Part shown: positions 1 to 64,000 of the stretch, piece by piece | Layout: the number at the start of each line of letters is the position of its first letter | Numbering within the stretch: position 1 is the stretch's first letter | IMG/VR virus record: IMGVR_UViG_3300029953_000001 | From: a virus | Length of the DNA stretch: 64,000 nt | Strand: one strand, 5' to 3' | Notes under the pieces: model-generated | What the model was told of the DNA's origin: nothing | What the model saw: the letters and a program-made list of their open reading frames with translations, nothing else | Databases searched by the model: none | Made by a program: the position numbers and the translations under genes

Positions 1-1
1 A

Positions 2-223
2 TTATCCCCTCTTAGTGGGCAAGTGGCTGGTACCGGTAAGGTACAACTCACTGATGGGTCGGGTATAAACACCCACATAGCTGTATTTGACGCTGCGGGA
101 ACTTTGGTTGATGGCGGACCTGTACCCAGCGGTGGTGGTAGCTTAGTTAGTTATGACTGCGGAAATTCCGCCACTTCGGGGAGCAGTTATGTGATTGAAC
201 TGGATATGGGAGCCTCAGCGTAA
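2..223 (+). CDS. Gly/Ser-rich hypothetical protein, 5' partial (frame open to window edge); likely structural, upstream of tail-fibre-like gene
   Basis: ORF 23..223 has GTG at 23 but frame stays open back to position 2; stop overlaps next start (TAATG). Composition GTGKVQLTDGSG..GGG typical of fibre proteins. Confidence 0.35.
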   Translation, partial: LSPLSGQVAGTGKVQLTDGSGINTHIAVFDAAGTLVDGGPVPSGGGSLVSYDCGNSATSGSSYVIELDMGASA

Positions 224-693
224 TGTCGGTCAATGCACGTTTTCAATTCCGTCGAGATACCGCTGCCAATTGGACAGCGAACAACCCCACCCTATTTTCA
301 GGTGAGATGGGGCTTGAAACGGATACGCGATACTTCAAACTGGGGGACGGAGCCACAGCTTGGATAAATCTAGGGTATGTAGGCGTAGGTCCGACTGGGG
401 CAACCGGAGCGAGTGCGGGTAATTTCGGATCATCCACACTAAATTTTGGTACCGGTTGCGGCGGTACGGATACCACAACCGTAGTTACAGGGCAAGCCGG
501 TATTCTTTCAACTTCCAAAATACAGTTATGGGTGGCCGGAGATACAACTACAGACCACTCACCCGATGAGCACTTACTAGCGGGACTTCAGGCAGTCGCT
601 CAGAACATAGTTGTAGGGACAGGATTTACCATTCGGGCGACTTCACAATTTTTTGTAACCGGGCACTTCACCATTCGGTGGGTGTGGAACTAA
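223..693 (+). CDS. Tail-fibre-like protein: N-terminal phage tail-fibre/HylP-type conserved motif followed by collagen-like G-x-x triplets
   Basis: Motif FRRDTAANWTANNPTLFSGEMGLETDTRYFKLGDGATAWINLGY matches the widespread phage tail fibre N-terminal repeat (R-R-x-T-x-A-x-W-x-x-x-N-P-x-L-x-x-GE-x-G-x-E-x-DT-x-x-x-K-x-GDG-x-T-x-W); then GPTGATGASAG collagen-like run. Confidence 0.6.
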   Translation: MSVNARFQFRRDTAANWTANNPTLFSGEMGLETDTRYFKLGDGATAWINLGYVGVGPTGATGASAGNFGSSTLNFGTGCGGTDTTTVVTGQAGILSTSKIQLWVAGDTTTDHSPDEHLLAGLQAVAQNIVVGTGFTIRATSQFFVTGHFTIRWVWN

Positions 694-706
694 GTTAGGA
701 GAACGT

Positions 707-2167
707 ATGCCATTTTCATTGCAAGGCGCAACATCAGGTAACGGAGCCGAGGTAGATACCCTCAATCGGCTGGAGACTGTAAGCCCAAAAACACAAGATG
801 TCAACAGCAACCCCACCAACATTGGCGGGGGCGACAGAATGGTTGTGGAAATTGATGCAGGTACGGTTACTGGGTCGCCAACAATCGTCTCTATCCTCAG
901 CAACGAGTTTCGGCGATTGAAAATCGGGTTGGAGTCTCTCCTCTTTCACGAGATGTTCAACGGTACAGCCATCAACACCTCACAGTGGTCAACAACTCTG
1001 ACGACGTTTACAAACACAGTCGCAGGGGGTAAGAGCGTATTAAACGCGGGTTCATCTGTTGCCACCAGCGCGGTTGCCGCAGTAAAGAGCTATAGGACGA
1101 TGCCTCTGTACTCGGGTTTTCCTACCATATTTGAAGCTGTGGCCTCGTATCAAGCCGCTATCTCTATCGTGCCAAACAATACCACTGAAATTGGACTGGG
1201 TTACACAGCTACAAACGCAGCACCTACGGATGGTGTGTTCTTTCGTTGGAACAACGCCGGAAACTTCGTTTGTGTTGTCAACTATGGAGGCACCGAAACT
1301 ATATCGTCCCCGTTGACCCCTCCTGTTCCAAACGACTCCCATGTATTTCGCATTGTTGTGGGGAGGCTGTATTGTTCCTTCTGGGTTGATGGCATCATGC
1401 AAGCGTATATAGCAACTCCCGCAGGAGCGGGGCTTCCTGTACAGACTCAAAATCTTCCGGTGTCCCTGCGCACCTACAACTCCACGACAAGCAGCCCCGT
1501 TTCGGCTGTACAGTTGGCCGTCTACTCTGTGAGTTGTTATTTGGGCGATCAAGACGTCAGCCGTTCGTACGAACTCGCCATGGCAGGTTTGGGTGCGAAC
1601 TCAATACAGGGTCAAACAAGTGGCACCGTTGGTACTACAGCTAACCATGCAAACTCGACAGCGGCCACAGCGGCAACCTTGTCAAACACCACGGCGGGTT
1701 ACGCAAAGCTTGGGGGTAAATTCCTCTTCTCCACCGTTGCAGGGGCTGTTACAGACTACGCCTTGTTTGCCTTTCAGGTTCCAGCGGCATCGGCAAACAC
1801 CCCCGGTAAGACTCTGTACATACGTGGGGTTCATGTTTCATCCATGAACATAGGAGCCGCCGTCGCCACTACAGCTACTGTGTTGCAGTGGGGTATCGGA
1901 GTAGGTGCTACGGCTGTCTCTTTGGCTACGGCTGAAGCGGCGACAACCAAGGCTCCTCGTGTGATTGACCTTGGATTACAGACCTTCCCAATTGGTGCTG
2001 CTATTGGGGCTATGCCTCAGAACGGTGACCTTGATGTCCAGTTTCCGTACCCGCTGATGTGTGAGGCTGGAAACTATGTTCACATCATCCTCTCCCTGCC
2101 TATTGGCACCGCAACCGCTTCTCAGCAAATTCAGGGTACTGTAGTGGTAAACGGAATGTTCGAGTAA
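707..2167 (+). CDS. Putative tail fibre / receptor-binding structural protein (486 aa, Ser/Thr/Ala/Gly-rich)
   Basis: Immediately follows tail-fibre-like gene in same orientation; beta-rich low-complexity composition; RBS-like GGAGAA before ATG; ends at strong hairpin terminator. Confidence 0.5.
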   Translation: MPFSLQGATSGNGAEVDTLNRLETVSPKTQDVNSNPTNIGGGDRMVVEIDAGTVTGSPTIVSILSNEFRRLKIGLESLLFHEMFNGTAINTSQWSTTLTTFTNTVAGGKSVLNAGSSVATSAVAAVKSYRTMPLYSGFPTIFEAVASYQAAISIVPNNTTEIGLGYTATNAAPTDGVFFRWNNAGNFVCVVNYGGTETISSPLTPPVPNDSHVFRIVVGRLYCSFWVDGIMQAYIATPAGAGLPVQTQNLPVSLRTYNSTTSSPVSAVQLAVYSVSCYLGDQDVSRSYELAMAGLGANSIQGQTSGTVGTTANHANSTAATAATLSNTTAGYAKLGGKFLFSTVAGAVTDYALFAFQVPAASANTPGKTLYIRGVHVSSMNIGAAVATTATVLQWGIGVGATAVSLATAEAATTKAPRVIDLGLQTFPIGAAIGAMPQNGDLDVQFPYPLMCEAGNYVHIILSLPIGTATASQQIQGTVVVNGMFE

Positions 2168-2189
2168 CCTCACCGCATCTCGTAACAGC

Positions 2190-2216
2190 TAAAGGGGCAC
2201 CTTATAGGTGCCCCTT
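2190..2216. terminator. Bidirectional rho-independent terminator hairpin (AAGGGGCACC-TTAT-AGGTGCCCCTT) between convergent genes
   Basis: Perfect 10-bp GC-rich stem with 4-nt loop seen in sequence directly after stop of 707..2167 and after stop of 2223..2537. Confidence 0.65.
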
Positions 2217-2222
2217 CTAAGC

Positions 2223-2537
2223 TTAAATAACCAATTTCCGTATCTCCCGGTACTCCAATAGACGTTGACGCTCCCGGTCGAACTTGAGTCCATGGGCCTC
2301 ACCCGTCTTGATGTGAATCATTTCGTGAAGTAAAGTACACTTGCATATAGCCCTCCAACCCCCCACAAAGGGGTTGATCCTGATCCTCCATATACCCTCA
2401 TCTTCCAAGTAGAGGCAGTCCCCCATGGTTGCACCACCAAGAGCCTCCCACCATACCTTAGCATCAGGCAACTCACTGTTGAAATACTTGCGATTGAAAG
2501 TGTTGTAGTAAGTTTTAAGCTGACGGTCAGATGGCAT
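2223..2537 (-). CDS. SprT-like zinc metallopeptidase domain protein
   Basis: HExxH motif in context CTLLHEMIHIKTGEAHG with preceding W/G-rich region resembling SprT/Wss1-like fold (from memory of family signature). Confidence 0.5.
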   Translation of the reverse strand: MPSDRQLKTYYNTFNRKYFNSELPDAKVWWEALGGATMGDCLYLEDEGIWRIRINPFVGGWRAICKCTLLHEMIHIKTGEAHGLKFDRERQRLLEYREIRKLVI

Positions 2538-2587
2538 TGTCCCTGCTCCTCGGCGTATAAGTGTTACTACCGAAGAATTGAGTAACT

Positions 2588-3685
2588 CTATGACTGCATC
2601 GACTGGAGAGCTTTCAGATAAGCTAACCCCGAACTTTTCGCAGTCATGGTGGGATTTCCTCTGTTGATAAATACGTCGGCTGGGGATTCGTCTGGGACAA
2701 ACCGGTCGTGGCTGGGGGAGTTGATAATTCCAGTGTTGTTGGAAATTTTCCCTCTGTAGTCCTCTGCCACGCTAATAGCCTTAGCCGGGATGTCCCGCAG
2801 GTAAGCAACCTGACCCGTCAAGTGCAAACTGACCGGCCATTCGCAGTACGCCCAGCTACTGTCGTCAAAGGCGTCACCAAATATAGTTTGAAGCTGAGCC
2901 TTCTCCTCATCCGGCAATTCATCGAACATAACCGGGAAGTCTGCATCGTCAGGGCGGAGGTCAGCCTTGTTCAGAAACTTGGTTGCGATTGCCAACGTGA
3001 CCTTGCCTGATTCTCTCTCGCCAGCTTCGTAGTGGTCGGGGTAGTTTCCGGTCATGTGCTTGTCGATAGCCAAGTAGACTGCACCACCGTCCCATTCGTT
3101 ATGGGACGAGGACTTGTCTGTCATCAGACCGTTGGCGAGGATGTCTTGCACCTTGGCCCCTACTGTACCGTGATAGAGATACGCTGGCAGCGTGTACCGC
3201 TTGTCAGCCGCAGTCTTCGGTGCGGGGTTCTCACCCTCGTTTTCTACCTGATTTTTTTCAATGGCATCGAAGGCGTAGTCGAAGGGGACTTCGAAGACCT
3301 CACCTACTCGGGAATCTTCCCAGTCATCGGGGTAGTGGGCTAGGTACATCTCAAAAGCAGAGTCCATGTCAGGGAACCCTAAAAGACACTTGTACTCGTC
3401 AAATTCCCCCTCGTCATCTAGCTGCTCCACGACGTACACATGGTCGGACTCCGTGTCCGGTCCTATGTAAACGTCAAGACCCTCGCCATCCCCAGCGGCC
3501 CTAGTTTCAGGTACAAACCCGTAATCACAAAGCATGGTTCTCTTCCATCCCTTGCCGTTATTATCCTTACCGGTGCGTACACTACCTTTCGGCCACTCAA
3601 GTACGATAGGTATTCCTCGGAATTCAGATGAGTGCATCTGAGGGAGTTTCTCGGCTCTGCGGAGGAATTTGGACTTGAAATTCAT
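2588..3685 (-). CDS. Two-domain protein: N-terminal family-I inorganic pyrophosphatase-like domain fused to C-terminal Tpt1/KptA-like (ADP-ribosyltransferase fold) domain
   Basis: N-term GIPIVLEWPKGS...MLCDYGFVPETRAAGDGEGLDVYIG matches PPase signature (xIEIPkgs..; NYGFIPqT; DGDPLDVlV). C-term YLYHGTVGAKVQDILANGL...GGAVYLAIDKH resembles KptA C-lobe FLYHGTASRFLDEIKKQGL...RHYVHLSAD (H-G-T...Y of ART fold). Confidence 0.55.
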   Translation of the reverse strand: MNFKSKFLRRAEKLPQMHSSEFRGIPIVLEWPKGSVRTGKDNNGKGWKRTMLCDYGFVPETRAAGDGEGLDVYIGPDTESDHVYVVEQLDDEGEFDEYKCLLGFPDMDSAFEMYLAHYPDDWEDSRVGEVFEVPFDYAFDAIEKNQVENEGENPAPKTAADKRYTLPAYLYHGTVGAKVQDILANGLMTDKSSSHNEWDGGAVYLAIDKHMTGNYPDHYEAGERESGKVTLAIATKFLNKADLRPDDADFPVMFDELPDEEKAQLQTIFGDAFDDSSWAYCEWPVSLHLTGQVAYLRDIPAKAISVAEDYRGKISNNTGIINSPSHDRFVPDESPADVFINRGNPTMTAKSSGLAYLKALQSMQS

Positions 3686-3810
3686 AAATGCCCTTGGTTA
3701 AAACAGAGTTAGGTGTGTCTCTACATTGGATTTCAGAGTCGAGAAATTGAAAACCTTCGTATTATCAGTCAATGGGTTCAGTGTATGAGTCCAGCCACAA
3801 AGAGTGAACT

Positions 3811-5208
3811 ATGAAGTTCACTAATGACGCGCACCGCGTAGTTACTTATATGCGCCATGTACGCGCACACGATGTTTGGAGGAAGACGCGATTGGCAACT
3901 AAAAAGAAAGACTCAAAGAAGCCCACAACGCCAGCCGATGCTGAGCCTAAACTTACTCAGAACCAGAGAGCTATGCTCTCGGAGCGTGGTAAGAAGTACG
4001 ACCCTGATGCAACCAAGGAAGACTGCATCAACGACCTGCGCGGTGTCCAGAAGGCAAACCCGGATAACTTCATCAGCCGTAACTTCTATCGGGTGACCGG
4101 TCGTTATTCTGAGAAAACTTGGAACCGGTACTTTGGTACCATGGAGGAGTTTCGTTCAGAAGCTGGCCTCCAGCTAAGCCGCAGTCAGCGACACCTTGAG
4201 AAGCACATCGCGAAGCACGCCTCCTTGGATGAGGCTCGTAAGTTCTACCGGGAGGAGATTGAGCCGTGGGTCGAAAAGTTCCCCAAGGCCAATCAAGCCA
4301 AACCGGGAATGAAGAAGATGGTTATCGCTTCGGACTTCCACGACATTGATGTAGACTTGTTCGTCCTCTCGGTCTTCCTTGACACTTGTCGAGTCGAGCA
4401 GCCGGACATCATTGTTCTGAACGGTGACATCTTCGACCTGTACGAGTTCTCCCACTTCGACCGTGACCCCCGTAAAATCAACATGAAGCTCCGTATGGAC
4501 TTTGTGCGTGAGAACATTTTCGCCCCCTTACGTAAGTATTGTCCCAACGCTCAGATTGACCTTATCATCGGAAACCACGAGCTTCGCATCCTGAAGCACA
4601 TGGCCTCCCGTACGGAGAACATGGCGGCGTTGATGGACTTCATGGGTCTGGACTTGGCGGCTCTGTTCGGCTTGCCCAAGTACGAAATCAACCTTGTCTC
4701 CAAAGGAAATACGGCAGCGTATCAGACCAAGGAAATCAAGGAAGAGATGGCGAAGAACTTCAAGCTGTACTTTAACTGCTTGGTTTGCAACCATACTGGT
4801 TACGAGAGCTTTGGCGTGACTACGGTAAGCGGACACACTCACCGGGCGGAGTTGACTTCGGAAGTTCATCTCATCCAAGGTCCCATCAACAAGTTGACCA
4901 CCGGCTGCATGTGCAAGCTGGATGCCGACTATACCAGCACCAAGACCAACTGGCAGAACTCCTTCTGCATCGCCTACATTGACCCCTTCGCAGAGAAGGT
5001 TCAGTTGAATCACGCGATGTTCACGGAGCCGTTCATCAACGTCAACGGTAGGTATTACTACCGCGATTATGAGAGCACGGAGCTTCGTGACTTGCAGTCT
5101 GCTGTTGACCGTATCAAGGAGCAAGAGATTCGCGGCTTCGTTCACAAGGATGAGGGCACCGCAATCGTCGCCGGTCTGAGTAAAGCAAAACGGGCCGGGG
5201 CTATATAG
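3811..5208 (+). CDS. Calcineurin-like metallophosphoesterase (phosphoesterase/nuclease) with basic N-terminal extension
   Basis: All metallophosphoesterase motifs present in order: VIASDFHD (DxH), LNGDIFD (GDxxD), IIGNHE (GNHE), VSGHTHR (GHxH). Confidence 0.85.
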   Translation: MKFTNDAHRVVTYMRHVRAHDVWRKTRLATKKKDSKKPTTPADAEPKLTQNQRAMLSERGKKYDPDATKEDCINDLRGVQKANPDNFISRNFYRVTGRYSEKTWNRYFGTMEEFRSEAGLQLSRSQRHLEKHIAKHASLDEARKFYREEIEPWVEKFPKANQAKPGMKKMVIASDFHDIDVDLFVLSVFLDTCRVEQPDIIVLNGDIFDLYEFSHFDRDPRKINMKLRMDFVRENIFAPLRKYCPNAQIDLIIGNHELRILKHMASRTENMAALMDFMGLDLAALFGLPKYEINLVSKGNTAAYQTKEIKEEMAKNFKLYFNCLVCNHTGYESFGVTTVSGHTHRAELTSEVHLIQGPINKLTTGCMCKLDADYTSTKTNWQNSFCIAYIDPFAEKVQLNHAMFTEPFINVNGRYYYRDYESTELRDLQSAVDRIKEQEIRGFVHKDEGTAIVAGLSKAKRAGAI

Positions 5209-5657
5209 TGCAGGGTCTTACAATCACGCACGGTTACAAGCCTAGTGACATCGACAGAATGTACGAGCTTGAGAAACTGGGCTTCAGCCGAATCTTCCGC
5301 TGGTCTAAAAAGGATTTCGTCTCAGCCATCAAAGACTGCGACGTTATAGCCGGGGTGTACGAGAATGAGATTATGGGGTATGTGCTCGGTGAAGTCCATG
5401 GCGACACCGGGCACATCGTCTCTCTTGTTGTAGACCCAGCCTATCAAGGTAGAGGTTTCGGTAGGATTCTGTTGGAAGAGGTAGAGAAGTTCTACGCTAC
5501 CAAGGACCTGAAGAAAATTAGGCTGGAAGTCCACATTGACAACCCAGCCCAGATGCTCTACTTCAAAGCTGGCTACCGCGTGGCCGGGTTCAAGCCAAAG
5601 TATTACTCCAACGGCTCCCCGGCCATCGCAATGAGCAAGTCTCTCAAGAAGCCTTAG
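5208..5657 (+). CDS. GNAT family N-acetyltransferase
   Basis: Acetyl-CoA binding motif VDPAYQGRGFGRILL (Q/R-x-x-G-x-G/A) in a ~150 aa protein; start overlaps upstream stop (ATAGTG/ATG coupling). Confidence 0.8.
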   Translation: MQGLTITHGYKPSDIDRMYELEKLGFSRIFRWSKKDFVSAIKDCDVIAGVYENEIMGYVLGEVHGDTGHIVSLVVDPAYQGRGFGRILLEEVEKFYATKDLKKIRLEVHIDNPAQMLYFKAGYRVAGFKPKYYSNGSPAIAMSKSLKKP

Positions 5658-6235
5658 TCAAGCTTCATCTCCTTCAACATCCGCTTCGTATCCTTGCAGT
5701 CCCCACACACGGGTTTTCCGCACCACCGCTTTGAATGGTGTTCAGCCAGCTTGTCGTTGTAGTCCCCATACTTCTTCAGGACGTTCTTGGCGAGGCGGAT
5801 GAGACCTTCATCGAAGGTGGAGCCCCCTGTGTCGAGGTCACTGTCGTGGCAGTGGTGGAGCAGAGTGGTATCGTCCCAATCACCCATGGGCTTATTGTCC
5901 CCCGAGTAGGCGTAGCCATAGTAGATGGGGCCGAACTCAAGCCAGCACTCGATGAACTTGTTCTTGCTCTTATCATCGTCCACCCGACCTCCCCTCTCCT
6001 TGTTGACTCTGGCGTAGAAGATGTCAAGATTATGGTCGAGAGCATGACACCACAGATGACGCCAGATGCGATAGCACTTGCCCCCGGTGTCACGGGTGAT
6101 GAGGAAGCCTTCGGCCTCCATCTTGTCAGCTTCCTCAGGTGTGACCTCGGAGCGGTCCTGTACGTTCAGCTTGGGGTGTGAGTAGATAAACCACCAAGCC
6201 TCGAAGCTGTTAGTTATTTTACGTTTTGTCCTCAT
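5654..6235 (-). CDS. Hypothetical protein (193 aa; His/Cys/Trp-rich)
   Basis: Long ORF, overlapping-stop coupling with neighbours; no recognised motif. Confidence 0.5.
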   Translation of the reverse strand: MRTKRKITNSFEAWWFIYSHPKLNVQDRSEVTPEEADKMEAEGFLITRDTGGKCYRIWRHLWCHALDHNLDIFYARVNKERGGRVDDDKSKNKFIECWLEFGPIYYGYAYSGDNKPMGDWDDTTLLHHCHDSDLDTGGSTFDEGLIRLAKNVLKKYGDYNDKLAEHHSKRWCGKPVCGDCKDTKRMLKEMKLD

Positions 6236-6594
6236 GGGTGTCGTCCTTTTCGAGATAGAACAAAGTCAATGTACTGGATGCCGCGACAGTATGCTCCCTG
6301 CTGCTGCACCATATGTTTGCGGGATTTTTGAAGGATGCGAATAGTCTCATCCCGAGCCTCCCGTTTCGTTTTCACGAGCGTGTTGTTGCAAGTGTGGATG
6401 TGACCGGGCTTATCGCCTTCTTCCCTCGGAGGATAGTTAGCCACCCACCAAGGACTGAAAGCGGAGTAGCCTTGTCCTTCGTCACACTCGCCAAGAATTG
6501 TCACAAGGTCGAAGACACCGTACGTCTCGTCCACAAGATAGTAGGCGGTGTCTCCTGTCTTGAGCTTGAGGTCTTCCCGCTGATGTTGAATCAC
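6232..6594 (-). CDS. Hypothetical protein (120 aa)
   Basis: ORF with GTG start overlapping upstream small ORF stop (GTGA). Confidence 0.45.
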   Translation of the reverse strand: MIQHQREDLKLKTGDTAYYLVDETYGVFDLVTILGECDEGQGYSAFSPWWVANYPPREEGDKPGHIHTCNNTLVKTKREARDETIRILQKSRKHMVQQQGAYCRGIQYIDFVLSRKGRHP

Positions 6595-6725
6595 GATGCC
6601 TCCTGACGAGCTTCAGCGATGTCCTTCTTGTTCTTACGGCGAATTTTCTTCCAGAATTTCTTCCGGCCTTTGGGACGAAGATGCTTCGCCCAGTCCACTG
6701 CGATTCCATACTTCGGGGTAGCCAT
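6591..6725 (-). CDS. Small highly basic protein (44 aa, MATPKYGIAVDWAKHLRPKGRKKFWKKIRRKNKKDIAEARQEAS) not in ORF track (<60 aa)
   Basis: ATG preceded by GGAGGA RBS (minus-sense GGAGGACATCATGGCT); stop overlaps next gene start by GTGA; fills the gap between 6232..6594 and 6735..7412. Confidence 0.45.
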   Translation of the reverse strand: MATPKYGIAVDWAKHLRPKGRKKFWKKIRRKNKKDIAEARQEAS

Positions 6726-6734
6726 GATGTCCTC

Positions 6735-7412
6735 CTAATCCCACAACGAATGAAAATTTTTGATAAACAACTCTGCACCCTCTTCAAAAATCTTCTGGTC
6801 ACGGGCTTCGAGAACGGGGAGGGCTGCGGTGCGGTTGTTCTTTACCTTGAGCCAAGCATCAGCGGATACGCCAGAGGGACGGTCAAGCGGGTACTCGCCG
6901 AGTTCTTCCTCGTAGAGACCCTCCTGAAGACGCTTGTTAGCCTCGAACCCGGCAATCATCTTGTCCATGATGATGTTCCAGCGGGTCTCGCCAGCCTTCA
7001 TACCAGCCTCAGAGGGGTTGCCGTGCTCGTCCATGTCCTCAGGCTCAAACATACCCATGGGGACGCCGTGCTTGTCCTTCTTGAGCTTGCGGAGGGCGTC
7101 AGGAAGCCAGCTATTGAGATAGGAATCTAAGCTCCAAACATCCCGGTCTGCCCACCCCCTCCGACCACGCTGGACGAATGCCCGAATGTCGTGGTAAATG
7201 TTGCGGGGGTCGCCGTAGCCATAGTGGAAAAAACGCCAGACAGCATAGTAGGCGTCCACCAGCTTAGAGCGGCGGTTGAAGTCTTCAGAGTTGAAGAGTT
7301 GGAAGTCCCAGAATGGGATGAGTTCGCGGATGTTGGTGTAGTTATCCTTGGTATCCTTACGGATACGCAGAAAGACCAGCACCTTGTGCAGAATGGTGTT
7401 GAGCATAGACAT
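6735..7412 (-). CDS. Hypothetical protein (225 aa)
   Basis: Long ORF with GGAGGA RBS upstream of ATG (minus-sense AGGAGGATTCCAATTCATG); no recognised motif. Confidence 0.55.
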   Translation of the reverse strand: MSMLNTILHKVLVFLRIRKDTKDNYTNIRELIPFWDFQLFNSEDFNRRSKLVDAYYAVWRFFHYGYGDPRNIYHDIRAFVQRGRRGWADRDVWSLDSYLNSWLPDALRKLKKDKHGVPMGMFEPEDMDEHGNPSEAGMKAGETRWNIIMDKMIAGFEANKRLQEGLYEEELGEYPLDRPSGVSADAWLKVKNNRTAALPVLEARDQKIFEEGAELFIKNFHSLWD

Positions 7413-7475
7413 GAATTGGAATCCTCCTTATGGTTTCCTAATGCACTGTCATATGGTCAACCCTCCTTGTGCCAG

Positions 7476-7495
7476 TTGTGTGGCTGGTTTAGTAT
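7476..7495 (+). promoter_or_regulatory. Sigma-70-like promoter-like element (TTGTGTGG-N9-TAGTAT) on plus strand inside ORF-free region
   Basis: Near-identical architecture to TTGTGTGG-N9-TATAAT at 24016..24038; followed within 3 nt by start of 18-bp inverted repeat. Confidence 0.3.
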
Positions 7496-7497
7496 AC

Positions 7498-7621
7498 GGC
7501 TGCAAGAAGTGCCCGTTATCCCCCGGCCTTACTGCCAGTAATCATCCGGGTAGTCAGTTCTCCCACACGCTGTGCAGTCGCTGGGGTTACACCCTAGATA
7601 CTCCGGGCACTTCTTGCAGCC
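7498..7621 (+). ncRNA. Candidate structured non-coding RNA: 18-bp perfect inverted repeat (GGCTGCAAGAAGTGCCCG ... CGGGCACTTCTTGCAGCC) closing an ~88-nt loop; downstream end undefined
   Basis: Seen in sequence: 7498..7515 is the exact reverse complement of 7604..7621; lies in 620-bp region without ORFs >60 aa, directly downstream of promoter-like element. Confidence 0.2.
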
Positions 7622-8035
7622 GGTGGCACCCAAAGACCAACACGTTTACACCGTGCTTAGGATACCCTTATTGAGGGCGTCCGGGCTTACTCAGGACTTA
7701 CGCTCACCGTCTACCTATAATACCCGAAGTTGGAAAAGTTGTATACATCAAAAATGAGGGCGGACAGAGGGGAGGTAAGTCCCACATCCATCCGCCCCCT
7801 GTGAAGGTTTGGGCTAAAATCCTCACTGATAATTTGCAACCCAGTGAGAGCGGCTGACCCGCGTTGGAACTTAATCCTGTGGGGTACAGCACCTTCGTGT
7901 TTCAAGGCAACCCAATTGTTGCCAATCAGTGGCTGTTGTGAGTTTACTTAGTTCCTCCTCACAATTGGCTGGTTCCACCTGACCAACGGTAGCCCAACAC
8001 CACATAAGCCACGAGTTCTATTCGTCGGTTGAAAT

Positions 8036-8953
8036 TCAAACTGATGGTTGGTGATGCTTCGGGGGCTTTAGGGGTGAAGGTTCCGGCTTGTGGCGCTTCT
8101 TCCACTCATCGACCAGCTTCCGCATCATCTCCGGCTTGTTCATACAGTAGTAATACCGATAACTGAGTTTGTTGTTGATAGTGGGGTCATCCTGCCCTTC
8201 CCACCGCCTGTCCTTCCAGCTTACCTGCCGCTTCACGCCGTCACTACCAATCATGGGATGCCAGACATGCAGCACAGATGTCGGGAGCGTCTTGTGAGGC
8301 CAGTACAGCGTGTCCATAGCCCTCATAGCAGCGTGATCTTCGCCACCCCATCCTCTGAAGGACTCATCCCAACCACCTACAAGCTCAAAAGCTTCGCGAG
8401 GAACGATATGAATCATCGCTCCATAGTGGTGACCCGTGCGAGGGTTGGTATCATTGATAGTTAGGCTCAGGTCAGGGGGTTCCCCCAATGGGTACGGGTT
8501 GGCAGGGCTACTGGCAAGAAGCCGTTCGCTGGCTTCCTCATTTAGACGATAGAACTGACGGTAGGGCACAAACCACAGACGACGGTCTCGCTCACGAGCA
8601 TGACGAATCTCATTGACGCAGTGCATCACATGGTCAATGGCGATAAAACCATCGGCGTCCACGATAACAAGCACATCTCCGGTAGACCGGGACACCGCAT
8701 CATTGATAGCCACGGACTTGCTGAAGGCTCTATGCGTTTCAGGGTCGTCTCCGAGTATCACCTCTGCTCCGGGAAGTTGAACCTCCCAATATTGCTTGAG
8801 CCACAGGACATTCCGTAGCCGTTCTTTAGCCTTCTCTGATGGACGAAAGGGAATGATGATACTGACCCCTTCCCCCTTCTTCTCGCGGCGGAACAAACCT
8901 AAACCCAACATAATCAGCATCGCTCCTAGAATAGTCAATATTGTTATTGTCAT
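8036..8953 (-). CDS. Membrane-anchored family-2 glycosyltransferase (GT-A fold)
   Basis: N-terminal TM helix (TITILTILGAMLIMLGLGLF), then IIIPFRPSE...VLVIVDADGF (DxD) and conserved C-terminal GWDE..F.GWGGED motif typical of GT2. Confidence 0.75.
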   Translation of the reverse strand: MTITILTILGAMLIMLGLGLFRREKKGEGVSIIIPFRPSEKAKERLRNVLWLKQYWEVQLPGAEVILGDDPETHRAFSKSVAINDAVSRSTGDVLVIVDADGFIAIDHVMHCVNEIRHARERDRRLWFVPYRQFYRLNEEASERLLASSPANPYPLGEPPDLSLTINDTNPRTGHHYGAMIHIVPREAFELVGGWDESFRGWGGEDHAAMRAMDTLYWPHKTLPTSVLHVWHPMIGSDGVKRQVSWKDRRWEGQDDPTINNKLSYRYYYCMNKPEMMRKLVDEWKKRHKPEPSPLKPPKHHQPSV

Positions 8954-9741
8954 ACTTTCAATAGACCTCCCAGCGAACGGTAGGCGTCGTAAACGTTGTA
9001 CTTGATTTCCTCAACATTGGTGCGCGTCGGCTCCTGCATCTTGCCGATGATGAACTGTGTGTTGATACTAGCACTGTAATCCCGGAACTTGAAGTCTCCC
9101 CCATCCTTATCCATCTTAGGGGTGTACTCTACCCGGCGAGGGATACCGAACGCATCGGCCACAATCATACCGTGAAGCGATGATGTGACGATACGACGAC
9201 ATGCCCCTATATCCTTGAGGACAGTGAGGGGGTCTCCGCTTGGGTGAATAACACGGACAGTGTATTTTTCAGGTACAACGGCTTTGAACTTGGGTACGAG
9301 AATGGTGTCGCTGAAGTGGGGGATGATACCCAAGTCCCATCGCTTCACCTGAGGTCCAACCAACTCATCCGCTAGAATTCCGGGATCGCCCAGCGCGTAA
9401 CTACCCGGTATTCCCCTAGCTGTGAGGGGACCACGAAGGGACAGAATCTTAGCTGTGATGCCACTCGTCATTTGTTGAATATGTAACCGGGAGGTTTCGA
9501 GCAGCCGCCCTGAACCCAAAATCACACCGTCCCACAATGGCGGAATATGCTCCAAGATTGACCCGACTGACGCTATCTGAGCATGGGATATAGTCCCCCA
9601 CTCAACTTCCAAATCAGCAAAATGCTCTAAAAGGAGGGGTGCCAAACCATCACCGAAGTTTGGCACTTCCCTCCACCAGTATGCCATTGTCTGTTGCTTG
9701 AATCGCGTCCCCATTTTACTTCTCCCGTTTTTGGTCTTCAC
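8950..9741 (-). CDS. Polysaccharide pyruvyl transferase family protein (WcaK/CsaB-like)
   Basis: N-terminal NFGDGLAPLLL (N-x-GD motif) and C-terminal VTSSLHGMIVADAFGIPRRVEYTPK resembling pyruvyl transferase signature (R/S-LH-x-x-I-x-A-x-x-G-x-P...Y-x-x-K). Confidence 0.6.
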   Translation of the reverse strand: MKTKNGRSKMGTRFKQQTMAYWWREVPNFGDGLAPLLLEHFADLEVEWGTISHAQIASVGSILEHIPPLWDGVILGSGRLLETSRLHIQQMTSGITAKILSLRGPLTARGIPGSYALGDPGILADELVGPQVKRWDLGIIPHFSDTILVPKFKAVVPEKYTVRVIHPSGDPLTVLKDIGACRRIVTSSLHGMIVADAFGIPRRVEYTPKMDKDGGDFKFRDYSASINTQFIIGKMQEPTRTNVEEIKYNVYDAYRSLGGLLKV

Positions 9742-9790
9742 TAACGAGGGGAAAAGCTTTCCTACACGATGATTATTTGATTTAGCTTTT

Positions 9791-9937
9791 TCATAGGGTG
9801 TTACAGCAGGTTTTACAGTTAAATTGAAGACCGTCTTTACTACATCTATTCTTATGGAATTGGGACGTAGGAAAGGGTTCTTGACACTTAGCGCAAATCT
9901 TATAATCCAACGCCAGTGCTTTCCTCGGCGATGACAT
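9791..9937 (-). CDS. Small Cys-rich zinc-ribbon ORF (…YKICAKCQEPFPTSQFHKNRCSKDGLQFNCKTCCNTL) resembling the N-terminal zinc finger of phage HNH endonucleases; possible remnant
   Basis: C-x2-C ... F-H-K-N ... K-D-G-L-Q ... C-x2-C pattern; start taken at internal Met of ORF 9791..10024 which otherwise overlaps 9900..10427. Confidence 0.3.
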   Translation of the reverse strand: MSSPRKALALDYKICAKCQEPFPTSQFHKNRCSKDGLQFNCKTCCNTL

Positions 9938-10427
9938 CCACGACCTCTGCATCTTCAACGTCCGCTTCAAATACTTCATCCGCAACCGGCTCAGATAATT
10001 CCACAGTGGTAGGGTCTCCTCCATCAGCCGGAGCCACAGTAATCTGCGGCTGACGAGCGTTGACCTCCTCCTGAGTCAGAGCCTCGTAACTGAAGATGAA
10101 CTCAGTTGCCTGACTTGCATCCGTGACGCCTTCGGGGAGTTCCCACTTGATGCTGAGAACCTTGGTCTCGAATGCATCGAGAGCGGATTTGGGGAGCGTT
10201 ACTTTCCCACCCTGTGCTTCGATGATGGAAGCACACAGAACCGACAGACGCTTGTTCTGCCCAACGGCCTCACGCATCTGAGGGATGAGTTGACCGAGAG
10301 CAGTCTCGGGGTCGGTGCGAAGCTTCTCATTCTCGGCCTCAAGCATGAGGATGTAGTGCATGGCCTTCTTATGAGTCTTGTTGGCGGACGGGCGGATGTT
10401 CTTGCGTTTTGCGTTGGCTGATGACAT
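9900..10427 (-). CDS. Hypothetical acidic protein (175 aa), basic N-terminus then Glu/Asp-rich tail
   Basis: ORF with good coding periodicity; no motif. Confidence 0.5.
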   Translation of the reverse strand: MSSANAKRKNIRPSANKTHKKAMHYILMLEAENEKLRTDPETALGQLIPQMREAVGQNKRLSVLCASIIEAQGGKVTLPKSALDAFETKVLSIKWELPEGVTDASQATEFIFSYEALTQEEVNARQPQITVAPADGGDPTTVELSEPVADEVFEADVEDAEVVDVIAEESTGVGL

Positions 10428-10468
10428 ACTTCCTCTTTCCTTTGGCCGGAGCCCTATTTGCGACCTTC

Positions 10469-10984
10469 TTAGCGGTCTTCTTCACTGGTTTTTGACATTG
10501 CCTCTACCCACCGAGATGTAACTAAGAAGTCACTAACGGCTTGCACAAGAGCGGGGTACACAGTCGAGTTGCCCACCAACCCAACGAGCTTGGTGAGTTC
10601 CCCCATGGCCTTGACAGCCGCGACAGCCTCGTCGCCCATGTAGGTGTAGTCTTCAGGACCACAGTCAAACTGAGCCGAACCCCACATCTCGGCGAAGGCT
10701 TCCTCGGCGAGGTTGTCTACTTTATAGTCGGGGTTCTTCTTCATCATGCGGGTCTGGGGGTCAACGATGTATGCTTCCGTGGAAGGGTTGTCCGCCTTCG
10801 GGGCAGCATCGGAGGAGAGGATGGTGGTGTCGAAGATAGGGCTCCAACCGGACTGAAGACCAACACCACTCAGCAGGTCTTCATAGTATAGGTCGTCAAT
10901 TTTGCGGTACTCTCCACTTGTAGTCTTGAAGATAGCGTTCATGGGAATCTGAGCAAATTTAGTAGGCATTATGGTCTCCATCAA
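10469..10984 (-). CDS. Hypothetical protein (171 aa)
   Basis: ORF; no motif. Confidence 0.5.
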   Translation of the reverse strand: MMETIMPTKFAQIPMNAIFKTTSGEYRKIDDLYYEDLLSGVGLQSGWSPIFDTTILSSDAAPKADNPSTEAYIVDPQTRMMKKNPDYKVDNLAEEAFAEMWGSAQFDCGPEDYTYMGDEAVAAVKAMGELTKLVGLVGNSTVYPALVQAVSDFLVTSRWVEAMSKTSEEDR

Positions 10985-11005
10985 GCTAATACTGGTTTTA
11001 CAAAA

Positions 11006-11191
11006 TTAGTGACCTATGTATCTGTCGGTTACATCCATCTCCTCGAAACGGCGGGTGATGCGCTGGCTCTTACTCGGGACGTTGAATTGTTCTCCAACAA
11101 ATGCCATCGCCGCTATCCGAGTATCCACCACGCCAACTAACTCCTCATCTTCTGAATAACCAAAATTGTCGAACAAACAATAGACCGTCAA
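11006..11191 (-). CDS. Small hypothetical protein (61 aa)
   Basis: Short ORF packed between neighbours; stop adjacent to next start. Confidence 0.35.
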   Translation of the reverse strand: MTVYCLFDNFGYSEDEELVGVVDTRIAAMAFVGEQFNVPSKSQRITRRFEEMDVTDRYIGH

Positions 11192-12286
11192 TTATTTCTC
11201 CAAGGTAATGATGCGGTTAGTGAGATCCAGTTCCTTAATGCACTTGATGACAGCATCCTTGCTCAACTGGGAGCAGACAAGGATAGGGACATTCTTTGGT
11301 GGGAAAAACTGATCGGGAGGGTAAACTATTGCATCCTCAAAGTTGTTCCAATGGTAGACCGGGTTGGAATCAGTAGCCCACAGGATTTCCACTCCTGCCG
11401 GGATGATGCCAGCAGGAACCAGCAGCCGAGTAGTCTGCCCCATCCCCCAGATGGCGAGGGCGCTGACTCCCTTTAACTCAGCGTGAAGGTGTTCCTTCAT
11501 GGTGGCAATCTGGGTGTTCAGTTTGAGGGCGTAGGCGGAGATGGCTTCACACACGTTAGAGGCGTGAGGATGAGCCAGAACCCAGATGACCGGGTAAAGT
11601 TGATTGCCTTCAGCGGTGGACTCATAGGAACTCTTGTCGTACACTTCCATGCCGACACACGCTCTGACCAAGTGGCTCAGGTCGAAGTGGTTGATGTGTT
11701 CAGCGTTGAACCCTTGACAGATGGAGTTGAAGTAGCTCACGTACTTCAAGGCGTTGGGGACTTCGATGTAGATGGAGCCGTGGGGCTTCACCCAACGCTT
11801 CAAATTGTGGAGAAAACCCTGCACGTCGGGGACATGTTCCAGCACGTGGGAAACGGTAATGAGGTCATACGTATTCGGGAGCCATGCTTCCACACCGCAG
11901 CACCGAGCCTTCAACCCTTTGGCTGTGCAGCAATCGACTTCGGCCTGAGAGAGGCTGATACCTTCCACGTTGGTAAATCCGGCTGCGATGAACGCCTCCA
12001 TAAGCCCACCAGTCGCACACCCCACGTCCAGTACCGACGTGTTTACGGTAGCTCCGGCTCTCATAGTGTTGGCTACGATGGCACGGTAGTGAGCCTTCTG
12101 GGCATTGTAGGTGCCGGAAGCATAGATGGATTCCTTGCCATAGTCGATTACAGGGGTGTGGGTGGCGTACACCATCTGGCACTTCTCACAGCTAACAATC
12201 TGCTGGCCGGTGGGAGTGGTGTACAGCAATTCATTCAAGGAGTAATCGCAGCAGGGACAATGTCGTTCAGGCTTACTTGGGTTCAT
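11192..12286 (-). CDS. SAM-dependent methyltransferase with N-terminal zinc-ribbon and C-terminal C-methyltransferase-like domain (NDP-sugar C-methyltransferase architecture, TylC3-like)
   Basis: CPCCDYS...SCEKCQ zinc ribbon; SAM motif I VLDVGCATGG; acidic D after beta2; ~120-aa C-terminal extra domain as in sugar C-methyltransferases. Confidence 0.7.
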   Translation of the reverse strand: MNPSKPERHCPCCDYSLNELLYTTPTGQQIVSCEKCQMVYATHTPVIDYGKESIYASGTYNAQKAHYRAIVANTMRAGATVNTSVLDVGCATGGLMEAFIAAGFTNVEGISLSQAEVDCCTAKGLKARCCGVEAWLPNTYDLITVSHVLEHVPDVQGFLHNLKRWVKPHGSIYIEVPNALKYVSYFNSICQGFNAEHINHFDLSHLVRACVGMEVYDKSSYESTAEGNQLYPVIWVLAHPHASNVCEAISAYALKLNTQIATMKEHLHAELKGVSALAIWGMGQTTRLLVPAGIIPAGVEILWATDSNPVYHWNNFEDAIVYPPDQFFPPKNVPILVCSQLSKDAVIKCIKELDLTNRIITLEK

Positions 12287-12827
12287 ACTTATCCTTCAGT
12301 ACCTTCATCCGGTATGCTTCCTGAGCCAGACCTAGATGTTCGAGGATGGGCATCACGTAATCGTTCGACCGCTCAAGGCGGATGGCATGGGGCGGGAGTA
12401 CGGCTTCAATCTTGGGGGCGAAGGAGTCCGACGCTTCTCTGTCCTGCTGCACCCTGCCGGTGCCGTGGAACTTGAAGTCGTCGTTGCGGGGAAGGTAGAA
12501 GACGATGTTGTCGTACTCGTTGAAGTAGGCGTGGACTACATCCACCAGTTCAGGCTTGGGGTCGGTCGCGTAGACGATGCCGAGAAGAAGGGACGTGTCA
12601 GTGACCGCGTAGTCGATGTTCTCCAGACGGGATAGCTTGCGGTTCTGCTTTGCCAGAATGTAAAGCTGGTCGGCAAGGATGTTTCCTCTGTGCTCATACA
12701 CCATATCCTTTGCATACTCGCTGGCGTACTCCACGCTCAAACCCATACGCTTCATGTAGTACAGGAGCCCGTAGACGGTGGTGGATTTGCCGGTGTTCGA
12801 TGCTCCGATGAGATTGATGACCTTCAT
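12273..12827 (-). CDS. P-loop kinase-like protein (T4 gp1 dNMP kinase / AAA_28-like)
   Basis: Walker A at extreme N-terminus MKVINLIGASNTGKST, comparable with T4 dNMP kinase MKLIFLSGVKRSGKDT; size 184 aa. Confidence 0.6.
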   Translation of the reverse strand: MKVINLIGASNTGKSTTVYGLLYYMKRMGLSVEYASEYAKDMVYEHRGNILADQLYILAKQNRKLSRLENIDYAVTDTSLLLGIVYATDPKPELVDVVHAYFNEYDNIVFYLPRNDDFKFHGTGRVQQDREASDSFAPKIEAVLPPHAIRLERSNDYVMPILEHLGLAQEAYRMKVLKDKYEPK

Positions 12828-13084
12828 TTTTTGCCCTCGGCCACATTACCCGGCCAGAGTTTGTGTTTGTTTCCACGGGCATGGTCAGCAGGGCAAGGCA
12901 ACTCCACCCCTTCTGGTTCCCAGCCAGTGAAAGCGATACCCCAAGCAGCGCGGAGAGCTTGCCAGTCCTTCTGCTTGTCGCAGTGTTCACACTCACCGGG
13001 AGCGTGAAGGATTCTCTGGTCACAGTGGGGGAATTGCTCGATGGAGTCGAGGATATTGATTTCGGTTTTGATTTTCTTGAACAT
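12824..13084 (-). CDS. Small Cys/His-rich protein (86 aa)
   Basis: ORF with HCDQ...ECEHCDKQ metal-binding-like pairs. Confidence 0.45.
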   Translation of the reverse strand: MFKKIKTEINILDSIEQFPHCDQRILHAPGECEHCDKQKDWQALRAAWGIAFTGWEPEGVELPCPADHARGNKHKLWPGNVAEGKK

Positions 13085-13272
13085 TAGCTCTCCAGACTAC
13101 ATACAACGTAACTTACCCTTGGTTCCATCATGTCAGTAAGATGGTTGCTGCAAACTACAAACTCCTCATAGTCGCTATCATCCTCGGCCTGATTGTTGAA
13201 CCGCCACTCAGCCGCTTCATTACACGGAAGGCCCAGACAAGTGCCATCGTCTTTAACATAGTCACACTTCAT
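13084..13272 (-). CDS. Small acidic hypothetical protein (62 aa)
   Basis: Short ORF, start/stop coupling with neighbours. Confidence 0.4.
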   Translation of the reverse strand: MKCDYVKDDGTCLGLPCNEAAEWRFNNQAEDDSDYEEFVVCSNHLTDMMEPRVSYVVCSLES

Positions 13273-13502
13273 AGTGAAGCTCCGAACCCTATGACCGCAG
13301 CTTCAATCTTGCGAAGACGTTCAATCTCGTCTCGAATGGAACAACCAAGGTTCCGGCTAAAGGTAATGGCGTCTTCCTCATCGGCGTTGACCCACGAGAT
13401 GAAGGCATCAAGAAGTAACCGACCCCTCTCCCTCTCCTGTACTGCGTATGGTGCTGTCCCCGTCGTCAGTGTCGGTGGTTGTAGCTTGTATGGTGTCATC
13501 AT
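13269..13502 (-). CDS. Small hypothetical protein (77 aa); 5' end overlaps 3' end of helicase gene by ~95 nt
   Basis: ORF only; overlap makes it uncertain. Confidence 0.3.
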   Translation of the reverse strand: MMTPYKLQPPTLTTGTAPYAVQERERGRLLLDAFISWVNADEEDAITFSRNLGCSIRDEIERLRKIEAAVIGFGASL

Positions 13503-15195
13503 GCTTAGGTATCTCGATTCCGTGGTCTGTTAGGAACTTGGTTGCCATCTTTTTGATGTAGTCGTCATCCGTTTGAAGCTCTTCTACTATAGTTTGGTGA
13601 GGGTTTATAATCCCTTCTAACTGTTGTTTCTTAATACCCAACCGATCTGACATCACTGGGTCAGAACCGTGCTCTGAGAGAAGATAGTAGGCAGTCACAG
13701 GGTCGTCTTGACCGTCACGATGTACACGACCTATGAATTGCTTTAGGGCTGACGGTGACCAATCCAACTCAGCAAATACAACTAGGTGACAAATATCTTG
13801 AAGTCCATCCATTCCGGCACCTGAACGAAGGGACAGAAGCATCACCTTAGACTCTCCACTGATGAATTTCTGCTTGGAAACTTCCTTTTGAACGGAGGAC
13901 TCTGACCCCGAGAACATAACAGGGTTCAAGTCTTTCAACTCTTCCATGAGGACAGAATAAACCTCCCTATGCCATAACCCAACGAGCACAGGCTCCCCCG
14001 AGGTTTCTATCAACATTCGAATGAACTCAGCGGCGTAAGGGCTCTTCGCCACCCCTGTATACTGACGCAACTTAAGGTCAAACTGACCCGCAGCTTGCAT
14101 CTTCTGCCCCTTGAAATCCTGTCCTCCCTGTTTCAGGATTAGTTTAGCCAGTTCAACCGCTTGACCCTTCATCGAGTCAAGCACCTTTAGATCAGCTTCG
14201 ATAAAGTGGGGAACTGAGGTGACCTCAGGAAGCTCTCGCTTCACATCTTTACGAGTGCGACGTAGCATAAGACCGGTGGCGGCGGCGTAACTGCCAAACG
14301 CCGAGGGGTCTTTGATCCTTGGCTTTTGATCCTGATAGGTACACCACTCCCGTTCAAATTCGGCCCAAGTACCCAAGGCACCGGGGCTAAGGATGTCGAT
14401 GACGTTGTAGATTTCTCCGCCGAAGTTAAAAATGGGGGTTGCTGAGAGACCCAACCTATACTCTACATTTTCTGAAATGTGTCTGGCCGCTTTGTACTTC
14501 TGAGAGTCTCGATGACGTAATTCGTGGCACTCATCAACCACTAACCCTTTTAATACAGGGGCCAGCGTCTCGGCCCATCCTGCCAGTTTGTGATAGTTGG
14601 TGATGAACACATCTGGCAATTTACCGTTGGTGTACTTTAGGATGTCGTACGGAGTACCCTTCTTCAGGATGTGGGTGGTCAGGTCGGAGAACTTGTGAAT
14701 CTCAGCCTCCCATTGCTTGGGGAGATGAGATAAGGTGACTACAAGAGCCGGACGGGTGCGAGGGTCGGTGAGCCCCGCGATTGATATTAGGGTTTTTCCT
14801 AAACCAACGTCGTCAGCCAACAGCAGACCATTATTCGCTAACCAGAGCGAAGTTCCAGTCACCTGATAGGGTCTAGGTGGGAGTTTTAGAGTGAAGGTAG
14901 ACAGGAGTTCCTGACCTGAAAGTAGCCGGTCTACCAATGCTACTTTTTCCTTGTACTTACCAGCCTCCCCCAGCATCCTTACTTCAGCTTCGGGGGATAG
15001 TAGGAGTGGGTGGCGTTCGATAAACCACTGTAGGTCTAGGCAGTTTTCGGGTGTGGCTGAAAGTGACTGGGTGCCATACTGCCACGTGTCTATCTTCGCG
15101 AACACCCGCTTGAGGCGGATGGCGATGTGTGGTTCACAGGTGATATCAAACCTGTTCTTCTTCTTGTTATAAGTTACCGAACCATATATTTTCAA
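13408..15195 (-). CDS. SNF2-family (superfamily 2) helicase / DNA-dependent ATPase
   Basis: Motif I LADDVGLGKT, motif II VVDECHELR (DEXH), motif III LSATP, motif VI QFIGRVHRDGQ. Confidence 0.9.
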   Translation of the reverse strand: MKIYGSVTYNKKKNRFDITCEPHIAIRLKRVFAKIDTWQYGTQSLSATPENCLDLQWFIERHPLLLSPEAEVRMLGEAGKYKEKVALVDRLLSGQELLSTFTLKLPPRPYQVTGTSLWLANNGLLLADDVGLGKTLISIAGLTDPRTRPALVVTLSHLPKQWEAEIHKFSDLTTHILKKGTPYDILKYTNGKLPDVFITNYHKLAGWAETLAPVLKGLVVDECHELRHRDSQKYKAARHISENVEYRLGLSATPIFNFGGEIYNVIDILSPGALGTWAEFEREWCTYQDQKPRIKDPSAFGSYAAATGLMLRRTRKDVKRELPEVTSVPHFIEADLKVLDSMKGQAVELAKLILKQGGQDFKGQKMQAAGQFDLKLRQYTGVAKSPYAAEFIRMLIETSGEPVLVGLWHREVYSVLMEELKDLNPVMFSGSESSVQKEVSKQKFISGESKVMLLSLRSGAGMDGLQDICHLVVFAELDWSPSALKQFIGRVHRDGQDDPVTAYYLLSEHGSDPVMSDRLGIKKQQLEGIINPHQTIVEELQTDDDYIKKMATKFLTDHGIEIPKHDDTIQATTTDTDDGDSTIRSTGEGEGSVTS

Positions 15196-15221
15196 GTTAG
15201 CTACCTTGCTTTTCTAAGCAC

Positions 15222-15491
15222 TCACGAATTCGGTACTTTAGTGCAGGGACACATGGGGTTCACACACGGAATCTCTTCCGGCTTATCCCGCATCTTCCGG
15301 TTGTATTCTGCCTTCTCCTTCGCATGGTTGCGTAGCCTCTGGATGGGTTCGGCAAGGGCTTGAACGAAGCTACCCCACTGCGACACTGACTCCAAGCAGG
15401 GGTCGCCGTCAGTCTCCCGGATGAACTTGAGTGCCTTGGTCGCCAGTGTGTCGGCAAACTCGAATATGTCAACGTCAATCTTTAGACCCAT
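15222..15491 (-). CDS. Small hypothetical protein (89 aa)
   Basis: ORF between helicase and NADAR genes. Confidence 0.4.
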   Translation of the reverse strand: MGLKIDVDIFEFADTLATKALKFIRETDGDPCLESVSQWGSFVQALAEPIQRLRNHAKEKAEYNRKMRDKPEEIPCVNPMCPCTKVPNS

Positions 15492-16102
15492 GCTGGCAAC
15501 TCGCTCCTCGTCTTGCTACAGGTTTTGCACTTGTGGGCGTTCTGCCGACAATCGGCATCACACTGCTGTGCGTCATCATTGCCGGGAGCGATGAATTCGT
15601 GGATGTGGAAGTCCGGGCTCTTTACTTCTTCACGGACTATCATCCAAAGCTTGCCCAGCATGTTGTGGCCGTTGCCGTCCTCTCCCCAGCCCCAAAATGA
15701 ATCCCGATAGGAGTCTTCAATCAACTCACGGGTACCGGTTTCCATGAGCTTACGACGCACGTACTCATGCTGATACGCCTTAGCCCTGAGCAAGTCCTGC
15801 ATGATGCCAGTCCTTACATCTTCCCAATCGGGACGACGGTACTCTGTGTACTGAGCGGCAGTCTTGAAGGCTTCGTGAGCAGAGGGAGCCTTGATGATGC
15901 TCTGTTGAATGCCGAACACGGTCAGTCTATCCAGAGCCCCCTCGGGTCTGTAGTTGAACTTCTCCCAGTGGTACGCTGCTTCAGACGTGTCGAAGCGGAT
16001 ACCCTTCCACTGAAGGGTGAAGGACGAGAAGTTGGACAGGACGTAGAAGTCCTGCTCGTAGAAGAATACCTGCTGGTCGGTGTCGAGTTTATGGTTCGCC
16101 AT
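15482..16102 (-). CDS. NADAR (YbiA-like, DUF1768) domain protein
   Basis: FFYEQDFYVLSNFSSF...TSEAAYHWEKF and DSFWGWGEDGNGHNMLGKLWM match E. coli YbiA blocks (FYS..fSNF..., tsEHYFQAqKF, dayWGdGghGkGkNrLG.lLM) from memory. Confidence 0.85.
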   Translation of the reverse strand: MANHKLDTDQQVFFYEQDFYVLSNFSSFTLQWKGIRFDTSEAAYHWEKFNYRPEGALDRLTVFGIQQSIIKAPSAHEAFKTAAQYTEYRRPDWEDVRTGIMQDLLRAKAYQHEYVRRKLMETGTRELIEDSYRDSFWGWGEDGNGHNMLGKLWMIVREEVKSPDFHIHEFIAPGNDDAQQCDADCRQNAHKCKTCSKTRSELPAWV

Positions 16103-16108
16103 ACTAAC

Positions 16109-16546
16109 CTAATACCCCGGAACGGGGGAAGGTCGGCCCAGATAGCTAAACTTTGCCTCCCCGGAGCGTTCATCCACATGGTCTAATTCGGCTAAGAAAG
16201 CCAGCACATCCCCATGGCACAGATACTTCGGCTTACACCAGCAGCCCAAGGTCTTCCCGCGTAACTCTGGGAGACGGACAACTAAGTTGGGCATGGATAG
16301 GACGTACCTACGGTACTTCTCAAGCACGACCTTGCGGTTGCCGTCGTAGCCAAGGCGGAAGGGATTGTGCCAGTCGGACTGGGAGAACTCCAAGAACGAC
16401 CGGCCAATGTAGATGTCAAACTGAGGGCTCTTCCTTACATGCACAACTGTTGTCAATTCGTTGTCCTCTAAATGAAAAATCTTCCATGCTATCCGCCGTA
16501 CATAGGGTTCTAATACTGGTGATTTTTGATTTTTGACAGTTGGCAC
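16109..16546 (-). CDS. DUF4326 domain protein
   Basis: FDIYIGR...W.NPFRLG...YRRYV...LPELRGKTLGCWCKPKYLCHGDVLAFLAEL matches DUF4326 consensus (YIGRGS.WGNPF...LRGK.LGCWC.P..CHGDVL). Confidence 0.75.
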   Translation of the reverse strand: MPTVKNQKSPVLEPYVRRIAWKIFHLEDNELTTVVHVRKSPQFDIYIGRSFLEFSQSDWHNPFRLGYDGNRKVVLEKYRRYVLSMPNLVVRLPELRGKTLGCWCKPKYLCHGDVLAFLAELDHVDERSGEAKFSYLGRPSPVPGY

Positions 16547-16566
16547 TTTATACTATCGTATATCAA

Positions 16567-16740
16567 CTATTTACCCATTCCTCCGAGCAAAAGCACAACC
16601 ATGGTAGCCGCGATGAGACCGCTGACGATGGCTGGGTGGCAGTTAGGGCAGATGGCACACACACCGAGGTTCAGCACCGTGGCGAGGAAGAACGCGACGG
16701 CGAAGACCATGACGGTGATGGCAAACTTACGTAGGCGCAT
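16567..16740 (-). CDS. Small two-TM membrane protein (57 aa, MRLRKFAITVMVFAVAFFLATVLNLGVCAICPNCHPAIVSGLIAATMVVLLLGGMGK), not in ORF track
   Basis: Read from minus strand; hydrophobic segments flank a CxxC pair. Confidence 0.35.
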   Translation of the reverse strand: MRLRKFAITVMVFAVAFFLATVLNLGVCAICPNCHPAIVSGLIAATMVVLLLGGMGK

Positions 16741-16762
16741 AGCGGCCTCATTCTAAACTTTC

Positions 16763-17131
16763 TTAGAGGAAGCTCAGCAAGAGATGGACTATGTATAGCG
16801 GTTTGTTATTCAGTGTTTCTGGTAGATTCTTGTGCTTGCTCATGGTCGTGAGAAGGACGAGTTCCTTGACCTTATCGGACTGAGCGTACCGCATGAGTTG
16901 ACGGGTGACGGCGGCGAGGCTGGTACCCCCGCTGGAGTCGTCTGCTTTGCATTCTATACCGAGCGTCCCGGCAAGGAAGTCGATGCGGTCGCGGGGAGTC
17001 AAGCTGACCTCTGGTTCGAACTCCAATCCGAGGCCAGTGAGAACGAGGTTGACGCCCTGCTGCAAGTCCTTCTCGTTTTTGTACCGATACCGACAAGAAT
17101 AGAGAGCTTCACATATTTCCCGTGGGTTCAC
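16763..17131 (-). CDS. Hypothetical protein with PD-(D/E)xK-like motif (…PRDRIDFLAG…LGIECK…)
   Basis: D...(I/L)-E-C-K spacing compatible with restriction-endonuclease-like fold; weak. Confidence 0.4.
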   Translation of the reverse strand: MNPREICEALYSCRYRYKNEKDLQQGVNLVLTGLGLEFEPEVSLTPRDRIDFLAGTLGIECKADDSSGGTSLAAVTRQLMRYAQSDKVKELVLLTTMSKHKNLPETLNNKPLYIVHLLLSFL

Positions 17132-17430
17132 ATTAGCCCCTCTTTTTGAATATGACGAGCGGCTCGAATAATGTACGAGATAAATTCAGCATAGGGAGTA
17201 TCGTTCTTAGCGTATTGACACTCAGAACAACATGAGACCACGTTTAGTTCGGTGTAACCAAGACTGCTATCTTTCCTGTCCACTCCATTGCATGTGGTTT
17301 TTATTTCCCGGTTCCCTTTCCATGATTTCTTAACTCGTTCACGAGGAGGACGCGAGGTTGGTTTTGGTCTTGGCACGGTGGCGGCTGTGGATGAATTTCT
17401 TCGCACCAGCAACATCCCTGCGTTCTCCAC
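17128..17430 (-). CDS. HNH-like endonuclease motif protein (catalytic His position occupied by Arg)
   Basis: CNGVDRKDSSLGYTELNVVSCCSECQYAKND aligns to HNH consensus vDHIiP.s.GG.d..NLq.lC..CN..K with H->R. Confidence 0.4.
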   Translation of the reverse strand: MENAGMLLVRRNSSTAATVPRPKPTSRPPRERVKKSWKGNREIKTTCNGVDRKDSSLGYTELNVVSCCSECQYAKNDTPYAEFISYIIRAARHIQKEGLM

Positions 17431-17498
17431 GCTTCCCGTTGCAGTAGTCCTTACCGGGAGGCGGGAACTTGATGTCAGCCTTGCCGTCTGTGCGGTGG

Positions 17499-17687
17499 TT
17501 AGTCTTGCTCATGTGGCCACGCATCCTCGGACTTGAGAAGGTCGATGAGTTCTTTGGCTAACTCAATCTGTCCGTCATGGTATCCATCATCGTACACGTC
17601 CTCAATATCGGACGAGGTCTCATTGATGTTGCAGGGCGTCTTCTCAGCCCAATACTTCAGCATCGTTACCAGCTTTGCATTCGTCAT
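17499..17687 (-). CDS. Small acidic hypothetical protein (62 aa)
   Basis: ORF only. Confidence 0.35.
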   Translation of the reverse strand: MTNAKLVTMLKYWAEKTPCNINETSSDIEDVYDDGYHDGQIELAKELIDLLKSEDAWPHEQD

Positions 17688-17690
17688 AAG

Positions 17691-17987
17691 TTAGTCCGTA
17701 TCCAGATTGTGTTCGCCGCACTTGGGGCACGCTGGCCACTTGCCTCCGTTAGCCGCGATAGCTTTCTTCCAGCTTGCGTGCGTCCACCACTTCTGAGTGA
17801 ATGGAGCCGAGAGCCGCCAGTAGATGCACCTAGCCAACACGACCCAACTGAATTCCTTCTTCTCGGTTCGCACCATCTTGGGAAACCAGAGCCACTTGAT
17901 GTCGCTCATCAGGACGGTGAAGGGGTTGTAGCTGGAAGTCCAGAAATCGTCTTGTTCCCACGGGCAGCTATGACAGTGTATGTACAT
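17691..17987 (-). CDS. Zinc-ribbon protein (98 aa; CHSCPW...CPKCGEH)
   Basis: Two C-x2-C pairs at termini; preceded by degenerate copy of conserved leaderless promoter motif. Confidence 0.5.
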   Translation of the reverse strand: MYIHCHSCPWEQDDFWTSSYNPFTVLMSDIKWLWFPKMVRTEKKEFSWVVLARCIYWRLSAPFTQKWWTHASWKKAIAANGGKWPACPKCGEHNLDTD

Positions 17988-18045
17988 ACCCTATAATACG
18001 CAACCTTGGCTTATAACCGCACAACAGAATATGCTTGTGGTTACG

Positions 18046-18420
18046 TTACTTACTCCAAGTGATGCCTAGTCTAGCGAGGAAGGTACGGTCGTCCATACTG
18101 ATGCAGTGCTTCTTGACACATACTTTACACTGGCATTTGAGGTCAAGAGCGTGCCCGGTCTTCTGAGCACGCGGCGTGGCTCTTACTTGACCAACGACGC
18201 CAATAACAGGGATGGCAAACGGTACCTTCATCTTCAGCGGGAACGCACCGGACTCGACAAAACGCTTATGTGCCACTGCAAGGGGAGCCATACGCTGGGC
18301 AAACTCTGCGTTAGAAATCATCTTCTTCGAGACATCCGAGTACAACTGGTACACCGCTTTGATGTGCTCGGTCAATTGCTGTTGAGAAGGTACCTGTTCC
18401 ATATCTATCAATACCGCCAT
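18046..18420 (-). CDS. Hypothetical protein (124 aa)
   Basis: ORF only. Confidence 0.45.
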   Translation of the reverse strand: MAVLIDMEQVPSQQQLTEHIKAVYQLYSDVSKKMISNAEFAQRMAPLAVAHKRFVESGAFPLKMKVPFAIPVIGVVGQVRATPRAQKTGHALDLKCQCKVCVKKHCISMDDRTFLARLGITWSK

Positions 18421-18575
18421 ATGTTACTTGGTTGTGGTTAGACAGCCGGTGACGCCTGATGTACGAGTAGGATGCGTGGGCTACGAGACCTATCCGGCAG
18501 CGAGGTCTTTCTCGAAAGCAATGAAGTTTGCAAACATAAATATGTCCCCCTAATTAGGGGGACGATATCTACGAA

Positions 18576-19970
18576 TTATCGGGTTGTAAGCGTCACAGCT
18601 ACCTTAGGCTTTTTCTTCACAAACGCGACGGCAAGCTGCTTCAACCGGTTACGGGCCTTGTTGAATTCCTTCTGGCTCATGCCAATCTCGTGGCCTTCGT
18701 GAAGCCCCTCCCTGACATCCTTAGTGGTTGCAAGCTTCTTGCAGGTCTGGCAGAACTCCTTCACTGTATCCGTCGCACTACCCGCCACATAGACAGCTTC
18801 AAGAACAGGAAACACATCCGGGTCAGTGTCATGCACATACTCGATGAACTTATGCGCAAAGAAACTGGTCTCAGCCTTCTTTTCCTCTCGGTGGGTAGCT
18901 TCAGTTAGGTAGCTCGACTTAGAGTAAGCGTACTCGTCAGTTACTTCACCGCGACTATCCGGGTTAGTCTCAGCTACCAAGGATACGTTACCAACCAGAC
19001 AGACAGGGTTTTTTTGCCGCTTACCAAAGATGGTATTGAACTTGTTGGTGAGACAATAGTTGACATAACTCCGCCAGCGGCGTTCGCTGGCTCCGTACTG
19101 AGCGAAGGGGTCGAAGGTCTGGATGACATCCTCCTTACCTGCCAAACGGTGCTTGGAGGTCTGAGGCAGATACTTCATGTGAATAATGAGTTCCTGCACC
19201 CAGTCTTCAATGTCTTCCTCAATACCCTTACCGCCCAGCCGCCGTCGCACCCAGTTTTCAAGATAACGGGGGTAGCGTTCAAAAAACTCGCTGAAGTTCT
19301 TCGGCACAACAAACCCGTCGTCACCAATGAATTGACCGCCTTCACTGATGTAGAAGTTGTCCCCCCTGTAGCCTTCACGCGCTGCCAGAGTAGCTTCCTT
19401 GGGAGTCTCGACTTCTACTACGACTGGATTGTTGGGCTGGCTTTGACTATCAGCCTCCGTAGCGGTCGAAGACTCGCAGGGAGTAGACTGGGTGATACCC
19501 TTCTTAGCTGACCATCGGGTCTTTTGTGCTTTCGAAATGCGCTCCTTGACCTCAGGACTCAGGTTACGAGTACGAGTCAACCAACGAGCCTTCTGAGAGT
19601 CGGAAATGCGCTTCCGAGCCTCAGGGCTAAGCTGACGCTTCTGTACCTTAGGCTCCGACGAAACTAAAGTAGAAGGTACAGCCCCGATACGAGCCAGTAC
19701 CTGACTGGTGATGGGCTCCAAAAGCTGAGCAGTGATAGTCTCAGCGAGGTAATTGAGGACGACCTTAAAAGCCGTATCAACTGATTCATTAGGAACAATA
19801 TTTGGTGTCTCTTTGGAGCCGACTGTCGAAGTTTCGACTTTGATTTCCGGCAACAGGTCAGGTACGCTATTCGAAACTGTAGACTGATGCATCCTGCCTC
19901 CACGGCAAAACAAAACCCACGGGTTGGTGGGACTAAGGGTTTCAACACTTCCACTACAATACCGCCGCAA
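18576..19970 (-). CDS. Hypothetical protein with two NUMOD3-like DNA-binding repeats and C-terminal alpha-helical domain (probable start at internal Met, ~19895)
   Basis: Repeats LSPEARKRISDSQKARW and LSPEVKERISKAQKTRW match NUMOD3 consensus (s.E.r.KIS.a.kg); no nuclease motif seen. Confidence 0.5.
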   Translation of the reverse strand: MRRYCSGSVETLSPTNPWVLFCRGGRMHQSTVSNSVPDLLPEIKVETSTVGSKETPNIVPNESVDTAFKVVLNYLAETITAQLLEPITSQVLARIGAVPSTLVSSEPKVQKRQLSPEARKRISDSQKARWLTRTRNLSPEVKERISKAQKTRWSAKKGITQSTPCESSTATEADSQSQPNNPVVVEVETPKEATLAAREGYRGDNFYISEGGQFIGDDGFVVPKNFSEFFERYPRYLENWVRRRLGGKGIEEDIEDWVQELIIHMKYLPQTSKHRLAGKEDVIQTFDPFAQYGASERRWRSYVNYCLTNKFNTIFGKRQKNPVCLVGNVSLVAETNPDSRGEVTDEYAYSKSSYLTEATHREEKKAETSFFAHKFIEYVHDTDPDVFPVLEAVYVAGSATDTVKEFCQTCKKLATTKDVREGLHEGHEIGMSQKEFNKARNRLKQLAVAFVKKKPKVAVTLTTR

Positions 19971-20209
19971 TCGTCATTGGACAAACAAAAAACGGTTTAC
20001 CGAAGCTTAAATTAGAGCTTCAGTAACCGTTTTAGACCGCACTCAGTTGTTGACTCAACCAATACTTCACCCTCTACCCAAGACGATTACAACGTAGACT
20101 GAAATTCTTCCCGGCTGAAAGGGGGAGCATCATCCACGTGTAGATTGGTTGTACTCTTATCTAAGACTGAAGTCAAGGGGGAGGTGGAAAGAAAAATTAG
20201 GGGTGAAAC

Positions 20210-20398
20210 TCAGTCGTCTTCGCAGCCATTAATGTTGACTTGTACATCGGCTAGACCCCGCTTCAGGCGGGACCTGAAAACTTCGGGAGGGAGTCTGGAT
20301 ACCTGCTGATCGAAACGAGCGAGTGTGTCCTCAAGTGTAACACGACTCGTGAGGATAGCGAGAATCGGGGTGTTTCCTGAGAACTTATCTACTGCCAT
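20210..20398 (-). CDS. Small hypothetical protein (62 aa)
   Basis: ORF only. Confidence 0.35.
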   Translation of the reverse strand: MAVDKFSGNTPILAILTSRVTLEDTLARFDQQVSRLPPEVFRSRLKRGLADVQVNINGCEDD

Positions 20399-20438
20399 AG
20401 ATTTTCATCCTTTAATAAGGGCATTCATATTGGAATTT

Positions 20439-20840
20439 TTATTCACGTAGAGCCCCGATCAACTGTTCCACGACACGTTGGAACCCATTCATAATAGTCA
20501 ACTGGTTGGCTGAAAGCACCCTCTGCTCCACCGCCATCTCCCGAATTAGGTTAAACTGTTCATGATGAACGTCTGCTTGTGTCTTGACGCTTTCCGCCAG
20601 TTGATGAACTGACTCCACGAGTTTATCCTGAGCAGCAGATTGTGCCTGTATGAGCCTTTTTAGGTCTTGGTTGCTCTCTGCGATGACCTTGGTGTTAGCA
20701 TCGACCGTCGTTTTGAAAGTCATAATTTGTACTTGTGACCAAATGAAAAGTCCCACACAAATGAAGGCCGAACCAGTTGCGGCACCGTATTGCCAGATGG
20801 GCGTAAGAGGATTTGTGGCTTGAAGCAGCATCATAAGCAT
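20439..20840 (-). CDS. N-terminal TM helix + coiled-coil protein (i-spanin-like topology, speculative)
   Basis: Hydrophobic stretch AFICVGLFIWSQVQI followed by heptad-rich region. Confidence 0.45.
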   Translation of the reverse strand: MLMMLLQATNPLTPIWQYGAATGSAFICVGLFIWSQVQIMTFKTTVDANTKVIAESNQDLKRLIQAQSAAQDKLVESVHQLAESVKTQADVHHEQFNLIREMAVEQRVLSANQLTIMNGFQRVVEQLIGALRE

Positions 20841-20902
20841 GTGACATTGACCCTCGGAAGAAATACACGACTACACTTATGAGTTGGGTATTGAGTATTT
20901 TC

Positions 20903-23900
20903 CTAACGGCCTCTCCTATGGAAGGGGTTTCGGACTACATCACCCATAGAACTTTCCGTAATTCTTTGAATTTTTCGCATCCGCTCAAGAATCTGGAGGT
21001 CCCGCAAGATAACACCGTCCATATTAATGATAGCCCCTGAAGGGAGGTTCATTTGCTGTGCGATGAGTAGTGACTGACCGGAGGGGTCAATTTTCAAACC
21101 ACCTTCTTCCATGAGCCACTTTTGAGCCTTCCATGCACAGAGTTGAGCCGCGTCCACCATGTCATCATGGCTACCCTTTTCAAGCGGAGCCGCGACCCGA
21201 ATCTGGTACTTGTTAACGTACTCAGCTTCGACCAACCGCAGTTCCTTGAGGAACTTTGGAACGTAGGGGAACCGGCAGCGGGTATCGCGGACATAACCTT
21301 GGAGCACGAAAGCCATCTGTGAGTTCAATGTCGCCGTGAGGTTCACGAGTTCAATGTTGTGAATCTTGTTGAGTTCGAGCAACTGCACAAGCTGCTGTCC
21401 CCCGTGTTGGTCGGTTGCACCACGCCAGCAGGGCATCAGTACATTCAGAGCCTTGAGCCACGCTAGGATGTCTTCCAGCGGGAGAGCCTTGAATCCGACG
21501 TACTTCTCCAATCCCTGTATGTGTCCCACACCGGGGCCTTCAAACTTCTCCCCGACCATCATACGGTCGATGTAGTCATAGACCAAGTGAATCGGCTGTG
21601 AACCCCCGACATACTCCAAGTGGCCGATTGCGACCGCCGTAGCGTCATGACTCATACCCAAGTCGATTGCCCAGAAATACTGGCGACCGATGTCCTTGGG
21701 ATGGAAGTGAGACAGGTTGAACCGAGCAGAAGTTTCGTCGGGCTCTTCAAAACCACCATTCGTCTTGACATACTTCACATCAGTGCAAGCCTGAATTTGT
21801 GCTTCAGTCAAGTACGATTCAGAAGACTCAAGGAAGTTACCCCCGTATTCAGCCTTGAACGTGAGTGGGTTCTTGGTATACTCCGAACGCAGGGTTTCGG
21901 ACAGGATGGTAGGGTTCATCTCCGCTGTGGATAGCCGGATGGTGAATACCTTAGTCTCCTTCGCACCACGCTCCATGGCGTCCTTGTGAATGTCGAACAT
22001 CTTACCGACCTTCGTCCAAGGGCTGGAGATGGAAAGCACAAGAGAGTCTTGGAAGGATTTGTATTCCTCCGGCTTCATAGTGGCCGCAGCGACGAGTTGG
22101 TCTACCCAGCCGCCCTTGAGGTCTTCCGCGTGCTTGAAGTTGACTGTAGACGGCGTGGCGGCTCCGTAGACCTCATCTGAGGATGAGCCCTTGGAGGAAC
22201 GGAAGTGAGCGAACTCGTCCAGAGCGAGGAAGATATTCGAAGGGCCACGGACGGCATTGGTTGTGCTGGCGTAGCTTTTGACGTTAATGGACGGAGTAAC
22301 GTCACGCTTGTGACGGTCAGCTTCAGACACGAAGCCCATCCATGATGAACTGGAAGCCTTCAGATACGGGTTGAAGAAAGGAGCCCGGTTGATGTCTTCG
22401 CGGAGCTTGTCGTAGAGACGGTTGGCACCCTCTTCGTCCTGAGCCATGAATGTGAAGTCGATGTGCGACCCGGCGATGAGGCCGAAGTATTCCTGAGGCG
22501 ACCGGATGTTTAGCAGTTTGTAGAGCTTGTAGGCACCGATGGCGGACACTACCTGAGAGTTGTGGGTGACATTGAAGTTCTTGCCGAACAAATACAGACT
22601 GGTAGGGTTGGTAGTGGTAATACACCGCATGGGCATCCTACCGACAGGTTGAATGTCAGTGATGAACCTCCATTTTTGAGTGGAGTTTACTGTACTAGGG
22701 AGTTCTGCCAATTTCCTTGGAAGACGGAAGACCGGTAGGGTGCCTGTCCATGTTACCCTGTATTTCTCGCCGCAATCCCGGTCATTTAGGATAGCTCTGC
22801 CCTCCCCCCAATAGGGTTTCAGTCCGAGTGAAGCAGCGAGGTGGTATACCCCCTCCGCCAAACTACGATTTGTGTTTGTGAAGTCACATCGGCTGCGGCT
22901 GCAACTCCCATCTGTGTCCATCAGCCCCTGCAACAGAGATAACCTTTGCGGCTCGGACGCCCATAGATATTGATGAGGGATGTGCTTGTTCTTCAAGACT
23001 CCAAGTTGACGCAAGGGAGAGAACAACCCCAGTACGTGCCACCGAGTGGGTGCTTTCTCGTTTTGGTAGAAAGTCATACCCGCCGATTCAAAGTAGGGTA
23101 GTATCTTGTCTGCATCTTCTGGGGCAGCGGTGATAATCCCGCAATCGCTATTTCCATCCCCCAGCCATACCCCCAAACAGTAAGGGTCGAGAAGCAGGTC
23201 AATGTCAGGACAGGTTACTGCCTTTGCAAGTGGGATGCAGTGGTTTGTTTCCTGTTTCTTACCCACCCTTAGAGTAGCTAGGAGTTCTTCGGTAGTGCGC
23301 GTAGTGCCCCCAATGGCGTGCTTAGAACACTTGGCGGCTTTCCGGTCAACCTTGGTTAGGGTGTTCCACAGGTGACCGCCATGGGCGAATACGTGTGTAC
23401 CATCATCAAAGGAGACCTTGAACGCCTCTAACTCTTCAACTGGATGAGCGTACTTTACTTTGTAAACCTGTCCATCCTCACCGAATACGGCGTCTCCTTC
23501 TTCTAAATCGCCGTTTCGCTTACATCCATCTGGTGTTGGGATAGGCTCATCAACGTGAAGCATCTTCCCGCCACGCCGACCCGCAAAAATCGCCGCCTCT
23601 GTGAAGCCCCTCTCCGGCATGTCCCGCCAGTCATTGACGTTGCAACGTCCTTCTTCATGAAGGATATGCAGGCACTCTTCCTCGCTGCACTCGCGAACAG
23701 GGTTCTCGCGGAACACATCCCACATCTGTACCTTAATAGGAGCGAAGTCAATTGGAACTGCGAAGATACACTTCACAATCAACCGCTGAAGCGGGTACAG
23801 TTTAATGTTCAGACCTTGTGGTGACTCGATAAATTCAATGGCATTGAGAAGTTTACTCGCATCTTCTATGGCTCCATCTATGACTTTTCCAAAAACACTA

Positions 23901-23938
23901 CTGTCTGTCGGTTTTGTAAAACGTTGCCCACGGGCCAT
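20903..23938 (-). CDS. terL: Terminase large subunit (ATPase + nuclease) interrupted by an intein
   Basis: Extein Walker A reconstituted as AGRRGGK|S across intein; Walker B-like LALDEFAHF; terminase-size C-extein (~550 aa); intein with Hint blocks and two LAGLIDADG motifs. Confidence 0.85.
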   Translation of the reverse strand: MARGQRFTKPTDSSVFGKVIDGAIEDASKLLNAIEFIESPQGLNIKLYPLQRLIVKCIFAVPIDFAPIKVQMWDVFRENPVRECSEEECLHILHEEGRCNVNDWRDMPERGFTEAAIFAGRRGGKMLHVDEPIPTPDGCKRNGDLEEGDAVFGEDGQVYKVKYAHPVEELEAFKVSFDDGTHVFAHGGHLWNTLTKVDRKAAKCSKHAIGGTTRTTEELLATLRVGKKQETNHCIPLAKAVTCPDIDLLLDPYCLGVWLGDGNSDCGIITAAPEDADKILPYFESAGMTFYQNEKAPTRWHVLGLFSPLRQLGVLKNKHIPHQYLWASEPQRLSLLQGLMDTDGSCSRSRCDFTNTNRSLAEGVYHLAASLGLKPYWGEGRAILNDRDCGEKYRVTWTGTLPVFRLPRKLAELPSTVNSTQKWRFITDIQPVGRMPMRCITTTNPTSLYLFGKNFNVTHNSQVVSAIGAYKLYKLLNIRSPQEYFGLIAGSHIDFTFMAQDEEGANRLYDKLREDINRAPFFNPYLKASSSSWMGFVSEADRHKRDVTPSINVKSYASTTNAVRGPSNIFLALDEFAHFRSSKGSSSDEVYGAATPSTVNFKHAEDLKGGWVDQLVAAATMKPEEYKSFQDSLVLSISSPWTKVGKMFDIHKDAMERGAKETKVFTIRLSTAEMNPTILSETLRSEYTKNPLTFKAEYGGNFLESSESYLTEAQIQACTDVKYVKTNGGFEEPDETSARFNLSHFHPKDIGRQYFWAIDLGMSHDATAVAIGHLEYVGGSQPIHLVYDYIDRMMVGEKFEGPGVGHIQGLEKYVGFKALPLEDILAWLKALNVLMPCWRGATDQHGGQQLVQLLELNKIHNIELVNLTATLNSQMAFVLQGYVRDTRCRFPYVPKFLKELRLVEAEYVNKYQIRVAAPLEKGSHDDMVDAAQLCAWKAQKWLMEEGGLKIDPSGQSLLIAQQMNLPSGAIINMDGVILRDLQILERMRKIQRITESSMGDVVRNPFHRRGR
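22559..23563 (-). mobile_element. Intein (~335 aa) with double LAGLIDADG homing-endonuclease domain inserted in TerL P-loop
   Basis: Begins immediately after GK of Walker A; LGVWLGDGNS and LLQGLMDTDGS (LAGLIDADG x2); C-terminal block G ...FNVTHN followed by +1 Ser; block F has Cys (MRCITT) at canonical Asp position; Trp in block B region. Confidence 0.75.
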
Positions 23939-24007
23939 TCAACATTCCTCTACTAGAAGAGGACAATATTGGCGAAATTACTGGAAATTTTTTAGGAAGA
24001 AAATCCC

Positions 24008-24038
24008 GTTGCAATTTGTGTGGAGTCTCTGGTATAAT
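24008..24038 (+). promoter_or_regulatory. Sigma-70-like promoter TTGCAA-N19-TATAAT (contains TTGTGTGG-N9-TATAAT) upstream of lone plus-strand gene
   Basis: Seen in sequence in divergent intergenic region between terL start and 24148 ORF. Confidence 0.4.
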
Positions 24039-24147
24039 TGGAGGATGCGGCTCGACTAGAATTTGCCAAAAAGAAGTAAGGCCACTAACCGCTCATGGCG
24101 GGGTCTGAACGGGAGCCTCAATTCTATGTCGGGCACTTGAGGGAGGG

Positions 24148-24390
24148 GTGATGGGTGGTATTGCCCCTCCCACTCACCTTTTTGGAGGAACTATGGCGAA
24201 GAGAGTATGGCAATGCGATTCATGCAAGAAGGCGAATGAACAGGAACCATGGGAGTGCCCCGGATGTGGGAACGAAACGTGTGACTCCTGCTTCGACCGT
24301 TATGCTCATTGCAGAGCGTGCTCTATGAACAAGCGTGATGAGGACTTACGGCTGGCAGCTAACGCTGCTGGGTACGACTTCGAAGCCTAA
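24148..24390 (+). CDS. Cys-rich zinc-ribbon protein (likely start MAKRVWQCDSCKK at ~24193)
   Basis: Four C-x2-C pairs (CDSC, CPGC, CDSC, CRAC); only plus-strand gene in a long minus-strand block. Confidence 0.5.
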   Translation: MMGGIAPPTHLFGGTMAKRVWQCDSCKKANEQEPWECPGCGNETCDSCFDRYAHCRACSMNKRDEDLRLAANAAGYDFEA

Positions 24391-24773
24391 CGACCGAGTT
24401 TCGCCAGAACATCACGGGCGTGAGCTTGAGCGTTCTTGAACTCAGAATCCCAGTTGGTTGCTGCTGCCTTTTTGGCAGGGATAGACCCGCCCCGCTGGAA
24501 GACACCAGAGGTTGTAGGAACACGACGTAGGGACGCGGAGACTGGTAAGGCACGGTGGGAGGTCTCGTCCACATCTTCGCCAGCTTCGATGGCCATCTCT
24601 TTGAGGGCTGATTGCACGGCAGCACGCTCTTCAGGAGAAGCGGTAGGTTCTACCGCCTCCAGAAGGTCATCAAAGCCGTCATCGGCATCAGCTTCAACGT
24701 CGATGAGGCTCAGGTGTTCCTGCCATGAGACCGAAGCTGTATCCGTTTTTACCCCACGACGTAGGTTAGCCAT
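24387..24773 (-). CDS. Hypothetical protein (128 aa); candidate terminase small subunit by position only
   Basis: Located immediately upstream of terL in transcription direction; no motif. Confidence 0.4.
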   Translation of the reverse strand: MANLRRGVKTDTASVSWQEHLSLIDVEADADDGFDDLLEAVEPTASPEERAAVQSALKEMAIEAGEDVDETSHRALPVSASLRRVPTTSGVFQRGGSIPAKKAAATNWDSEFKNAQAHARDVLAKLGR

Positions 24774-24785
24774 TCAGTGGAATCC

Positions 24786-25154
24786 TCAACTCAGCGGTAC
24801 TACTTCAATAGCTCCGTTAACAATCTGCAACTCATAGTTCGTTCCAGTAGTCGCATCTGTTATTGGTATGCTGGTATTACCCGTAGATGTCCCTGAGAAC
24901 AAGTTCTCCATGTCTGCCATAAACGCCTGAGCCACCGCATCATAAAGTATGTGAGGTTGAGAATTGGTGTTACCCGTGGTGGCGGCGTAGTATATCCAAA
25001 CCTGATTATGATTCAACAGAGTTTCTATTCTCTGTATAGCATTAATCTCAAGCATCATTTCCAAACCTTGGGGCGAAATGTCCGGGTCTGGTTTGTACCA
25101 CCAAAGAGAGGTGGTGAATGTAGGATTAAGTTGAAACCCAGATTGATTCGCCAT
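24786..25154 (-). CDS. Hypothetical protein (122 aa)
   Basis: ORF; no motif. Confidence 0.45.
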   Translation of the reverse strand: MANQSGFQLNPTFTTSLWWYKPDPDISPQGLEMMLEINAIQRIETLLNHNQVWIYYAATTGNTNSQPHILYDAVAQAFMADMENLFSGTSTGNTSIPITDATTGTNYELQIVNGAIEVVPLS

Positions 25155-25242
25155 TTACTCCGCCTTCTCCTTGCGCTTTCCAACTGAATTGAATTGATTT
25201 GATCTGATTTACCCTTGTTACAACGAGTTGTCTGAAAGGGCG

Positions 25243-28149
25243 TTAGTCGGAGTCCTTGGTTCCAGTCACAAATTTGTATTTTAGGAGCATAGATTCGGTG
25301 TCAATGGTCTCAGCACGGACAAAAACCTCATACACAAATCCGCCGTCTTTTGCTTCATGCCATACGGCTGCTTGTGCAAAAGCGTCATTAACACAATCCT
25401 GCACCTGACTATCCGTGAGCTTGTCCATGAGGTACTTGACACGAGAGCCGGTGTTGATGAGATTGTAGGCCGGGTTCATGGTGCTCGGCTGTTCAATCTG
25501 TGCCAACTGAATCTCACCGAGTCCCGGAATCTTGTTCATGGGCATACGAGTGGTGGCCTTGAAGGCACCGATGAAGGCAGCGGCAACTTCGCCCATGACC
25601 TTCTTGAGGAAGAGGCCAAACTGATTCTTCTCGTCACCAGCGGCAACCTTGGCCGTGAGCGATGCGAACGCTGAACCCGGAACCATGTCGGTGCCAGCGT
25701 AGAACTCTTCGGTGAACATCGGCCCCCGGATATCGTTCTCCTTGCGGAGGGGGGCACCTTCAAGAACCTGTGACTTACCGTCGCGACCGATACCCATACC
25801 ACCAGCCGGTGATGTGGAAACGTAGCCGATGCGAGTCATGCCTTCGAAGGCATCCTCAATGGCACCGGGCAGCATCTCTTCGCCGTTCTCATCGCCGGGA
25901 ACCGTGTGAGCGTCACCGGACATCTCTGCTGGCATAGGAGCGTTGCTGGCGTTCGGGTAGGAGATAAGCTCGTGCTGGAGTTGAGGGTAGAACTGCTCAA
26001 TCACCTGTCCACCAATCTGCTGGGGGGCAAAGCTGAATCCTGCTGACTTCATAGAACCTTCCTTCTTGGGTGAATCGCCTACATACTCTAAAAACCATGG
26101 TGGAACACTCGCGGAGCCCCAGTTGCCCTCCACCATTTTGTCTGTTCTGATATCAACAGACTGAATGGTGCTGTCTGGCTGGGCTTCTGCTTCCCGCTTA
26201 TGCGTGTAGCCAACGACGGTTGCAAGTTCGCCCGGTTTCATCAACCAACCATCAGTTTGACTGACCCGGACAAGTCGTACACGGTCGCCGGGTTCCAAAC
26301 GGGTAGAGCGGGAGCCGTCTCCATGCTCTTTAACGATACGGAAAGCTGTCTTTGCAGGAATAACACGAACTGGATTACCTCCCGACATTGTGCTCACCTT
26401 GATTTCCGCTGCGATTTCCTTGGCATCCTCGGTACCAAATTCACCGTCGAAGCGGGTTGCCTTCTCTTCTTCAGGGACGATACGGTAGGTTTGGTCAGGT
26501 GCAACCATCACGTACTGGTCACCAACCATGATGATGTACACACGCGAGGAAGGCTGAGTTTGACCTTGATATGGTTCCCGAAAGTCAAGGAACTTCGGGC
26601 CGGGGCCGTCGATGTCGGACATGCCGGAGGTGACAGGTTGGTCTTCCCCACCGATAGCTGGCGCGGCAGACTTGGGTAGATTGACAAATTTAAACGGCCA
26701 TTGCTTTCCACAATCATCACATTTGTTTATGTCCCATAGGGGCTGACCCTTCTGCCACGGGTCATAGCGACGACCGTCCTTGTAGTATGCTGTGTTGTCC
26801 AACGAGCCGCAGTCAGGGCACTGGTCAGGACGAACCACCTTGAATTTATCCCCAAACTTAGCTGATGCGCCTTTGATGAAGGCATTAGCCGTCGCCACGT
26901 TGGAGAACATTAGGGTCTTCTTTTTACCCGCGATGTTGATGATAAGTTGCGTCCCGCTACTCTTGTCCACGGTGATTTCCTTAACCTCGTTTTTAACTTC
27001 AGCTTGGGTCTGTTCAATCGGTTTGCCCACTTCCATCTCAACTTGGGTCTCAATGACTTCACGCATCGCGTTTACATTAGGACGTTCGGTGTGATGTACT
27101 GCTCCATCCAACACTTCCACTCCACCCTTGGTCGAAGCCGGAGAAGAGTTGATGCCGATATCATCCTTAGCCCCCCCTGTACCGGTAGGAGCAGGGGACA
27201 TCGTTTCGAGTTGTGCATCGCTGGTAATCATACCCTGCTTCTCTTGCTGGGCCTTGTACTTGTTGTACTTCGGATTCGTGCAGACAGCCAACGGGTCTCC
27301 ATCATTGAGCCTGTAGTGGTAGTACGTGCCACCGTTGCCCTTCACCGGGGCTTGCTCGGCGTAGGGCATCTTACCCGCACAGTATTCACATCCTTCAGCC
27401 GCTCCCTGCTTGAACGGGGCACGACGTGCCGCCTCATCCTGTGCTGACTCTTCCCTCTTTTTAGCCATAAGGGCTGAAGTGTCAGCCTTACGCTTATCAA
27501 GTTCACACTGAGAGTGGGTGGTGAAAATGTTGGTGTAGTCAGATGGGCTTCCTCCGTGGCGCTCAGCACGTTCCTTCGCCGATGGCGACAGGGTGATTGG
27601 CTTGTGGCAGATGGTGCAAAGCTTTGCTCCGGTCTTGGCAGCAAAGATTTCCGGGTGCCGTGCTCTGTCTTCAGGGGAGGGAACCGTACCACCAGTGCCG
27701 TGACAGATGTTACAAGTCTGCGGGATGCTGGAGTTGGGCTCCGTTGAACGGAACTTACCCTGTCCGTTGCAGTGCTTGCAAGCTCCGCTCGGATACATCG
27801 TTTGAGGGTTCCATGCACCAGTCTTGGTGCGGGGCGGCGGGAACTGTTTGCCGTTCTTGTCGTAGATAATGTACTCGTCTCCGTGTGCAGCCTCAGTCAA
27901 CTCCGCGATGTCCTGAGGAGTGAGGTAGGGCTCATCGGTGGGGTCGGCTTCTACAGTGTTGTACAACAGTTCATGGGAGGCACACCACGGGTCTTGGCTG
28001 AGACTGCTCATGTGGTTACCGCAAGAGTGGCCGTTAGCATTCTTGGCCTCGCACTCCGGCTGCTCTTCACCAAATGACCCAGCCCAATCCTCGTACTGCT
28101 GTGAGGTTGCACCGGGCATGTTGTAGTCGGATTTCTTATCGGTAGCCAT
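25243..28149 (-). CDS. Large hypothetical protein (968 aa) with N-terminal DnaJ-like C-x2-C-x-G-x-G zinc-finger repeats; probable virion-associated protein
   Basis: CKHCNGQGKF, CNICHGTGG, CEYCAGKMPY motifs; start coupled to upstream stop (ATG overlaps TAA at 28149). Confidence 0.6.
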   Translation of the reverse strand: MATDKKSDYNMPGATSQQYEDWAGSFGEEQPECEAKNANGHSCGNHMSSLSQDPWCASHELLYNTVEADPTDEPYLTPQDIAELTEAAHGDEYIIYDKNGKQFPPPRTKTGAWNPQTMYPSGACKHCNGQGKFRSTEPNSSIPQTCNICHGTGGTVPSPEDRARHPEIFAAKTGAKLCTICHKPITLSPSAKERAERHGGSPSDYTNIFTTHSQCELDKRKADTSALMAKKREESAQDEAARRAPFKQGAAEGCEYCAGKMPYAEQAPVKGNGGTYYHYRLNDGDPLAVCTNPKYNKYKAQQEKQGMITSDAQLETMSPAPTGTGGAKDDIGINSSPASTKGGVEVLDGAVHHTERPNVNAMREVIETQVEMEVGKPIEQTQAEVKNEVKEITVDKSSGTQLIINIAGKKKTLMFSNVATANAFIKGASAKFGDKFKVVRPDQCPDCGSLDNTAYYKDGRRYDPWQKGQPLWDINKCDDCGKQWPFKFVNLPKSAAPAIGGEDQPVTSGMSDIDGPGPKFLDFREPYQGQTQPSSRVYIIMVGDQYVMVAPDQTYRIVPEEEKATRFDGEFGTEDAKEIAAEIKVSTMSGGNPVRVIPAKTAFRIVKEHGDGSRSTRLEPGDRVRLVRVSQTDGWLMKPGELATVVGYTHKREAEAQPDSTIQSVDIRTDKMVEGNWGSASVPPWFLEYVGDSPKKEGSMKSAGFSFAPQQIGGQVIEQFYPQLQHELISYPNASNAPMPAEMSGDAHTVPGDENGEEMLPGAIEDAFEGMTRIGYVSTSPAGGMGIGRDGKSQVLEGAPLRKENDIRGPMFTEEFYAGTDMVPGSAFASLTAKVAAGDEKNQFGLFLKKVMGEVAAAFIGAFKATTRMPMNKIPGLGEIQLAQIEQPSTMNPAYNLINTGSRVKYLMDKLTDSQVQDCVNDAFAQAAVWHEAKDGGFVYEVFVRAETIDTESMLLKYKFVTGTKDSD

Positions 28150-31100
28150 TATTTCACCCCTACAACAATTCCGTCCTTAACCATAACTTCCGCGTACCAG
28201 CGATGGGGCTCTGGGTACCAAGGGCCTTCGACTGTTGCCCGACCATTCATTGGGGGTTCACCCATGCCGGGGTTATAGAGAGAAATCTGCTTGCCAGACA
28301 GAACAGCTTCCCTGAAGTCCTTCTTACTCTTGAAATTCTTGCTGGCGTAAGAGCCCGTCTTTGCACCAGCGGTAATCTGTGTCGGAAGATTGTCGGCGAG
28401 GTCGGCCAGTTCGCCAAAGGTGTCGCTCATCTCTACTGCCTCATCGTGCTCGTCACCAGCGGCGGCGAAGTGCTCTGGGTTCACGGTCTTGGTTGCTTCA
28501 GGGCTGTCGGCTAGTTCAGCCTTGGCACCAGCATCCAGTTCAGACTTCGCATCAGCAATGTCACCAGAAATAGCATCCGCCCTCTTACGAGCGATGGCAG
28601 CAAGTACCTTCACCTTTGCGGCTTCCTCAACCGACTTCACCGGCTGCTTGATGTCAGCATCGACCGATGCAGGGGACTCCACTTCGGCCTTAGCCTCAGA
28701 GATGTCCCCACTTATATCAGCAGCGGACTTGGACGCCTGTGCCTCTTCCTGCTTCTTCAACTGCTCCTGCTGCTTCACACGCTGCATCTCACGGTACTTG
28801 TCGTCTCCCGTGGAGTCCGTTTTAGCAACCTTATCGTCACGCAGACCGTCGTCGCAACCACCAACCTTAGCCGCTTCTTCAACGGTCTTGACCGGCTGCT
28901 TGATGTCGGCGTCAACTGTGGTCGGAGATACAACCTCAGCCTTGGCTTCGGAGATGTCTGCGCTCACGTCGTTGCCCGTCTTCGAGGGAGGGCAGTCACA
29001 CTGAGTGCTAATCTTGTTGCAACCACTGCACGAGTAGTAGTTGTCTTCCTCGCCTTCTCCGCCAATCAGCTTACGTCCGCACTTGCAAGGGAATAGGGCA
29101 GTCGCCTTCTTCGCCGCAGCCACCTTCTTCGAACTGATGACCAATGACGGCATGACCATACCAGCTTTGAGACCGCGACGGGTCATGAACGCCTTGATAG
29201 GTGCCATCGCCTTCTTGACATCTTCAACGGTGACGGGCACCTGACCCGGCATACTGTTGCGGCTGTTGTCCTTAGCCTTCTGTACCAGACCCATCAGCGA
29301 TGACGCAGCGTGAGCCGGAAGCGGCCACGAGTGCCAACCATCGGAGTTGCTGTTGACTTCATCAGCGAACGCGGCGAGGAAGTTGCACACCGGCCCGATG
29401 ATTGGGTCTTGAGCGAACCGACGCTGGGCGTCCTGAATCTCGTAGTCGTTCATCCAAGTAGCCATCTTAGCCGAGGCTGACTTGTCAGGGCGGTGTTCGT
29501 CGCAGTACATGCGTCCGTCAATCTTGACCGTCTCAGGCTTCATGCAGACCTGACCCGGACCTTTTGCCCGACCCTGAGTGTCTGTCTCGCCGACGTAAGT
29601 ACGGCAACCGTGTTCACCGGGATACTGGTCAAACGCAGCTTCCTTCGGAGTTTCCTTCTTCTCTTCCTTCGGCTCTTCAGCCTTGGGCTCCGCTGGCTTC
29701 TCGGCCTTGTCCTTGTTGAACATCTTGGACTTGAACCCGTCCTTCTTGGGAGCATCGGTCTTAGGTTCAGATTCGGAAACGCCGCTGTCGCCAGTCTCAT
29801 CGCCGCCCTTGGGAGCGGAGCCTTCACCCGGAAGTTCAACCTGCGGAGCCTCACCGAAGTCTTCGGTGATAGCATCCCAGATGCTATCTTCAGTCAGATT
29901 CACGTTGGCCTTCTTGCGACGGATGGCGTACTTGTTCAGGTGGTTCTCGTTCTTCACACGTGCGGCCTTGGCGTTGGTCGAGAGTGCGTCGGTGTCATCG
30001 GTCAAGTCCAAGTCGATGGCGTCAACCACCGCAGCCACGATGTCGAAGCTGGTCTTCTTCGCTGACTTTGCTGACTCCAATGGTCGTTCCCGCAACACGT
30101 GAGCCGGGAGACCCTCAAGCTTCTCCATCATGATGCCGCCCTTGGCTTCCCAGTAGCGGTTGGCATCCTCATAAGAAGTGCAGACTCGTCCATTCACGGT
30201 GTACTGTGGATATGACGCAGCAACCTTACGCTCTTCCTCAGCACGACGCGGCACACCGGTCTCGTCAATTGCGATACCGATAGGTGCGTCACCCTTGGTC
30301 GAGATGGTGTCAACTGCTACAGCGATAGCCTTGTTCGCATTGTCGTGAGCGGAGGTTCCCGGCCCGACGTTGGTGAACGGGGTCTCGAAAGGAGCCTCTG
30401 AGCCCATCTTCATGGCGTCTTCGTTCATCTCCTGCGTGTAGGAACCCTTCTCGCCGTAGTCAGGGCGATGACGCAGTTCTGTTCCGTCATCAAGAGCCGA
30501 AACCTTTGACAGACTATCTGCGGCCCTCTGGAGCACAGTCTTCTTTGTATTCTCATCAAAGCCCATAAATTCTTTGATGGACATACCCGCTTCTGCCAAT
30601 AACGAAGACATAGGGTACCGATTAGGGTTTGCCGCAGCAGTCTTCGGCTCATCCTCTTCCTTGGTGTTTTGGATGGAGTCCTTGATGTCGGCAATTTCTG
30701 GAATCTCAGCGTTGCCGTGGTTGGAACCGTCAGGCCCCTTGTAGTCGGCCACATCTTCCATCGCATCAACCGGAGGCATGGTGACTTCATTGAGAACCGC
30801 GTCGAGTTCATCGAACACGCTCAACTCCTGAGGCTCAAGCACTTCCTGAGTGATGGCGTCCGCCGTCTTGGCGGTGAGGAAAATCTTGGTCTTCGTCCAA
30901 CCACCCTGCTTCGAGAACTCAGGGTACGCAGTGAGCGGATTCTGAGTGAGGAAGGGGTAGGTCAGCTTCGGGGTGATGTCGGTAACGTCCAGCTTGTTGG
31001 TGTCCACCGTGGTCATCAATGCGTCGAACGCGGAGGAGACAGCCGGGTTGAAGTACGCCGAGAACACAAGGTGGCGGAGCAGGTTAGAGAGCTTATCGTC

Positions 31101-31565
31101 TTCGTCCGTGAACTTGAAGCCGATGTACTCGCGGATGTTCGACCAGTGAGGAGCGAAGATAACCAGCGAGGTTAAGTCGCCCTCCTCGTTCGTGAAGAAC
31201 TTGTCCTTGATAGCGGCGTAGTCAGCTTGGCTGTATTCATCAAATTCGGTGTCGCCCATTTTGTTGGTGATGAGGTCTGCGGTCTCTTCGCCGAGATTCA
31301 GTTCCTTGACCACAGTGCCGTAGAGCAGGGCAATGGGGAAGTTGTTACGAACGTCGCAGACCTTCGCCGGGACGATGAAGATGCGCCCGATGGAGATGTT
31401 CTGACGGAAACCTGAATAAAAAATCTCAAAAGATTTTACATCGCCAGACGTGCGTGCGTCTTTCTCACCAGCCTTGACGGCCTCTACGACCTTGGCGAGG
31501 AGCCCTTCGTTGACAACGAAGGACTGGAAAGATTTAATTGCGACTGAGTTCCCACTAGCGGCCAT
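28149..31565 (-). CDS. Large hypothetical protein (1138 aa) with internal 37-aa tandem-like repeats, Lys/Glu-rich linker and Cys clusters; probable virion/internal protein
   Basis: Repeated ADISEAKAEV(V/E)SP..VDADIKQPVK(T/S)VEEAAKV units; strong RBS AGGAG 8 nt before ATG. Confidence 0.65.
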   Translation of the reverse strand: MAASGNSVAIKSFQSFVVNEGLLAKVVEAVKAGEKDARTSGDVKSFEIFYSGFRQNISIGRIFIVPAKVCDVRNNFPIALLYGTVVKELNLGEETADLITNKMGDTEFDEYSQADYAAIKDKFFTNEEGDLTSLVIFAPHWSNIREYIGFKFTDEDDKLSNLLRHLVFSAYFNPAVSSAFDALMTTVDTNKLDVTDITPKLTYPFLTQNPLTAYPEFSKQGGWTKTKIFLTAKTADAITQEVLEPQELSVFDELDAVLNEVTMPPVDAMEDVADYKGPDGSNHGNAEIPEIADIKDSIQNTKEEDEPKTAAANPNRYPMSSLLAEAGMSIKEFMGFDENTKKTVLQRAADSLSKVSALDDGTELRHRPDYGEKGSYTQEMNEDAMKMGSEAPFETPFTNVGPGTSAHDNANKAIAVAVDTISTKGDAPIGIAIDETGVPRRAEEERKVAASYPQYTVNGRVCTSYEDANRYWEAKGGIMMEKLEGLPAHVLRERPLESAKSAKKTSFDIVAAVVDAIDLDLTDDTDALSTNAKAARVKNENHLNKYAIRRKKANVNLTEDSIWDAITEDFGEAPQVELPGEGSAPKGGDETGDSGVSESEPKTDAPKKDGFKSKMFNKDKAEKPAEPKAEEPKEEKKETPKEAAFDQYPGEHGCRTYVGETDTQGRAKGPGQVCMKPETVKIDGRMYCDEHRPDKSASAKMATWMNDYEIQDAQRRFAQDPIIGPVCNFLAAFADEVNSNSDGWHSWPLPAHAASSLMGLVQKAKDNSRNSMPGQVPVTVEDVKKAMAPIKAFMTRRGLKAGMVMPSLVISSKKVAAAKKATALFPCKCGRKLIGGEGEEDNYYSCSGCNKISTQCDCPPSKTGNDVSADISEAKAEVVSPTTVDADIKQPVKTVEEAAKVGGCDDGLRDDKVAKTDSTGDDKYREMQRVKQQEQLKKQEEAQASKSAADISGDISEAKAEVESPASVDADIKQPVKSVEEAAKVKVLAAIARKRADAISGDIADAKSELDAGAKAELADSPEATKTVNPEHFAAAGDEHDEAVEMSDTFGELADLADNLPTQITAGAKTGSYASKNFKSKKDFREAVLSGKQISLYNPGMGEPPMNGRATVEGPWYPEPHRWYAEVMVKDGIVVGVK
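28616..28960. repeat. Two ~110-bp imperfect direct repeats (~235 bp apart) inside the 1138-aa gene, encoding the 37-aa repeat
   Basis: cttcaccggctgcttgatgtcagcatcgaccgatgc...cagagatgtcccc vs cttgaccggctgcttgatgtcggcgtcaactgtggt...cggagatgtctgc seen in sequence. Confidence 0.6.
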
Positions 31566-31724
31566 TTTATGCTCCTACTTTCATACACTTCATATTATGA
31601 AGGTGGTTGTAAACTTGTGTTACATGCGCTTCGAACGCCTCAGTAGATAGGGCACTCTTCCAGCTATTGCAGCTACCGATTACGGTCAAGAGACCAAACC
31701 TGCGATTTGTCAAATCTATGAGTT

Positions 31725-32237
31725 TCATTTCTTACCTATAGCCATAGTTTCCTTACGAATTTTCGCCTCATTTATTTGCATTTCATCACGGTAGTGCCGC
31801 ATAATACTTGTTCGCAGGTCTTCTCCCACCCCAGCCTCTTTCAACGCTTTGACAAAGCTATCAACAATAACCCCCAATACATAGGTGAATTTTGCCCCGT
31901 CAAAGTTGAGAACGTCCTTCTTGCTCAAGTAGTCTGCGTCACCCAACTGCTTGCCGAGTTCACGCAACGCTCTCAGTTGCTGCTCGTAGACTTTCAACCG
32001 GGTGGTGTCCATTGGCCCATCGCCAAGGCAGTCGCTCAAGTCTTCGGCTACTCTGGCAATCTCTACGGCAATCATACGGCTGGCTTCAGCGGGGTCGTAG
32101 TTCGGGTTAGTAATGCTCTCCCGAATGTTCTCCACACGTTCCCTGCGGATACGGCGGTCTTTCTCCCGTTCCGATTCAAGCACCGTGATGCTGCCGTCTT
32201 CATTCACTTCTACACCGCTGGTATTCCTACCGCTCAT
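31725..32237 (-). CDS. Hypothetical protein (170 aa)
   Basis: ORF coupled to upstream HEG stop (ATGA). Confidence 0.5.
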   Translation of the reverse strand: MSGRNTSGVEVNEDGSITVLESEREKDRRIRRERVENIRESITNPNYDPAEASRMIAVEIARVAEDLSDCLGDGPMDTTRLKVYEQQLRALRELGKQLGDADYLSKKDVLNFDGAKFTYVLGVIVDSFVKALKEAGVGEDLRTSIMRHYRDEMQINEAKIRKETMAIGKK

Positions 32238-32791
32238 ACCTTCACCCTTCGCTTTTTATGAGATTCGGATATTTTTCTCCGCGTTTCATCAGACACCTTG
32301 TGCCCTAAAAGCTTACTTGAAATTCTTGCTCTCACTTCTTCCGTAACAACTTGCCCCACTAACTTACTTCGGTGGGAGGCACTCAGTTTACGCCCGGTTA
32401 GCTTCTGCGAGATTCTTGCTCTCAGTTGCTCATCCCTTACACCACCCTTATTTGCTATCCCAATCTTCCTTTTCGTTTCTTCTGAATGGCTCCAACCTGT
32501 GATGCCTTCTCCGCCAAGAGTAAGATTGTAGCCATACTCAGACTTTGAAGATTCAAACTGTTTAATAAACTGTTGCTCTAAAATAGACAACTGTTCATTT
32601 GAATCCGCTGATGCTAACTCTTCAACTACAAAAACCTCAGCACCGTACTTTCTTATGGCCTTATGGATGTACGTCCTACTACCGTGTTTTGCGGCGGACA
32701 CATGCTTAACCCATCGCGACCCGGTACTCTCAACGGTCTTACCTACATACACTTTGCCGTTGATAGTATTTCTTACGAGGTACACCTTCAT
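32234..32791 (-). CDS. GIY-YIG homing endonuclease with NUMOD3-like repeats
   Basis: KVYLVRNTINGKVYVGKT...EYGYNLTLGG (GIY-YIG + YGYN) then SEETKRKIG, SASHRSKL, SDETRRKISESHK repeats. Confidence 0.85.
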   Translation of the reverse strand: MKVYLVRNTINGKVYVGKTVESTGSRWVKHVSAAKHGSRTYIHKAIRKYGAEVFVVEELASADSNEQLSILEQQFIKQFESSKSEYGYNLTLGGEGITGWSHSEETKRKIGIANKGGVRDEQLRARISQKLTGRKLSASHRSKLVGQVVTEEVRARISSKLLGHKVSDETRRKISESHKKRRVKV

Positions 32792-34989
32792 AAGTCCCCT
32801 GCGTCCATCACGTTGTTCATCTGAATGTCCGCACGAGACGGAGCACTCATGTCAATGTCGCCCTGTGGCTTGCTACCCATCAAGTCGAACTCCTTCAATA
32901 TAGAACGTCCGTCTTCCGGGGCACCCGCTGCGACCTTGTGATTCGAGGCCGTCTGGTTCATGCCGGGAAAGTGGATGAGCGTACCACCTGTCATTCCGCA
33001 ATGCATACCATTGCGGAATGAGCAGGAGCCACACTTCTCTGCCCCAACGATGGCGTTCTGGCTACCCAGTTTGACGCCCATCTTGTTCAATACTGTGCAA
33101 TCAATCTGGCTGAGAGCAATCTTTGTGTTGGTGTTCTTAAGGTTGTGTGCCCAGTCGCGGATTGCCTTGGATGCCTGTGCCGAACCGAACTTGGCAGATG
33201 CAGCCTTGAGAATCTTCGGAATGCTGTGACCCGCCTTGTGGTACTTGTCCACGGAGGCAGAGTCAAAGTGAGTGGCAGCAGTGTGACGGGTTCCACGAAC
33301 CGAACCCATAGTTGTTTCCACGAACGGGTTAGTTGCACGGGTCACGCCTTCGACCGAAGCAGCCTTGTGAGTTTCCTTGCCGGTGTGAGCCTTGCAGGAA
33401 GCACACTTGGCAGCACCAACGATAGCCTCGTTGTGGATACCCACCTTCTTCAGGTAGTCCGCATCGGCCTTCGCCATGATAATCTTGCCCCGTTCCTTCT
33501 GGAGGCTGGCGACGAACTCACGGATACCGCGTGAAGCTTCGAGCGTGCCGTACTTCTTCTCGGCAGCGGCAGTTATCTGCTTCAGCGTGAAGCCCTTGAC
33601 GTGAGCCTTGTGTACAAGGTTGCCGCTGAAATGCTGGCCTTCCTTGAAGCCGTAGTTGCGTTCCTTAGTGAAGGACGACTGATGGACAATTGGAGCCTTA
33701 TCGGAAGCAGCCTTGGGGGTGACTTGCTGAGGGAGACGGTTGGCAATCTGCACCAACGCAGCCTTCTTGAGGTCGGAGGGAACGCCAGCGGTTAACTTAT
33801 TGACCACTGAGGTCAATTCTGAGGCCGAAGAGACAACAGGTAGTCCATAGAGACCGCAGGACTTGGTGGAGCCGTTCTTCTTGAAGTAGGAGCAGTCAGC
33901 GCAAGCGGTAATCTGCTTGACCGACTTGGCACGTGGGGTGATACCAGCGGACTTCCACGCCTTGTTCTGACGTACGCAGTCGTTGCTCGATGACTTCTTC
34001 GGAGCCTTCTTGACCTTGACGATATTCTCTGCATCCGCCATGCCCGGTGTACCGTGGGCTCCGCCCATGTTGAGAACCCAAGCGTGATGGTCGGCATTGA
34101 ACATAACCGCACGTCCCTTACGCTCCTGACCCTGAGGGGTGAGGATGGTAACGGTGTCGCCGGGTTCAATCTGACCTACGATGTTGCCCTCTTCCCTAAG
34201 CTGCTGCAAGACCTGCAACTCACGGTTGGAGTTGAAGAATGCGGTCTTGTCTTCAGAAGCGGTGCGACCGTACTGCGGGTTGTTGCCGTCCATGAATGTG
34301 TTCGGTTCGAGAATCTGCATCCCTGTTCCCCCGGCGTCGGAGTTGTTCAGGAACGAGTTGCTCATGTTGTTGCCCTTGTTGTAGAGTTCAATCTCGGCGG
34401 TCTTGTGGTTCGGCTCCAGATAAGCAACGCCAAGGATACCGGCGTTCTTGTGGAGGTACGTCGCAGCAGCCGTCACGTCAAACTTTTCAATCTTCGCCAG
34501 CTTCTTCAACTGTGCTGCAACCTTTGAGGGAGTAACCCCCTGATTCAAAAGCTGATGAACGTAACGCTGAATCTCTCCATCGGAACGGTTCTTCTTCTCT
34601 ACCTTGCCGCCCTTGGCAGCTTCTTCGAGAGTCTGAGTGACTTCCGCCATGAGAGAGTCGTCATCGCCCACGGCAGACTTGTAGTCGTCAGAGTTAGCAG
34701 CCTGACGCAGGTTTCCACCACGAGCACCAACGAGACGAGGAGCCGCAGTCTCTTTGTCCAGCAGACGGTTCTGAAGAGTGGCCCCCTTACTTGTCGGAGG
34801 CATGGCGGTATGCTTGCTCGACCCCTCGGCGATGGCATCCATGAAGTCGGTGTCGGCTTCGCCTCGTGTGCGTTCGAGCCAGTCGTCGCCGGAGTCCTTG
34901 GCGTCCTTCATCCCAAGGTCTTTCCAGTTAGGCTCACGGGAGTCTAAAAAGCTGTCGATAATACTAGAATACTTTGGTGTATCTGCCAT
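32788..34989 (-). CDS. Large hypothetical protein (733 aa) with internal repeated helical modules and Cys pairs; probable virion protein
   Basis: Repeated K-x-L-x-x-A-x-x-KFG/YG-x-x-A-x-x-IR-x-x modules; no enzymatic motif. Confidence 0.6.
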   Translation of the reverse strand: MADTPKYSSIIDSFLDSREPNWKDLGMKDAKDSGDDWLERTRGEADTDFMDAIAEGSSKHTAMPPTSKGATLQNRLLDKETAAPRLVGARGGNLRQAANSDDYKSAVGDDDSLMAEVTQTLEEAAKGGKVEKKNRSDGEIQRYVHQLLNQGVTPSKVAAQLKKLAKIEKFDVTAAATYLHKNAGILGVAYLEPNHKTAEIELYNKGNNMSNSFLNNSDAGGTGMQILEPNTFMDGNNPQYGRTASEDKTAFFNSNRELQVLQQLREEGNIVGQIEPGDTVTILTPQGQERKGRAVMFNADHHAWVLNMGGAHGTPGMADAENIVKVKKAPKKSSSNDCVRQNKAWKSAGITPRAKSVKQITACADCSYFKKNGSTKSCGLYGLPVVSSASELTSVVNKLTAGVPSDLKKAALVQIANRLPQQVTPKAASDKAPIVHQSSFTKERNYGFKEGQHFSGNLVHKAHVKGFTLKQITAAAEKKYGTLEASRGIREFVASLQKERGKIIMAKADADYLKKVGIHNEAIVGAAKCASCKAHTGKETHKAASVEGVTRATNPFVETTMGSVRGTRHTAATHFDSASVDKYHKAGHSIPKILKAASAKFGSAQASKAIRDWAHNLKNTNTKIALSQIDCTVLNKMGVKLGSQNAIVGAEKCGSCSFRNGMHCGMTGGTLIHFPGMNQTASNHKVAAGAPEDGRSILKEFDLMGSKPQGDIDMSAPSRADIQMNNVMDAGDL

Positions 34990-34994
34990 AGGGG

Positions 34995-35291
34995 TTATAC
35001 CACAGCCGAGGCTGCTTTCTCCTTCTTCAAGAGGGTTGTGAAACTCTTTACCTTATTAGCACAAGCGCGGCTACAATGCTTGCGATTGTATAGTTTGGTT
35101 ACCCACCGCTTGCTCTGTTGAGTAGATAATAACTGCACAGGGTTGCAGCAGACCTCGCAACGTGTCGGGTTCTGCCTGTACTCAGCTAGTGCTTGTTCAA
35201 ACTCTGTTTTAGTACTGGAACTACCCACATAGGACTTCCCTGTGACAGTATTCAGCCAACGATAGACACCGAGATTGAAGGGGTTAGCCAT
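34995..35291 (-). CDS. Small GIY-YIG domain protein with C-terminal zinc finger (98 aa)
   Basis: LGVYRWLNTVTGKSYVGSS (GIY-YIG-like) and CEVCCN...HCSRAC. Confidence 0.5.
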   Translation of the reverse strand: MANPFNLGVYRWLNTVTGKSYVGSSSTKTEFEQALAEYRQNPTRCEVCCNPVQLLSTQQSKRWVTKLYNRKHCSRACANKVKSFTTLLKKEKAASAVV

Positions 35292-35293
35292 CG

Positions 35294-35629
35294 TCAGAAC
35301 GAAAGGTCGTCCAGTATCGCAGCTAGGAAACTCGCAGGATTATCCACAGGAGCAGCTTTCAAGCTTTCTCCATTATCTACCTCGTCCCCTGAAAGTCTCA
35401 TGACCTTGTTTCCTTGTACTACCCAGAAATCACGTGAAGACTCACAGATAAATTGGTTCCCTGCGACCCTTGTTAAACCAAGCGAGGCAATCTTTTGGCG
35501 AACCTCCGGCGACAGCGTAGTCTCCGAAGAAAAGTGGTTTTTGGAAAAGACGGACTCTGTGGTTTTACTCCCACCTAGTCCGAAAGATGCAGTAGCACGA
35601 AGCTTAGCCATTTTTAGTACCCTCACCAA
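35294..35629 (-). CDS. Hypothetical protein (111 aa)
   Basis: ORF only. Confidence 0.45.
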   Translation of the reverse strand: MVRVLKMAKLRATASFGLGGSKTTESVFSKNHFSSETTLSPEVRQKIASLGLTRVAGNQFICESSRDFWVVQGNKVMRLSGDEVDNGESLKAAPVDNPASFLAAILDDLSF

Positions 35630-35689
35630 TAGAGGTTCATAGTTCTAAAACTTTTCCCAAGAAAAACCCCGAATTATGATTTACAAACT

Positions 35690-36481
35690 ATGACCCTCTA
35701 TATCAGAGGGATTCTCATGCAAACGGCGAATAATACAATCTTCAGTTCCCAAGCCGCGCTTTCTGGTGCGTGGCGGAACATCAACAACTGGTTCAATTTC
35801 TCCCTACACATCACCGGGCTCGAAGGAAACGTGTGGGTGGAAGCCTCGAATGACCCCACCGTCATGACGGACGGTCCTACCATCAGTGCTCCGGGAACTC
35901 CTGTGTTGACCCAGTACACCCCAACAGCAGACAGCCACAAGCAGGGCATCGCTACCACGACCACCTTCTACGTGAAGAACACCTTCGTGACCGTGAACGG
36001 TGAGACTGTTGCCAGTGCAGAGGCCAACCTGTCCGTGTTAGCGGGTAACCTTCTCGTAGTTGCATCACCGGTTAAAGACGCTGGCGGATACGCCACCTCG
36101 TGGAATACCTATATCAGCACGACCAGCGGTGCTGAAGTCCTCCAGAATCTAGAAGACGGTGCTGTCATCGCACCCCTTGCCTTTGGTAAGACCTTCATTC
36201 TCTTGAACGGGGTTCAAAACAGTGGCATTACGGTACCGGGCTCCAACACTTCAGGCTCCCCCAACTCGGGTGTCAGCATCACCGGCAACTTGGCCGCTGT
36301 CAGCTATACTCCTCCGGCCCCGGCTGCGGAGTTCAACCAGCTTCAGGTCATCATTGACGCCACGAACCACCAAGCCATGATTAACCCATCGGGTATTATC
36401 TGGAATTACATCCGGGTGTGCAAAGACAGCACCGCCAACACGCGGGTGACTACAGGGAATTTGTTTGGTCAGATTGGATGA
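35690..36481 (+). CDS. Ser/Thr/Gly-rich structural-like protein (probable start MQTANN at 35717)
   Basis: Beta-rich low-complexity composition similar to 39122..39886 and 707..2167; palindrome CCCTCTATATCAGAGGG directly upstream doubles as RBS. Confidence 0.55.
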   Translation: MTLYIRGILMQTANNTIFSSQAALSGAWRNINNWFNFSLHITGLEGNVWVEASNDPTVMTDGPTISAPGTPVLTQYTPTADSHKQGIATTTTFYVKNTFVTVNGETVASAEANLSVLAGNLLVVASPVKDAGGYATSWNTYISTTSGAEVLQNLEDGAVIAPLAFGKTFILLNGVQNSGITVPGSNTSGSPNSGVSITGNLAAVSYTPPAPAAEFNQLQVIIDATNHQAMINPSGIIWNYIRVCKDSTANTRVTTGNLFGQIG

Positions 36482-36676
36482 TTAAACAAAAGCTTTTCTG
36501 ACTTCTCAGTATTATAGAACTACCAAATAAAACCAGTATTATAGCTATGCCGGTTAGCCGGTTAAAGACCATGATGGCTGAGTTGAAAGCAGGCACGTAC
36601 AAGCATTGGGTTTCTGATCCTGATGCTGTGGGTAGCCTACAAAAAGAAAAGAAGTAGCTAGGCAAATTTCTAACAC

Positions 36677-36707
36677 AAGGGCAGCAACTTCGGTTGCTGC
36701 CCTTTTT
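36677..36707 (+). terminator. Rho-independent terminator (AAGGGCAGCAAC-TTCG-GTTGCTGCCCTT + TTTTT)
   Basis: 12-bp perfect stem, tetraloop, T-run on plus strand; between convergent genes. Confidence 0.7.
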
Positions 36708-38307
36708 ACCTATCCACAATAAATATGATGCGGCTACCCTCTGGTGTCTCCACTACCTCTTCCATGTGCTCAGGGTAAATCTTGCACAGGGATTTGTAAT
36801 GCGAAGAGCCCGGAACCGTAGCTACCACATATCGGAACTTTTGGAAAAGAACTTTTACTTTAGATTCCAAGAACGTGGACTTCCATTGAGTGGGGGGCTC
36901 GTGGTACATCGGGGCATGGGTCTGTGGTGAATTGACGACGGTCGGAGATAGAGGCAGAGCGTTGTTCAACGCTACCGACCCTCCAAACTCAAACCCTTCC
37001 TCAATCATAGGCATTGTCACGTTAGGGTGGCAGATGCAAGCCGTAACCGCAGTGTTCCATTCCGGCTGATGGTAGATGATGAGGGAGTAACGCAGGTCGT
37101 TATGTACATTAATTCCCTGCTTGTGCAAAGCATGAGAGCACCAGCGGTCCTCCGCCGTGTCCGATGTCAGTGGTGCAGCGGCGACGATCTGCATAGCACG
37201 CTTGCTCAACCAGTAAGCCGCACCTGAAGCCCACGAGGGATTCCCCCCACGGTTCTCCCTACCTGTATAGTCATGCTGCTGCCAGCCAGCTTGAACCAGA
37301 CGCGGGACTTCTACATAAGTATCGTCGTCCACCTTGCACACATACTCATAGCCGTTGTCGAGCACCCACTGATAGATAGCCTTCATTTTTGCCGGGAGAC
37401 CAAGGTACCCGTCGTCCACATCGAGGAACACTTCATCCTCCAGCGGTTCACGAGTTGCACCGTTGCCGTAGAATATTTTGTAGTCCACCTTGTACATCGA
37501 CTTAAGCCACGTCTTGCGAATCTCATCTACCCGATGCTGGTACTTATGGCACGCGACCACCGCCACGATGAACTTAGGGAGAGGTAGGGGAGCCGGAGGC
37601 GTGGACTCAGAGCCGAAGAACTCAGAGACCCCGCGCTTACGCAAGAAAATGCGATGACCCAGAGCTTTGGCACGTCCACGGAACGAAGCGTAGCGAGGGT
37701 CTTCCTTATCCCGGTTGTAGGGCAGGGTGGTGATATTCACATCGGAGACGGCGACTACCTTCAACTCATGGTCTTTCAGGGTGAGGAACCAGTCACCATG
37801 TTCCCCCCCAATTTTCATCCGCTCGTCCCATGGGTATGGACGGATAGATTCTGTACGGGCGAGGAAATAGTTCACTACGAGGTCACATTGGGTGATGTTC
37901 CTCGTAATGTTGAGTTTAGTCTGGGCGATATACTGGCCGGGTGCGACAATCAGGTCACCCTCGTACACGTTTCCATCCACGTGTCCGCCAGCCACGTCGA
38001 TGCTCGGGTCAGCGTCAAGTACCGAGAGCAGGCGTTCGATGCCTCGACGTGCCTCGTCGGTAGAGAAGTCGAAGTCGTCGGAGCCCATCAAAAGGTATTT
38101 TGTACGTGTAGCAGCTACCCCGTGGTTTCGTTTCACCGACAGTCCCGAGTCAAACTTTAGGGATATGGTAGCTCCGGCTATGCCGCTGTCGTCTACAACC
38201 ACCACCTGACATTCAGGAAGGTTCTTTTTGATACCTGCCAAGCAGTCCGCCAAATATCCCGGACGCAGAAAAGATGTAATGAGAATTGTTACATTAGATA
38301 GACTCAA
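36706..38307 (-). CDS. Two-domain glycosyltransferase (N-terminal GT2-like; C-terminal GT with DDD motif, Fringe/GT31-like)
   Basis: VTILITSFLRPGYL...QVVVVDDSG; second half KIFYGNG...KVDDDTYV. Confidence 0.7.
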   Translation of the reverse strand: MSLSNVTILITSFLRPGYLADCLAGIKKNLPECQVVVVDDSGIAGATISLKFDSGLSVKRNHGVAATRTKYLLMGSDDFDFSTDEARRGIERLLSVLDADPSIDVAGGHVDGNVYEGDLIVAPGQYIAQTKLNITRNITQCDLVVNYFLARTESIRPYPWDERMKIGGEHGDWFLTLKDHELKVVAVSDVNITTLPYNRDKEDPRYASFRGRAKALGHRIFLRKRGVSEFFGSESTPPAPLPLPKFIVAVVACHKYQHRVDEIRKTWLKSMYKVDYKIFYGNGATREPLEDEVFLDVDDGYLGLPAKMKAIYQWVLDNGYEYVCKVDDDTYVEVPRLVQAGWQQHDYTGRENRGGNPSWASGAAYWLSKRAMQIVAAAPLTSDTAEDRWCSHALHKQGINVHNDLRYSLIIYHQPEWNTAVTACICHPNVTMPMIEEGFEFGGSVALNNALPLSPTVVNSPQTHAPMYHEPPTQWKSTFLESKVKVLFQKFRYVVATVPGSSHYKSLCKIYPEHMEEVVETPEGSRIIFIVDR

Positions 38308-38972
38308 ATCAACAACCCCTTAGTGACCTTCTCTATATCTTCCCACTCAGTCTCAATATAGGACATGCTAGGCAAATATTTCTTTGACGCATTTTCAGGG
38401 TGGATTGTAGCCACCATCAAATCCAATGTGTTAAGGTCTTTCCAGTGCTCTTGCGGGATGCTGCGAAGGAACTTGCAGTCAGCACCGGAGGGTATGTCTT
38501 CGAACGGTTGCTTCTCCCACACGCTCCTTCGAGTAGCGAAGGCACCTATCCATGGCTGAGAAGTCCAATTCTGGTAGCGGTAGGCCGTCTCCGTCCCATG
38601 GATGTAGTAATACAGGCGGCTGGTTCCGGTTACCCACACATTGGGGTCAGCGAACGGTGCCACTTGTCTAGACACCCTGTCACAACGATAGATGTCATCG
38701 TCGTCTACCACAATCAGGAACTCACCTTTGGCAAGCGCACAGCCCTCATTCATCAACTGACCGTGGTTCAATTTCACATTCGGCATCGAAACATACCGGA
38801 TGCGAGGGTCCTCAGGTAGGAGGTCTTTAATTTGGTCTGTCCCATTATCAACAATTACCCACTCAAGATTTGGGTAGTCCTGTGACAAAAAATACCCCAC
38901 ACAGCGCGGCCAGAACTCGCGGCGGTTGTAGGTGGGGGTGATACACGAGACGAGGGGTTTAGTACCTTCCAC
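38304..38972 (-). CDS. Family-2 glycosyltransferase
   Basis: VSCITPTYNRREF ... LIVVDDDDIY (DxD) classic GT2 N-terminal half. Confidence 0.75.
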   Translation of the reverse strand: MEGTKPLVSCITPTYNRREFWPRCVGYFLSQDYPNLEWVIVDNGTDQIKDLLPEDPRIRYVSMPNVKLNHGQLMNEGCALAKGEFLIVVDDDDIYRCDRVSRQVAPFADPNVWVTGTSRLYYYIHGTETAYRYQNWTSQPWIGAFATRRSVWEKQPFEDIPSGADCKFLRSIPQEHWKDLNTLDLMVATIHPENASKKYLPSMSYIETEWEDIEKVTKGLLI

Positions 38973-39121
38973 CTAACCCCTCCATATAAGCCGCAATAGC
39001 CCTACGGTACTCTGCTTGGTACCTATCTGTTTTTTCTTCGTGTGACATATGCAGTAAATACCCAAAATTCTAACTACCAAATACTAGGTAGAAACGAAAC
39101 TCTCTTTAGGAGACCCCTCAG

Positions 39122-39886
39122 ATGGCAATTTCAGTTGTTCAGAAAGCAAAGAATTTTTCAGCGTATCAGGTAAAGCCGCTGACGGTGACCCTCCCAGCAG
39201 GGACAACCGCAGGTTCGTACCTCGCTGTTGTTGTTGAAGCATCGAAGAGCGGGGCTCCCTTCAACCTTGGCTCCTTTGGTGCCCACATCCCCAACCCTAT
39301 CGTCACCGACGACAAGAGCAACGTCTACACGACTGTTGACAGCATCGTAGGCGTGTCGCAGGAAGCGAACGGTATCAACAACCCTGATGCGTCGGGCTTC
39401 TTCCCTTCGGCCTACATCTATGTCGTTGCCGCCGCGACTGGTACTCAGAACATCTCCATTGGTGCCTTCTACCCGGACGAATACATCTCGCCTATTCAGC
39501 CGGGTGGCAACCTCGCTTCGCCGCCTAACGTCAACGGTCGCCCGGTGTTCGACGGTGGTCTGCACGCTCAGGTGTTCGAGGTAGCTGGTCTTGCGACCGG
39601 TGTTGACGTTCACGGGCATGGTACCACGTATGGCTCAACTCCGCTTGGTGCTGGGTTATTCACTACTTCTGCCGTCGCTGGTATCATCATCGAAGCTGGT
39701 ATCCTGATTGACTCGGCGACCATCTCCCCAGACACCAACGTCAACTCCGTATTGCAGTATTCGCAGCGGCTCAACGCTTCAACCTTCATGGTTCAGACCC
39801 GCATCACGGGTGGAGCCGTGACAAATGCTGGCTTCGGCAACGCGCTGAAGTATGGCGGAGCGGTCGTGGGCGTGGCTCTGAAATAG
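39122..39886 (+). CDS. Ser/Thr/Gly/Ala-rich structural-like hypothetical protein (254 aa)
   Basis: Composition and strong terminator immediately downstream; RBS GGAGA before ATG. Confidence 0.55.
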   Translation: MAISVVQKAKNFSAYQVKPLTVTLPAGTTAGSYLAVVVEASKSGAPFNLGSFGAHIPNPIVTDDKSNVYTTVDSIVGVSQEANGINNPDASGFFPSAYIYVVAAATGTQNISIGAFYPDEYISPIQPGGNLASPPNVNGRPVFDGGLHAQVFEVAGLATGVDVHGHGTTYGSTPLGAGLFTTSAVAGIIIEAGILIDSATISPDTNVNSVLQYSQRLNASTFMVQTRITGGAVTNAGFGNALKYGGAVVGVALK

Positions 39887-39908
39887 CCTGTTATAAGTTC
39901 TCACAAAA

Positions 39909-39945
39909 TAGCCCCCTATAATAAGGGGGCTATTTTTTCATGTAC
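39909..39945 (+). terminator. Rho-independent terminator (ATAGCCCCCTATAATAAGGGGGCTAT + TTTTT)
   Basis: Perfect GC-rich hairpin followed by T-run, seen in sequence. Confidence 0.75.
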
Positions 39946-40032
39946 ATACAAGCTAAAAGTACAGTATTTAGGTAGTGTAGGTGATTACAGGCACACTTCG
40001 ACTTATTACTAATCTACCTGTAATTTTTAGAT

Positions 40033-40794
40033 TTGTCAATAACAAAGGAAAAAATGGCGGGAGTGGCGGGGGTTTACATATGGTTGAACTTGGTGAACGG
40101 TAAAGTATACGTCGGGTCAGCCAAATTTATACCCAGAAGAAAGTCCGCTCACCTTAGAGCCCTGAAGTTGGGGAAGCATCATAGCCCTCATTTTCAAGCG
40201 GCGTGGGATAAGTATGGTGAAGCTGCGTTCCAATTTGGAATCGTGGAAGAAGTCCTTGATGAGCTTTGGCTCCGGGCGAGAGAGACGGTTTGGATTAAAC
40301 AGCTACGGTCAGCCGAGTCTGTCTATGGGTACAACATCGCTCGTGACGGCTGGACTGCGGCTCAGCTTGAGCCCACAGAACGTCGCCGGGAAGCATGGAA
40401 GAAGAATGGTGAGCGTAAGAGGGGTGTTCAGGACCCACCTGAGGTTAGAGCTAGAAAGAAAGCGGCAAGTCAGGGTAGAACGCCCCCAAGTCACCTGAAC
40501 CATAAACACAGCGAAGAAACCAGAGCTAAAATGCGTGCTGCATGGGCGCGAAAGAAAGCTCGTGGGTATACGTCACCTGTAACTTTTACAACAGCCGGGA
40601 GACCCTCTTGGAATAAAGGAATACCCCCTTCCAAGGAATCCCGTCAGAAACTATCCATTTCACTAAGACTAAGCTGGACTCCTGAACGCCGCGCTGCACA
40701 AGCAGAACGGGCACGCAAACAAGGCTTAGCAAATTCAAAAAACCAACACAAAATCGGAGCTACGGAGCCGCGTTGTGTTGTGGAGGTGTCGTGA
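40033..40794 (+). CDS. GIY-YIG homing endonuclease with NUMOD3-like repeats (likely start MAGVAGVYIW ~40054)
   Basis: GVYIWLNLVNGKVYVGSA ... YGYN; HSEETRAKMRAAW and SKESRQKLSISL repeats. Confidence 0.8.
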   Translation: MSITKEKMAGVAGVYIWLNLVNGKVYVGSAKFIPRRKSAHLRALKLGKHHSPHFQAAWDKYGEAAFQFGIVEEVLDELWLRARETVWIKQLRSAESVYGYNIARDGWTAAQLEPTERRREAWKKNGERKRGVQDPPEVRARKKAASQGRTPPSHLNHKHSEETRAKMRAAWARKKARGYTSPVTFTTAGRPSWNKGIPPSKESRQKLSISLRLSWTPERRAAQAERARKQGLANSKNQHKIGATEPRCVVEVS

Positions 40795-40797
40795 TGA

Positions 40798-41559
40798 GTG
40801 AAAATACTCCTTACTTTCGATAGCGTGACCAGTGCCAGAGCTATGCTTCTGAGCGAGGATGAGCAACTAGAAGGCGCGACCACCATTAGCTTGGAGACGC
40901 AAGCCGACCTAGCTGAGGAAGACATCCTCAGTTTCATTAGCGAGAACTTTGAACGATTCCTGCGGACGCTCCGCTTCCTGAAGAAAGAAGACCAAGAACT
41001 TCTCCTCAGCTACTATCTGCTGTCGAAGACTCAGTCCACCCTCGCCCTCATCCACAAGTCAACGCAGACCGTTTGCAGCTTCCGTATCCGCATGGCGGTG
41101 AAAACGCTGGGCACATTCATGATGGTGGGGGAGCCCACCGAAGAACTACTACATGAGGTCTTGGAAAAGGCTGGGCTGGAGAACTCACTGGAGCCGCTAG
41201 GCATCGAATCCCCGTCGCCGAAACCCCGACTCTCCACGGTTGTGATGGAGTATGTCAGGACTCGCAACTTCCAACAGGTAGCAAATCACTTCGGGCTACA
41301 CCGACCAGATGTACGTCGGGCTATGAGCAGGGCATCCAAGGCTCTCATGGACTCCAAGGACGGCAAGGAAGCTGCTGTGGCAGCGTGGCTACACTCACTC
41401 ATCGACAAGGTATCACCGGTTGGAACCGGGTTCTCTAAACGCAAGGCACAGAAGATGGGGCACATATACATGAAATCTAGTGCAGTTCTCGGTCAGTTTA
41501 GGGTGAATATCGAGGACCCTGACTTTTCACAATGGTTCGTTTCGAGAGCCAGCAGGTAG
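40798..41559 (+). CDS. Sigma-70 region-4-like HTH protein (candidate phage sigma factor / transcription regulator)
   Basis: LKKEDQELLLSYYLLSKTQSTLALIHKSTQTVCSFRIRMAVKTL resembles sigma r4.2 (L..rEr.vl.l.y.l..t...iA...g.s...V......A..kL); second HTH-like TRNFQQVANHFGLHRPDVRRAMSRASKAL. Confidence 0.45.
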   Translation: MKILLTFDSVTSARAMLLSEDEQLEGATTISLETQADLAEEDILSFISENFERFLRTLRFLKKEDQELLLSYYLLSKTQSTLALIHKSTQTVCSFRIRMAVKTLGTFMMVGEPTEELLHEVLEKAGLENSLEPLGIESPSPKPRLSTVVMEYVRTRNFQQVANHFGLHRPDVRRAMSRASKALMDSKDGKEAAVAAWLHSLIDKVSPVGTGFSKRKAQKMGHIYMKSSAVLGQFRVNIEDPDFSQWFVSRASR

Positions 41560-41610
41560 ACATATTTCCGACTGACCTCGCTCGAACTCCGAGTCGAGTG
41601 TCGGGTTTGG

Positions 41611-41640
41611 TGGACTGGGGCGGAGTCGAACCGCCATCGG
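41611..41640 (-). other. tRNA 3'-end-like fragment (T-arm GGCGG-TTCGACT-CCGCC + 7-nt acceptor strand + A + CCA); no complete tRNA
   Basis: Minus-strand reads GGCGGTTCGACTCCGCCCCAGTCCACCA; no complementary 5' acceptor strand (GGACTGG) within 120 nt upstream. Confidence 0.25.
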
Positions 41641-41668
41641 GTCCCTGTCATCCCCATAGACAAGCCAT

Positions 41669-41932
41669 CTAGCCGTTCACTTTCCGTTTCTTCTTGTCGA
41701 TTCCCGGCCCTGCTTCGGCGGACGGGTTGATCTTCTCTGCCTTGGCTATCTCTTCCACCGCGAAGTATGCTCCGGCCATCGAACCTTCATAGCAGTTGAT
41801 GCCGATGGGATTCCGTCTCTTCATCTCCGTCCAGAGGGCTCGGATGCAGCACGCCAGTTCGAACCATGTCATGTCTTGGCACTGGGTGAGGAAGGCATCG
41901 ACCTTCTCACCTACTACGATTTCGCTAGGCAT
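41669..41932 (-). CDS. Hypothetical protein (87 aa)
   Basis: ORF preceded by conserved 21-nt RBS-containing motif. Confidence 0.45.
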   Translation of the reverse strand: MPSEIVVGEKVDAFLTQCQDMTWFELACCIRALWTEMKRRNPIGINCYEGSMAGAYFAVEEIAKAEKINPSAEAGPGIDKKKRKVNG

Positions 41933-41944
41933 GGTGTGCGCCTC

Positions 41945-42355
41945 CTAAAGACGCGGGAAATCGAATATGTTGTTGTTCGTGCGCGACCATCCACAATCGC
42001 AGATAGAGTCGTGGAAAGCGATGAGTTTTTCGTCGCGCTGCTTCAACTTCAACAGGTCGTTGCGCTGCTTCCACAGGTCGTTGCGCTGCTTCCACAGGTC
42101 GTTGCGCTGCTTCAACAGGTCGTCGCGCTGCTTCAACAGGTCGTCGCTCTGCTTCCACAGGTCGGCCAACCAAGTTGGCATATCGGCAGGAAGAATTTCA
42201 CGAAACAGTTTCTTCCGCAGTTCGATCTGCCAAGGCTCTTCTACTCTCGCCTTTGTTGTGTTGATGGTTTCGAGCCGTGAAGCATAGGACTCACCTAAAA
42301 GCTCGATAGGGAGACTCGCTTCGTGATGCGCGTGCAATGCTACGCAGGTTGCCAT
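41945..42355 (-). CDS. Heptad-repeat (coiled-coil) protein; start taken at MATCVALH with AGGAGG RBS
   Basis: DDLLKQR/NDLWKQR x6 encoded by 21-bp tandem repeats; RBS AGGAGG 9 nt upstream of ATG at 42355. Confidence 0.5.
   Translation of the reverse strand: MATCVALHAHHEASLPIELLGESYASRLETINTTKARVEEPWQIELRKKLFREILPADMPTWLADLWKQSDDLLKQRDDLLKQRNDLWKQRNDLWKQRNDLLKLKQRDEKLIAFHDSICDCGWSRTNNNIFDFPRL
42031..42165. repeat. 21-bp tandem repeat x~6 (CAGGTCGTTGCGCTGCTTCCA and variants)
   Basis: Seen in sequence 42053..42157 as five contiguous near-identical 21-mers plus degenerate flanks. Confidence 0.85.
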
Positions 42356-42393
42356 TGGTTTGCGCCTCCTAAAGACGCGGGGGTGGTGCGGGG

Positions 42394-42795
42394 CTAGGCG
42401 GCGATATTGGAGTAAGTGATGTGGTTGGCCAGGTCGGAGATTTCCTTCTGCCACCCTTCGTCAGCGATGAGTCGGGCCACCAAGAGAAGAATGCGGATCA
42501 CAAGTTTTTGGCGGGATGTCATTCTGTAACGCCTCCTAGCGTTGGGGTGATGCTGTTGCTTTTGTATTCCTAGCGGGATTCGAGCCTTCGCTGCAAATTG
42601 TTCTTTACTCAGTCTGAGTTTGAGTCGTGCAAGCTCAACAAAACGTGCAAACGAAACCCGTGCAGCCAGAGCATCCGTCCCGACCAAACTTGTGTTCTCG
42701 ATGGCCGGGATGCCCATATGTCCTGCGGCGATGAATGCTCCATCTTCCTCTGCCGCCATCTGGATGATCCATGCATCCTCCTCATCCCTCCTCAT
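42394..42795 (-). CDS. Putative HTH (XRE-like) DNA-binding protein
   Basis: LSKEQFAAKARIPLG helix-turn-helix-like segment; weak. Confidence 0.4.
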   Translation of the reverse strand: MRRDEEDAWIIQMAAEEDGAFIAAGHMGIPAIENTSLVGTDALAARVSFARFVELARLKLRLSKEQFAAKARIPLGIQKQQHHPNARRRYRMTSRQKLVIRILLLVARLIADEGWQKEISDLANHITYSNIAA

Positions 42796-42966
42796 GACGT
42801 TCCTCCCTTCGTCAAAAACTCGGTTGCTTTCTCTGGGGTCAGCTCGAAATACAGCAATCCTTCACCGTCGCGCTCTGCTTCTATCGGCTGCATCTTGCAG
42901 GTATTTCCATAAAACCATTCCGGCTCACCCTTGTTCTGCCCCTTCGGGATCGAATGTGTGCATCAA

Positions 42967-43320
42967 TCAATCCCACCTCGCGGTTTCGGTATCTAGCAGG
43001 TGGATGTGCATATCCTTGAGATCGCCAGCCAAAAGCAGTAAGCCGTTCTTGACCGCTTCGATGCGCTCGCGCTCCTTCTTGGTTCTCGCTGTGGCCAGTG
43101 CGGAGTTACGTAATTCGGCTTGAAACTCAATGTAGCGGATCACCTCCGCTTTTATGGCTGTTCCCTTGATGAAAATCATTGCGTCTCCATTCGGTTGGGT
43201 GCGTTCTTGATTGTTGGTTGACTCGGTGCTGCGGTGTCGCCTGTCCAGCCCCATGCACGAGCCATAGCTACAAGCTTGGGGAAGGAGGGTGCTGTTACTC
43301 GCTTGGTTGTCGGGTTCCAC
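42967..43320 (-). CDS. Hypothetical protein (likely shorter, from MIFIKG)
   Basis: ORF; 5' part overlaps next gene. Confidence 0.3.
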   Translation of the reverse strand: MEPDNQASNSTLLPQACSYGSCMGLDRRHRSTESTNNQERTQPNGDAMIFIKGTAIKAEVIRYIEFQAELRNSALATARTKKERERIEAVKNGLLLLAGDLKDMHIHLLDTETARWD

Positions 43321-43523
43321 TTGTGCAGCTTCGCCAGTGGGAGAGCCCTATAGTCCACGAAGACTGTCTCGTTCAGAACTGCATTGTATCCGACCCAGCC
43401 TGTCAGCAGCCAGAAGCACTGGTTGGCACATACTCCGAATCCGATGGTACGCTTCGAGCCGCAGAGCACGCAATGTGATACTTCGATGTTCCTGCGACCG
43501 ACCGGGCGTACTGTAATCCTCAT
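43176..43523 (-). CDS. Hypothetical protein (115 aa)
   Basis: ORF only. Confidence 0.45.
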   Translation of the reverse strand: MRITVRPVGRRNIEVSHCVLCGSKRTIGFGVCANQCFWLLTGWVGYNAVLNETVFVDYRALPLAKLHKWNPTTKRVTAPSFPKLVAMARAWGWTGDTAAPSQPTIKNAPNRMETQ

Positions 43524-43645
43524 AAAAGCATCTCCTACTTCTCAGTATACCAAGCACATCGCTCTTTTGGTTAGTTTTTTTTGAAAACTATTTTCTCGGT
43601 CGTACCGTTAACCTTTCTGACTATTGACCTCTTTAGTAGAGGTTC

Positions 43646-44296
43646 ATGATGACAATGCGCTATACAGTGTACCGAACACAGAACATCGCTAATGGCAGGT
43701 ACTACTTTGGGGTTCACAAAACGAGAGCCCCCTATGATGGATACTTAGGGTCAGGTACGATATTGATGGGTGCAGTGAAGAAGTATGGCAAACAGGCGTT
43801 CATCAAGAACGTGTGCTTCGTCTTTGACAACGCAGAGGAAGCTTTTGCAAAAGAGTTCGAACTGATTGAGACGTACAGGGAAGACCCGCTCTGCTACAAC
43901 CTGAGACAGGGAGGAAGTGGAGGTTTCGACTACATTAACACCCATGAGTTGAGACAAGGCACCCCTTATCTCGGGAAAACTCACTCTAAGGAAAGCAAGA
44001 AACTCATGAGCGATACTAAGAAAGGAAAACCCAGTCCATTTATCAATAGGTATCATACGGAGGGGGCTAGAGCAAAGAACCGTAAAGCGCATACGATTAA
44101 TCTACAGGGGCAACATTTTGGCGATGTCACCGCTATTTCCATTGTTAGCTACTCATCTACTAGAGCTAATTGGAGGGTTAAATGTGGGGTATGCGGGGAA
44201 GAAGGGATTGTGCGGAGTAGCCGGGTGCTAAATGGAGACTCCAGCTTTATGAAGCAACACAATACTTGCGAAGACCCTCCACTTCAGATGCGATAG
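43646..44296 (+). CDS. GIY-YIG homing endonuclease with NUMOD3-like motif
   Basis: YTVYRTQNIANGRYYFGVH ... CYNLRQGG; HSKESKKLMSDTKKG. Confidence 0.8.
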   Translation: MMTMRYTVYRTQNIANGRYYFGVHKTRAPYDGYLGSGTILMGAVKKYGKQAFIKNVCFVFDNAEEAFAKEFELIETYREDPLCYNLRQGGSGGFDYINTHELRQGTPYLGKTHSKESKKLMSDTKKGKPSPFINRYHTEGARAKNRKAHTINLQGQHFGDVTAISIVSYSSTRANWRVKCGVCGEEGIVRSSRVLNGDSSFMKQHNTCEDPPLQMR

Positions 44297-44583
44297 CCGT
44301 AGGCGTCGTAACGCTCACCGGGGGTGTGGTAGTTGGCGTAGCCATAGTTGGCGATGTGTCCCTCGTGGCCGGGGACAACCTTCCATACGGTGGCGGTCTC
44401 GGGCTTGCCCTTCTCATCCAGCTTGCCGGTCGGGGCGTACCCGGCGTGGTACTCATGGCGGTCACAGGCGAGGCAGTGACGCTCGTCGCGGTAATCCCAC
44501 CCGCGCTCTTTGTTGTAGAGACCATTGTTACTTGCACAGGTGCGTTGACCGGGTAGGTTCACTGCGTCACGACCACACGCCAT
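44284..44583 (-). CDS. Hypothetical protein (99 aa; His/Tyr/Gly-rich)
   Basis: ORF only. Confidence 0.4.
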   Translation of the reverse strand: MACGRDAVNLPGQRTCASNNGLYNKERGWDYRDERHCLACDRHEYHAGYAPTGKLDEKGKPETATVWKVVPGHEGHIANYGYANYHTPGERYDAYGYRI

Positions 44584-45190
44584 GGCCTTCGAGGACGATG
44601 CGGGTGTTGGTCACGCGAACGACCTTCTTCACCTTATCGCGGGGCGTGTAGCGGTTGCCCACCCAAATGTCGTCGCCCTCTTTGATTTTGATGATGCGGG
44701 TTGCGTCCATAACAGCCATGACAGGTCTCCTAGAAACGAAAGTTCACAGATTGTGAAGCATTACATCTTGATGTCTTCGATGCTGTCGAACAGGTGGACA
44801 CCGGGCTCCAGCTTGTTGATGTCAGCGGTGGGCTCTGGCTTGACTCGGTGGTCAATGACCTCAGGGCCTCCCGTGATGACTACTAGGAACTCGTTGTCGT
44901 CTTCAAGTGCAGTTGCTTTGATTACGATTGGGTCTTGCATGGTTTTACCTCACTTCATGGATACAACCGGAAAAGACCACCCGGTCGCCGGATTTTCATT
45001 CCAACCTACAGCCTTGCCGTTCTCAAGTTCCCACCAGCAGTGGACGTTCATCTGAGGGCCGGGGAACTCTTTCCAGCCGTCTTCCTCGCGAACCCGGCTG
45101 TATTCTTTCACCACCGGGACATCCCACGTACTAGCTCGACGTTGCTGATGAGCTTCTTGATGCCGTCGTTGATAGTCTTCAGGCTCATGG

Positions 45191-45451
45191 TTAGCTCACG
45201 TAGGCGGTGATTTCATAGTCGCCCGATACTTCCATTTTGTACCACGACAGGCAGAGCCAAGTGTTGACACCGACCTGCTCGTTTACCCGGCCTTCACGAC
45301 CGCAGTAGATTCCCTCTTCCATGCCCTTGAGACCAGCCTGATTCAGGATGGCGTCGATGTCGGCGATGGGGATGAAGCGGTGGTAGGTCGCCATCGCGGC
45401 GAGAAGCTTGTTCGCAATCTTACGGGCTCGGGTTTCGTTCACGTTTGCCAT
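45191..45451 (-). CDS. Hypothetical protein (86 aa)
   Basis: ATG 6 nt downstream of conserved TATACT element. Confidence 0.5.
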   Translation of the reverse strand: MANVNETRARKIANKLLAAMATYHRFIPIADIDAILNQAGLKGMEEGIYCGREGRVNEQVGVNTWLCLSWYKMEVSGDYEITAYVS

Positions 45452-45510
45452 GTCTGTAGTATACGGGACTAACCACGGTTATGAACAACTATTTTGGAAA
45501 TTTTTACTGT
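45452..45510 (-). promoter_or_regulatory. Conserved promoter motif copy A (AT-rich UP – TTGTTC – 19 nt – TATACT – 6 nt – ATG)
   Basis: Minus-sense GTAAAAATTTCCAAAATAGTTGTTCATAACCGTGGTTAGTCCCGTATACTACAGACATG. Confidence 0.55.
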
Positions 45511-45766
45511 CCGCCGTTCTTGGCGACCATGATGGGTGGGACTCGCAAAGGACATCAATCTCTTCGAGGCCGTTGCTGCCGTCCAGATATGCCCAAACCT
45601 GCTCAGCGTCATCGTCGGACAGGCCGGTGAGGAACTTGCGGAGGACATCCGGCATGGTGGAGGTCTCAGCGGCTGCGTCGGCGAGGTCGGCATCCTTGGC
45701 GTCTTTCGCCCACTGCGGGGCTGGTGTCCATCCAAACGGGGCGGGGACTGCGACGGGCTGTTTCAT
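45479..45766 (-). CDS. Hypothetical protein (start MKQPVAV)
   Basis: ORF 45479..45835 trimmed to first ATG. Confidence 0.4.
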   Translation of the reverse strand: MKQPVAVPAPFGWTPAPQWAKDAKDADLADAAAETSTMPDVLRKFLTGLSDDDAEQVWAYLDGSNGLEEIDVLCESHPSWSPRTADSKNFQNSCS

Positions 45767-45910
45767 GGTGGCTCCTAGCGGGTGTGGCGGGGCTTCAGGC
45801 GGCTGAGGCGGGTTGGGTGGAGGGCTCGGTAGCAAACATCCTCTACAGAGCCCCTACGGGCGACCAGAACGGCGGTAATCGTGAGATAAAGACCAAGTAT
45901 GTGCATGGGA

Positions 45911-46387
45911 TTAGGCGTGCATAATCTGGCTGTTGAGGCTGGCCTTGCGGTCAGCGTTCATGGAAGGGTAGTAGGTGGCCCGGATGCCCTCGATGGGGTT
46001 GAAGGTCAGCTTGTAATCCGGGTGGAGACGGCTAGTGTCGGTGACCGCAGGGCAGGTCGTGATACTCAGAACTTCCGCACGGGCAGCAGCCTCAACCTCA
46101 GGCGTCACGTCGTATTTGAAGGACTGGAGCGTGTCCGACTTGACCGGGCTGGCATTGAGCAACGCGGCCCAATCCTCAGGCTTGATGTGAGCCGACCCGT
46201 TGTAGCTGTACAGGGCCTTGACCCAAATGTAGCCAGTCATGGCGGTAATGGTGAGAAGCTGAGATTTCCGGCAACCCGGCAGGATGCCCCATACCCGGTG
46301 GCTGGCGTAGTAACCAGTCTTGGAGTGGCTGTTGGCCGAGACTTCAATCTTGGAGGCGGTAATTTGGAGTGCGGTAGACTTCTTCAT
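45911..46387 (-). CDS. Hypothetical protein (158 aa, start MKKSTAL)
   Basis: ATG 6 nt downstream of conserved TATACT element. Confidence 0.5.
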   Translation of the reverse strand: MKKSTALQITASKIEVSANSHSKTGYYASHRVWGILPGCRKSQLLTITAMTGYIWVKALYSYNGSAHIKPEDWAALLNASPVKSDTLQSFKYDVTPEVEAAARAEVLSITTCPAVTDTSRLHPDYKLTFNPIEGIRATYYPSMNADRKASLNSQIMHA

Positions 46388-46447
46388 ACCCACAGTATAC
46401 CGGGGCGACAGGTCTTTCGAACAACTATTTTAGGAATTTTTTACCTG
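46388..46447 (-). promoter_or_regulatory. Conserved promoter motif copy B
   Basis: Minus-sense GGTAAAAAATTCCTAAAATAGTTGTTCGAAAGACCTGTCGCCCCGGTATACTGTGGGTATG. Confidence 0.55.
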
Positions 46448-46656
46448 TCCATCGCTTCCATGGCACGGTCTTGGGCGGCTTCCCGGCGACGGGCGAGGTA
46501 ACGGGGGTCGTACTCCCAGTACCGGCCATCGAGGATGCCGAACTCAATACCGGAGTCGATGTAGTTGGCGGTCAGGATGTCCCGGCCATACCCCATGAGG
46601 AACATAGGGCGGCAGTCACCATGGACGGCTAGGGAGCGTGAGGTCTTGAGGGACAT
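46441..46656 (-). CDS. Hypothetical protein (71 aa)
   Basis: ORF only. Confidence 0.35.
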   Translation of the reverse strand: MSLKTSRSLAVHGDCRPMFLMGYGRDILTANYIDSGIEFGILDGRYWEYDPRYLARRREAAQDRAMEAMDR

Positions 46657-46939
46657 GGTTAGCCCACCAGCAGGAAGGCGATGCTGCCAAGGATGGCACC
46701 CAAGGCTATGCCGTCCGCGATGACGCGAGACATCGAGGGTGTTTCTTTGTAGAAGAGTTTCATGGTGGTCTCCTATTTCGGGAATTGAAGTACGGTGAGG
46801 TACAGGGCGTCGAAGAACACGAAGATGTGTGCGGCGAGTAGCACCATGCTACCAGCGAAAGACTTCAGGCGGAACCGGCTGACCATCAGGTGGTAGTCGG
46901 CGTAGAAGAATGCGGCCCACAGGGCGATGGTGAACCGGA

Positions 46940-47806
46940 TTAGCATTTGGTGTTCTCCAGAACGTCGTGAGCCATGGCTTCCACGAGGGCTTCCTCGTAC
47001 AGCTTGCGTGCCTTGGCGATGTGCTCTTCGGTCTGAGGTACACCGCCAACGTTGACCGAGAGGAACAGCCAGAGAACGTCCGACCGCTTGACCCGGCTGG
47101 CTTGCAGCTTGGCGTACTGCACACCCAAGTCCGTGAACGAGTGCTTGTCGCCCCGGCTGAACTGGAACCACGTCTTGCCCTTGAACGTGAAGCGGCCCTC
47201 CATGAACTCGATGATGGCGTTCATACGCTGCTTGCCGTCGATGACTTCCAGACGGTAGTCCTCGTCACGTTCGAGGAACACAAACTTGCCGATGTCCGTC
47301 CTGTCCATGATGGAGTGGATGAGACGCTGCTTGTCTTCGAGCGACCACACGTAGTCACGCTGGTAGTCCGGCGATGTGATGAAGCCCCGGTGATACGCCA
47401 TGTGAACCAGTGAGTCCAGCGAGGTAGAGAGGTAGGAGGTCTGAAGGGACTCCCGGCCAAAGTTGGTGTCTTCTTCGGTGACGAGAGGCTCGACATCGTG
47501 CCACCAGCGATAGAGCGGGAGACGGCGGTTGTTGTCGAACGGCTTGCCATACTCCTGACCCACGTCTGAGCGGCTGATGTGAATCACCTTGCCGTCCATG
47601 AGAACCTCTTCGACCGTGCAGTCCACGAGGTTGCCGATGCGAACCTTCTCACCAACCTTGAAGTCGTAGTTGGGGGGGTTGACCTGAGCAAGTTGGTCGC
47701 GGATGTCACGCTGGAATGAACCCCACTCGTGGACGCGGAAATCCTCGTAGGTCTCAGGTGCCTTGGGTGCCTTGGGTGCCTTCGGCTTACGTGTCTTTGT
47801 AGTCAT
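46940..47806 (-). CDS. DUF262 / ParB-like nuclease domain protein with N-terminal KAPKAPKAP repeat
   Basis: YQRDYVWS...QRLIHSI...IGKFVF...EVIDGKQRMNAI matches DUF262 (QR..VW, DGQQR) as in GmrSD N-domain. Confidence 0.65.
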   Translation of the reverse strand: MTTKTRKPKAPKAPKAPETYEDFRVHEWGSFQRDIRDQLAQVNPPNYDFKVGEKVRIGNLVDCTVEEVLMDGKVIHISRSDVGQEYGKPFDNNRRLPLYRWWHDVEPLVTEEDTNFGRESLQTSYLSTSLDSLVHMAYHRGFITSPDYQRDYVWSLEDKQRLIHSIMDRTDIGKFVFLERDEDYRLEVIDGKQRMNAIIEFMEGRFTFKGKTWFQFSRGDKHSFTDLGVQYAKLQASRVKRSDVLWLFLSVNVGGVPQTEEHIAKARKLYEEALVEAMAHDVLENTKC

Positions 47807-47809
47807 GAC

Positions 47810-48406
47810 CTAACTCCGGTAGTAATGGTTCTGGCTGATGTAGGCGAAGGCTTCCTTCATGTTCTTGTACGTGCGCGAACTACCGAAGCGGGTGGAGATG
47901 ACCCAATACTCCCCCGTGAAGTAGAACTGCTCCACTTCGGTACACTCATCACACGTAAAGACGCCGAAGTGCTTGTGCCCAAAGTCATTCTTGGTGACAT
48001 AGAGTAGCAGGGTCTTTATCGCCTGACGCTGCCGCTCGTTGTGCTTGAGACCCTCAGGGCTACGTTGCAAGTCAATCGTAATGACCCGTTGTTGGGTATC
48101 CTTCCAGACGTTGCCACAGAATACCGCCGTCAGACCTAAGTCCGTGAGGGTCTTGACGAAAGCTGTGTACTTAGCGTCCGAGGTAGGGTACGCTGCCAGC
48201 AGGAACTTCCAGTCGAGCTTCTTCTTGGCAAGGGTGAGGCGATGGGCATGTTCGATGAGGTCGTTCATGTTTGCCTGAGTCACAGCAATCTGTGCCTCAA
48301 GGGGCTTGGTCATACGCTTGATTTCCTTGTCGAGAGCCTCGACCTGCTTCTGCTCAGCCATCGCCAGAGCCATCAGGGACTTCGCGGTATGTGTCTTGAT
48401 TGCCAT
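47810..48406 (-). CDS. Hypothetical protein (198 aa, start MAIKTHT)
   Basis: ATG 6 nt downstream of conserved TATACT element. Confidence 0.5.
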   Translation of the reverse strand: MAIKTHTAKSLMALAMAEQKQVEALDKEIKRMTKPLEAQIAVTQANMNDLIEHAHRLTLAKKKLDWKFLLAAYPTSDAKYTAFVKTLTDLGLTAVFCGNVWKDTQQRVITIDLQRSPEGLKHNERQRQAIKTLLLYVTKNDFGHKHFGVFTCDECTEVEQFYFTGEYWVISTRFGSSRTYKNMKEAFAYISQNHYYRS

Positions 48407-48472
48407 GGGTACAGTATACCTGACGTGACACGAAGTTGAACAAGAATTTCGGTAATTTTTTACGATGTCGGG
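48407..48472 (-). promoter_or_regulatory. Conserved promoter motif copy C
   Basis: Minus-sense CGTAAAAAATTACCGAAATTCTTGTTCAACTTCGTGTCACGTCAGGTATACTGTACCCATG. Confidence 0.55.
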
Positions 48473-48477
48473 AAAGC

Positions 48478-48540
48478 GACACAATGTTACCGGTTAAGAG
48501 CTTTTTAGCGGATAAGCGGCACAACGTTACCGGTTAGAGG
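48478..48540. promoter_or_regulatory. Two 21–25-bp direct repeats (GCGACACAATGTTACCGGTTAAGAG / GCGGCACAACGTTACCGGTTAGAGG), candidate operator/iteron in divergent promoter region
   Basis: Seen in sequence, 40-bp periodicity, each contains palindromic cores AACGTT and ACCGGT. Confidence 0.45.
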
Positions 48541-48655
48541 GTTCTATCCCTATATGCTTTTGGGGGATTGTGAGCGCACACTAAAGTGAAATAGTTGAAC
48601 TTTTTGGTAACAATGTGGGGTTCTCGGCTCCTATAGGGTTAAGGAGGCAATTAAT

Positions 48656-48820
48656 ATGGAGAAGTTTTTGGTTGGATTTGAAGACACCGCAGCACTGGCC
48701 GTTCCCCCTGAGATTTACGAGGTCCGGAAGCAGCGGATGAAGAGGCTCATTGAACTGGGAGCCCCTATGGTAGTCATTCGGAACGAGGCGGTCATTCTCT
48801 TGACTTGCTTCAAAACGTAA
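48656..48820 (+). CDS. Small protein (54 aa, MEKFLVGFEDTAALAVPPEIYEVRKQRMKRLIELGAPMVVIRNEAVILLTCFKT) with very strong RBS; not in ORF track
   Basis: TTAAGGAGGCAATTAATATG; followed by terminator hairpin. Confidence 0.45.
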   Translation: MEKFLVGFEDTAALAVPPEIYEVRKQRMKRLIELGAPMVVIRNEAVILLTCFKT

Positions 48821-48822
48821 GG

Positions 48823-48855
48823 AGGGGAGCCTTTACTGGCTCCCCTTCTCTAACT
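48823..48855. terminator. Bidirectional terminator hairpin (GGGGAGCC-TTTACT-GGCTCCCC + T-rich)
   Basis: 8-bp GC stem seen between convergent genes 48656..48820(+) and 48905..49717(-). Confidence 0.6.
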
Positions 48856-48904
48856 CATGAGGGCACACGCCCCCATTATTCACTCGACCACAGTTGCAGT
48901 GTGA

Positions 48905-49717
48905 TTATAGCTCGATGCCGTACCGCTTGGCAATACGGTTGCGGGTACGCTCACGAACGGATGCGGCCTTGTTCTCTTCAGAGCTTCCCTGTGCTTCGGG
49001 AATCTCCAGCTTGGCTGGTGCCTCAGGCTTGGCGTTGTTGTCGCGGTCAGTGATGAACGGGACGGAGCCATCGGCCTTTTTTTCCTTCTTAGTATGAATC
49101 GGGTCTTTCTCTTTCTTATGGCACTCTTCGCAGAAATCTGTGCTGTGACCTGCCGCAAACGGGGTCATTTTGTAAGCGTGAGGTTTAGTTTTAATCTTGG
49201 CTTCCTTGTCGAAAGCTTCCTCAGCCGGTTTGGCTTCAGAAGACTCAAGTTCCTTTTCGCCTTCCTCGAACTTCTCCTCGTCAACGGTAATCTTCTCTTC
49301 AGGATGTTCCTTCTCGCCTTCGACAACTTCCTTCTCACCCTCTTCGGCGAAAGCATCTTCGACCGGGGTCAGGTCGAGGTCAATACCCATGTTCTCGGCG
49401 AGAGCTTCAATCGCACCGGCAACATCATCGAGTGAGTGATAAACCTCGCTGATAGCGTCGGCCACAACTTCAGGGGCCTCTTCAGCGATACGCTTGAACG
49501 CGGTCGCGTACTTCTTGGTGGTAGCAAGACGGACTTGGATGGAGGCAGTCTTCGGAGCCTCGATGAGGTCGAGATTGTCACGCAGGTTCGACAAGGCGTC
49601 GGCCATAGTGCCAAGAGCGTCGGCTACTTCCGCGAGAGCCACATCAGCTTCTTTCGGCTCCTCGCCAGCTACCTGACGGAGACGAGCCCACTTCGATTGT
49701 TCATTCTTACTAGCCAT
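48905..49717 (-). CDS. Acidic Glu/Lys/Ala-rich protein (270 aa); scaffold-like composition, function unknown
   Basis: Low-complexity helical composition; no motif. Confidence 0.5.
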   Translation of the reverse strand: MASKNEQSKWARLRQVAGEEPKEADVALAEVADALGTMADALSNLRDNLDLIEAPKTASIQVRLATTKKYATAFKRIAEEAPEVVADAISEVYHSLDDVAGAIEALAENMGIDLDLTPVEDAFAEEGEKEVVEGEKEHPEEKITVDEEKFEEGEKELESSEAKPAEEAFDKEAKIKTKPHAYKMTPFAAGHSTDFCEECHKKEKDPIHTKKEKKADGSVPFITDRDNNAKPEAPAKLEIPEAQGSSEENKAASVRERTRNRIAKRYGIEL

Positions 49718-49761
49718 GATTCCTCCACTGCACTTTTTGCAGTCTACAGATGGTTTCTAAA

Positions 49762-50232
49762 TTACTTTTTCTTCAACAACGGATTCTTGTAAGAGGCCGC
49801 TATAGCTACTGGTGGAGTATAAGTCGGCTGGGTGGGTTCTTCCACTTCTTCCACAGGAGTTACAGGTTCAGTAGTAACTCCCTCCCTGATTTCCTTAGCC
49901 TTCTTCTTAGCCCCACGCATCGTTCGCTCTTCGTAGGACTCACCCGTCTCCAAATCCTTCAACATGAAAGTCTTGATGCGACGGGTAGGGTCAATCTGAG
50001 TGATGGTGAAACGCTTGTCGTCGCTTTGCACTGTGTTCATCGAGACGCGGTTCCAGCCACCCCAGCCAGCCATGTGGAACAAGGCATTGGGGAGTTCTGG
50101 GACGACTGTGTGCTTCTCCTGCTCTGGCTCCTCATTGACCGCCATGGATTCCCCCATAGGGGTAGGGGCACCCGGTGCAGGAGGTACAGTCGGGGTAGTT
50201 TGCTGACGAACTGGCATGAAAGGTACGGACAT
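49762..50232 (-). CDS. Hypothetical protein (156 aa)
   Basis: ORF only. Confidence 0.45.
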   Translation of the reverse strand: MSVPFMPVRQQTTPTVPPAPGAPTPMGESMAVNEEPEQEKHTVVPELPNALFHMAGWGGWNRVSMNTVQSDDKRFTITQIDPTRRIKTFMLKDLETGESYEERTMRGAKKKAKEIREGVTTEPVTPVEEVEEPTQPTYTPPVAIAASYKNPLLKKK

Positions 50233-50234
50233 TG

Positions 50235-51665
50235 TTAGTTCCCCACTCGATCATGAGAGGGATTATTAGCATGATGGTTAAGAACGCAATCGCCGCAGAA
50301 GAGACCCTTACATGCGGGGCACTCCGTGGGGTTGTTGCCCTTGCCACAACCCTTGCAGGTCGGGCTCTCCCACATCTTCGCGGTGTGAGCAGAAGCAGCC
50401 AACGCCATACCACCAAGTTCTGCAAGTGTGTCGCCCCCGATAGCACCTATAGCCCCTTCACCTTCGCCACTGATAGGAGCTTGCATGTTGAAGCTCTTAC
50501 CCTTATCATCCTGTGAGCCGCTGTCGGGAGGGGGGTTGAGGAAGTCTGCTACCGGACCCGCTACCTTCTTGTCAGGGGTACGATGGCAGCTACAGCAGTT
50601 GGAGTTACACTTGTGACCCTTATTTGATGTACGGGTCTCGCCGCACAGAGCACACTTGTCTTCAGCCGTCTTAGCCGAAGCTGCTACTGCCATGGCTTTC
50701 TGCTTTTTGCCAATCTGCCGCATGATTTCGAGGAAGGGGTTCGGACGGTAGCCCTTGCCCTGACGCTTGATGGCGATGTCAATCAGCTTGGGGAAGTCAC
50801 GCCAGACCTTCTTGAAGACAACTGGGTCTGCACCAATCTCAGCGTTCCATTCTTCGAAAAGGGTGGACTGCTTGACCGACTCCGATGCCTTGAATGCATC
50901 GTAAATCAAATCGAACAGCACCACGTAACGAGTAGCCTGAGATTCGCCGATGTTGGTGTTAAGCCAGTTGACGAAGAAGCTGCGGAAGTGGTTGATGTCG
51001 ATGTCGGTTTCGACAGCTTCATACTCACCCTCACTCGCGTGCTCTTCCGTGTCCAACACATTAACTTCCTTGCTGTCGTCATTACCCGGCGACCACATGG
51101 AGTCCGTGTTCTCTTGACGCATGACCTTCTTGATGTAGTTGTTGGCTTCTTCCACACGCCACATAAAAGTCTGAATCAGGAACAACGTGACCTGACGTTC
51201 TAGAGTTTCGGATTGTGTCTTCTCGGGGAAGGAGTGGATGCGTTCTTCGAACCGGCTAAGCACCTTGCGCTTTGCCAGCGCGTTAATGATGATATGGTGG
51301 ATGGCCTCGTCCTGCTCTTCCTCATCGCGAGACATAAGTTTGGGAGCGATTACTGCCGCGAACCACTTAGCCCAGTTCATGGTTTCGTCAACCGGCAGAC
51401 CGGACTCACGTATGTATTCCTTTACATACTGATCGAAGTCTTTGTTGAAAGCAACAATGTAACGCATCCAAGCAGCGTGACGTGCAAGGGCGGCAGTGAC
51501 TGGAAAAAAATCAGTTGGTGGTTGGACAGGCTTGCCCTGCAAGTCGGCGAAACAGTAACGTACCGTTCCTTCGGATGCCAATTTAGACGTGCAGCGAAAG
51601 ACACTCCCGTCAGCAGAATGGACGATAGCACCAGCACGGATGAGAGGGGAGAATTTGGCGTTCAT
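50235..51665 (-). CDS. Hypothetical protein (476 aa) with C-terminal multi-Cys zinc-finger cluster
   Basis: CALCGETRTSNKGHKCNSNCCSCH and CKGCGKGNNPTECPACKGLFCGDC; RBS AGGTGA before ATG. Confidence 0.55.
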   Translation of the reverse strand: MNAKFSPLIRAGAIVHSADGSVFRCTSKLASEGTVRYCFADLQGKPVQPPTDFFPVTAALARHAAWMRYIVAFNKDFDQYVKEYIRESGLPVDETMNWAKWFAAVIAPKLMSRDEEEQDEAIHHIIINALAKRKVLSRFEERIHSFPEKTQSETLERQVTLFLIQTFMWRVEEANNYIKKVMRQENTDSMWSPGNDDSKEVNVLDTEEHASEGEYEAVETDIDINHFRSFFVNWLNTNIGESQATRYVVLFDLIYDAFKASESVKQSTLFEEWNAEIGADPVVFKKVWRDFPKLIDIAIKRQGKGYRPNPFLEIMRQIGKKQKAMAVAASAKTAEDKCALCGETRTSNKGHKCNSNCCSCHRTPDKKVAGPVADFLNPPPDSGSQDDKGKSFNMQAPISGEGEGAIGAIGGDTLAELGGMALAASAHTAKMWESPTCKGCGKGNNPTECPACKGLFCGDCVLNHHANNPSHDRVGN

Positions 51666-51736
51666 GCTTTTTCACCTACTGTAGGTTTAGAAAATATTTA
51701 CCCGTGACATGGTTGACAATCAAATAAATGAACATA

Positions 51737-51767
51737 CGAATAACCCTCTAGTATAGAGGGTTATTCG
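51737..51767. promoter_or_regulatory. 31-nt perfect palindrome CGAATAACCCTCTA-GTA-TAGAGGGTTATTCG (recurring CCTCTA..TAGAGG motif)
   Basis: Seen in sequence in intergenic region. Confidence 0.5.
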
Positions 51768-51786
51768 TAGTTGACATTTCGACTGG

Positions 51787-52008
51787 TCAATCCGTGAGAG
51801 GATCGTTAGGTGCTCCGTCAGTCTTCTTATCTTCTGACATCACTGCCTTCAAAGTTTCGAGGTACTCGCTGTGATCCTCGAATGCTTGTGGGTCGTGGGG
51901 AGCACCCTTGTCGTCGGAAGCAGCGTACTTGACGCCCATGCGGTTCAATTCCGAACCGTAAAGTGAGTTCATCGCGTCTGCGTCGGACTTTGCGATTTTC
52001 TTAGCCAT
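51787..52008 (-). CDS. Hypothetical protein (73 aa from MAKKIAKSD; ORF track 51787..52035 uses upstream TTG)
   Basis: AGGAGA RBS 9 nt before ATG at 52008. Confidence 0.45.
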   Translation of the reverse strand: MAKKIAKSDADAMNSLYGSELNRMGVKYAASDDKGAPHDPQAFEDHSEYLETLKAVMSEDKKTDGAPNDPLTD

Positions 52009-52043
52009 GGTAACTTTTCTCCTGTTTGAGGTCAAAATGAAAT

Positions 52044-52060
52044 CCTCTATATAATAGAGG
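52044..52060. promoter_or_regulatory. Palindrome CCTCTATATAATAGAGG (third copy of motif family; contains TATAAT)
   Basis: Seen in sequence ~36 nt upstream of ATG at 52008. Confidence 0.45.
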
Positions 52061-52087
52061 CTTTCATAGTTGAAAATTAGAGGTTAT

Positions 52088-52495
52088 TCACTTCTTTGGC
52101 GTTGCTGGTGGTGCTGGTGTTGCCGCGGGTGGTGCTGGTGGTGCAGCCGTTTTGTACCACGCATCCTTGCTCTGGTCATACACATAACTGGTATCCCAGC
52201 CATTGTCCTTGCGAACACGTTCGACCCATGCGGCCTCCTGCCCTTCAAGGACAGCGTACTGAGCCTTCATTTCGGACATTTTCTCCTTGTACTCTCCGCT
52301 CATGGCAGCGGCGGAGAGAGTCAAAGTCGTTTCCTTCTCGATAGCGAGAAGAACCTGAGCATGGGCAAGGGGGTCAAGCACTTTGGCCGTCACTTCAGTA
52401 GGAGTGACTGTCGGGGTCGGGGTTGGCGGTGGGGTTGACTGAGCAAGGATGCTGGTGGACACCATTGCTAAAGTAAGTAGACCGATTAGCTTCAC
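52088..52495 (-). CDS. Secreted Pro/Thr-rich protein with N-terminal signal peptide
   Basis: MKLIGLLTLAMVSTSILAQS signal-like N-terminus; PPPTPTPT and APPAPPAATPAPPATP tracts. Confidence 0.5.
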   Translation of the reverse strand: MKLIGLLTLAMVSTSILAQSTPPPTPTPTVTPTEVTAKVLDPLAHAQVLLAIEKETTLTLSAAAMSGEYKEKMSEMKAQYAVLEGQEAAWVERVRKDNGWDTSYVYDQSKDAWYKTAAPPAPPAATPAPPATPKK

Positions 52496-52836
52496 TGTGG
52501 GGGTTCTCCTTGGGGGGGTACTGTAGTTGTAGGTACTGTGCTCTGCTGGTTATTCTCTGCCCAGCTAGACACTTTGTTAATACCGTACAAAGCCCCACAA
52601 GTAGTGACAATAAACGTTGCTCCAGAAGTAAGAAATGCATCGAACTGTTCGATGGTAACGTACTTGTGATGAACTGAAACAGCGAAGGAGATACCGACGC
52701 CGAGAATAAAGGCAATAAGACCAGCCATGTGAACTCGGGTTGAAGAGCCGGAACCATCCGACTCGCTATAGACAGACCTCAGCCAGCTAAACAAGGAAGA
52801 AAGAAACTTAAGTATGTAGGTAAATGCAGTGTTCAT
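52492..52836 (-). CDS. Membrane protein with two predicted TM helices (holin-like topology, speculative)
   Basis: Hydrophobic segments MAGLIAFILGVGISFAVSV and ATFIVTTCGALYG. Confidence 0.45.
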   Translation of the reverse strand: MNTAFTYILKFLSSLFSWLRSVYSESDGSGSSTRVHMAGLIAFILGVGISFAVSVHHKYVTIEQFDAFLTSGATFIVTTCGALYGINKVSSWAENNQQSTVPTTTVPPQGEPPQ

Positions 52837-52872
52837 GGAAGCTCTCCTTACTATGGAGTTTAAAGTCCAACT

Positions 52873-55800
52873 TTATTGAATGTAGCCTTTCAGAGTTCCC
52901 CCGTTAAGGGAGCTTCCCTTATGTGCAGTTACCCCCGATGATTCCACCCCGCCTATCGATGGCGGATTTGGCCGTGTGGTGCCATAGTAATCGGTCGTCA
53001 GCCCAGTGTAGATTCCGGTGTATATTGCTGGGCTTATCCCACTGAGGTAGAAACTATTGCCAGAGCCTGCGAACGGGTTGTATACATCAAACGCTGCTTC
53101 TGAAACCCAAGTTTGCGACGGCTCACTCAACATGAGCGGGTCGGCACAGAGGATGTGGTTCGTCCCGCAGGTATCCCCGCTTTGAACGCCGTACTCGATG
53201 TTGTACGAGGACACCATATCAACCGGATTCGTATCATCGAAGTAGTACATATCGGGCGGGTTGCCGGGGTTGAACGGAGACGCCGTGTATGGCGAGGTGT
53301 AGCCGAGAACGATGTTGTTTGTGAAGTTGTACGGCGTCGTCGTGCAGGCTCCGACCGTGTTGCATCCCGGCTCAAAGAAAATAGGCTGATAGCTAACGAA
53401 CGTGTTGTTTGTGAAGTTGACCGTGGCCCCCGCGTCCGCAAAGTAGTCGAACAGCGGACCACCGGCGCGGCAGTAGGTTGAGAGATATGAGCCGGGAAGC
53501 CCAGTCGTGATGTTGAAGTTCTGCGCCGCCCCGGTGAGCTGGACGGACAGCCTCATGCAGTTGCCCATCATCAGGTTGTTGTCGAAGACGAGCGTAGAGT
53601 TTGCGTCCTGCCCCCACTTCCCACTCTGTCCCATGTTGCCAATCCAAACGGAGTCTGTCAGGTTCAGATTGTGGATGAGCGTGTGTGGGCCCATGGCGCC
53701 GTCCTTCACGTTGTAGCCGATGTAGCAATGGTCGCAGGTAAAGGTATTGAGCAGAGAACCTTGCCCAGACCACGCATCGCCAAACCCGCCACTTCCTTGG
53801 TCCCAGCACGACTTCGCCGGATACGCGGTGTTGACGATTGGATACTGCTCCAGGCATCCGTTTCCGACCATGGTCACGTAGTGCTGCGTCAGTGTTGAAC
53901 CAGAAGCGTCTGGAGTCGCGTACCTTTGATAGGTTCCGCTGGTTGTAGCGGAGTCGTTTGCGTGAGTGAGTGGTCCGGTGATGGTTGTTGATGTCGCGCC
54001 CGTGATGATAATGGTCTGAGCGTTGAGGTAGGTGTACGGCGCGGAGAATCCTTCCAGTTGAATGAGGTTTCCTGCAACCAAGGTATTGCTCGCTGTCAGA
54101 GTGATGACGTTACTGGTGATGGAAAATGCAGTGACTGGTTCAGCCCCTCCACCTCCGTCATCGAAGTTCCAGCCAGCGAAGGCATTGAAGTCTACGGAGA
54201 CTCTGTTCAGGGTCGTAGGACCACCCAAGGGTCCACCGATCCCAAGGTTTGTGAAGCCGTGGATGTATAAATCCTGTAGTAGGATATTTGACGTAGCTTG
54301 GTTGATGATGACACCCCAGTTGGCGTAGTCACTTGCTGGTGAGCCGGAGCTACAAGTCGATGGATACTGCTGACCTCCTCCACCAATCGTCGTACACGCA
54401 CCATTGTGTGAGGTAATCTCCAGACCTTCTACATCAACGTATGAGCTACCACTCAAGTACAAGACTGCTCCTACTCCGAATCCTCCGAATAGCTGAGTTT
54501 CGTTACCGGAGAAAGGGTATCCAATCACAGGAGTGCAGTCCCCATCATAGGCACACCCTCCGAAGATTCTAGTAGGTTGCCCCGACGTTCCATTTTTGGG
54601 TGGAGGAATAGAGCACCCGTAGGAGGTTGTAACTCCATGACACAGGCCGTAGGTATTATTTGGATCGACTTGACCGATTCGGCAGGCCGGTGACGCCGGG
54701 TTGACTTCATTCGGCTGGTTAGCGCAGCTACGGATGACGTACGTGTCACCGCCGTTTCCAACCCACGCTTGATTGCCATACCCGCCTGTCGTGTATAGAT
54801 AGGGGGCTTCATTGAATGCACAGTGCTGATTCGGGGTTGAGCCTATAGGCGCTGTGTCCGCCGTACCATCGCAGGTACCGGTGGGGTTGTCCGTAGCATC
54901 ATAGCGAGGTCCACCATTTGATCGTACGAACCATGTCTGGGCTCCGACAAGGGTGTAAACCGCACTCACTACTGAAGAGTTCGTAAGCCCAGATTTAGTA
55001 CCTATAGCCTTCACAGTCTGTGTGGAAGAGACTGTGATCGGAGCAGAGTATGTAGACCCGCTTGAGCAGGTTCCGGGAGTTAATGCTGCGGGGGTTGAAC
55101 CATCAGTCGTGTAGCAGATCGTCGCGCCACTGGTAGAATCGCTGATCGTTACTGTCTGAGTGGATGTGTATGTGCCTGTCCCCGGCGAAAAGGTTGGGTT
55201 GGCGACCGGGGTTCCTACGTCGTCGGCCACATAAGGCGACCCAATTGAGTCGCTTGGATAGATAAACATAGCAGGCATAAGCCCAGAGACGGCGTTGTTT
55301 GACCCCGAGGTGCCCGAGCAGATGGTTGTGCTGGTGGTCACATCGGTGACTATATAACTATTTGGGGATGACCCTACCGTACCCGGCGTGAATTGAAATT
55401 TAATCGTGTGGCCTGACGCCGGTGCGGTCGAGCACCCGCCTAAATCTGCTCTAGAACCGCTACCCGCGACGATGTAGAAGACAGACCCGATATTGGGAAT
55501 GTAAAAATACCCATCGCCGGTTGTGTCGGCTACGCCTAGTCCAGAATATCCGCCCCCAGACCAATTCAAAACTGCCTGACTATAGTAGGGGTTGGTGAAC
55601 GTCAGACTATTGAGTGAAACCATGCAATAGCTGCCGCCCGATGTTACAGCGGTGCCAGAAGATGCTATGCAGGTTGACGGAGCAGTGCTGTCCTGAGTCC
55701 AATGGGAGCCAAGTGTTGAGCCTGTAAAGTTGTCCGTGTAAATCGGACCAGTAGCCCATGTGTACGTGGTCATCGAGAACGGGGGGAGCGTGTCGCCGGA

Positions 55801-58257
55801 CGGATTGCTCAACGTCGTAGGCGTAGGCTGGACGATGGGGGGCGTTCCGCTGCTGATTACAGTGCTCTCATTGTTGTCCGTGATGTTCGTGCTGGTAAAT
55901 ACGGTCTTCGTGACTGTCCCGGTTGGAGCCGCCGCGCCTGCAAAGGTCACCGCCTCGCTGCTGGTCAGGTTCAAGTTGTAGACGATGAGCGAGTAGTTCC
56001 CCGCCCCATCCCCGAATCCAAATGCCTGCACATACGGAACAGCGGGGTTAGCCACGATTTGATACGTGAGCGTCGTCCAGCCGGGATTGGGCTGCGCCGC
56101 TGGTGAACTGTAGGTCGGGGTTCCCGTCTGCGTGACGGCAAGCAGATTCGGCAGCATGGCGGCGTTGACCATATTCAGCGCGATTCCAGACGGCCTGTCC
56201 ACCACGCTTGCATTCGTCGGCCCCGGCATGATGCGATTAAAACCCCACAAGGGAGACTTGAGCGCACTGGAGGTACCGCAGGCTCCCGCCGTGTCGCTGG
56301 TCGCTGTATAAAAGGCGTTGGCGTCTTCCGGCAACGCAAAGGCGTTCTGTACCAGTACACCAGCATCGCGCACGCCGAGCAACATATTGAGCGTTGCATC
56401 CAAGCCTGAACCAATACCAGCTACCACGCCGTTGATGGTGCCTTGGGTGACTCCAGCCAGTCCGCATTGGGTGCCGAGGTTGGTCTCGTAGATCGCTCCC
56501 TGCACGCCGAAGTTTGATTGCGAATAGTGCTGGAGGAAGTAGGTATAGCCTGTGCCGGGAATATTAGACGACACCGAATTATAGTTTGAAAGCTCGGCGA
56601 ACATCGGTCCAAAAATGTTGGCATTGGAACTGGTGTCGGTCATGATGTTGAAGACATATGGAGCGCCGTCAATGTAATCGGGGGCAGAGCCCGAACTGGC
56701 GGCTTGCGTCAAGACGTTCTGGTTCCAGCCGCCGTTATCGTTCGACTCCAACACGAAGCCGGAACCAACCATCTTCATCTTTGAGTTGTAAAAGGACGAA
56801 TCCCTGAAAATCGCCGTATTCTCGCCGAGAAGGGTGCCGTAGACTAAGCCCTGATTCGCATACAGGTTCTGCCCGTTCGGGCCATTCCAAATCTCATTAC
56901 CCATCTCCAGATAGATGTGGTTAAAAACCGAAGTCCATGGGGTAATCTGCCCCGAGTTGCAACGGATAGTAGTGTAAGCATTGCCATTGCCGCACGTGCC
57001 TGACAGATATGCCTCAAGACTCTGCACGTCATAAGGGGTTGCGTAGGCGGAGAATGTTATCCACGGGTCAGCACCAATTGCAGACGCCAGTTGTAGTTGC
57101 TCTGGCCATCCAATGTCGATGATCCCGCCGTACTGACCAAAAGTACTCGCTGCGCACATCGCACGCGACTCGTAGGGAAGCATGACATTCTCGACTGTGC
57201 ATCCCCAGATGCCTCCCGTCATCAGACGTAGAATCCCCGGCTTCAACGCTAGAAGCCGCTGGTAGACGGCGTTGCGGAACGGTGTTGTGTTGCCACCGGT
57301 GGGTGCTTCGGTGAGCGCCACGTCCTGCACAATGACTGTGCCGCTGGCGACCGTGAGTTGGACGTTGATTCCTTCGGTTACTTGAGAGCCTGTCTCAGAC
57401 GCTGTGAAGGTCTCGGTGTAGTTCGTCCACCCGGCTCCGGCAGTTGCATTAACTGTGGGAGTCACTGTCCCAGTGGTGAAATATGTACCGCCAATTCGGT
57501 TTACCTGATACGAAATCGTCGGGGTTCCTGTGGTGCCCTTGGCACGGAAGCTCAGCGTATACGACCCATTCAGGTTGATCCACACGTTACCAAGGGCAGG
57601 CTGATCGGCCTGCATGGTCAGCGTATTTGGCGCGACCATATGGAGAGCCTGCGGGGCGGTAGAAGATGGCGACAGGTCTGTGGTCTCGAAAGAGCCGTTG
57701 GCTGTGCTGCTCAAGCCAAAGTAACCCGCTGAACTCGCCGCCGTCGATGTATACCCACCGGCGCAGGTGCTGAGAGCCGACGTACACCGCACGATCATCA
57801 AATCGCCGTTCGAGCATCCTGTTCCCCATGTGCCATGGAGAGTCTGCCCGTTGGACCCGGAGGCTGCGTCGCTTGACGTGATCGTTCCTGTCTCACCCGT
57901 GTCTGCGCCGTAAACAACCTGAAAAGTAGCTCCCTGCCAGAAGTTCGCAGGCTGTGGGGAGTACTGGTTCTGGTCAACCCATGTCGATGTGGTTCCCGAA
58001 AGGCAGGTTGTTGCCATGTTCCACATCTGCGGGTTAAAAGAACCACCCGCAGCGGCCAGCAGATTTGCCGACATCTGACCGTTGAGATAGAGCGCGCCAT
58101 CGTCAAGATTGACGCCAAAGACGTGCCCATTTGGACCTGTTGGCAGGACGGATTGGATACCGCCGCCCGACGCCACGGGAATCGTGATCGTCGTCTGGGC
58201 AAAAAGAGCCCCTGAAAACAATAAAACCAAAAATAGAACTAGGTTTTTACTTAGCAT
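52873..58257 (-). CDS. Giant (1794 aa) signal-peptide-bearing Ser/Thr/Gly/Asn-rich protein with predicted right-handed beta-helix (pectate-lyase-like) repeats; candidate tailspike/depolymerase or adhesin
   Basis: N-terminus MLSKNLVLFLVLLFSGALFAQTT; repetitive G/N/T/S beta-helix-like segments (e.g. NNLMMGNCMRLS, HNLNLTDSVWIGNMG). Confidence 0.65.
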   Translation of the reverse strand: MLSKNLVLFLVLLFSGALFAQTTITIPVASGGGIQSVLPTGPNGHVFGVNLDDGALYLNGQMSANLLAAAGGSFNPQMWNMATTCLSGTTSTWVDQNQYSPQPANFWQGATFQVVYGADTGETGTITSSDAASGSNGQTLHGTWGTGCSNGDLMIVRCTSALSTCAGGYTSTAASSAGYFGLSSTANGSFETTDLSPSSTAPQALHMVAPNTLTMQADQPALGNVWINLNGSYTLSFRAKGTTGTPTISYQVNRIGGTYFTTGTVTPTVNATAGAGWTNYTETFTASETGSQVTEGINVQLTVASGTVIVQDVALTEAPTGGNTTPFRNAVYQRLLALKPGILRLMTGGIWGCTVENVMLPYESRAMCAASTFGQYGGIIDIGWPEQLQLASAIGADPWITFSAYATPYDVQSLEAYLSGTCGNGNAYTTIRCNSGQITPWTSVFNHIYLEMGNEIWNGPNGQNLYANQGLVYGTLLGENTAIFRDSSFYNSKMKMVGSGFVLESNDNGGWNQNVLTQAASSGSAPDYIDGAPYVFNIMTDTSSNANIFGPMFAELSNYNSVSSNIPGTGYTYFLQHYSQSNFGVQGAIYETNLGTQCGLAGVTQGTINGVVAGIGSGLDATLNMLLGVRDAGVLVQNAFALPEDANAFYTATSDTAGACGTSSALKSPLWGFNRIMPGPTNASVVDRPSGIALNMVNAAMLPNLLAVTQTGTPTYSSPAAQPNPGWTTLTYQIVANPAVPYVQAFGFGDGAGNYSLIVYNLNLTSSEAVTFAGAAAPTGTVTKTVFTSTNITDNNESTVISSGTPPIVQPTPTTLSNPSGDTLPPFSMTTYTWATGPIYTDNFTGSTLGSHWTQDSTAPSTCIASSGTAVTSGGSYCMVSLNSLTFTNPYYSQAVLNWSGGGYSGLGVADTTGDGYFYIPNIGSVFYIVAGSGSRADLGGCSTAPASGHTIKFQFTPGTVGSSPNSYIVTDVTTSTTICSGTSGSNNAVSGLMPAMFIYPSDSIGSPYVADDVGTPVANPTFSPGTGTYTSTQTVTISDSTSGATICYTTDGSTPAALTPGTCSSGSTYSAPITVSSTQTVKAIGTKSGLTNSSVVSAVYTLVGAQTWFVRSNGGPRYDATDNPTGTCDGTADTAPIGSTPNQHCAFNEAPYLYTTGGYGNQAWVGNGGDTYVIRSCANQPNEVNPASPACRIGQVDPNNTYGLCHGVTTSYGCSIPPPKNGTSGQPTRIFGGCAYDGDCTPVIGYPFSGNETQLFGGFGVGAVLYLSGSSYVDVEGLEITSHNGACTTIGGGGQQYPSTCSSGSPASDYANWGVIINQATSNILLQDLYIHGFTNLGIGGPLGGPTTLNRVSVDFNAFAGWNFDDGGGGAEPVTAFSITSNVITLTASNTLVAGNLIQLEGFSAPYTYLNAQTIIITGATSTTITGPLTHANDSATTSGTYQRYATPDASGSTLTQHYVTMVGNGCLEQYPIVNTAYPAKSCWDQGSGGFGDAWSGQGSLLNTFTCDHCYIGYNVKDGAMGPHTLIHNLNLTDSVWIGNMGQSGKWGQDANSTLVFDNNLMMGNCMRLSVQLTGAAQNFNITTGLPGSYLSTYCRAGGPLFDYFADAGATVNFTNNTFVSYQPIFFEPGCNTVGACTTTPYNFTNNIVLGYTSPYTASPFNPGNPPDMYYFDDTNPVDMVSSYNIEYGVQSGDTCGTNHILCADPLMLSEPSQTWVSEAAFDVYNPFAGSGNSFYLSGISPAIYTGIYTGLTTDYYGTTRPNPPSIGGVESSGVTAHKGSSLNGGTLKGYIQ

Positions 58258-58591
58258 TGGTTACCCGAACTCCTGAAAGACCGTGTTGAACGGCGGGGAT
58301 TATTATGGTTTTACCGTCCACTTTTACTCTCTGTTCATTACCAGTTTGCCTAATTTGCACGTAGGTTCCCGTTCCCGTAGCACAGGTTGAAGGCGACCCT
58401 GTGAGCGTTACCGAGTCAGCACAGGTACCAATTTTATGATGTGCCCCGTGTGGTAGAACTATCTTATTCAGCTTCGTGTCCCCTACTATAACGTAGAGGG
58501 GGGTGAATACGATGGTCTGAGCCATCGCGGGGAGGCAGAATAGGAACAGTAGTAATCGAATATTCTTCACTGGTCGTGCTCCTTCTTCCAA
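58247..58591 (-). CDS. Small secreted protein with signal peptide (114 aa)
   Basis: LLLFLFCLPAMAQT signal-like N-terminus. Confidence 0.4.
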   Translation of the reverse strand: MEEGARPVKNIRLLLFLFCLPAMAQTIVFTPLYVIVGDTKLNKIVLPHGAHHKIGTCADSVTLTGSPSTCATGTGTYVQIRQTGNEQRVKVDGKTIIIPAVQHGLSGVRVTNAK

Positions 58592-58773
58592 TTAATACCC
58601 GCGTCCCAGAATAAGACTGCGAAAGCACGCATCTTTTCTTCCCCTGCAATTACCGGGAGCGAATCGGCGACAGGAGAAATGTGTCGCGACTTCCACCGCT
58701 CCCACTGCTTGTTGAAATGTAACCTGCTGTTGAACTGCAATCTGCTCTGCTGTTCATCCATGCCATACCCCTC

Positions 58774-61700
58774 TTAGTTAGCCTGTGTAAGAGTACAGTC
58801 CACCGTGTACCCACCGACAGTACCCGATGTTGATACAGCATAGGTGAAGTTATTAGTCGCGAACGTTGCTACGGTGGATACCTGAATCGGTGATCCGTTG
58901 AGGTTCGGGTGCCCTGTCGTCGTGTTTAGCGCCGGGTAGGAGTAGGACTGCGCATTTCCGGCTGGGTCTGTATACCCAAGGGTAACTGTCGCTGTACCAG
59001 CCCAAGCTGTGGTAACCCAAAGAGAACAACCGTAATACCATGGCCCACTCTGGTTCTGCGAATCGTTGAACAAGGTAGTTGTGCCTATTGGACCTGTAGC
59101 AGCTATCTGACCTGTGTCGGCACGGTCTGCTGATGTCCCGACGCCAACCGTTGGGAATCCTTCCAGATTGTTGATTGCGCCCGGTATACCCAAGTGTCCA
59201 TATAGGTCGAAGTGGAAGGAATACCCGTTAGGCAGCTTAATGTCGAGAGGGTCACCCAACTGTCCGGGACCAGAAAGAATTCGTACGGCGGTGTTCCCAG
59301 TTCCAGACGTTGTATCCTGTATGTCCAAAGTATCTGTTGGCACAAATGTAGTTGGACCAATTCCAAGGGAGCCTGCGTTAGTGTATAGGTTGCTTACACT
59401 ACCGCCTGCCGCAGCGCAAGCCCCGTCGCCGCGTAGGAAGGTTGACGATGAGCAGGAACCAGACCACAACCCGTACACGTCAGCCGCTACCGCATCCGAG
59501 ATTGCTCCGGTCGTAGTCGTGTTCTTGACGATACCTGTAGCCAGAGTAGCCCAATTCTGGTTGCTCGTTCCGAGTGTGAGAGTTGCTGTGTTAGCTACCC
59601 CCGAGCCGCCCTGAGCAGGACTCCATATGCTTGTCTCACCCGCCGCACCCACATCCCACGTTACCTTTCCGGTTGAAATTGGAACATACATATAGAACTG
59701 ACCCACCGTCGGAGTACCTGACCCCGTAGCCTCGTTCAGCCCTAAACACCCGCCCGTGATTGTAGAGCATCCCGTAGGAGGAGAGACCCCTGATGAGAGG
59801 GAACCGGTGGCCGTGAGAGCTACAAACGTTGCGTCGCCACTGGCATCGATCTGCGCCGGGCATGTCCCAACTACAGTGGTGCTCGACCCGGAGCATCCGA
59901 ATCCTGCGATGCCATGCACTGACAGTGGGTACGGAACGGCATTTCCAGCCGTCCAGTTCAGCCCTACGTTGCCAACGTGGGCAGGCCACAGGCTGTAAGG
60001 GTTGTAACTATCAATCCAGACCATTCCGGTATTGGGTCCGTTCTCGCCTCTTAGCGCGACGCCACCGGCAAAGGAATTTACCGAAGGGTAGCCAAAACCG
60101 CTTGCGTACAAGTCGATTCGGTCTGAAGTTGAACCAATGCTGGCGAAAGACTCTCCGCTCATAAGCAGATGTCCGGCTGTGCTGCTATTGCCGAAAACAC
60201 CATCCAGCGGCGCAAATGGAGCGTTCGCTGAAATCACACCACCTTGCGTCACTCCATAATCGAGATAGCTACTGTTACAAAATGTTCCACCTGAGAAGCA
60301 AGCCGAGTTACCGTTAAACAACCACTGGCCACTTGTGTTGCTGCTGATTGTATTTCCAGCAGGGTCTTTGAACTCCGTCATACTGGTTTGTCCGGTAGCC
60401 CAGTTGTTCCACTGAAAGGCAATACCATATGGAGATAAATTACTGATGAAGTCGGACCCAAACAGTCCAGATGTCGATCCTCCAAATCCCTCAGTTCCAG
60501 CACTCATAAAGGTTGGAGGAGCGGCTCCTTTTAGCGAACCGTCAGCGTTTAGGTAAAAACTCTCATCGTTTGCATTTTCGATATCAATAGCACCACCGTT
60601 ACTAGCAGTCGCTCCGAGACCAGATTCCTGAAAAAAGAACCCTTGGCATCCGGCTTCACCAGCAGTAAGGCACCGATTTGTCCCTTGTATGAATGCGGTG
60701 CCTTGTTCATCGAAGTTAGTGTCAGAGACTACCTCTGCTGACCACGTCCCACCGTTAGGTCCTAGCTGAAAAGTAGACGGAGGAGTTCCTGACCCAGACT
60801 TCACAATTCTTGCGGCAGGATAAAGGGTGACGTTCGATGGCGTTGTTCCCCGGTTGGCAAAGGTACAGGTTCCCCACGTTGTGTGTCCATTCAGAGAGCT
60901 ATTCCAAGCTGGGAAAGTGCTGCCAGAGGTGCAAGATGAGGTAGTAATATTTTGCTGATCGTTCACACCATCAAACACGTAGGTGTTTGTGTAGTTGTAC
61001 ACAAATGACGTAGTAGCAGGTAGAGACACTTGCATTTGTTCAGAGTATTGTTGCGGAAGTTGAAATGGGTTGACCGACGAAGTACCTTCAGTCATATAGA
61101 TAAGGTTTGTCCCATCAAGAGAATCTGTCGCCCAGTACCCCGTACGCAAGTTGTAAGGCGAGGCAAGGTCGGCTGCTGATGTTAGGTTGTGAAGATGGCT
61201 TTTCAGGACGACGACACTGACGTTCGGACGAGTAATTGGCAACGTGATTGTCTGAGTCGGAGCCGAGCCGGATACACCTGTGATTTTGGACTCTTCAAGA
61301 AACTGATTACCAATTACTGCAACGGAGTCTCCTATGCTAAAAGTACCTGACCCTCCTTGCATGGCGATGGATGTGGACACAGGAGCATCTGGCGTTGTGT
61401 TAGGCTCCAGATTCACGTTAATTGCGCATCCACCAACTGAAGTGGTGGGAAGACCACCAGAAGTCGCCATCTGGTACATCCAATAAAGGGCTGCTGTATT
61501 GCATGGTGCAGACCACGCAGTGAATCCCGTCGAATATCCTCGCAACTGAGTAGTAACAATTGGTGCAGTAGTTTCCACAAGCTGTGATCCCGCCGAAGGC
61601 CAGCACTGCTGAGGAATACCGGGTCCACCACAATTATGTGCCGAGAAGGTTATGTTCGGTGCTGAGTAGGTTCCAACGGTAGGTGAGTCGGGGACTGCTT

Positions 61701-62553
61701 CACCACCCAATTCGTGAAATGCGACATTGCCTTCGTCACTGGAATAAGCCCTTCCAGCTTGCGATGCATTGTAGAGATATATCCCTCCGGTATCACCTAC
61801 ACTAGGGGCAAAGTGCCAGATAGTCAAAGCCTGCTTTGTCGAAGCCGCCGACATATTGTCATAAATTTGAACCGTGGTGGCAGACGTTCCTTCTGCGGCT
61901 AATAGCCCATTCGATAAAGAGTAAGGTCCATACGAGGTCATATTAAATGTATGACCTGATGTCCCATTTGTGAGTGGAGGTTGCAAGGTGTAGTTTTCCT
62001 CAAAAGCGGACAGACCTCCGTAGATCGCCCCCGGTTGAGTGAAGAATGACGCATTGGGTGCTGTGAGATTCTGAGTCGAGGTGCCCAGCGTCTGTGTAAC
62101 CTGCGTAATACCCGCCGTGCTTTCGTTGATGTGTGAGGGACCACCAATAGTGTTAGCATTAGTTGCCAGACCTACATAATTGGGGGTTTGACCTACGACC
62201 GAGCCACTGCCCCCACTCCCGCTACAGGAGAGCACTCCCGCTGAAACCGTGCAGGAAGTTCCGTCTGGCTTCATAAGTCCAAGGGTTGAGTTAGTTGCGA
62301 CTGGAGCATTGGAGGACAGTGCATCCCAATAGGAGGATAGAGATGCCGGAGTGTGCCCCGAGTTATTGGCGACCTTGGAGATGTAAGTCAACCCACCATA
62401 GGTAACCATGTCGTTGACGTTATAGGATATTGAGCCACTCCACGCCCCCAGATATACTACCAGCGTACGTGTAATTTGGGCGGAAAGGGGGGTGGGGGCG
62501 GCTACACCCAGTCCAACAGCCATCGCCAATATTACCAACAAAAGTCGCTTCAT
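58774..62553 (-). CDS. Giant (1259 aa) signal-peptide protein with N-terminal CBM5/12-like carbohydrate-binding module and Ser/Thr/Gly-rich beta-rich body; candidate fibre/adhesin
   Basis: MKRLLLVILAMAVGLGVAAPTPLSAQ; W..G..YNVNDMVTYGGLTYISKVANNSGHTP....YWDAL resembles CBM5/12 (W..G..Y..GD.V.Y.G..Y.......G..P....W). Confidence 0.65.
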   Translation of the reverse strand: MKRLLLVILAMAVGLGVAAPTPLSAQITRTLVVYLGAWSGSISYNVNDMVTYGGLTYISKVANNSGHTPASLSSYWDALSSNAPVATNSTLGLMKPDGTSCTVSAGVLSCSGSGGSGSVVGQTPNYVGLATNANTIGGPSHINESTAGITQVTQTLGTSTQNLTAPNASFFTQPGAIYGGLSAFEENYTLQPPLTNGTSGHTFNMTSYGPYSLSNGLLAAEGTSATTVQIYDNMSAASTKQALTIWHFAPSVGDTGGIYLYNASQAGRAYSSDEGNVAFHELGGEAVPDSPTVGTYSAPNITFSAHNCGGPGIPQQCWPSAGSQLVETTAPIVTTQLRGYSTGFTAWSAPCNTAALYWMYQMATSGGLPTTSVGGCAINVNLEPNTTPDAPVSTSIAMQGGSGTFSIGDSVAVIGNQFLEESKITGVSGSAPTQTITLPITRPNVSVVVLKSHLHNLTSAADLASPYNLRTGYWATDSLDGTNLIYMTEGTSSVNPFQLPQQYSEQMQVSLPATTSFVYNYTNTYVFDGVNDQQNITTSSCTSGSTFPAWNSSLNGHTTWGTCTFANRGTTPSNVTLYPAARIVKSGSGTPPSTFQLGPNGGTWSAEVVSDTNFDEQGTAFIQGTNRCLTAGEAGCQGFFFQESGLGATASNGGAIDIENANDESFYLNADGSLKGAAPPTFMSAGTEGFGGSTSGLFGSDFISNLSPYGIAFQWNNWATGQTSMTEFKDPAGNTISSNTSGQWLFNGNSACFSGGTFCNSSYLDYGVTQGGVISANAPFAPLDGVFGNSSTAGHLLMSGESFASIGSTSDRIDLYASGFGYPSVNSFAGGVALRGENGPNTGMVWIDSYNPYSLWPAHVGNVGLNWTAGNAVPYPLSVHGIAGFGCSGSSTTVVGTCPAQIDASGDATFVALTATGSLSSGVSPPTGCSTITGGCLGLNEATGSGTPTVGQFYMYVPISTGKVTWDVGAAGETSIWSPAQGGSGVANTATLTLGTSNQNWATLATGIVKNTTTTGAISDAVAADVYGLWSGSCSSSTFLRGDGACAAAGGSVSNLYTNAGSLGIGPTTFVPTDTLDIQDTTSGTGNTAVRILSGPGQLGDPLDIKLPNGYSFHFDLYGHLGIPGAINNLEGFPTVGVGTSADRADTGQIAATGPIGTTTLFNDSQNQSGPWYYGCSLWVTTAWAGTATVTLGYTDPAGNAQSYSYPALNTTTGHPNLNGSPIQVSTVATFATNNFTYAVSTSGTVGGYTVDCTLTQAN

Positions 62554-62603
62554 TTGTCCTCCATCTTGTATATAAGAATCTCGTAGTCTGTTTTTATCTT
62601 TGA

Positions 62604-63500
62604 CTACAAAGAGATGAGGTCAAAGGCACCATTGGTGATATAAAGCTTATAGGGGAGATTGGTTTCAATGTCAGTAAACGGCAGGTAGGGAACCCCCACT
62701 CCACTCAGCACTGGGATAAACTCCAATGCACCACTCGTGACTTGAAGCTGGTACAAGCTGCTCGTAACCGAGTCAATCAGTATCACCTCACTCACGCCTG
62801 CTGCCACTACAACAGGGATGACAGTCACTGCTCCATCTGCAACTACAACGTTATAGGCACCCTCTGTAACGGTATCCACAAATGTGAATACAAGCACCGT
62901 AACTTGAGCCGTTGTAGTAAGTGCGAGGTGCCCCACCACGTCATAGGCGTCCAACGTAAAGAGAGTTGTTGTAGACACTCCTTCTGGAAAGAACACACTC
63001 CCAACGCCCCCTGTATCGATGAGCCCAGAGTCATACCCCGTCGCCGTTATTCTAATTTGAACAATACCCGTGGTCTCCCAGATAAGGGTGAGGGGGACGT
63101 AAAGGGCTGTGACCGAGTTAGGGATAGCTCTAAGGATTGCAGTTGGGGTGGGGTTTGTTCCTACGTCTCCTGCGCTACTGTACCCTGCTATCAAAGCGAA
63201 GCTGGGTAACCCCCTCACCCCTGAGTCTATAAAGAAGGGTCTGGGCATGTGGTGTATGGCTTGAATCACTCCCTGTAGGTTGATTGAAGTGTCCATATAG
63301 AGCAGGTACCTATTATTTTCGACATCGAACGCGAATGTACGTACCGGGGTGAGGTACCCATCCACATACACTTCAAGGTCGCGGCGAGGGTCGAACTCCC
63401 CTAGAGGTCCTTCCTGCACAAATGGACCGAGGTAGTCATTCAGAATCCACTGGATGCGGTCAGGGTAGGGGGTATTGGTTTCAAAACTAAACATCGTCAT
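62604..63500 (-). CDS. Hypothetical beta-rich protein (298 aa), probably part of fibre module
   Basis: ORF; Val/Thr/Gly-rich composition. Confidence 0.5.
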   Translation of the reverse strand: MTMFSFETNTPYPDRIQWILNDYLGPFVQEGPLGEFDPRRDLEVYVDGYLTPVRTFAFDVENNRYLLYMDTSINLQGVIQAIHHMPRPFFIDSGVRGLPSFALIAGYSSAGDVGTNPTPTAILRAIPNSVTALYVPLTLIWETTGIVQIRITATGYDSGLIDTGGVGSVFFPEGVSTTTLFTLDAYDVVGHLALTTTAQVTVLVFTFVDTVTEGAYNVVVADGAVTVIPVVVAAGVSEVILIDSVTSSLYQLQVTSGALEFIPVLSGVGVPYLPFTDIETNLPYKLYITNGAFDLISL

Positions 63501-63978
63501 CCCCCACCAACATAGACAGCAGTTTCATCTCTAGTGAAGTCTGCTTGCGTTTCTTCATCTTCTGTTCAACCTGTTCTTTGGTTTTACGCATGGTGCTCAA
63601 CAGGTCGTCGTCCGTTGGAACGTTGTGTCCATGCTCTGCCTTCTCAGCCTCAGTCTCATAGGGGAGCCCCTTATGCAAGTGGGGTTCCTTCTTTATCTTG
63701 TCGTGCTCCTGTTGCTCAAGCTTATGTTCTTCGTTCTCCACCATAGCGTTGAGGTCGTCTTCCCCCTCCGGCTCTTCCTTGGACACATCCTCAGTCTTCG
63801 GCGTGTCCACAACCAAGGGTTCTGTCGCGTTCTCATTACGTTCGACAACACCGGGGACTTCTTCCTCTTCGGGAGCCTTCTTACCTTCTTCCTGTTCACG
63901 CAGGGCATCGATGAGCTTTTGTTGGATGCTCTTGTTTTTCTTCTCGCGGAGCTTCTTTATCTCCTGACGCTTCTTCAT
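63487..63978 (-). CDS. Glu/Lys-rich hypothetical protein; may extend beyond window end
   Basis: ORF reaches within 22 nt of window edge. Confidence 0.4.
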   Translation of the reverse strand: MKKRQEIKKLREKKNKSIQQKLIDALREQEEGKKAPEEEEVPGVVERNENATEPLVVDTPKTEDVSKEEPEGEDDLNAMVENEEHKLEQQEHDKIKKEPHLHKGLPYETEAEKAEHGHNVPTDDDLLSTMRKTKEQVEQKMKKRKQTSLEMKLLSMLVGDDDV

Positions 63979-64000
63979 CGCGTCCTGTTCCTTCTTCAGT

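Follow-up and report, generated by a model that had tools for sequence, protein, structure and literature searches.

Organization of the locus

The window (the whole 64,000-nucleotide stretch of viral DNA that was analyzed) comes from a soil jumbo phage. At the locus considered here, a gene encoding a fusion of an inorganic pyrophosphatase (InPase) domain to an ADP-ribosyltransferase (ART) fold adjoins a protease gene and is divergent from the genes of a phosphoesterase and an acetyltransferase (Table 1). All four open reading frames reported in the initial annotation were confirmed, coordinates included.

Table 1. Features of the InPase-ART locus and their positions in the window
Feature	Position	Strand	Remarks
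InPase-ART protein, 365 aa	2588..3685	(-)	head, linker, cassette, C-terminal peptide
InPase domain, residues 18-126, polyvalent-protein clade of family I pyrophosphatase	3308..3634	(-)	PF18823
K157-T-A-A160 inter-domain linker motif	3206..3217	(-)	KTA[AGS] enrichment
ART-fold module, residues 158-313	2747..3214	(-)	candidate catalytic H172 (3170-3172), Y204 (3074-3076), D246 (2948-2950)
C-terminal peptide, residues 340-365 (...SGLAYLKALQSMQS), predicted helix	2591..2668	(-)	conserved in relatives
SprT-like zincin metallopeptidase, 104 aa	2223..2537	(-)	PF10263; HEMIH...H at 2292-2327
Divergent intergenic region, InPase-ART gene / phosphoesterase gene	3686..3810	(.)	
Calcineurin-type metallophosphoesterase, 465 aa, conserved N-terminal domain	3811..5208	(+)	phrog_20266
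GNAT acetyltransferase, 149 aa	5208..5657	(+)	PF00583; start overlaps phosphoesterase stop codon

The three neighbors had been read as a SprT-like protease, a calcineurin-like phosphoesterase, and a GNAT, and profile matches bear out each of these assignments. The SprT-like protein scores 34.3 bits against a PF10263 cut-off of 25.6, and its H71-E72-x-x-H75...H82 motif (H-E-x-x-H...H-G) shows no variation among four orthologues. The 465-aa protein matches the phrog_20266 metallo-phosphoesterase family (E 4e-59), scores slightly under the PF00149 cut-off (20.8 versus 21.5 bits), and carries the phosphoesterase motifs D-x-H, G-D-x-x-D, G-N-H-E, and G-H-x-H as SDFHD, NGDIFD, GNHE, and GHTH. The GNAT matches PF00583 with an E-value of 2.8e-16 (60.3 bits against a cut-off of 20.7). 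A scan of the intergenic region for sigma-70-like promoters and terminators found none exceeding background.

The locus sits amid structural genes: tail-fibre-like and Mtd_N genes occupy 223-2167, and a terminase gene lies at 20.9 kb. Just past the left edge of the window, genes of the same phage (L002) specify an ART-PolyVal/GNAT protein of 825 aa and a giant protein exceeding 1,442 aa, and an opposite-strand block of tail-fibre-like genes sits between the peptidase and the giant proteins. NADAR (PF08719, E 1.2e-26) and DUF4326 (PF14216, E 1.8e-21) genes, likewise noted earlier, are indeed present at 15482..16546. They lie approximately 10 kb from the InPase-ART gene, beyond glycosyltransferase, methyltransferase, and helicase genes, and a shared genome is the sole tie between them.

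Conservation of the gene block

The arrangement GNAT<-phosphoesterase<-|->InPase-X->protease->giant protein, where X is the swappable part behind the InPase head, is conserved in metagenome lineages L001, L010, and L011 and in gp270-273 of Tunturi_5, a cultured jumbo phage relative in which gp270 is the phosphoesterase, gp272 is InPase-X, and gp273 is the giant protein. The phosphoesterase gene keeps its position and strand in all four, and a GNAT gene follows it in L001, L010, and L011 as well. The SprT-like gene lies directly 3' of the InPase-X gene in L001, L002-L005, L010, and L011, and this placement holds in all five metagenome lineages examined; Tunturi_5 instead carries a JAB-type metalloprotease gene immediately upstream of the InPase gene.

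The same domains also occur together in giant proteins. P0088 is a single chain of 2,303 aa that comprises SprT, InPase, ART-PolyVal, the ART module, NUDIX, and a further ART module, and the P0070 giant protein contains InPase, ART-PolyVal, the same ART-like module, NUDIX, and GNAT. The giant protein of L011 (1,524 aa) combines SprT with ADPrib_exo_Tox.

The N-terminal domain

Residues 18-126 match PF18823, the InPase family, with an E-value of 1.7e-34 and a score of 119 bits against a gathering threshold of 26.8. Classical family I PPase (PF00719) was rejected as the family, since it scores 12.9 bits against 23.5 and aligns across 25 residues only. Thus, the domain belongs to the polyvalent-protein InPase clade, and the sequence blocks from which a family I-type pyrophosphatase had been recognized are real. 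The definition of PF18823 comes from work on phage polyvalent proteins (Iyer, Burroughs, Anand, de Souza, Aravind 2017, PMC5512222), and the clade is described as lacking the beta-hairpin that classical PPases insert between strands 1 and 2 (PMC5512222). PPases in the PDB match the domain at E 0.5-1, and among solved structures its closest relative is the C-terminal part of the Pa193 portal protein gp19 (9b41, E 2e-20). An AF2 model of residues 20-150 has pLDDT values of 78-93.

Among 49 relatives, no variation is seen at D71, D96, E97, K99, R37, and Y55 and almost none at D54, D66, and E68, and D66-G-E68-G-L-D71 aligns with the G-D-G-D-P-V-D of solved PPases. Judged from these alignments, the domain is a PF18823 pyrophosphatase whose predicted metal-binding acidic residues are intact. 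PHROG matches to the InPase region are very long families that include "minor head protein," "virion structural protein," and "DarB-like antirestriction," and 458 phage records match the InPase part only, often inside genes for minor head proteins or portals.

The site behind the InPase head

Sequence comparison identifies the position that follows the InPase head as a site of cassette swapping, occupied by RelA/SpoT, 2H/Acb1-like, GP88, nucleotidyltransferase, GNAT, or ART modules. In a census of 49 InPase-head proteins, 16 carry RelA_SpoT, three have 2H, and GP88, NTase, and GNAT are each present in one or two; the YHGT (ART) module is found in eight InPase-head proteins. The motif KTA[AGS] occurs 65 times in 153 InPase proteins as compared to 6.8 ± 2.5 times in shuffled sequences, an approximately 10-fold enrichment among related sequences whose events are non-independent. 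Its positions coincide with domain boundaries, and in Tunturi_5 gp272 it stands directly after the InPase head.

The C-terminal peptide is retained in P0002, P0004, P0005, P0006, P0043, and others regardless of the middle cassette; the AF2 model places a helix at residues 347-361 with low confidence. P0002 and P0003 keep the whole InPase-ART architecture at 48-63% identity. P0004 (207 aa) consists of head and tail with no cassette, so head-only versions exist, and because its C-terminal peptide remains in frame, it points to clean gain or loss of a cassette rather than a frameshift.

The ART-fold module

The fold of the second domain is that of an ADP-ribosyltransferase and is nearest to the NAD lobe of KptA/Tpt1, as the initial annotation had proposed. 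Transferases are at the top of its profile matches, and it has no family match in Pfam. H172 and Y204 fall in predicted strands 12-18 and 46-49 (module numbering), and D246 comes directly after predicted strand 86-88 (strand 5). H172, T174, and D246 are nearly invariant among 52 diverged sequences, in which the majority residue in strand 2 is Tyr or Phe (the window protein and most relatives have Tyr), a pattern that speaks for purifying selection acting on a catalytic site. The window subfamily has a helical insert of approximately 45 residues inside the module and lacks a basic residue that relatives have shortly after H-G-T.

Membership in ART-PolyVal (PF18760) was rejected, given the lack of a Pfam match and hhalign probabilities of 1.4% against the neighboring 825-aa ART-PolyVal protein and 3.6% with a 13-copy alignment. 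Since the module lies outside PF18760, the parallel with H-Y-D active sites is one of alignment and predicted secondary structure, and H172, Y204, and D246 are best regarded as candidate catalytic residues.

Membership in the Tpt1/KptA family (PF01885) was rejected as well, as the score of 12.6 bits is below the cut-off of 26. The likeness consists of a Y-H-G-T...G-L-x-P motif and a terminal "(V/I)-P-P-x-x-I" strand, and it includes the H-G-T of the NAD+ lobe, which contacts ADP-ribose in Tpt1. The alignment is restricted to KptA residues ~89-179, and the module is preceded by the InPase domain and a linker rather than by a winged-helix RNA lobe, in agreement with the earlier observation that this lobe is absent. 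Three residues (Arg, His, Arg) of Tpt1's essential Arg-His-Arg-Arg tetrad reside in the RNA lobe (PMC6333775), so the R-H-R-R active site that had been suggested for inspection cannot form here. Given these missing residues and the Tyr that replaces the strand-2 His of Tpt1, the module falls outside the Tpt1 family; the Asp after strand 5 is a further difference.

Interpretation of the InPase-ART protein

The 365-aa protein probably belongs to the phage "polyvalent protein" class of effectors, as a compact form with two enzymes, and is encoded in a conserved operon. Among the protein-modifying domains of polyvalent proteins, ARTs occur most often, and zincin peptidases are the most frequent hub; both are standard partners of InPase, as are GNAT and NUDIX (PMC5512222). 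InPase, ART (H-Y-D), and MPTase have all been described as parts of phage polyvalent proteins, for which packaging and injection are predicted (PMC5512222, PMC9503650). The hallmarks of the class are found at this locus: two unrelated activities (InPase and an ART fold) share one chain; the setting is that of a phage, with a terminase, tail-fibre-like genes, and a jumbo-phage relative; a zincin-like metallopeptidase is associated, as a separate neighboring gene here and in the same chain in P0088; and the domains are shared with or adjoin giant proteins (P0088, P0070, the 825-aa and >1,442-aa proteins of L002, L011, and gp273).

By analogy with polyvalent proteins, with T4 Alt, and with the InPase domains on portal and MuF head proteins, the InPase-ART protein would be expressed late and loaded into the capsid, for which the constant InPase head, the C-terminal helix, or both may serve as the handle. 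In the proposed operon order, InPase-X would come first, followed by the small zincin (SprT-like) peptidase and then the giant polyvalent proteins, with the phosphoesterase and GNAT genes divergent. The K-T-A-A linker may be cleaved by the neighboring zincin or by a prohead protease; the peptidase is a separate 104-aa protein, so autoprocessing in the polyvalent style is not a given here. Once the protein had entered the host along with the DNA, the ART domain would catalyze NAD+-dependent ADP-ribosylation of a host macromolecule, and the InPase domain would remove pyrophosphate or split a nucleotide-derived phosphoanhydride. The general reading offered in the initial annotation, a phage system of NAD/ADP-ribose-based host manipulation or counter-defense, is a reasonable one.

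Alternative explanations

It is unlikely that the protein acts in Tpt1/KptA-like processing or repair of nucleic acid ends, transferring ADP-ribose onto a phosphate, terminal or 2', in RNA or DNA and working with the pyrophosphatase, the phosphoesterase, and (elsewhere) 2H, NUDIX, and NADAR to mend tRNAs or other RNAs that host defense nucleases have cut, or to cap ends. The retained H-G-T, the 2H/LigT phosphoesterases among the sibling cassettes at the same site, and the NADAR and DUF4326 genes in the genome are consistent with such a role, and KptA, 2H, and NADAR of jumbo phages have been tied to RNA repair (PMC9503650). Against it stand the missing RNA lobe with its tetrad residues (PMC6333775) and the strand-2 Tyr and near-invariant Asp, which resemble those of the H-Y-[ED] ARTs that modify proteins or DNA. 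Moreover, the top sibling cassette, RelA/SpoT (16/49), is of a toxin or alarmone type and not a repair enzyme, and the setting is a polyvalent effector operon in which an RNA ligase was not seen nearby.

There is a somewhat smaller chance that the two domains form a counter-defense pair acting on small molecules, with the ART fold serving as an NAD+ glycohydrolase or ADP-ribosylating a small phosphorylated signal and the InPase hydrolyzing a nucleotide-derived phosphoanhydride signal of host immunity. Acb1-like 2H sibling cassettes (PF23474, E 3.8e-8), whose family degrades cyclic-nucleotide immune signals, would fit this scheme, as would the NUDIX domains alongside InPase and the ART module in P0088 and P0070. 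It fits poorly with the profile matches, of which the best are to transferases, and with a search for specific similarity to NADase ART-fold families, in which none was found. PADLOC returned zero matches, and the InPase domain keeps the canonical active-site residues of PPi-type enzymes with no sign of altered specificity.

That the ART-like module is dead and serves a structural or binding purpose (as a decoy or an NAD/ADPr sensor), with the InPase head mainly a structural domain of the capsid interior, is improbable. Portal and head proteins do carry C-terminal InPase domains, and the helical insert and the absence of the basic residue after H-G-T in the window subfamily would suit an inactive module. 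The conservation of H172, T174, D246, and the strand-2 Tyr/Phe and of the InPase metal ligands speaks against it. Finally, an assembly or frameshift error that merged two separate genes found no support and is refuted, since at least 22 contigs (the longest in the indexed cluster being 431,749 bp) from independent samples in JGI, ENA, and Logan encode an identical 365-aa product, P0002 and P0003 share its architecture, and the C-terminal peptide of P0004 is in frame without a cassette.

Comparison with known systems

Reading the InPase-ART protein as a compact polyvalent effector places it beside several described systems. The MuF polymorphic toxins of temperate phages (Jamet et al. 2017, PMC5576092) likewise join a constant virion-associated N-terminus to variable C-terminal effectors, RelA/SpoT-like and ART domains among them (PMC5576092, PMC9503650). 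By comparison, InPase, an enzyme, here takes the place of MuF as the constant domain, a conserved peptide follows the variable part, an immunity gene is not evident, and the carriers are lytic-looking jumbo phages. T4 Alt, a capsid-carried ART that is injected with the DNA and modifies host proteins (PMC5512222, PMC9503650), provides a functional model; Alt belongs to the R-S-E clade, lacks InPase, and is proven to be packaged, whereas packaging here is inferred. ART-PolyVal (PF18760, Tox-ART-HYD2-like) shares with the ART module its superfamily and H / Y / D pattern (PMC5512222), and the two co-occur in the P0088 and P0070 chains and in the same phage. With no HMM match and an insignificant profile-profile comparison, the ART module is nonetheless a separate family.

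The closest comparison is with the polyvalent proteins themselves. The building blocks are the same (PF18823 InPase, His/Tyr/Asp ART, zincin-like peptidase, GNAT, NUDIX, 2H, and RelA/SpoT), as are the phage origin and the giant multidomain neighbors, and homologous modules lie within P0088 and P0070. The differences are that the 365-aa chain has two enzymatic domains only, the peptidase (104 aa) is encoded by a gene of its own, the ART domain falls outside PF18760, and a constant head and a constant C-terminal peptide flank a swappable cassette; in addition, the text of PMC5512222 makes no mention of the K-T-A-[AGS] boundary motif. The initial annotation held that these domains are not normally fused and that their combination is not a described system. 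Neither view can be upheld, since PF18823 was defined in polyvalent proteins, where ARTs are common (PMC5512222), and P0088 and P0070 carry InPase, ART-PolyVal, and the same ART-like module in one polypeptide. Thus, the fusion is real, and it represents a compact version of described polyvalent effectors rather than a new kind of system. The conserved gene block, the swappable X, an ART module outside Pfam, and KTA[AGS] enrichment at the domain boundaries are apparently new details.

The four-gene locus

The initial annotation placed four ORFs in this locus and assigned a SprT-like protease, a calcineurin-like phosphoesterase and a GNAT as neighbours of the 365-aa fusion protein. All four ORFs were recovered exactly where they had been placed, and Pfam and PHROG scans confirmed the flanking identities (see table). 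The translation of the 465-aa phosphoesterase shows the D-x-H, G-D-x-x-D, G-N-H-E and G-H-x-H motifs, and in an alignment of phosphoesterases (A6) the N-terminal domain and the calcineurin motifs are common to the members. This N-terminal domain (residues ~60-125), found in 4/4 orthologues and without a Pfam hit, is invariant in the four at I73, N83, R90, F92, R94, F114, A118 and L120. It may resemble a homing-endonuclease-associated helix-turn-helix repeat.

At least 22 contigs, drawn from JGI, ENA and Logan samples, encode the identical 365-aa protein; the longest contig in its indexed cluster is 431,749 bp, and two homologues (P0002 and P0003) of 48-63% identity share its architecture. These independent contigs rule out a frameshift or assembly artefact as the origin of the fusion. 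No match to the locus was found at the nucleotide level among 50,697 phage records, PADLOC defence models gave no hit to any of the four proteins, and a scan of window positions 2000-6000 found promoters and terminators at background only. The window holds no tRNA genes.

Features of the window and of two further loci
Feature	Coordinates	Strand	Basis or detail
Tail-fibre-like block	223-693; 707-2167	+	Mtd_N protein, 486-aa protein without family, collagen-like protein
Same block in L002 (same phage)	11519-15899		
104-aa SprT-like protein	2223..2537	-	Pfam, 34.3 bits vs cut-off 25.6
365-aa InPase-ART protein	2588..3685	-	ORF; Pfam PF18823, N-terminal
C-terminal peptide	2591-2668		residues 340-365
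K-T-A-A linker	3206-3217		K157-A160
465-aa metallophosphoesterase	3811..5208	+	phrog_20266, E 4e-59; PF00149 slightly below cut-off
Phosphoesterase N-terminal domain	3811-4300		
149-aa GNAT	5208..5657	+	Pfam, E 2.8e-16
Glycosyltransferase cluster	8036-12286	-	
NADAR	15482..16102	-	PF08719; KTA[AGS] at position 80
DUF4326	16109..16546	-	PF14216
Large terminase subunit, 1,011 aa	20903-23938	-	intein-like insert
ORF with KTA[AGS]	28149-31565	-	single copy, position 308
ORF with KTA[AGS]	48905-49717	-	single copy, position 56
ORF with KTA[AGS]	52088-52495	-	single copy, position 115
Tunturi_5 gp271	L013 8409-8894		JAB/MPN-type metalloprotease, PF14464

The InPase head

Residues 18-126 of the 365-aa protein match the Pfam family PF18823, 'InPase', with an E-value of 1.7e-34. 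Therefore, the sequence blocks from which a family-I pyrophosphatase had been proposed are genuine family-I-type motifs, and DYGFVPET and GDGEGLDVYIG align to the G-D-G-D-P-V-D of solved pyrophosphatases. The family itself, however, is the PF18823 clade and not classical PF00719, whose model scores only 12.9 bits. Judged by sequence, the head belongs to a specialised clade defined in phage polyvalent proteins. PHROG matches of the domain are internal stretches of very long families annotated as minor head protein, virion structural protein or DarB-like antirestriction. A further 458 phage records match the InPase domain only, often as part of a portal gene or one labelled 'minor head protein', in PB1-like phages among others. 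The best solved relative is the Pa193 portal protein, residues 637-745 (9b41, E = 2e-20). The cryo-EM ribbon of that portal covers residues 94-528, and the InPase-like region was not built (PMC11456595).

Exchangeable cassettes and polyvalent neighbours

Over residues 1-150 the closest InPase heads show 50-65% identity, and their downstream domains differ. Among 49 InPase-head proteins the cassette is RelA_SpoT in 16, the YHGT ART-like module in 8, 2H/LigT (Acb1-like) in 3, GP88 in one, a nucleotidyltransferase in one and GNAT in one or two; the homologue P0004 has no cassette whatsoever. Cassettes thus swap at a defined site after the InPase head. The extreme C-terminus, G-x-A-Y-L-K-A-L-Q-S-M-[KQ], is kept with different cassettes or none and may be a capsid-loading signal. 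K-[TS]-[AS]-G often stands just before it.

Similar domains recur in much larger proteins. The 2,303-aa P0088 carries SprT-like (44-114), InPase (893-1026), ART-PolyVal (1232-1351), ART module (1393-1516), NUDIX (1798-1913) and a second ART module (1979-2095), and the 2,829-aa P0070 has a like layout plus a GNAT. Two contigs of the same phage (L002 and L003) run beyond the left edge of the window and give the order SprT, an opposite-strand tail-fibre-like block, an 825-aa protein in which ART-PolyVal and GNAT domains each occur twice, and finally one of >1,442 aa. In three related loci (L001, L010 and L011) the giants follow SprT directly without this block, which suggests that the block is an insertion or inversion. 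The InPase gene encodes InPase only in L001 (then SprT, 1,036 aa and >1,851 aa), InPase with ART-like and RelA/SpoT in L010 (then SprT and >1,998 aa), and InPase with a 2H/Acb1-like domain in L011 (then SprT and a 1,524-aa protein with SprT and ADPrib_exo_Tox). In all three, a phosphoesterase of ~420-510 aa and a GNAT lie divergently upstream of it.

The nearest cultured phage is Tunturiibacter phage Tunturi_5, a 309-kb jumbo myovirus (PMC11924767), so the window probably derives from a jumbo phage of soil Acidobacteriota. Its locus has the same layout: phosphoesterase (gp270), InPase with a GP88 cassette (gp272), and NUDIX with three ART-PolyVal domains and a GNAT (gp273). No SprT-like gene follows its InPase gene, and a JAB/MPN-type metalloprotease (gp271) lies immediately upstream, suggesting that a non-homologous enzyme can take the place of the accessory protease.

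The K-T-A-[AGS] motif

K-T-A-[AGS] occurs 65 times in 153 InPase-bearing representatives against 6.8 +/- 2.5 in shuffled sequences (maximum 15), a roughly 10-fold excess. As these sequences are related, their counts do not represent independent events. Permuted motifs, used as controls, number 4-16 in the same set. The motif stands directly after the InPase head in the 365-aa protein, in P0028, P0011, P0007 and P0017 and in Tunturi_5 gp272, immediately ahead of ART-like modules in P0088, P0112 and P0017, and between domains of neighbouring polyvalent proteins, including the L002 825-aa protein. It is absent from the text of PMC5512222. We regard K-T-A-[AGS] as a candidate proteolytic processing site. 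The motif, the head-cassette-tail layout and the C-terminal peptide appear to be new as details.

The motif is found in three or four further window proteins, one of which is 1,138 aa long and adjoins the terminase. Since four other ORFs have a copy against ~1-2 expected by chance (a rough estimate), the motif may serve maturation cleavage in this phage more generally, and the cutting enzyme, if any, could be a prohead protease rather than the SprT-like protein. The copy in NADAR is probably due to chance.

Fold of the C-terminal module

As a single sequence, the C-terminal half gave only sub-threshold Pfam matches, to PARP (E = 0.0045) and Tpt1 (E = 0.15). A word-indexed homologue search with this half returned only four proteins and a 10-sequence profile only three. 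A 13-sequence profile with a lax E-value yielded 40 more, mostly stand-alone proteins of 140-160 aa without Pfam annotation, and structure modelling thereby became possible. With an alignment of 52 sequences of the module (A5) as input, AlphaFold2 modelled residues 158-313 at a mean pLDDT of 81.3 and a pTM of 0.76. A first full-length run, whose alignment mixed non-homologous cassettes, gave a pLDDT <50 for the C-terminal half, and that half of the model was discarded.

Foldseek matched the model to KptA (E = 8.7e-5, probability 1.00). The sequence profile alone matched Tpt1 (E = 6.6e-7), then DarT and PARP3, and a smaller profile matched Tpt1, DarT, PARP1, exotoxin A and PARP16. Many jumbo-phage proteins in a viral structure library share the fold, among them at least eight paralogues of Bacillus phage G and a PaBG 'putative RNA 2'-phosphotransferase', in agreement with the report of ARTs in >40% of jumbo phages and of at least 10 in phage G (PMC9503650). 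These structure and profile comparisons bear out the proposal of an ART-like C-terminal half nearest the NAD lobe of Tpt1; the predicted fold is that of an ART and not some other fold.

The close subfamily of the module is rare: a scan of viral contigs found nothing, and a metagenome scan found three loci, one of them identical. An exhaustive search found P0112, with two copies and no InPase, and several InPase proteins with more distant copies, and an HMM built from these copies found further ones inside giant proteins. With tblastn against phage records, the module and tail matched an uncultured 484-kb phage weakly (E = 1e-3); the only other hit was spurious. About 40 clusters of stand-alone 140-160-aa proteins (P0154-P0195), with the pattern Y-H-V-T...G-E-I-Y-A-F...D-x-N-D-P and no Pfam annotation, are an uncharacterised ART-fold family related to this module. 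An ART family without a Pfam model, ~50 clusters of stand-alone proteins and copies in giants, is now defined, and it is structurally intermediate between Tpt1/KptA and ARTs of the toxin/PARP type.

Other genes of the window

The NADAR and DUF4326 genes noted in the initial annotation are present. They lie ~10 kb from the InPase-ART operon, separated from it by glycosyltransferase, pyruvyl-transferase, methyltransferase, AAA and SNF2-helicase genes, and the only tie found between the two is residence in the same genome. These adjacent genes, possibly an ADP-ribose-reversal pair, may have an independent ADP-ribose-reversal or counter-defence function. Beside the effector block, a cluster of glycosyltransferase, polysaccharide pyruvyl-transferase and SAM-methyltransferase genes, kept in L001-L005, may modify the virion or host surface. 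The intein-like insert of the large terminase subunit bears a LAGLIDADG homing-endonuclease domain (PF14528), and the parts on either side match the Tunturi_5 terminase in two pieces at 45% identity.

Proposed role of the InPase-ART protein

On balance, we favour a packaged effector that modifies a host macromolecule. The 365-aa protein would be synthesised late, loaded into the capsid, possibly cut at the inter-domain linker and injected along with the DNA. The ART module would then ADP-ribosylate a host macromolecule with NAD+, and the InPase would clear PPi or a nucleotide-derived phosphoanhydride, the two roles put forward by the authors of the family (PMC5512222). The firm part of this reading consists of the domain identities, the conservation of catalytic-type residues in both InPase and ART module in alignments of relatives, the synteny with the protease and giants, and the exchange of cassettes. 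Removal of cassette-made PPi was set aside as a general rule because most cassettes release none. To our knowledge, among the cassettes seen only nucleotidyltransferases do so, and ART, 2H and RelA/SpoT do not.

A broader reading, which we hold only tentatively and consider doubtful as a whole, is that InPase-head proteins are a distinct, undescribed effector-delivery family of large soil phages. The constant catalytic InPase head and C-terminal helix would be capsid-loading handles, with a swappable cassette (ART-like, RelA/SpoT, 2H/Acb1-like, GP88 or NTase) between them. The adjacent stand-alone zincin (or JAB) would cut K-T-A-[AGS] after injection and so release the cassettes as well as the domains of the giant polyvalent proteins encoded nearby, and the ART cassette would be a new KptA-derived H-Y-D family that lost the RNA lobe and was retargeted to a host macromolecule.

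Comparison with Tpt1 and with polyvalent proteins

Tpt1 has a winged-helix RNA lobe at its N-terminus and an NAD+ lobe at its C-terminus; of its essential Arg-His-Arg-Arg tetrad, Arg18, His19 and Arg68 (CthTpt1) lie in the RNA lobe, and His101 and Thr103 of H-G-T contact ADP-ribose (PMC6333775). The window module retains H172-G-T174. Its matches, however, span KptA residues ~89-179 only, in keeping with the annotated absence of the RNA lobe, in whose place stand the InPase domain and linker. Strand 2 reads A-V-Y204-L-A, whereas Tpt1, with 'VHLS', has a histidine there. The nearly invariant D246 comes after the fifth strand, as seen in A5, the model and the secondary structure. With the RNA lobe and tetrad missing, a strand-2 tyrosine and an aspartate after strand 5, the module is not a member of Tpt1.

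The same features make a Tpt1-like ADP-ribosylation or repair of nucleic-acid phosphates unlikely as the role of the protein, although the proximity to KptA and the 2H sibling cassettes favour it: the lobe and tetrad are missing, and the His/Tyr/Asp pattern differs. A small-molecule or NADase counter-defence role is rather improbable, and an inactive structural domain very improbable. An assembly or frameshift artefact is effectively refuted, with negligible probability.

The ARTs of polyvalent proteins have His in strand 1, Tyr in strand 2 and Asp in strand 5 (PMC5512222). H172, Y204 and D246 follow this pattern and, from the alignment and secondary structure, may cluster in space. The module is nonetheless not a member of ART-PolyVal (PF18760): there was no HMM hit, and two hhalign tests gave probabilities of 1.4% and 3.6%. 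Because of this, and because the two occur together in the same chains, we treat it as a separate ART family.

The initial interpretation is partly supported: it was right about both folds and wrong about an undescribed combination, since InPase, ART, the zincin 'MPTase', GNAT, 2H and RelA/SpoT are known parts of polyvalent proteins predicted to be packaged and injected (PMC5512222; PMC9503650). These proteins are a sequence prediction of 2017, and their packaging and processing are still largely predictions (PMC5512222; PMC9503650; PMC11924767). The locus is unusually small and separable, its two-domain effector being 365 aa long and its stand-alone protease 104 aa, and a cultured relative exists in Tunturi 5 on Tunturiibacter; virion presence, zincin cleavage between the domains and ART modification of a host target are therefore testable. 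The linker motif and the head-cassette-tail layout are concrete, testable additions, and the locus is a convenient, experimentally tractable entry point. It reveals no new kind of system and will not surprise phage-conflict specialists: it belongs, as a new, compact and partly disaggregated case, to the polyvalent-protein effectors already known.

Follow-up and report, generated by a model that had tools for sequence, protein, structure and literature searches.

The interval between positions 7413 and 8035 of the window, by which we mean the whole stretch of 64,000 nucleotides analysed, probably serves a jumbo phage of peat or soil as an intergenic control region on the minus strand, one which carries a modular cis-acting mRNA leader. 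Two minus-strand genes flank it, one for a protein of 225 aa (6735-7412) and one for a family-2 glycosyltransferase (8036-8953); some 40 related contigs of peat and soil jumbo phages were used for comparison. The gene order pyruvyl transferase, glycosyltransferase, gap and 225-aa gene is conserved in L001, L003, L005, L161, L162 and L163, and the gaps among the relatives measure 146, 302, 350, 559, 623 and 1043 nt, involving large insertions and deletions. In seven identical or near-identical contigs, the source annotations leave the gap free of gene calls, and its description in the original prediction as the largest non-coding gap in the window is borne out with these source calls (the runners-up in our own ORF map span 438 and 420 nt). 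Its further description as ORF-free is correct in that no credible gene is present, but about 190 nt of it represent a decayed gene fragment. The folding and Rfam checks proposed at that time came out differently: the gap folded better than shuffled sequences on both strands (z = −4.65 for the plus and −3.63 for the minus strand), whereas Rfam yielded no match at gathering thresholds in the window or in 24 related loci. A scan for tRNA and tmRNA genes likewise found none. Because both strands fold better than the shuffles, folding energy alone does not decide the strand. The layout, conservation and covariation described below were observed for the minus-strand region, and from these sequence comparisons we infer that the minus strand is the one expressed.

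Read on the minus strand from 8035 to 7413, the end of the glycosyltransferase gene is followed by the decayed fragment of a displaced gene. This fragment (7821-8013, minus strand) was recognised by nucleotide alignment to a gene of L013 as the frameshifted 3'-end relic of a gene of about 366 aa, which is intact in L013, L165, L166 and L167. The product of the intact L013 gene is 68-75% identical to the proteins of the other three contigs, and its last ~85 codons align with the window at the nucleotide level. The reading frame into which the blocks GGGCTACCG, GAACC..CCAA.TGTGAGGAG and GAAGGTGCTG fall differs between the window, L163, L161 and L013. Neither a 44-aa ORF (8005-7871) nor any other ORF within 8035-7800 was accepted as a gene, because these blocks are conserved as nucleotides in three different frames among the relatives, and the region was assigned to the relic of the 366-aa gene. 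In the lineage of the window, this gene was replaced by the pair of pyruvyl-transferase and glycosyltransferase genes. The relic also holds a hairpin of its own, CUCACUG/CAGUGAG (7848-7822).

Downstream of the relic, a predicted intrinsic (Rho-independent) terminator at 7749-7799 on the minus strand would end the upstream transcript. The GC-rich stem listed in the original prediction is indeed present, with GGGCGGA at 7758-7764 and TCCGCCC at 7791-7797 inside a stem at 7757-7799, and it reads GGGGGCGGAUGG...CUGUCCGCCCUC followed by AUUUUUG on the minus strand. The hairpin has a ΔG of −30.4 kcal/mol, and 6 of the 10 nt after the stem are U on the minus strand, while a U-rich tail is absent on the opposite strand. 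A simple terminator scan missed 7799-7749 because the loop and stem exceed the limits of the scan. Eleven relatives have the same layout with differing stems, making 12 lineages in all in which the stems covary and the terminator is placed directly upstream of a promoter, so its position is kept and the sequence of its GC stem varies. In the closest relatives, the upper stem contains a conserved sub-hairpin (GGAUGYGGGA...CCC). These features suggest that 7799-7749 is active as a terminator.

The adjoining promoter is predicted at 7714-7745 on the minus strand and consists of a −10 box TATTAT (7722-7717), an upstream TTTTCCAACTT element and a −35-like TATACA (7745-7740). It was found as TATACA-17-TATTAT at 7745-7717 on the minus strand by a generic promoter scan, and a promoter matrix built from 13 relatives, with the window left out, placed its best site in the window on either strand at 7741-7714 of the minus strand (18.1 bits), followed by a next best non-overlapping site of 12.5 bits. 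The promoter is conserved at the orthologous position in the relatives, and its upstream element (TTTTC.GACTT) is too close to the −10 box for a standard −35 element. This conserved promoter would start a new transcript, with the transcription start probably at about 7712 on the minus strand. The arrangement resembles a usual operon boundary in that a GC stem and a U run are followed within ~10 nt by a −10 box, and this is kept in the relatives; it differs from the standard boundary by the conserved sub-hairpin in the terminator and by the short distance between the upstream promoter element and the −10 box. The transcript starting here would carry a structured 5' leader of about 300 nt in front of the 225-aa gene, assembled from a hairpin-type RNA motif at its very 5' end, a 126-nt hairpin closed by a 19-bp inverted repeat, and a Shine-Dalgarno sequence (SD1) driving a 4-codon upstream ORF, whose adjoining hairpin would sequester a second Shine-Dalgarno sequence (SD2).

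The 5'-terminal RNA motif is present in the window in a long form at 7616-7714 on the minus strand, supported by conservation, a covariance model (R1) and covariation. It is composed of an outer helix P1 (AGACGGUG/CACCGGCU), a bulged A, a short GCG/UGC stem, a UAAG bulge and helix P2 (UCC/GGG); its apex is extended by a pair of hairpins, named P3 (7682-7660) and P4 (about 7655-7641). The motif is about 93% identical to that of L013, compared to only 64% for the adjacent protein, and it carries strongly conserved unpaired nucleotides together with a variable apex. In a scan confined to the loci retrieved for the comparison, R1 scored 63 bits at the motif of the window and recovered L166, which was outside the training set, with 41 bits and an E-value of 1e-11. 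In the motif alignment, 88% of the cells are paired and four pairs changed on both sides, compared to 41-54% pairing in slid controls; P3 is paired to 100% and shows three compensatory pairs in L166. Because the motif contains invariant G-U pairs, which would become C-A mismatches on the plus strand, its strand is fixed as minus. P1 was not formed in the single-sequence minimum-free-energy fold of the full leader. Scanning whole genomes with the motif pattern gave 94 matches, close to chance expectation, one of which is RNase P and the rest mostly coding sequence; their covariance-model scores of at most 33 bits equal the yield of the pre-selected core alone. Two further pattern scans of IMG/VR gave only chance matches beyond L063-L066. 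A candidate second copy of the motif in the window, GCCGTAAGTCC at 24342-24352, was rejected as a chance match inside a small plus-strand gene.

This motif is undescribed: it is contained in no RNA family database and bears a weak resemblance only to the orphan motif DUF3800-III. In Rfam, it stayed below every family threshold, and a literature search with the sequence of the motif core returned unrelated primers only. DUF3800-III (RF02962) was reported as an orphan RNA motif of unknown function (Weinberg et al. 2017, PMC5737381). Each of the three long-form instances tested had it as the top Rfam match, aligned along the entire model, with 14.5 bits in the window, 13.6 in L166 and 17.0 in L064 against a gathering threshold of 43.8. 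In the long form, the elements appear to follow the DUF3800-III order: the outer stem comes first, then a 1-nt bulge and a short stem, then the UAAGU bulge and a CC.../...GG stem, with a 3-bp stem and a two-hairpin junction at the end; the strings in common are cgUAAguCC, cccNGGNcgccc and GGGug. The full-length alignments combine this apparently shared architecture and these strings with non-canonical pairs and a 15-nt deletion in the junction, by which the long form lacks the conserved DUF3800-III segment GacAGAcUGAAAUCG. The one short-form instance tested (L036) gave no DUF3800-III match. A further difference lies in the position of the phage motif at the 5' end of phage mRNAs, directly after a promoter. 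Concerning the proteins, Pfam detected no DUF3800 domain in ten neighbouring proteins, nor at E-values up to 10 in four downstream ones, and a crude motif scan of the window ORFs of at least 120 aa found no DE[STAG]G N-terminus.

The second module of the leader is a rod-like hairpin of 126 nt at 7497-7622 on the minus strand. The inverted repeat closing it had been predicted as 18 bp long and proved to be real and one base longer, with 19 nt at 7497-7515 and 7604-7622 that are 100% complementary and enclose 88 nt, as the predicted distance of about 88 nt had stated. The repeat greatly exceeds chance expectation, as shuffles of the window contained no 19-mer match with up to three mismatches, and nothing else in the 64 kb forms a long spaced inverted repeat. 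Absence of the repeat in related genomes had been named as the counter-evidence: it is missing from L162, L163, L013 and L166 as well as from the more remote relatives that were inspected, and is present in L161 only. Between the window and L161, the hairpin is 92.9% identical, whereas the two flanking genes reach 81% and 72.7% and the spacer after the hairpin 54%. As single sequences, the hairpin folds almost equally well on both strands (−68.3 vs. −68.4 kcal/mol), whereas the consensus fold of the window and L161 reaches −56.7 kcal/mol on the minus and −47.5 on the plus strand, and three substitutions between the two keep their pairing via G-U on the minus strand only. The covariation evidence for the hairpin is thin because it comes from one homologue with three informative substitutions. 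The hairpin is an optional module restricted to the lineage of the window and L161, and its sequence is under purifying selection.

The inverted repeat is most likely a dsRNA element in the leader which would set the processing or stability of the mRNA, and it would serve either as an RNase III-type substrate or as a protective or insulating stem. Its 19 perfect pairs and the further pairs inside the rod amount to about two turns of near-perfect dsRNA, as expected of an RNase III substrate. Phage RNase III hairpins and stabilising 5' stem-loops are known from the sites of the T7 early region, the lambda N leader and the 5' stem-loop of ompA, and the T7 sites have characteristic internal loops. 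The leader described here resembles these cases in two respects: a long near-perfect dsRNA stem lies between cistrons within the leader of a phage mRNA, and another stem stands at the 5' end of the transcript (P1 of the motif). The interior of the hairpin is 94% conserved in L161, which is more than the stem, so a plain role as a stable stem leaves this pattern unexplained.

The outermost 5 nt of the hairpin (CGGCU, 7622-7618) form the 3' strand of P1 as well, so these pairs are exchangeable between the two structures. This would suit a riboswitch-type mechanism, in which the motif is a ligand- or protein-sensing domain and the 19-bp hairpin an expression platform competing for CGGCU, so that the state of the motif would be relayed to the downstream leader. 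The overlap is kept in L161. The strongly conserved unpaired nucleotides, the multi-helix long form and the position in a 5' UTR fit such a mechanism, as does the conserved interior of the hairpin. Still, we regard it as rather unlikely, because the hairpin is missing in most motif-bearing relatives (L163, L034, L036, L065, L066, L013 and L166), among which no equivalent competing sequence or alternative pairing is conserved; the overlap occurs in the window and L161 only. Moreover, neither a terminator nor a sequestered Shine-Dalgarno sequence is tied to the 19-bp hairpin, and it is not followed by a U run. Since the hairpin retains 14 bp if P1 forms, the overlap need not switch anything.

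Alternatively, the inverted repeat may act as DNA: its arms could be the ends of a miniature mobile element, or it could be a site for protein binding or recombination that stayed behind at a junction of cassette exchange. Perfect 19-bp arms around ~90 bp would be expected of such an element, and the repeat is present in two lineages only, at a locus which is demonstrably a site of gene replacement with large indels among the relatives. We consider this very unlikely, because the repeat occurs once in the window, an internal 24-mer is unmatched in 2.9 million viral contigs, and single arms in two unrelated coding sequences are all that the 19-mer matches; no further copies of the element were found in IMG/VR. 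A target-site duplication is absent, and in one arm the outer 5 nt are part of the conserved motif and not of inserted DNA. Neither iterons or direct repeats nor a GC-skew feature were present at the locus, and we rejected a mobile element or a replication origin on these grounds. As a further alternative, the DNA might code for a Cys-rich mini-protein of 34 aa (MGATGCKKCPEYLGCNPSDCTACGRTDYPDDYWQ; 7633-7529, minus strand). It shows a CxxC...CxxC pattern in a well-conserved interior sequence, and small zinc-ribbon genes are common between the genes of these phages, as exemplified by 24193-24390 in the window and the CPKC...CDRC ORF of L001. However, the ORF would start with TTG without a Shine-Dalgarno sequence, was called by no annotator, and has no homologue in 50,697 phage records (best E-value 4); in L161, a 1-nt deletion shifts its frame and the first Cys is replaced by Phe. 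It was therefore rejected, and its translation is highly improbable. Plus-strand ORFs across the hairpin are broken by the same indel of L161.

The original prediction had explained the hairpin as the beginning of a small or cis-regulatory RNA on the plus strand, transcribed antisense to the nearby genes from a sigma-70-like promoter at 7476-7495. The promoter was given as TTGTGTGG-N9-TAGTAT but actually consists of TTGTGTGG, 6 nt and TAGTAT, and the claim that it shares its architecture with the element at 24016-24038 does not hold, as the latter spans 23 nt and the former 20 nt. Read as −35 and −10 boxes, it corresponds to TTGTGT-8 nt-TAGTAT, whereas a sigma-70 promoter needs a spacer of 16-18 nt. 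A promoter consensus scan reported nothing at 7476-7495, there is no TG of an extended −10 box at this site, and TTGTGTGG occurs three times in the window, compared to 3.1 expected occurrences. The element is also absent from L161, the sole relative keeping the hairpin, where the spacer is interrupted by indels. On the minus strand, the same spacer is predicted to fold into a small hairpin, CCAG-CCACACAA-CUGG at 7473-7488, which is not conserved and whose plus-strand reading is the claimed TTGTGTGG promoter element. The nearly equal folding energies of the 126-nt hairpin on the two strands and the plus-strand z-score of the whole gap would allow a plus-strand RNA. On the other side, the scan found no plus-strand terminator after the hairpin, the G-U pairs of the adjacent motif and of the L161 hairpin suit the minus strand only, and every conserved signal is a minus-strand one. 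We conclude that a plus-strand transcript of this kind is highly unlikely, and that the proposal of an antisense small RNA driven by a sigma-70 promoter of its own fails and should not be carried forward. What persists of the predicted structured ncRNA is a conserved, structured non-coding RNA with the inverted repeat as a conserved hairpin, but not its strand, its promoter or an independent antisense small RNA.

Between the 126-nt hairpin and the 225-aa gene, the minus-strand leader contains a well-placed SD1 (AAGGAGGG, 7468-7461) and, 8 nt further on, the AUG of a 4-codon upstream ORF (AUG ACA GUG CAU UAG, 7452-7438), which together span 7438-7468. Nearly all leaders of the relatives contain an SD1 with an ORF of 3-7 codons, usually ending in CAT TAG. 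The ORF is followed by a hairpin at 7438-7418 (GGAAACC-AUAAGGA-GGAUUCC) that begins on the last base of the stop codon; SD2 (AAGGAGGA, 7429-7422) is located partly in its loop and partly in its 3' arm. Together with the main AUG at 7412-7410, the feature extends over 7410-7438 of the minus strand. A second covariance model (R2) found the SD2 hairpin in 16 loci, and in its alignment (A9), 89% of the cells pair and three pairs change on both sides (11 cells), while slid controls paired to 17-53%. The covariation score was 0.328, compared to 0.094 in shuffles, and none of 500 shuffles reached 0.328. We used the covariance-model alignment for this analysis, as a plain MAFFT alignment left the stems out of register in RNAalifold.

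The arrangement suggests that the upstream ORF and the SD2 hairpin constitute a translational coupling device, in which a ribosome finishing the upstream ORF would melt the SD2 hairpin and enable initiation at the main AUG. Leader-peptide control of translation with a sequestered second Shine-Dalgarno sequence is the principle of ermC, cat and cmlA attenuation, and melting of a hairpin is a known route to translational coupling. The phage leader is similar to these systems in having an SD1 with a very short ORF in front of a hairpin occluding the main Shine-Dalgarno sequence, the arms of which covary here. It differs from them by the length of the upstream ORF of only 3-7 codons and by the stop codon abutting the hairpin; because of the latter, normal termination would suffice to open the hairpin without drug-induced stalling.

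The 225-aa protein behind the leader gave no sequence match in Pfam or the PDB, and its AlphaFold model, which is helical with a pLDDT of 77, had no significant structural neighbour in the PDB. A more far-reaching reading, which we offer as speculative and doubtful, would treat the UAAG-bulge motif as a new class of phage cis-regulatory RNA and a distant kin of DUF3800-III, which senses a protein or small molecule and acts through the 19-bp hairpin and the device of leader ORF and sequestered SD2 to time the expression of a conserved jumbo-phage gene. If this were true, an orphan RNA family would gain its first functional context, at the 5' end of a transcript directly after the promoter and upstream of phage genes, including an endolysin-like gene in L064. 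The locus is of wider value in two ways: one is an undescribed RNA motif, conserved in sequence and structure, at the very 5' end of phage mRNAs; the other is a strongly covarying device of tiny upstream ORF and sequestered Shine-Dalgarno sequence, conserved throughout a whole family of proteins from uncultivated jumbo phages of peat and soil. The gap also illustrates clearly what makes up an "empty" intergenic stretch in a jumbo phage: at the scar of a gene replacement, the tail of the old gene and its terminator persist, a promoter comes next, and the modular leader behind it gains and loses individual modules even between closely related phages. In L162, whose protein is 74% identical to that of the window, the promoter, motif, hairpin and upstream ORF are all absent, indicating that the whole module is dispensable in a close relative.

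The gap at 7413-8035 is flanked, as the original prediction stated, by two minus-strand genes, namely a 225-aa gene of unassigned function (6735-7412, minus; phrog_11543) and a family-2 glycosyltransferase gene (8036-8953, minus; Pfam Glyco_tranf_2_2, phrog_1721), and the annotators of seven identical or near-identical public contigs called no genes in it. It is a mosaic minus-strand control region assembled from known kinds of parts, and it holds one undescribed conserved RNA motif together with a well-supported translational-coupling leader. The PHROG matches identify the window as phage DNA, and its sole GenBank phage match was the 309-kb Tunturiibacter phage Tunturi_5, via the glycosyltransferase only. 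Relatives of the 225-aa gene were found on contigs 330-460 kb long, in IMG/VR and in metagenomes, that derive from peat and soil samples, and our set comprised about 40 loci with homologues of 42-77% protein identity (handles such as L013 denote related loci), plus seven identical copies. Several of these loci share the order pyruvyl transferase, glycosyltransferase, gap and 225-aa gene, and the gap length is highly variable (146, 302, 350, 559, 623 and 1043 nt). Because the helical 225-aa protein has no recognisable relative by sequence or fold in Pfam and PDB, it offers no clue to the regulatory logic. Directly downstream of its gene, a 44-aa basic ORF (MATPKYGIAVDWAKHLRPKGRKKFWKKIRRKNKKDIAEARQEAS; 6591-6725, minus) is probably a real small gene, since it was called in all source annotations and an ORF of 42-47 aa was also called downstream of the gene in L161, L162, L165 and L166.

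The gap had been proposed to encode a small or cis-regulatory RNA on the plus strand, transcribed antisense from a sigma-70-like promoter with an N9 architecture at 7476-7495. This element is actually 20 nt long and reads TTGTGTGG-N6-TAGTAT, whereas the site at 24016-24038 spans 23 nt and does contain N9. The spacer between its hexamers is 8 nt, a promoter scan was silent at the site, and the octamer TTGTGTGG occurs three times in the window vs. 3.1 occurrences expected by chance. When read on the minus strand, the octamer forms the loop of a small hairpin that is not conserved, CCAG-CCACACAA-CUGG (7488-7473, minus), located in the spacer between a 19-bp hairpin and the leader-ORF device. The two strands of the gap both have lower folding energies than shuffled sequences (z = -4.65 and -3.63), which does not allow a choice of strand. 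A conserved RNA structure is indeed present, but the proposed strand, promoter and independent antisense RNA find no support. The other large gap of the window (24016-24390, plus) contains a 65-aa Cys-rich zinc-ribbon ORF (MAKRVWQCDSCKK...CPGCGNETCDSC...CRAC; 24193-24390) with its own Shine-Dalgarno sequence, which starts about 155 nt 3' of the TGGTATAAT promoter-like site at 24016-24038 and overlaps the stop codon of a convergent minus-strand gene by 4 nt.

In L013, L165, L166 and L167, the 225-aa homologue is preceded by a gene for a protein of about 366 aa without a Pfam match, and the last 85 or so codons of this gene align at the nucleotide level to 8013-7821 (minus) of the window as well as to L161 and L163. 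Indels of lengths not divisible by three lie between the conserved blocks in the window, L161 and L163 and put them into different reading frames; this stretch is therefore the decayed remnant of an older gene that was replaced by the two glycan-modifying genes. An intrinsic terminator is predicted at 7799-7749 (minus), consisting of a hairpin of -30.4 kcal/mol and a subsequent AUUUUUG. Its stem, GGGCGGA/TCCGCCC (7758-7764 and 7791-7797), had been correctly noticed as a further GC-rich stem; we assign it to a minus-strand terminator on account of the U run, the recurrence of a GC-rich stem of differing sequence with a U run at the same position in 11 relatives, and the lack of a U tail on the opposite strand in the window and all 11 of them. 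Between the upstream gene and the terminator, more distant relatives carry small ORFs, one for a CPKC...CDRC zinc ribbon in L001 (about 3644-3840) and one for a hydrophobic protein of about 50 aa in L003 and L006; a conserved block, CATAC..GGCTTCGG..CAGGTGGGCT.AGACCCGG..CCGAAGC, comes next, just 5' of the terminator.

Immediately 3' of the terminator, the relatives have the element TTTTC.GACTT...GGTATTAT in common. A position matrix built from 13 relatives, with the window left out, was run over both strands of the whole window and gave its top match at 7741-7714 (minus; 18.1 bits); the next best non-overlapping site reached 12.5 bits and shuffles yielded about three matches above 12. A generic promoter scan returned TATACA-17-TATTAT at 7745-7717 (minus). 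Judging from the spacing, transcription would start at about 7712-7708 (minus). Between terminator and motif promoter, L161 (2040-2120) and L163 (2280-2355) contain an extra conserved block preceded by its own -10-like box; in order, the block comprises TTCAACTyGTCAGCA, a GC hairpin and GAGAGTTGTCCGGCAT..GGGCTGACTGAACCGG, with pseudoknot-like complementarities GTCAGC/GCTGAC and CAACT/AGTTG. This block is missing from the window, gave no Rfam match and may represent a second undescribed RNA motif.

Some 95 nt directly after the -10 box have about 93% identity between the window and L013, compared to only 64% for the adjacent proteins, and the substitutions include a compensatory change from CACG/CGUG to CGCG/CGCG. 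This conserved 5'-terminal RNA motif (7714-7616, minus) is supported by conservation, covariation and a covariance model, R1. Its core is present in shorter versions in L034, L036, L065, L066, L161 and L163, and long versions stand in L063/L064 ahead of a short ORF and a muramidase gene of the GH108 type. The core starts with an outer stem, at most a few nt from the predicted 5' end of the transcript, and continues with a bulged A, GCG/UGC, a UAAG bulge, UCC/GGG and an apex that varies between a simple loop and a pair of additional hairpins, the latter being the form of the window. In the alignment of nine sequences, 88% of the cells pair and four pairs show changes in both partners, while sliding the partners by 1-3 columns lowers pairing to 41-54%. 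Read on the plus strand, two invariant G-U pairs would become C-A, which places the motif on the minus strand. R1 scores a single copy in the window, at 63 bits, and recovers an instance outside its training set in L166 (41 bits, E 1e-11) as well as a decayed instance in L167. In L166, three pairs of the apical hairpin P3 differ in a compensatory manner (GCCC/GGGU to GGGG/UCCU). Beyond the loci named in this paragraph, pattern scans of genomes and IMG/VR gave chance-level matches only, and as far as these scans reach, the motif is rare and confined to this phage group. No Rfam family matched at threshold. The sole recurrent sub-threshold match was the orphan motif DUF3800-III, obtained with all three long forms tested (14.5, 13.6 and 17.0 bits vs. 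a threshold of 43.8). The alignments cover its full length and have the helix order, the UAAGU bulge and several strings in common, but they contain non-canonical pairs and lack its conserved junction segment, and no DUF3800 gene was found near the motif. Eleven DUF3800-associated motifs were defined in 2017, in a paper that reports them to be without a known function (PMC5737381).

Where the motif ends, the hairpin of the inverted repeat begins (7622-7497, minus). The repeat is perfect as predicted, but measures 19 rather than 18 nt (7497-7515/7604-7622, 88 nt apart); the 64 kb contain no other long spaced inverted repeat, and window shuffles gave no matches to the 19-mer even with three mismatches allowed. 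A single homologue was detected, in L161 (77% protein identity), with 16 of 19 stem pairs. Its identity to the window is 92.9%, and the corresponding values of the 225-aa gene, the glycosyltransferase gene and the spacer after the hairpin are 81%, 72.7% and 54%, respectively. The consensus fold of both sequences favours the minus strand (-56.7 vs. -47.5 kcal/mol for plus), and three substitutions remain paired via G-U on the minus strand only. The hairpin was not found in L162, L163, L013, L166, L167 or the more distant relatives examined. It is therefore an optional leader module, yet one under purifying selection in the loci that have it. At the same leader position, L166 (about 1806-1850) and L167 (about 1225-1265) have a different hairpin with covarying stems (GACCGGG/CCCGGTC vs. 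TACCGGGG/CCCCGGTA) and TTyGAGTCGyGAGGACAG as its conserved loop, and a third kind of hairpin takes this place in L013.

A terminator function of the 19-bp hairpin was discarded, as neither strand has a U run after it, and a multi-copy mobile element was likewise rejected. An enclosed 34-aa Cys-rich ORF is not conserved, with a 1-nt deletion and a Cys-to-Phe change in L161; it starts with TTG, lacks a Shine-Dalgarno sequence and has no homologues. The outer five nt of the hairpin (CGGCU) double as the 3' strand of the motif's outer stem P1, and it is possible that the hairpin acts as a switch through this overlap, but the relatives lend no support to such a role. Being a long stretch of double-stranded RNA within the leader of a phage mRNA, the hairpin would rather serve in processing or stability of the leader RNA. 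In another intergenic gap there is a perfect palindrome of 16 bp (51735-51769; TACGAATAACCCTCTA / TAGAGGGTTATTCGTA), its arms 3 nt apart.

The end of the leader is alike in nearly all relatives. A strong Shine-Dalgarno sequence precedes an ORF of 3-7 codons, in most cases terminated by CAU UAG, and a hairpin directly adjoins this ORF ahead of the main AUG. The main gene's Shine-Dalgarno sequence lies in the loop and 3' arm of this hairpin. The window matches this layout with a first Shine-Dalgarno sequence AAGGAGGG (7468-7461, minus), the upstream ORF AUG ACA GUG CAU UAG (7452-7438, minus), the hairpin GGAAACC-AUAAGGA-GGAUUCC holding the main Shine-Dalgarno sequence (7438-7418, minus) and the AUG of the 225-aa gene (7412-7410, minus). 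In the second covariance model, R2, which aligned 16 leaders and gave one chance match elsewhere in the window, 89% of the cells pair and three pairs change on both sides (11 cells). The covariation score of 0.328 was reached in none of 500 shuffles (0.094), and slid controls were 17-53% paired. The upstream stop codon lies right against the hairpin, which a ribosome terminating there would cover and open, and the simplest reading is therefore that translation of the 225-aa gene would be coupled to the tiny upstream ORF. In the more distant relatives L001-L006, L033-L036, L041 and L042, the start region of the upstream ORF is complementary to that of the main gene (e.g., CAUGACAG...CUGUCAUG), so both AUGs would be paired in a larger stem that encloses the Shine-Dalgarno hairpin; the window has only about 4 bp of this outer pairing.

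The close relative L162 (74% protein identity) has kept only the second Shine-Dalgarno sequence, missing the promoter, 5' motif, hairpin and upstream ORF, which argues that the whole leader module is dispensable when the 225-aa gene is read through from upstream. Only 146 nt separate the glycosyltransferase and the 225-aa gene in this locus (2355-2500), and a 20-nt block (TTGGCTGGTTCCACCTGAC) occurs there in inverted orientation relative to the window.

Follow-up and report, generated by a model that had tools for sequence, protein, structure and literature searches.

The window, a stretch of 64,000 nucleotides of DNA from a giant soil phage (IMG/VR record IMGVR_UViG_3300029953_000001), carries on its minus strand, between positions 8036 and 12827, genes for a glycosyltransferase (GT2), a pyruvyl transferase (PvT), a methyltransferase (MT) and a P-loop protein. 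A preliminary description had read these as one contiguous block of four enzymes; the four ORFs, their strand and their exact coordinates stand, but three ORFs without annotation separate the GT2/PvT half from the MT/P-loop half, and there is no conserved four-gene unit. The stop codon of the PvT gene overlaps the start codon of the GT2 gene (ATGA), and the P-loop gene overlaps the MT start by 14 nt, as read from the sequence. The features are summarized in Table 1.

Table 1. Features of the region and of a second glycosyltransferase (GT) cluster in the window.
Feature	Coordinates	Strand	Length (aa)	Description
GT2	8036–8953	-	305	GT-A, beta4GalT-like; signal-anchor TM segment, residues 2–21; DXD; GWGGED; Pro-rich C-terminal tail
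PvT	8950–9741	-	263	PF04230, minimal GT-B-like enzyme; probable start 9714 (ATG), giving 254 aa
ORF	9900–10427	-	175	Acidic C-terminus; without Pfam, PHROG or NCBIfam match
ORF	10469–10984	-	171	Part of variable insert between the pair and MT
ORF	11006–11191	-	61	Part of variable insert between the pair and MT
MT	11192–12286	-	364	Four-Cys Zn ribbon, class I methyltransferase domain, C-terminal Rossmann-like domain
P-loop protein	12273–12827	-	184	AAA_28; nucleoside/nucleotide-kinase-like
Second GT cluster	36706–38972	-		222-aa GT2 (38304–38972) and 533-aa two-domain GT (36706–38307); Pfam matches

The fold of GT2 is of the GT-A type, with a DXD motif formed by D99-A-D101, and the nearest structures (K4CP, beta4GalT7, SpsA and heparosan synthase) are of enzymes that extend an existing sugar. 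The earlier proposal of a membrane-anchored glycosyltransferase is borne out by the fold and the N-terminal anchor. As in the window GT2, an N-terminal hydrophobic anchor with a basic cluster behind it occurs in the GT2 of Tunturi_5 and in 10 of the 16 relatives encoded by separate genes; it is missing from the other six. Some copies carry inteins, and homologous inteins are located at two different conserved GT2 motifs.

PvT matches PF04230 with 35.7 bits (cutoff 25.3), the match being confined to the C-terminal half of the model. Its AF2 model has a pLDDT of 89.4, and the best PDB fold match returned by Foldseek is the yeast pyruvyltransferase Pvg1p (5ax7; E 4.7e-5), with low TM-scores of 0.44 and 0.36; EarP, a protein rhamnosyltransferase, and SenB are also among the fold neighbours. 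The earlier assignment to polysaccharide pyruvyl transferase-like enzymes is upheld. Residues invariant in the alignment are N28-F-G-D31, R103-G, G118-D-P, H142, S187-S-L-H190-G, D196, R202, K218 and D221. CsaB, a characterised bacterial enzyme, acts on a lipid-PP-linked disaccharide and binds phosphoenolpyruvate through R148, H308 and K328 (PMC10435577). Judged by sequence motifs, R103, H190 and K218 of PvT appear to occupy the positions of these three residues, and Ser188 seems to stand in the place of CsaB R306. Searches returned 829 PvT homologues, the best 120 of which share 63–83% identity and lie on contigs of up to 894 kb.

The PvT gene is adjacent to and followed by the GT2 gene in 18 of 18 first-round loci (17 IMG/VR loci and Tunturi_5, where the pair is gp300 and gp301), down to 35% and 39% identity. 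Of the 27 related loci overall, 25 have the two genes side by side or fused. Fusions of PvT and GT2 into a single ORF occur in L017/L018 and in Tsukamurella soli, and around 100 protein clusters of 463–897 aa correspond to such fusions. No TM segment is present in 101 of 102 fused forms, which together with the six unanchored separate GT2s indicates that membrane tethering is not obligatory. In one fusion (P0311) a LysM domain accompanies a C-terminal TM helix and a Pro/Thr-rich linker, and for a second (P0316) a LysM domain is listed as well. No third gene co-occurs with the pair outside close relatives. Among relatives, identities amount to 62–74% for PvT and 56–63% for GT2, versus 58% for the SNF2 helicase and 42–64% for other neighbours. 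Hundreds of variants of the pair are found on contigs of 130–894 kb, and it is carried by phages of Acidobacteriota, mycolic-acid Actinobacteria and, probably, Pseudomonadota. The pair is thus the only part of the four enzymes that is conserved; it belongs to the core genes of a large soil jumbo-phage clade, Tunturi_5 among them, is found in actinobacterial phages as well, and very likely constitutes a functional GT-plus-pyruvylation unit.

In the window the neighbours of the pair include genes for SNF2, NADAR, DUF4326 and metallophosphoesterase proteins, and in Tunturi_5, whose genome has 43 tRNAs, they encode a DNA methyltransferase, an exonuclease subunit, an RtcB-type tRNA ligase and a RimK-like protein. 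By tblastn, homologues of ORF 9900–10427 (43–58% identity) sit immediately upstream of PvT in the close jumbo-phage relatives L003–L012 and L019, and the distant loci lack them; the ORF could be an accessory of the pair or just syntenic. Searches of Pfam, PHROG and NCBIfam gave no family match for the two smaller ORFs, save a sub-threshold one to DUF7336 for the 61-aa ORF; weak similarity to them is seen in L008–L011, with positional equivalents in L019. In two loci, L005 and L012, the SNF2 gene is directly upstream of the block formed by the 9900–10427 homologue, PvT and GT2, so that the segment 10469–12827 behaves as an insert.

MT matches Methyltransf_23 in Pfam at 4e-19; the specific Pfam C-methyltransferase domains PF08421 and PF08484 gave no match. 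Compared with the PDB, its family profile aligns with the 3-C-methyltransferases MtmC, TcaB9 and KijD1 (E 6e-17). The aligned part takes in the second CxxC, the SAM domain and the E-H dyad, in which E196-H197 align to the HEH of MtmC, along with most of the C-terminal domain. The four cysteines of the Zn ribbon are C10, C13, C33 and C36, and the residues invariant in the alignment agree with the architecture. The layout of Zn ribbon, SAM-methyltransferase and C-terminal domain is that of NDP-hexose 3-C-methyltransferases, in agreement with the three-domain NDP-sugar C-methyltransferase architecture first proposed. Homologues are encoded in a bacterial NDP-sugar cluster (L023), a phage GT1-MT-GT2-GT2-GT2 cluster (L025) and an epimerase-MT-GT2 arrangement (L026), and none is within 10 kb of the pair in any of the 18 first-round loci. 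MT is an addition specific to its lineage, with homologues in glycan loci, and it is reasonably likely to be glycan-related yet accessory. Pyruvyl-transferase and methyltransferase genes recur together elsewhere, in a fusion (P0360) and in L039, where a PvT homologue adjoins two FkbM methyltransferases.

The P-loop protein belongs to AAA_28 in Pfam and to phrog_2107, as do, for AAA_28, all 40 of its 40 aligned homologues. Its profile matched only deoxyguanosine kinase (2jaq; 2.5e-5) and the ribosylnicotinamide-kinase domain of NadR (1lw7; 0.01) in the PDB, with no match to T4 gp1. The original label of a gp1-like kinase is therefore abandoned, and the other three family assignments hold. The family, with 3274 representative homologues, is a widespread stand-alone gene of jumbo phages; in Tunturi_5 the homologue lies 160 kb from the pair among DNA-ligase genes, and none was found within 10 kb of the pair in the 18 first-round loci. 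The protein is probably encoded by a nucleotide-metabolism gene outside the glycan module, and is likely to be unrelated to the pair.

The region would accordingly be read as two independent things, a conserved two-step glycan-capping module and the lineage-specific insert. The glycan-modifying role proposed at first is well supported for GT2, PvT and MT, but not as a single four-enzyme cassette. The best reading overall is probably one of sugar transfer followed by phosphoenolpyruvate-dependent ketal pyruvylation, for which we infer the reaction order, the sugar, the donor and, above all, the acceptor. The anchored GT2 would take a hexose-type sugar from a nucleotide-sugar donor and attach it to an acceptor sugar already in place, and the translationally coupled PvT would then add ketal-pyruvate to that sugar, an anionic group expected to stop chain extension; the two may work as one unit, in many phages as one fused polypeptide. 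MT probably supplies or modifies a methylated sugar, which could go into either the glycan of the pair or that of the second GT cluster, and the AAA_28 protein of the insert would have no part in this.

The two acceptors suggested in the preliminary description, host surface glycan and virion, are the two leading hypotheses. The likeliest single acceptor may be a polyprenyl-linked precursor of a host envelope glycan, the substrate class of ketal-pyruvyltransferases such as CsaB, in which case the reactions would take place on the cytoplasmic side of the host membrane; this is put forward tentatively, by analogy with such enzymes. Several observations count against it. Surface glycans differ among the Acidobacteriota, mycolic-acid Actinobacteria and probable Pseudomonadota hosts, and the presence of the pair in phages of such different hosts is more easily reconciled with an acceptor brought by the phage, or with a universal precursor, than with a polymer specific to the host. 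Host-conversion 'moron' genes do not usually show such strong conservation or carry inteins. Moreover, apart from members of its own clade, GT2 has GenBank phage homologues only among the glycosyltransferases of actinophage virion-glycosylation clusters, and the Tsukamurella fusion adjoins homologues of Che8 gp108 and gp110.

These last points suggest that GT2 might instead extend, and PvT cap with pyruvate, O-linked glycans carried by the phage's own capsid, tail or fibre proteins, following Che8, Corndog and Myrna, with MT and the second GT cluster adding further residues; we regard this as possible though on balance unlikely. In a set of 50,697 phage records, GT2 has matches in Tunturi_5 and in 153 records of actinophages, Che8 gp109 and Corndog gp37 among them, and in no others. 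Freeman 2023 is quoted in PMC12363180 and PMC11256854 for the glycosylation of capsid and tail-tube proteins by such actinophage clusters. A methyltransferase is also present in the Corndog cluster, and the Tsukamurella neighbours are 38% (gp110; 5e-37) and 35% (gp108; 5e-33) identical to the Che8 proteins. The independence of the pair from host phylum, its high conservation and the solubility of most fused forms are in keeping with a virion acceptor, as are the action of Pvg1p on protein-linked glycans, the position of a glycosyltransferase (gp35) after the tail-fibre genes in Tunturi_5 and that of another between the terminase and portal genes in Tunturi_4. The second GT cluster, whose 533-aa protein has a GT2-like N-terminus and a Fringe/Galactosyl_T-like C-terminus, is flanked by plus-strand ORFs for Ser/Thr-rich, apparently beta-rich proteins; it has no counterpart in Tunturi_5 and could supply further steps of a phage-made glycan. 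However, GT2 and gp109 are only about 25% identical, in a superfamily that is very broad, and neither the initiating glycosyltransferase (Che8 gp110/Corndog gp38) nor gp108 has a homologue in the window or the jumbo-phage loci. The pair sits among early or DNA-metabolism-type genes rather than structural ones, and the fusions in L045 and L046 are solitary, without a further glycosyltransferase in the vicinity. The TM anchor of the window GT2 and the forms with TM helix and LysM domain fit poorly, and the -GS C-terminal motif of the Che8/Corndog acceptor proteins is in no credible window ORF, among which the major capsid protein was not identified. The preliminary description had covered neither the pair as a conserved core module, nor its fusions, the Che8/Corndog homology or the second GT cluster at 36.7–39.0 kb.

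An acceptor other than host envelope glycan, virion protein glycan or DNA is a little less likely again, and a soluble one in particular (a small molecule, nucleotide sugar, host protein or RNA, such as a glycosylated tRNA base) is improbable. The fused forms are mostly soluble, the tRNA ligase and RimK-like genes adjoin the pair in the tRNA-rich Tunturi_5 genome, the Tsukamurella fusion adjoins genes for a Ro-like RNA-binding protein and a nucleotidyltransferase, and EarP and SenB are neighbours in fold. Nothing specific points to any such acceptor, however; all characterised PF04230 enzymes act on glycans, and the membrane anchors would be left without explanation.

It is more improbable still that all four enzymes form one pathway, in which the kinase and MT would make a methylated sugar donor, GT2 transfer it and PvT finish the product. 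The genes lie on one strand within 4.8 kb, overlapping or tightly spaced, and MT is of a glycan-associated family, but the full layout is kept in L019 alone, a very close relative. MT and the P-loop gene are missing from all first-round pair loci, MT occurs without the P-loop gene in a related phage (L028) and in L021, and both the insert-like segment and the stand-alone distribution of the P-loop family speak against a common pathway.

Inteins favour DNA-metabolism genes, and GT-A enzymes such as the base J glucosyltransferase are able to glycosylate DNA. Hypermodification of DNA, with GT2 glycosylating a modified base such as a 5-hydroxymethyl-pyrimidine, PvT and MT decorating the sugar and the kinase handling the nucleotide, would suit the GT2 inteins, the DNA- and nucleotide-related neighbours in both genomes and the nearby nucleoside-kinase-like gene; it is nevertheless very improbable, since that kinase, once taken as a hint of it, is not gp1-like and hence lends no support and lies apart from the pair elsewhere, a scan of about 65 window ORFs brought up no thymidylate-synthase-like hydroxymethylase, DpdA or other base-modification gene, Tunturi_5 has a canonical dTTP/thymidine supply (ThyX, dCMP deaminase and dUTPase) and no 'hydroxymethyl' annotation in its supplement, the window phage encodes a GmrSD_N nuclease and Tunturi_5 a GmrSD-like protein, of a family that attacks glycosylated DNA, pyruvylated DNA sugars have no known precedent, and the GT2 anchor speaks against a DNA substrate.

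Capping of a host envelope glycan, the acceptor we tentatively prefer, would remodel or cap the cell-surface polymer during infection, which could mask receptors, exclude other phages or serve to take over the host. No phage enzyme pair combining a glycosyltransferase and a pyruvyl transferase has been studied so far, and Tunturi_5 makes the function of this one testable. Were the virion to be the target, glycosylation of virions would reach beyond actinophages into a large soil jumbo-phage clade, with pyruvylation added.

The glycosyltransferase GT2 and the pyruvyl-transferase-family protein PvT very probably function as a unit and are encoded by a core pair of genes, and the block at 8036-12827 in which they are encoded is not one cassette. 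The block comprises seven ORFs on the minus strand, which also include a methyltransferase (MT), a P-loop protein and three ORFs for which no family match was obtained. Genes for an SNF2 helicase, a NADAR protein and a DUF4326 protein are located upstream on the same strand. The region has no nucleotide-level match in GenBank phages (megablast), and NCBIfam returned zero matches for GT2, PvT, the P-loop protein and the ORFs of no known family. The window comes from a large tailed phage. It contains no tRNA genes, and a scan for promoters and terminators gave no excess over shuffled controls.

Features of the window, with positions in nucleotides
Feature	Position	Strand	Length	Family or description
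GT2	8036-8953	minus		
PvT	8950-9741	minus		PF04230
ORF without family match	9900-10427	minus		
ORF without family match	10469-10984	minus		
ORF without family match	11006-11191	minus		
MT	11192-12286	minus		
P-loop protein	12273-12827	minus		AAA_28
Large terminase	20903-23938		1011 aa	
Flanking ORF, second GT cluster	35690-36481	plus		Ser/Thr-rich, beta-rich-looking
Two-domain GT, second GT cluster	36706-38307	minus	533 aa	GT2-like N-terminus, Fringe/Galactosyl_T (GT31-like) C-terminus
GT2, second GT cluster	38304-38972	minus	222 aa	
Flanking ORF, second GT cluster	39122-39886	plus		Ser/Thr-rich, beta-rich-looking

To establish which genes travel together, 17 IMG/VR loci retrieved with PvT as query were compared, together with the cultured Tunturiibacter phage Tunturi_5 (n = 18). 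A GT2 homologue directly follows PvT in all 18 loci, down to 35% and 39% identity, and in none of them does either the MT or the P-loop gene lie within 10 kb of the pair. The full layout of the window is seen in one very close relative only (L019), where MT is 70% and the P-loop protein 82% identical. The P-loop homologue of Tunturi_5 (50% identity) is positioned about 160 kb from the pair, between DNA-ligase genes, and a related phage encodes an MT of 57% identity without the P-loop gene. In two of the loci (L005 and L012) an SNF2 gene directly precedes the block formed by the ORF at 9900-10427, PvT and GT2, so that the segment 10469-12827 behaves as an insert. The absence of MT and the P-loop gene near the pair in these loci, together with the unlinked homologue in Tunturi_5, leads us to reject an obligate four-gene operon, and with it the single cassette of four enzymes proposed in the preliminary description.

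The association of PvT with GT2 is close. The start codon of GT2 overlaps the stop codon of PvT, and the two proteins are fused in a single ORF in L017/L018 and in Tsukamurella soli, these fusions being 45% identical to each other over their full length. With the Tsukamurella fusion as query, approximately 100 clusters of fused proteins (463-897 aa) were returned, from phage-like contigs as well as from records of Tsukamurella and Mycolicibacterium. For unfused PvT there are 829 homologues, the best 120 of which are 63-83% identical and come from contigs of up to 894 kb. GT2 adjoins or is fused to PvT in 25 of the 27 phage-type loci examined (the exceptions are L033 and L035), and across 23 loci no conserved third partner gene was found beyond close relatives. 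Identity among relatives amounts to 62-74% for PvT and 56-63% for GT2, versus 58% for the neighbouring SNF2 helicase, and the pair is thus at least as conserved as the helicase. The existence of fusion proteins argues that both enzymatic steps act on one substrate.

Some homologues carry additional domains. Fusion P0311 extends PvT-GT2 by a TM helix, then a Pro/Thr-rich linker and finally a LysM domain; LysM is listed for P0316 too. In P0360 a class I methyltransferase domain is attached to the C-terminus of PvT. Inteins are unusual in glycosyltransferases; in GT2, homologous inteins split the protein at two different conserved motifs, which suggests that the gene offers them a stable and conserved target. 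One intein is inserted inside the FRGWGGED motif (L004:11474-13477) and another after the Phe of the PF-SK motif (P0296). These inteins are about 348 aa in length, begin with Cys and end in ...YFTGN followed by Ser. P0302, P0326 and P0340 probably contain an intein at the same site, as judged from their similar lengths (856-897 aa).

PvT matches PF04230 with 35.7 bits (gathering cutoff 25.3; E 1.2e-8), although the match spans model positions 124-272 of 280 only and so corresponds to the C-terminal half. The N-terminal half contains a YWW...NFGD motif that is invariant in the family alignment, and PvT homologues carry PF04230 in precomputed domain lists. A search of the PDB with the single sequence returned nothing significant, and the family profile did not reach the yeast pyruvyltransferase Pvg1p among PDB sequences; structure prediction and a fold search were therefore used. 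The AF2 model (pLDDT 89.4, pTM 0.88) has Pvg1p as its best PDB neighbour in Foldseek (PDB code: 5ax7; E 4.7e-5, probability 1.00), with low TM-scores of 0.44 and 0.36, and further neighbours are GT-B-like enzymes including SenB and EarP. By HMM and by its GT-B-like two-lobe fold, PvT is a member of PF04230, as the preliminary description had anticipated.

The PEP-binding residues of the characterised enzymes are R148, R306, H308 and K328 in CsaB and R217, R337, H339 and K361 in Pvg1p (PMC10435577). On inspection of the motifs, the invariant PvT residues R103 (RGP), H190 (SSLHG) and K218 (FKF) fall at matching positions, and the position of CsaB R306 seems to be taken by Ser188, in a mapping by motif position. 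PvT shares with the ketal-pyruvyltransferases of the family (CsaB, Pvg1p, WcaK, GumL and PssM) the HMM and the fold, and by motif inspection its invariant Arg, His and Lys fall in the motifs of the putative PEP site. It differs from them in being minimal, at about 250 aa compared with roughly 330-400 aa. Unlike CsaB-type enzymes, it is encoded by lytic jumbo phages, and its partner is a beta4GalT-like GT-A enzyme to which it is often fused, whereas the partner of CsaB is TagA (GT26).

GT2 scores above the cutoffs of two Pfam families (PF10111, 37.2 bits versus 27.3; PF02709, 25.9 versus 23) and contains the conserved motifs D99-A-D101 (DXD) and GWGGED. A search of the PDB with its single sequence returned nothing significant. 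It belongs to the GT-A enzymes of the GT2/GT7 clan and is distantly homologous to the mycobacteriophage Che8 gp109 family, with 25-27% identity to Che8 gp109 and Corndog gp37 over 67-90% of the query (E 4e-12 to 2e-10; 1.6e-14 and 1.5e-14 in the local database). Hydropathy supports the membrane anchor attributed to this enzyme in the preliminary description: the segment ILTILGAMLIMLGLGLF reaches a 17-residue Kyte-Doolittle maximum of 2.52 and is followed by RREKK. By the same measure, a similar N-terminal segment is predicted in 10 of 16 separate-gene relatives and is absent from the fusions. The Tunturi_5 enzyme (gp301) is also anchored provided that the overlapping start codon is used; the start is probably about 39 nt further upstream than annotated, overlapping the stop of gp300, which would restore the N-terminal TM segment. 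Both Tunturi_5 genes are annotated as 'galactosyl transferase' in GenBank (PP885688.1, 246958-248696) and are named in the Tunturi paper only as 'galactosyl transferases', among auxiliary genes. Contrary to this label, gp300 is a PF04230 pyruvyl-transferase-family protein.

In an alignment of 40 MT sequences, zinc-ribbon residues C13, C33 and C36 are invariant and C10 is present in at least 90%; the SAM glycine motif G89-x-x-x-G93 is likewise invariant. E196-H197, also invariant, lies within FNxEHINHF and aligns with the HEH of MtmC; the active-site E-H dyad of TcaB9 is E224 and H225. The MT profile matches the 3-C-methyltransferases MtmC, TcaB9 and KijD1 in the PDB (E 6e-17), with profile positions 30-334 aligned to MtmC residues 52-373, starting at the second CxxC, spanning the SAM domain and the HEH motif, and reaching into the C-terminal Rossmann-like domain. 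MT thus shares with enzymes of the TcaB9, MtmC, KijD1 and TylC3 type the Zn ribbon, the class I SAM domain and the C-terminal Rossmann-like domain, although identity to NDP-hexose 3-C-methyltransferases is below 20%. PF08421 and PF08484 gave no match to MT at E<=0.01 and are missing from the precomputed domain lists of 120 homologues. Some homologues carry PF22674 (C2185-like_N) instead. For this reason MT is treated as a related but separate family. From its sequence it would work like the NDP-hexose C-methyltransferases, yet it is not a Pfam-defined member; the three-domain layout ascribed to it earlier survives in the ribbon, the SAM and C-terminal domains and the E-H dyad, but the defining Pfam domains are missing.

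No 4,6-dehydratase, ketoreductase or other NDP-4-keto-sugar gene was found in the window. Like NDP-hexose 3-C-methyltransferases, bacterial MT homologues occur in NDP-sugar pathways, alongside genes for a dehydratase, an aminotransferase and a TPP enzyme; in L023, for example, the neighbours encode a nucleotidyltransferase, dehydratase, DegT, epimerase, TPP enzyme, NeuB and GT2. A phage homologue lies inside a GT1-MT-GT2-GT2-GT2 cluster (L025), and in L026 the arrangement is epimerase-MT-GT2, where the association with NDP-sugar genes is only partial. Homologues in these three glycan contexts are 30-47% identical to MT. Pyruvyl-transferase and methyltransferase genes also come together elsewhere, in the P0360 fusion and in L039. 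These contexts and this recurrence indicate that MT is probably glycan-related and an optional add-on in the lineage of the window. In the L039 locus (6347-8831; Rhodobacterales bacterium HKCCE4037) a PvT homologue of 33% identity and two FkbM-type methyltransferases are found, oddly, within a suf iron-sulfur cluster operon, in the order sufB-like, MT, MT, PvT, sufC, sufD, sufS. Pattern-based IMG/VR scans found no close relatives of MT or of the P-loop protein.

The P-loop protein is assigned by Pfam to AAA_28, as are all 40 of its aligned homologues, and is one of a very large family, with 3274 representatives, whose members are stand-alone proteins of about 175 aa. Its single sequence matched nothing significantly in the PDB, and extended matches of the family profile are to deoxyguanosine kinase (2jaq) and the NadR ribosylnicotinamide-kinase domain only. 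No T4 gp1 chain is among the PDB matches of either the single sequence or the 40-sequence profile, and the gp1-type dNMP kinase identity suggested previously was rejected. The protein resembles the AAA_28/NadR/dNK-like proteins of jumbo phages (phrog_2107, 'thymidylate kinase') in its Walker A motif, its size (about 175-185 aa) and its profile matches to dGK and NadR. The gene stands alone in GAP32, CcrBL9, Lak, Tunturi_5 and others, whereas in the window it overlaps the MT gene by 14 nt. Directly upstream is an 86-aa Cys/His-rich ORF (12824-13084) with a sub-threshold HEWD match, a homologue of which lies on the opposite side of the SNF2 gene in L012. This ORF was considered as the missing piece of a longer P-loop protein and rejected because the 270-aa P-loop protein of L019 has a different C-terminal extension.

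Elsewhere in the window, the PHROG matches of the large terminase are split into separate N-terminal and C-terminal stretches, and the gene may contain an intein or insertion. Homing-endonuclease-like genes are present at 32234-32791 (GIY-YIG and NUMOD3), 40033-40794 (GIY-YIG) and 43646-44296 (NUMOD3). An Mtd_N domain (major tropism determinant N-terminal domain; 1.6e-14) is found in the 156-aa protein encoded at 223-693, after which comes a 486-aa ORF at 707-2167; these may be a diversity-generating retroelement target gene or a receptor-binding protein. At 2588-3685 a 365-aa protein combines an InPase domain (1.7e-34) with a weak PARP-catalytic-like match. This gene, with those for the NADAR (15482-16102) and DUF4326 (16109-16546) proteins, suggests an ADP-ribosylation-related set, for or against host defence.

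In the proposed mechanism, GT2, as a beta4GalT-like inverting GT-A enzyme, would attach a sugar to an existing sugar, which PvT would then cap with a pyruvate ketal derived from PEP. Family membership supports this chemistry, a glycosyltransferase step combined with pyruvylation, as the putative activity of the pair; from the families we also infer the order of the steps, the sugar and its donor. There is an analogy with the CsaB and TagA-type step of the secondary cell-wall polymer in Paenibacillus alvei and Bacillus anthracis, where a sugar is added by a glycosyltransferase and pyruvylation from PEP follows, and by that analogy the reaction would be expected at the cytoplasmic face of the membrane.

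For the acceptor, we give a little less than an even chance to a host envelope or lipid-linked glycan. The N-terminal anchors predicted from hydropathy in the GT2 enzymes of the window, of Tunturi_5 and of most separate-gene relatives point toward such a membrane-proximal, lipid-linked acceptor, as do the C-terminal TM helix and LysM of P0311 and the LysM of P0316. CsaB, a characterised bacterial ketal-pyruvyltransferase, acts on a lipid-PP-linked disaccharide (PMC10435577).

It is possible, if doubtful, that the glycan is instead carried by virion proteins of the phage itself. Across all GenBank phages, matches to GT2 are confined to Tunturi_5 and 153 actinophage records, including Che8 gp109 and Corndog gp37, both of which, like GT2, belong to phrog_1721. 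The Che8 and Corndog GT clusters are reported to glycosylate capsid and tail-tube proteins (cited in PMC12363180 and PMC11256854). Virion glycosylation would also be consistent with a module that crosses host phyla, with the solubility of 101 of 102 fusions and with the position of the Tsukamurella fusion beside homologues of Che8 gp110 and gp108. That fusion (L037:7989-9560; T. soli NZ_BAABFR010000026.1) is in a prophage-like region with genes for an endolysin, an HNH endonuclease, a Ro-like RNA-binding protein and a phrog_388 nucleotidyltransferase. By sequence, the locus resembles the Che8-type GT trio, the gp109-type enzyme apparently having gained a pyruvyl-transferase domain.

Against a virion acceptor, tblastn (E<=0.01) found no homologues of Che8 gp108/gp110 or Corndog gp36/gp38 either in the jumbo-phage loci or in the window, which covers 64 kb of a contig at least 130 kb long, and the window does not hold a complete Che8-type system. 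Moreover, PvT-GT2 fusions can stand alone, and the membrane anchors are not explained by virion glycosylation. The Che8 (gp108-110) and Corndog (gp35-38) clusters encode soluble GT-A glycosyltransferases and, in Corndog, also a methyltransferase. The window GT2, in contrast, is membrane-anchored by hydropathy, comes from a phage of a different host phylum at only about 25% identity, and is paired with a pyruvyl transferase, an enzyme missing from the Che8 and Corndog clusters. The major capsid and tail-tube proteins of Che8 (L047:5051-5872 and 7613-8422) and the major capsid protein of Corndog (L031:8324-9556) have Gly-Ser C-termini, an ending common to these proteins, which are reported to carry glycans at their C-termini. 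No credible window ORF has such a C-terminal -GS acceptor motif, and a capsid gene was not identified in the window; the sole match, ORF 35193-35642, looks spurious because of its TTG start and implausible low-complexity sequence.

The second GT cluster of the window has no counterpart in Tunturi_5. Its closest phage matches are in Salinibacter phages, and its glycosyltransferases are unrelated to the gp108 and gp110 types. The window lacks counterparts of Tunturi_5 gp30-36 and gp49-50. Only tentatively, and with more doubt than confidence, we consider that the pair, MT and the second GT cluster may together build pyruvate-capped virion glycans in a very large clade of soil jumbo phages.

Some other soluble acceptor, or an unknown one, is unlikely. 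A pyruvylated sugar on phage DNA is highly improbable, since the kinase gene is unlinked to the pair and not gp1-like, the scanned window ORFs include neither a dCMP or dUMP hydroxymethylase nor any other base-modification gene, Tunturi_5 encodes ThyX, dCMP deaminase and dUTPase, and GmrSD-type nucleases are encoded by both phages. The nuclease of the window (46940-47806) has a GmrSD_N (DUF262-type) domain (1.1e-17), is type IV restriction-like and is probably the 'DUF262' gene of the preliminary description; Tunturi_5 gp317 is also GmrSD/BrxU-like.

Known phage glycosyltransferases act in O-antigen conversion, in T4 DNA glucosylation and on the virion glycans of mycobacteriophages. In a full-text literature search, no work on the function of a pyruvyl transferase encoded by a phage came to light. 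Within a huge clade of soil jumbo phages, most of it uncultured, the pair ranks with the best-conserved genes and has hundreds of variants, on contigs reaching about 0.9 Mb. Its conservation, its recurrent fusion in actinobacterial phages and the inteins point to an important, host-independent function and not to a dispensable 'moron'. Because both Tunturi_5 and its host, Tunturiibacter psychrotolerans X4BP1, are in culture, the question of the acceptor is directly testable, and each candidate would represent new phage biology. If the acceptor is a universal lipid-linked precursor, the pair would provide a new way to take over or mask the host envelope. If it is the virion, glycosylation of virions would extend well beyond Actinobacteria; this would be the first case outside actinobacteriophages and the first viral glycan found to carry pyruvate, and the particle would gain a coat of anionic sugar, with altered adsorption, stability and recognition in soil.
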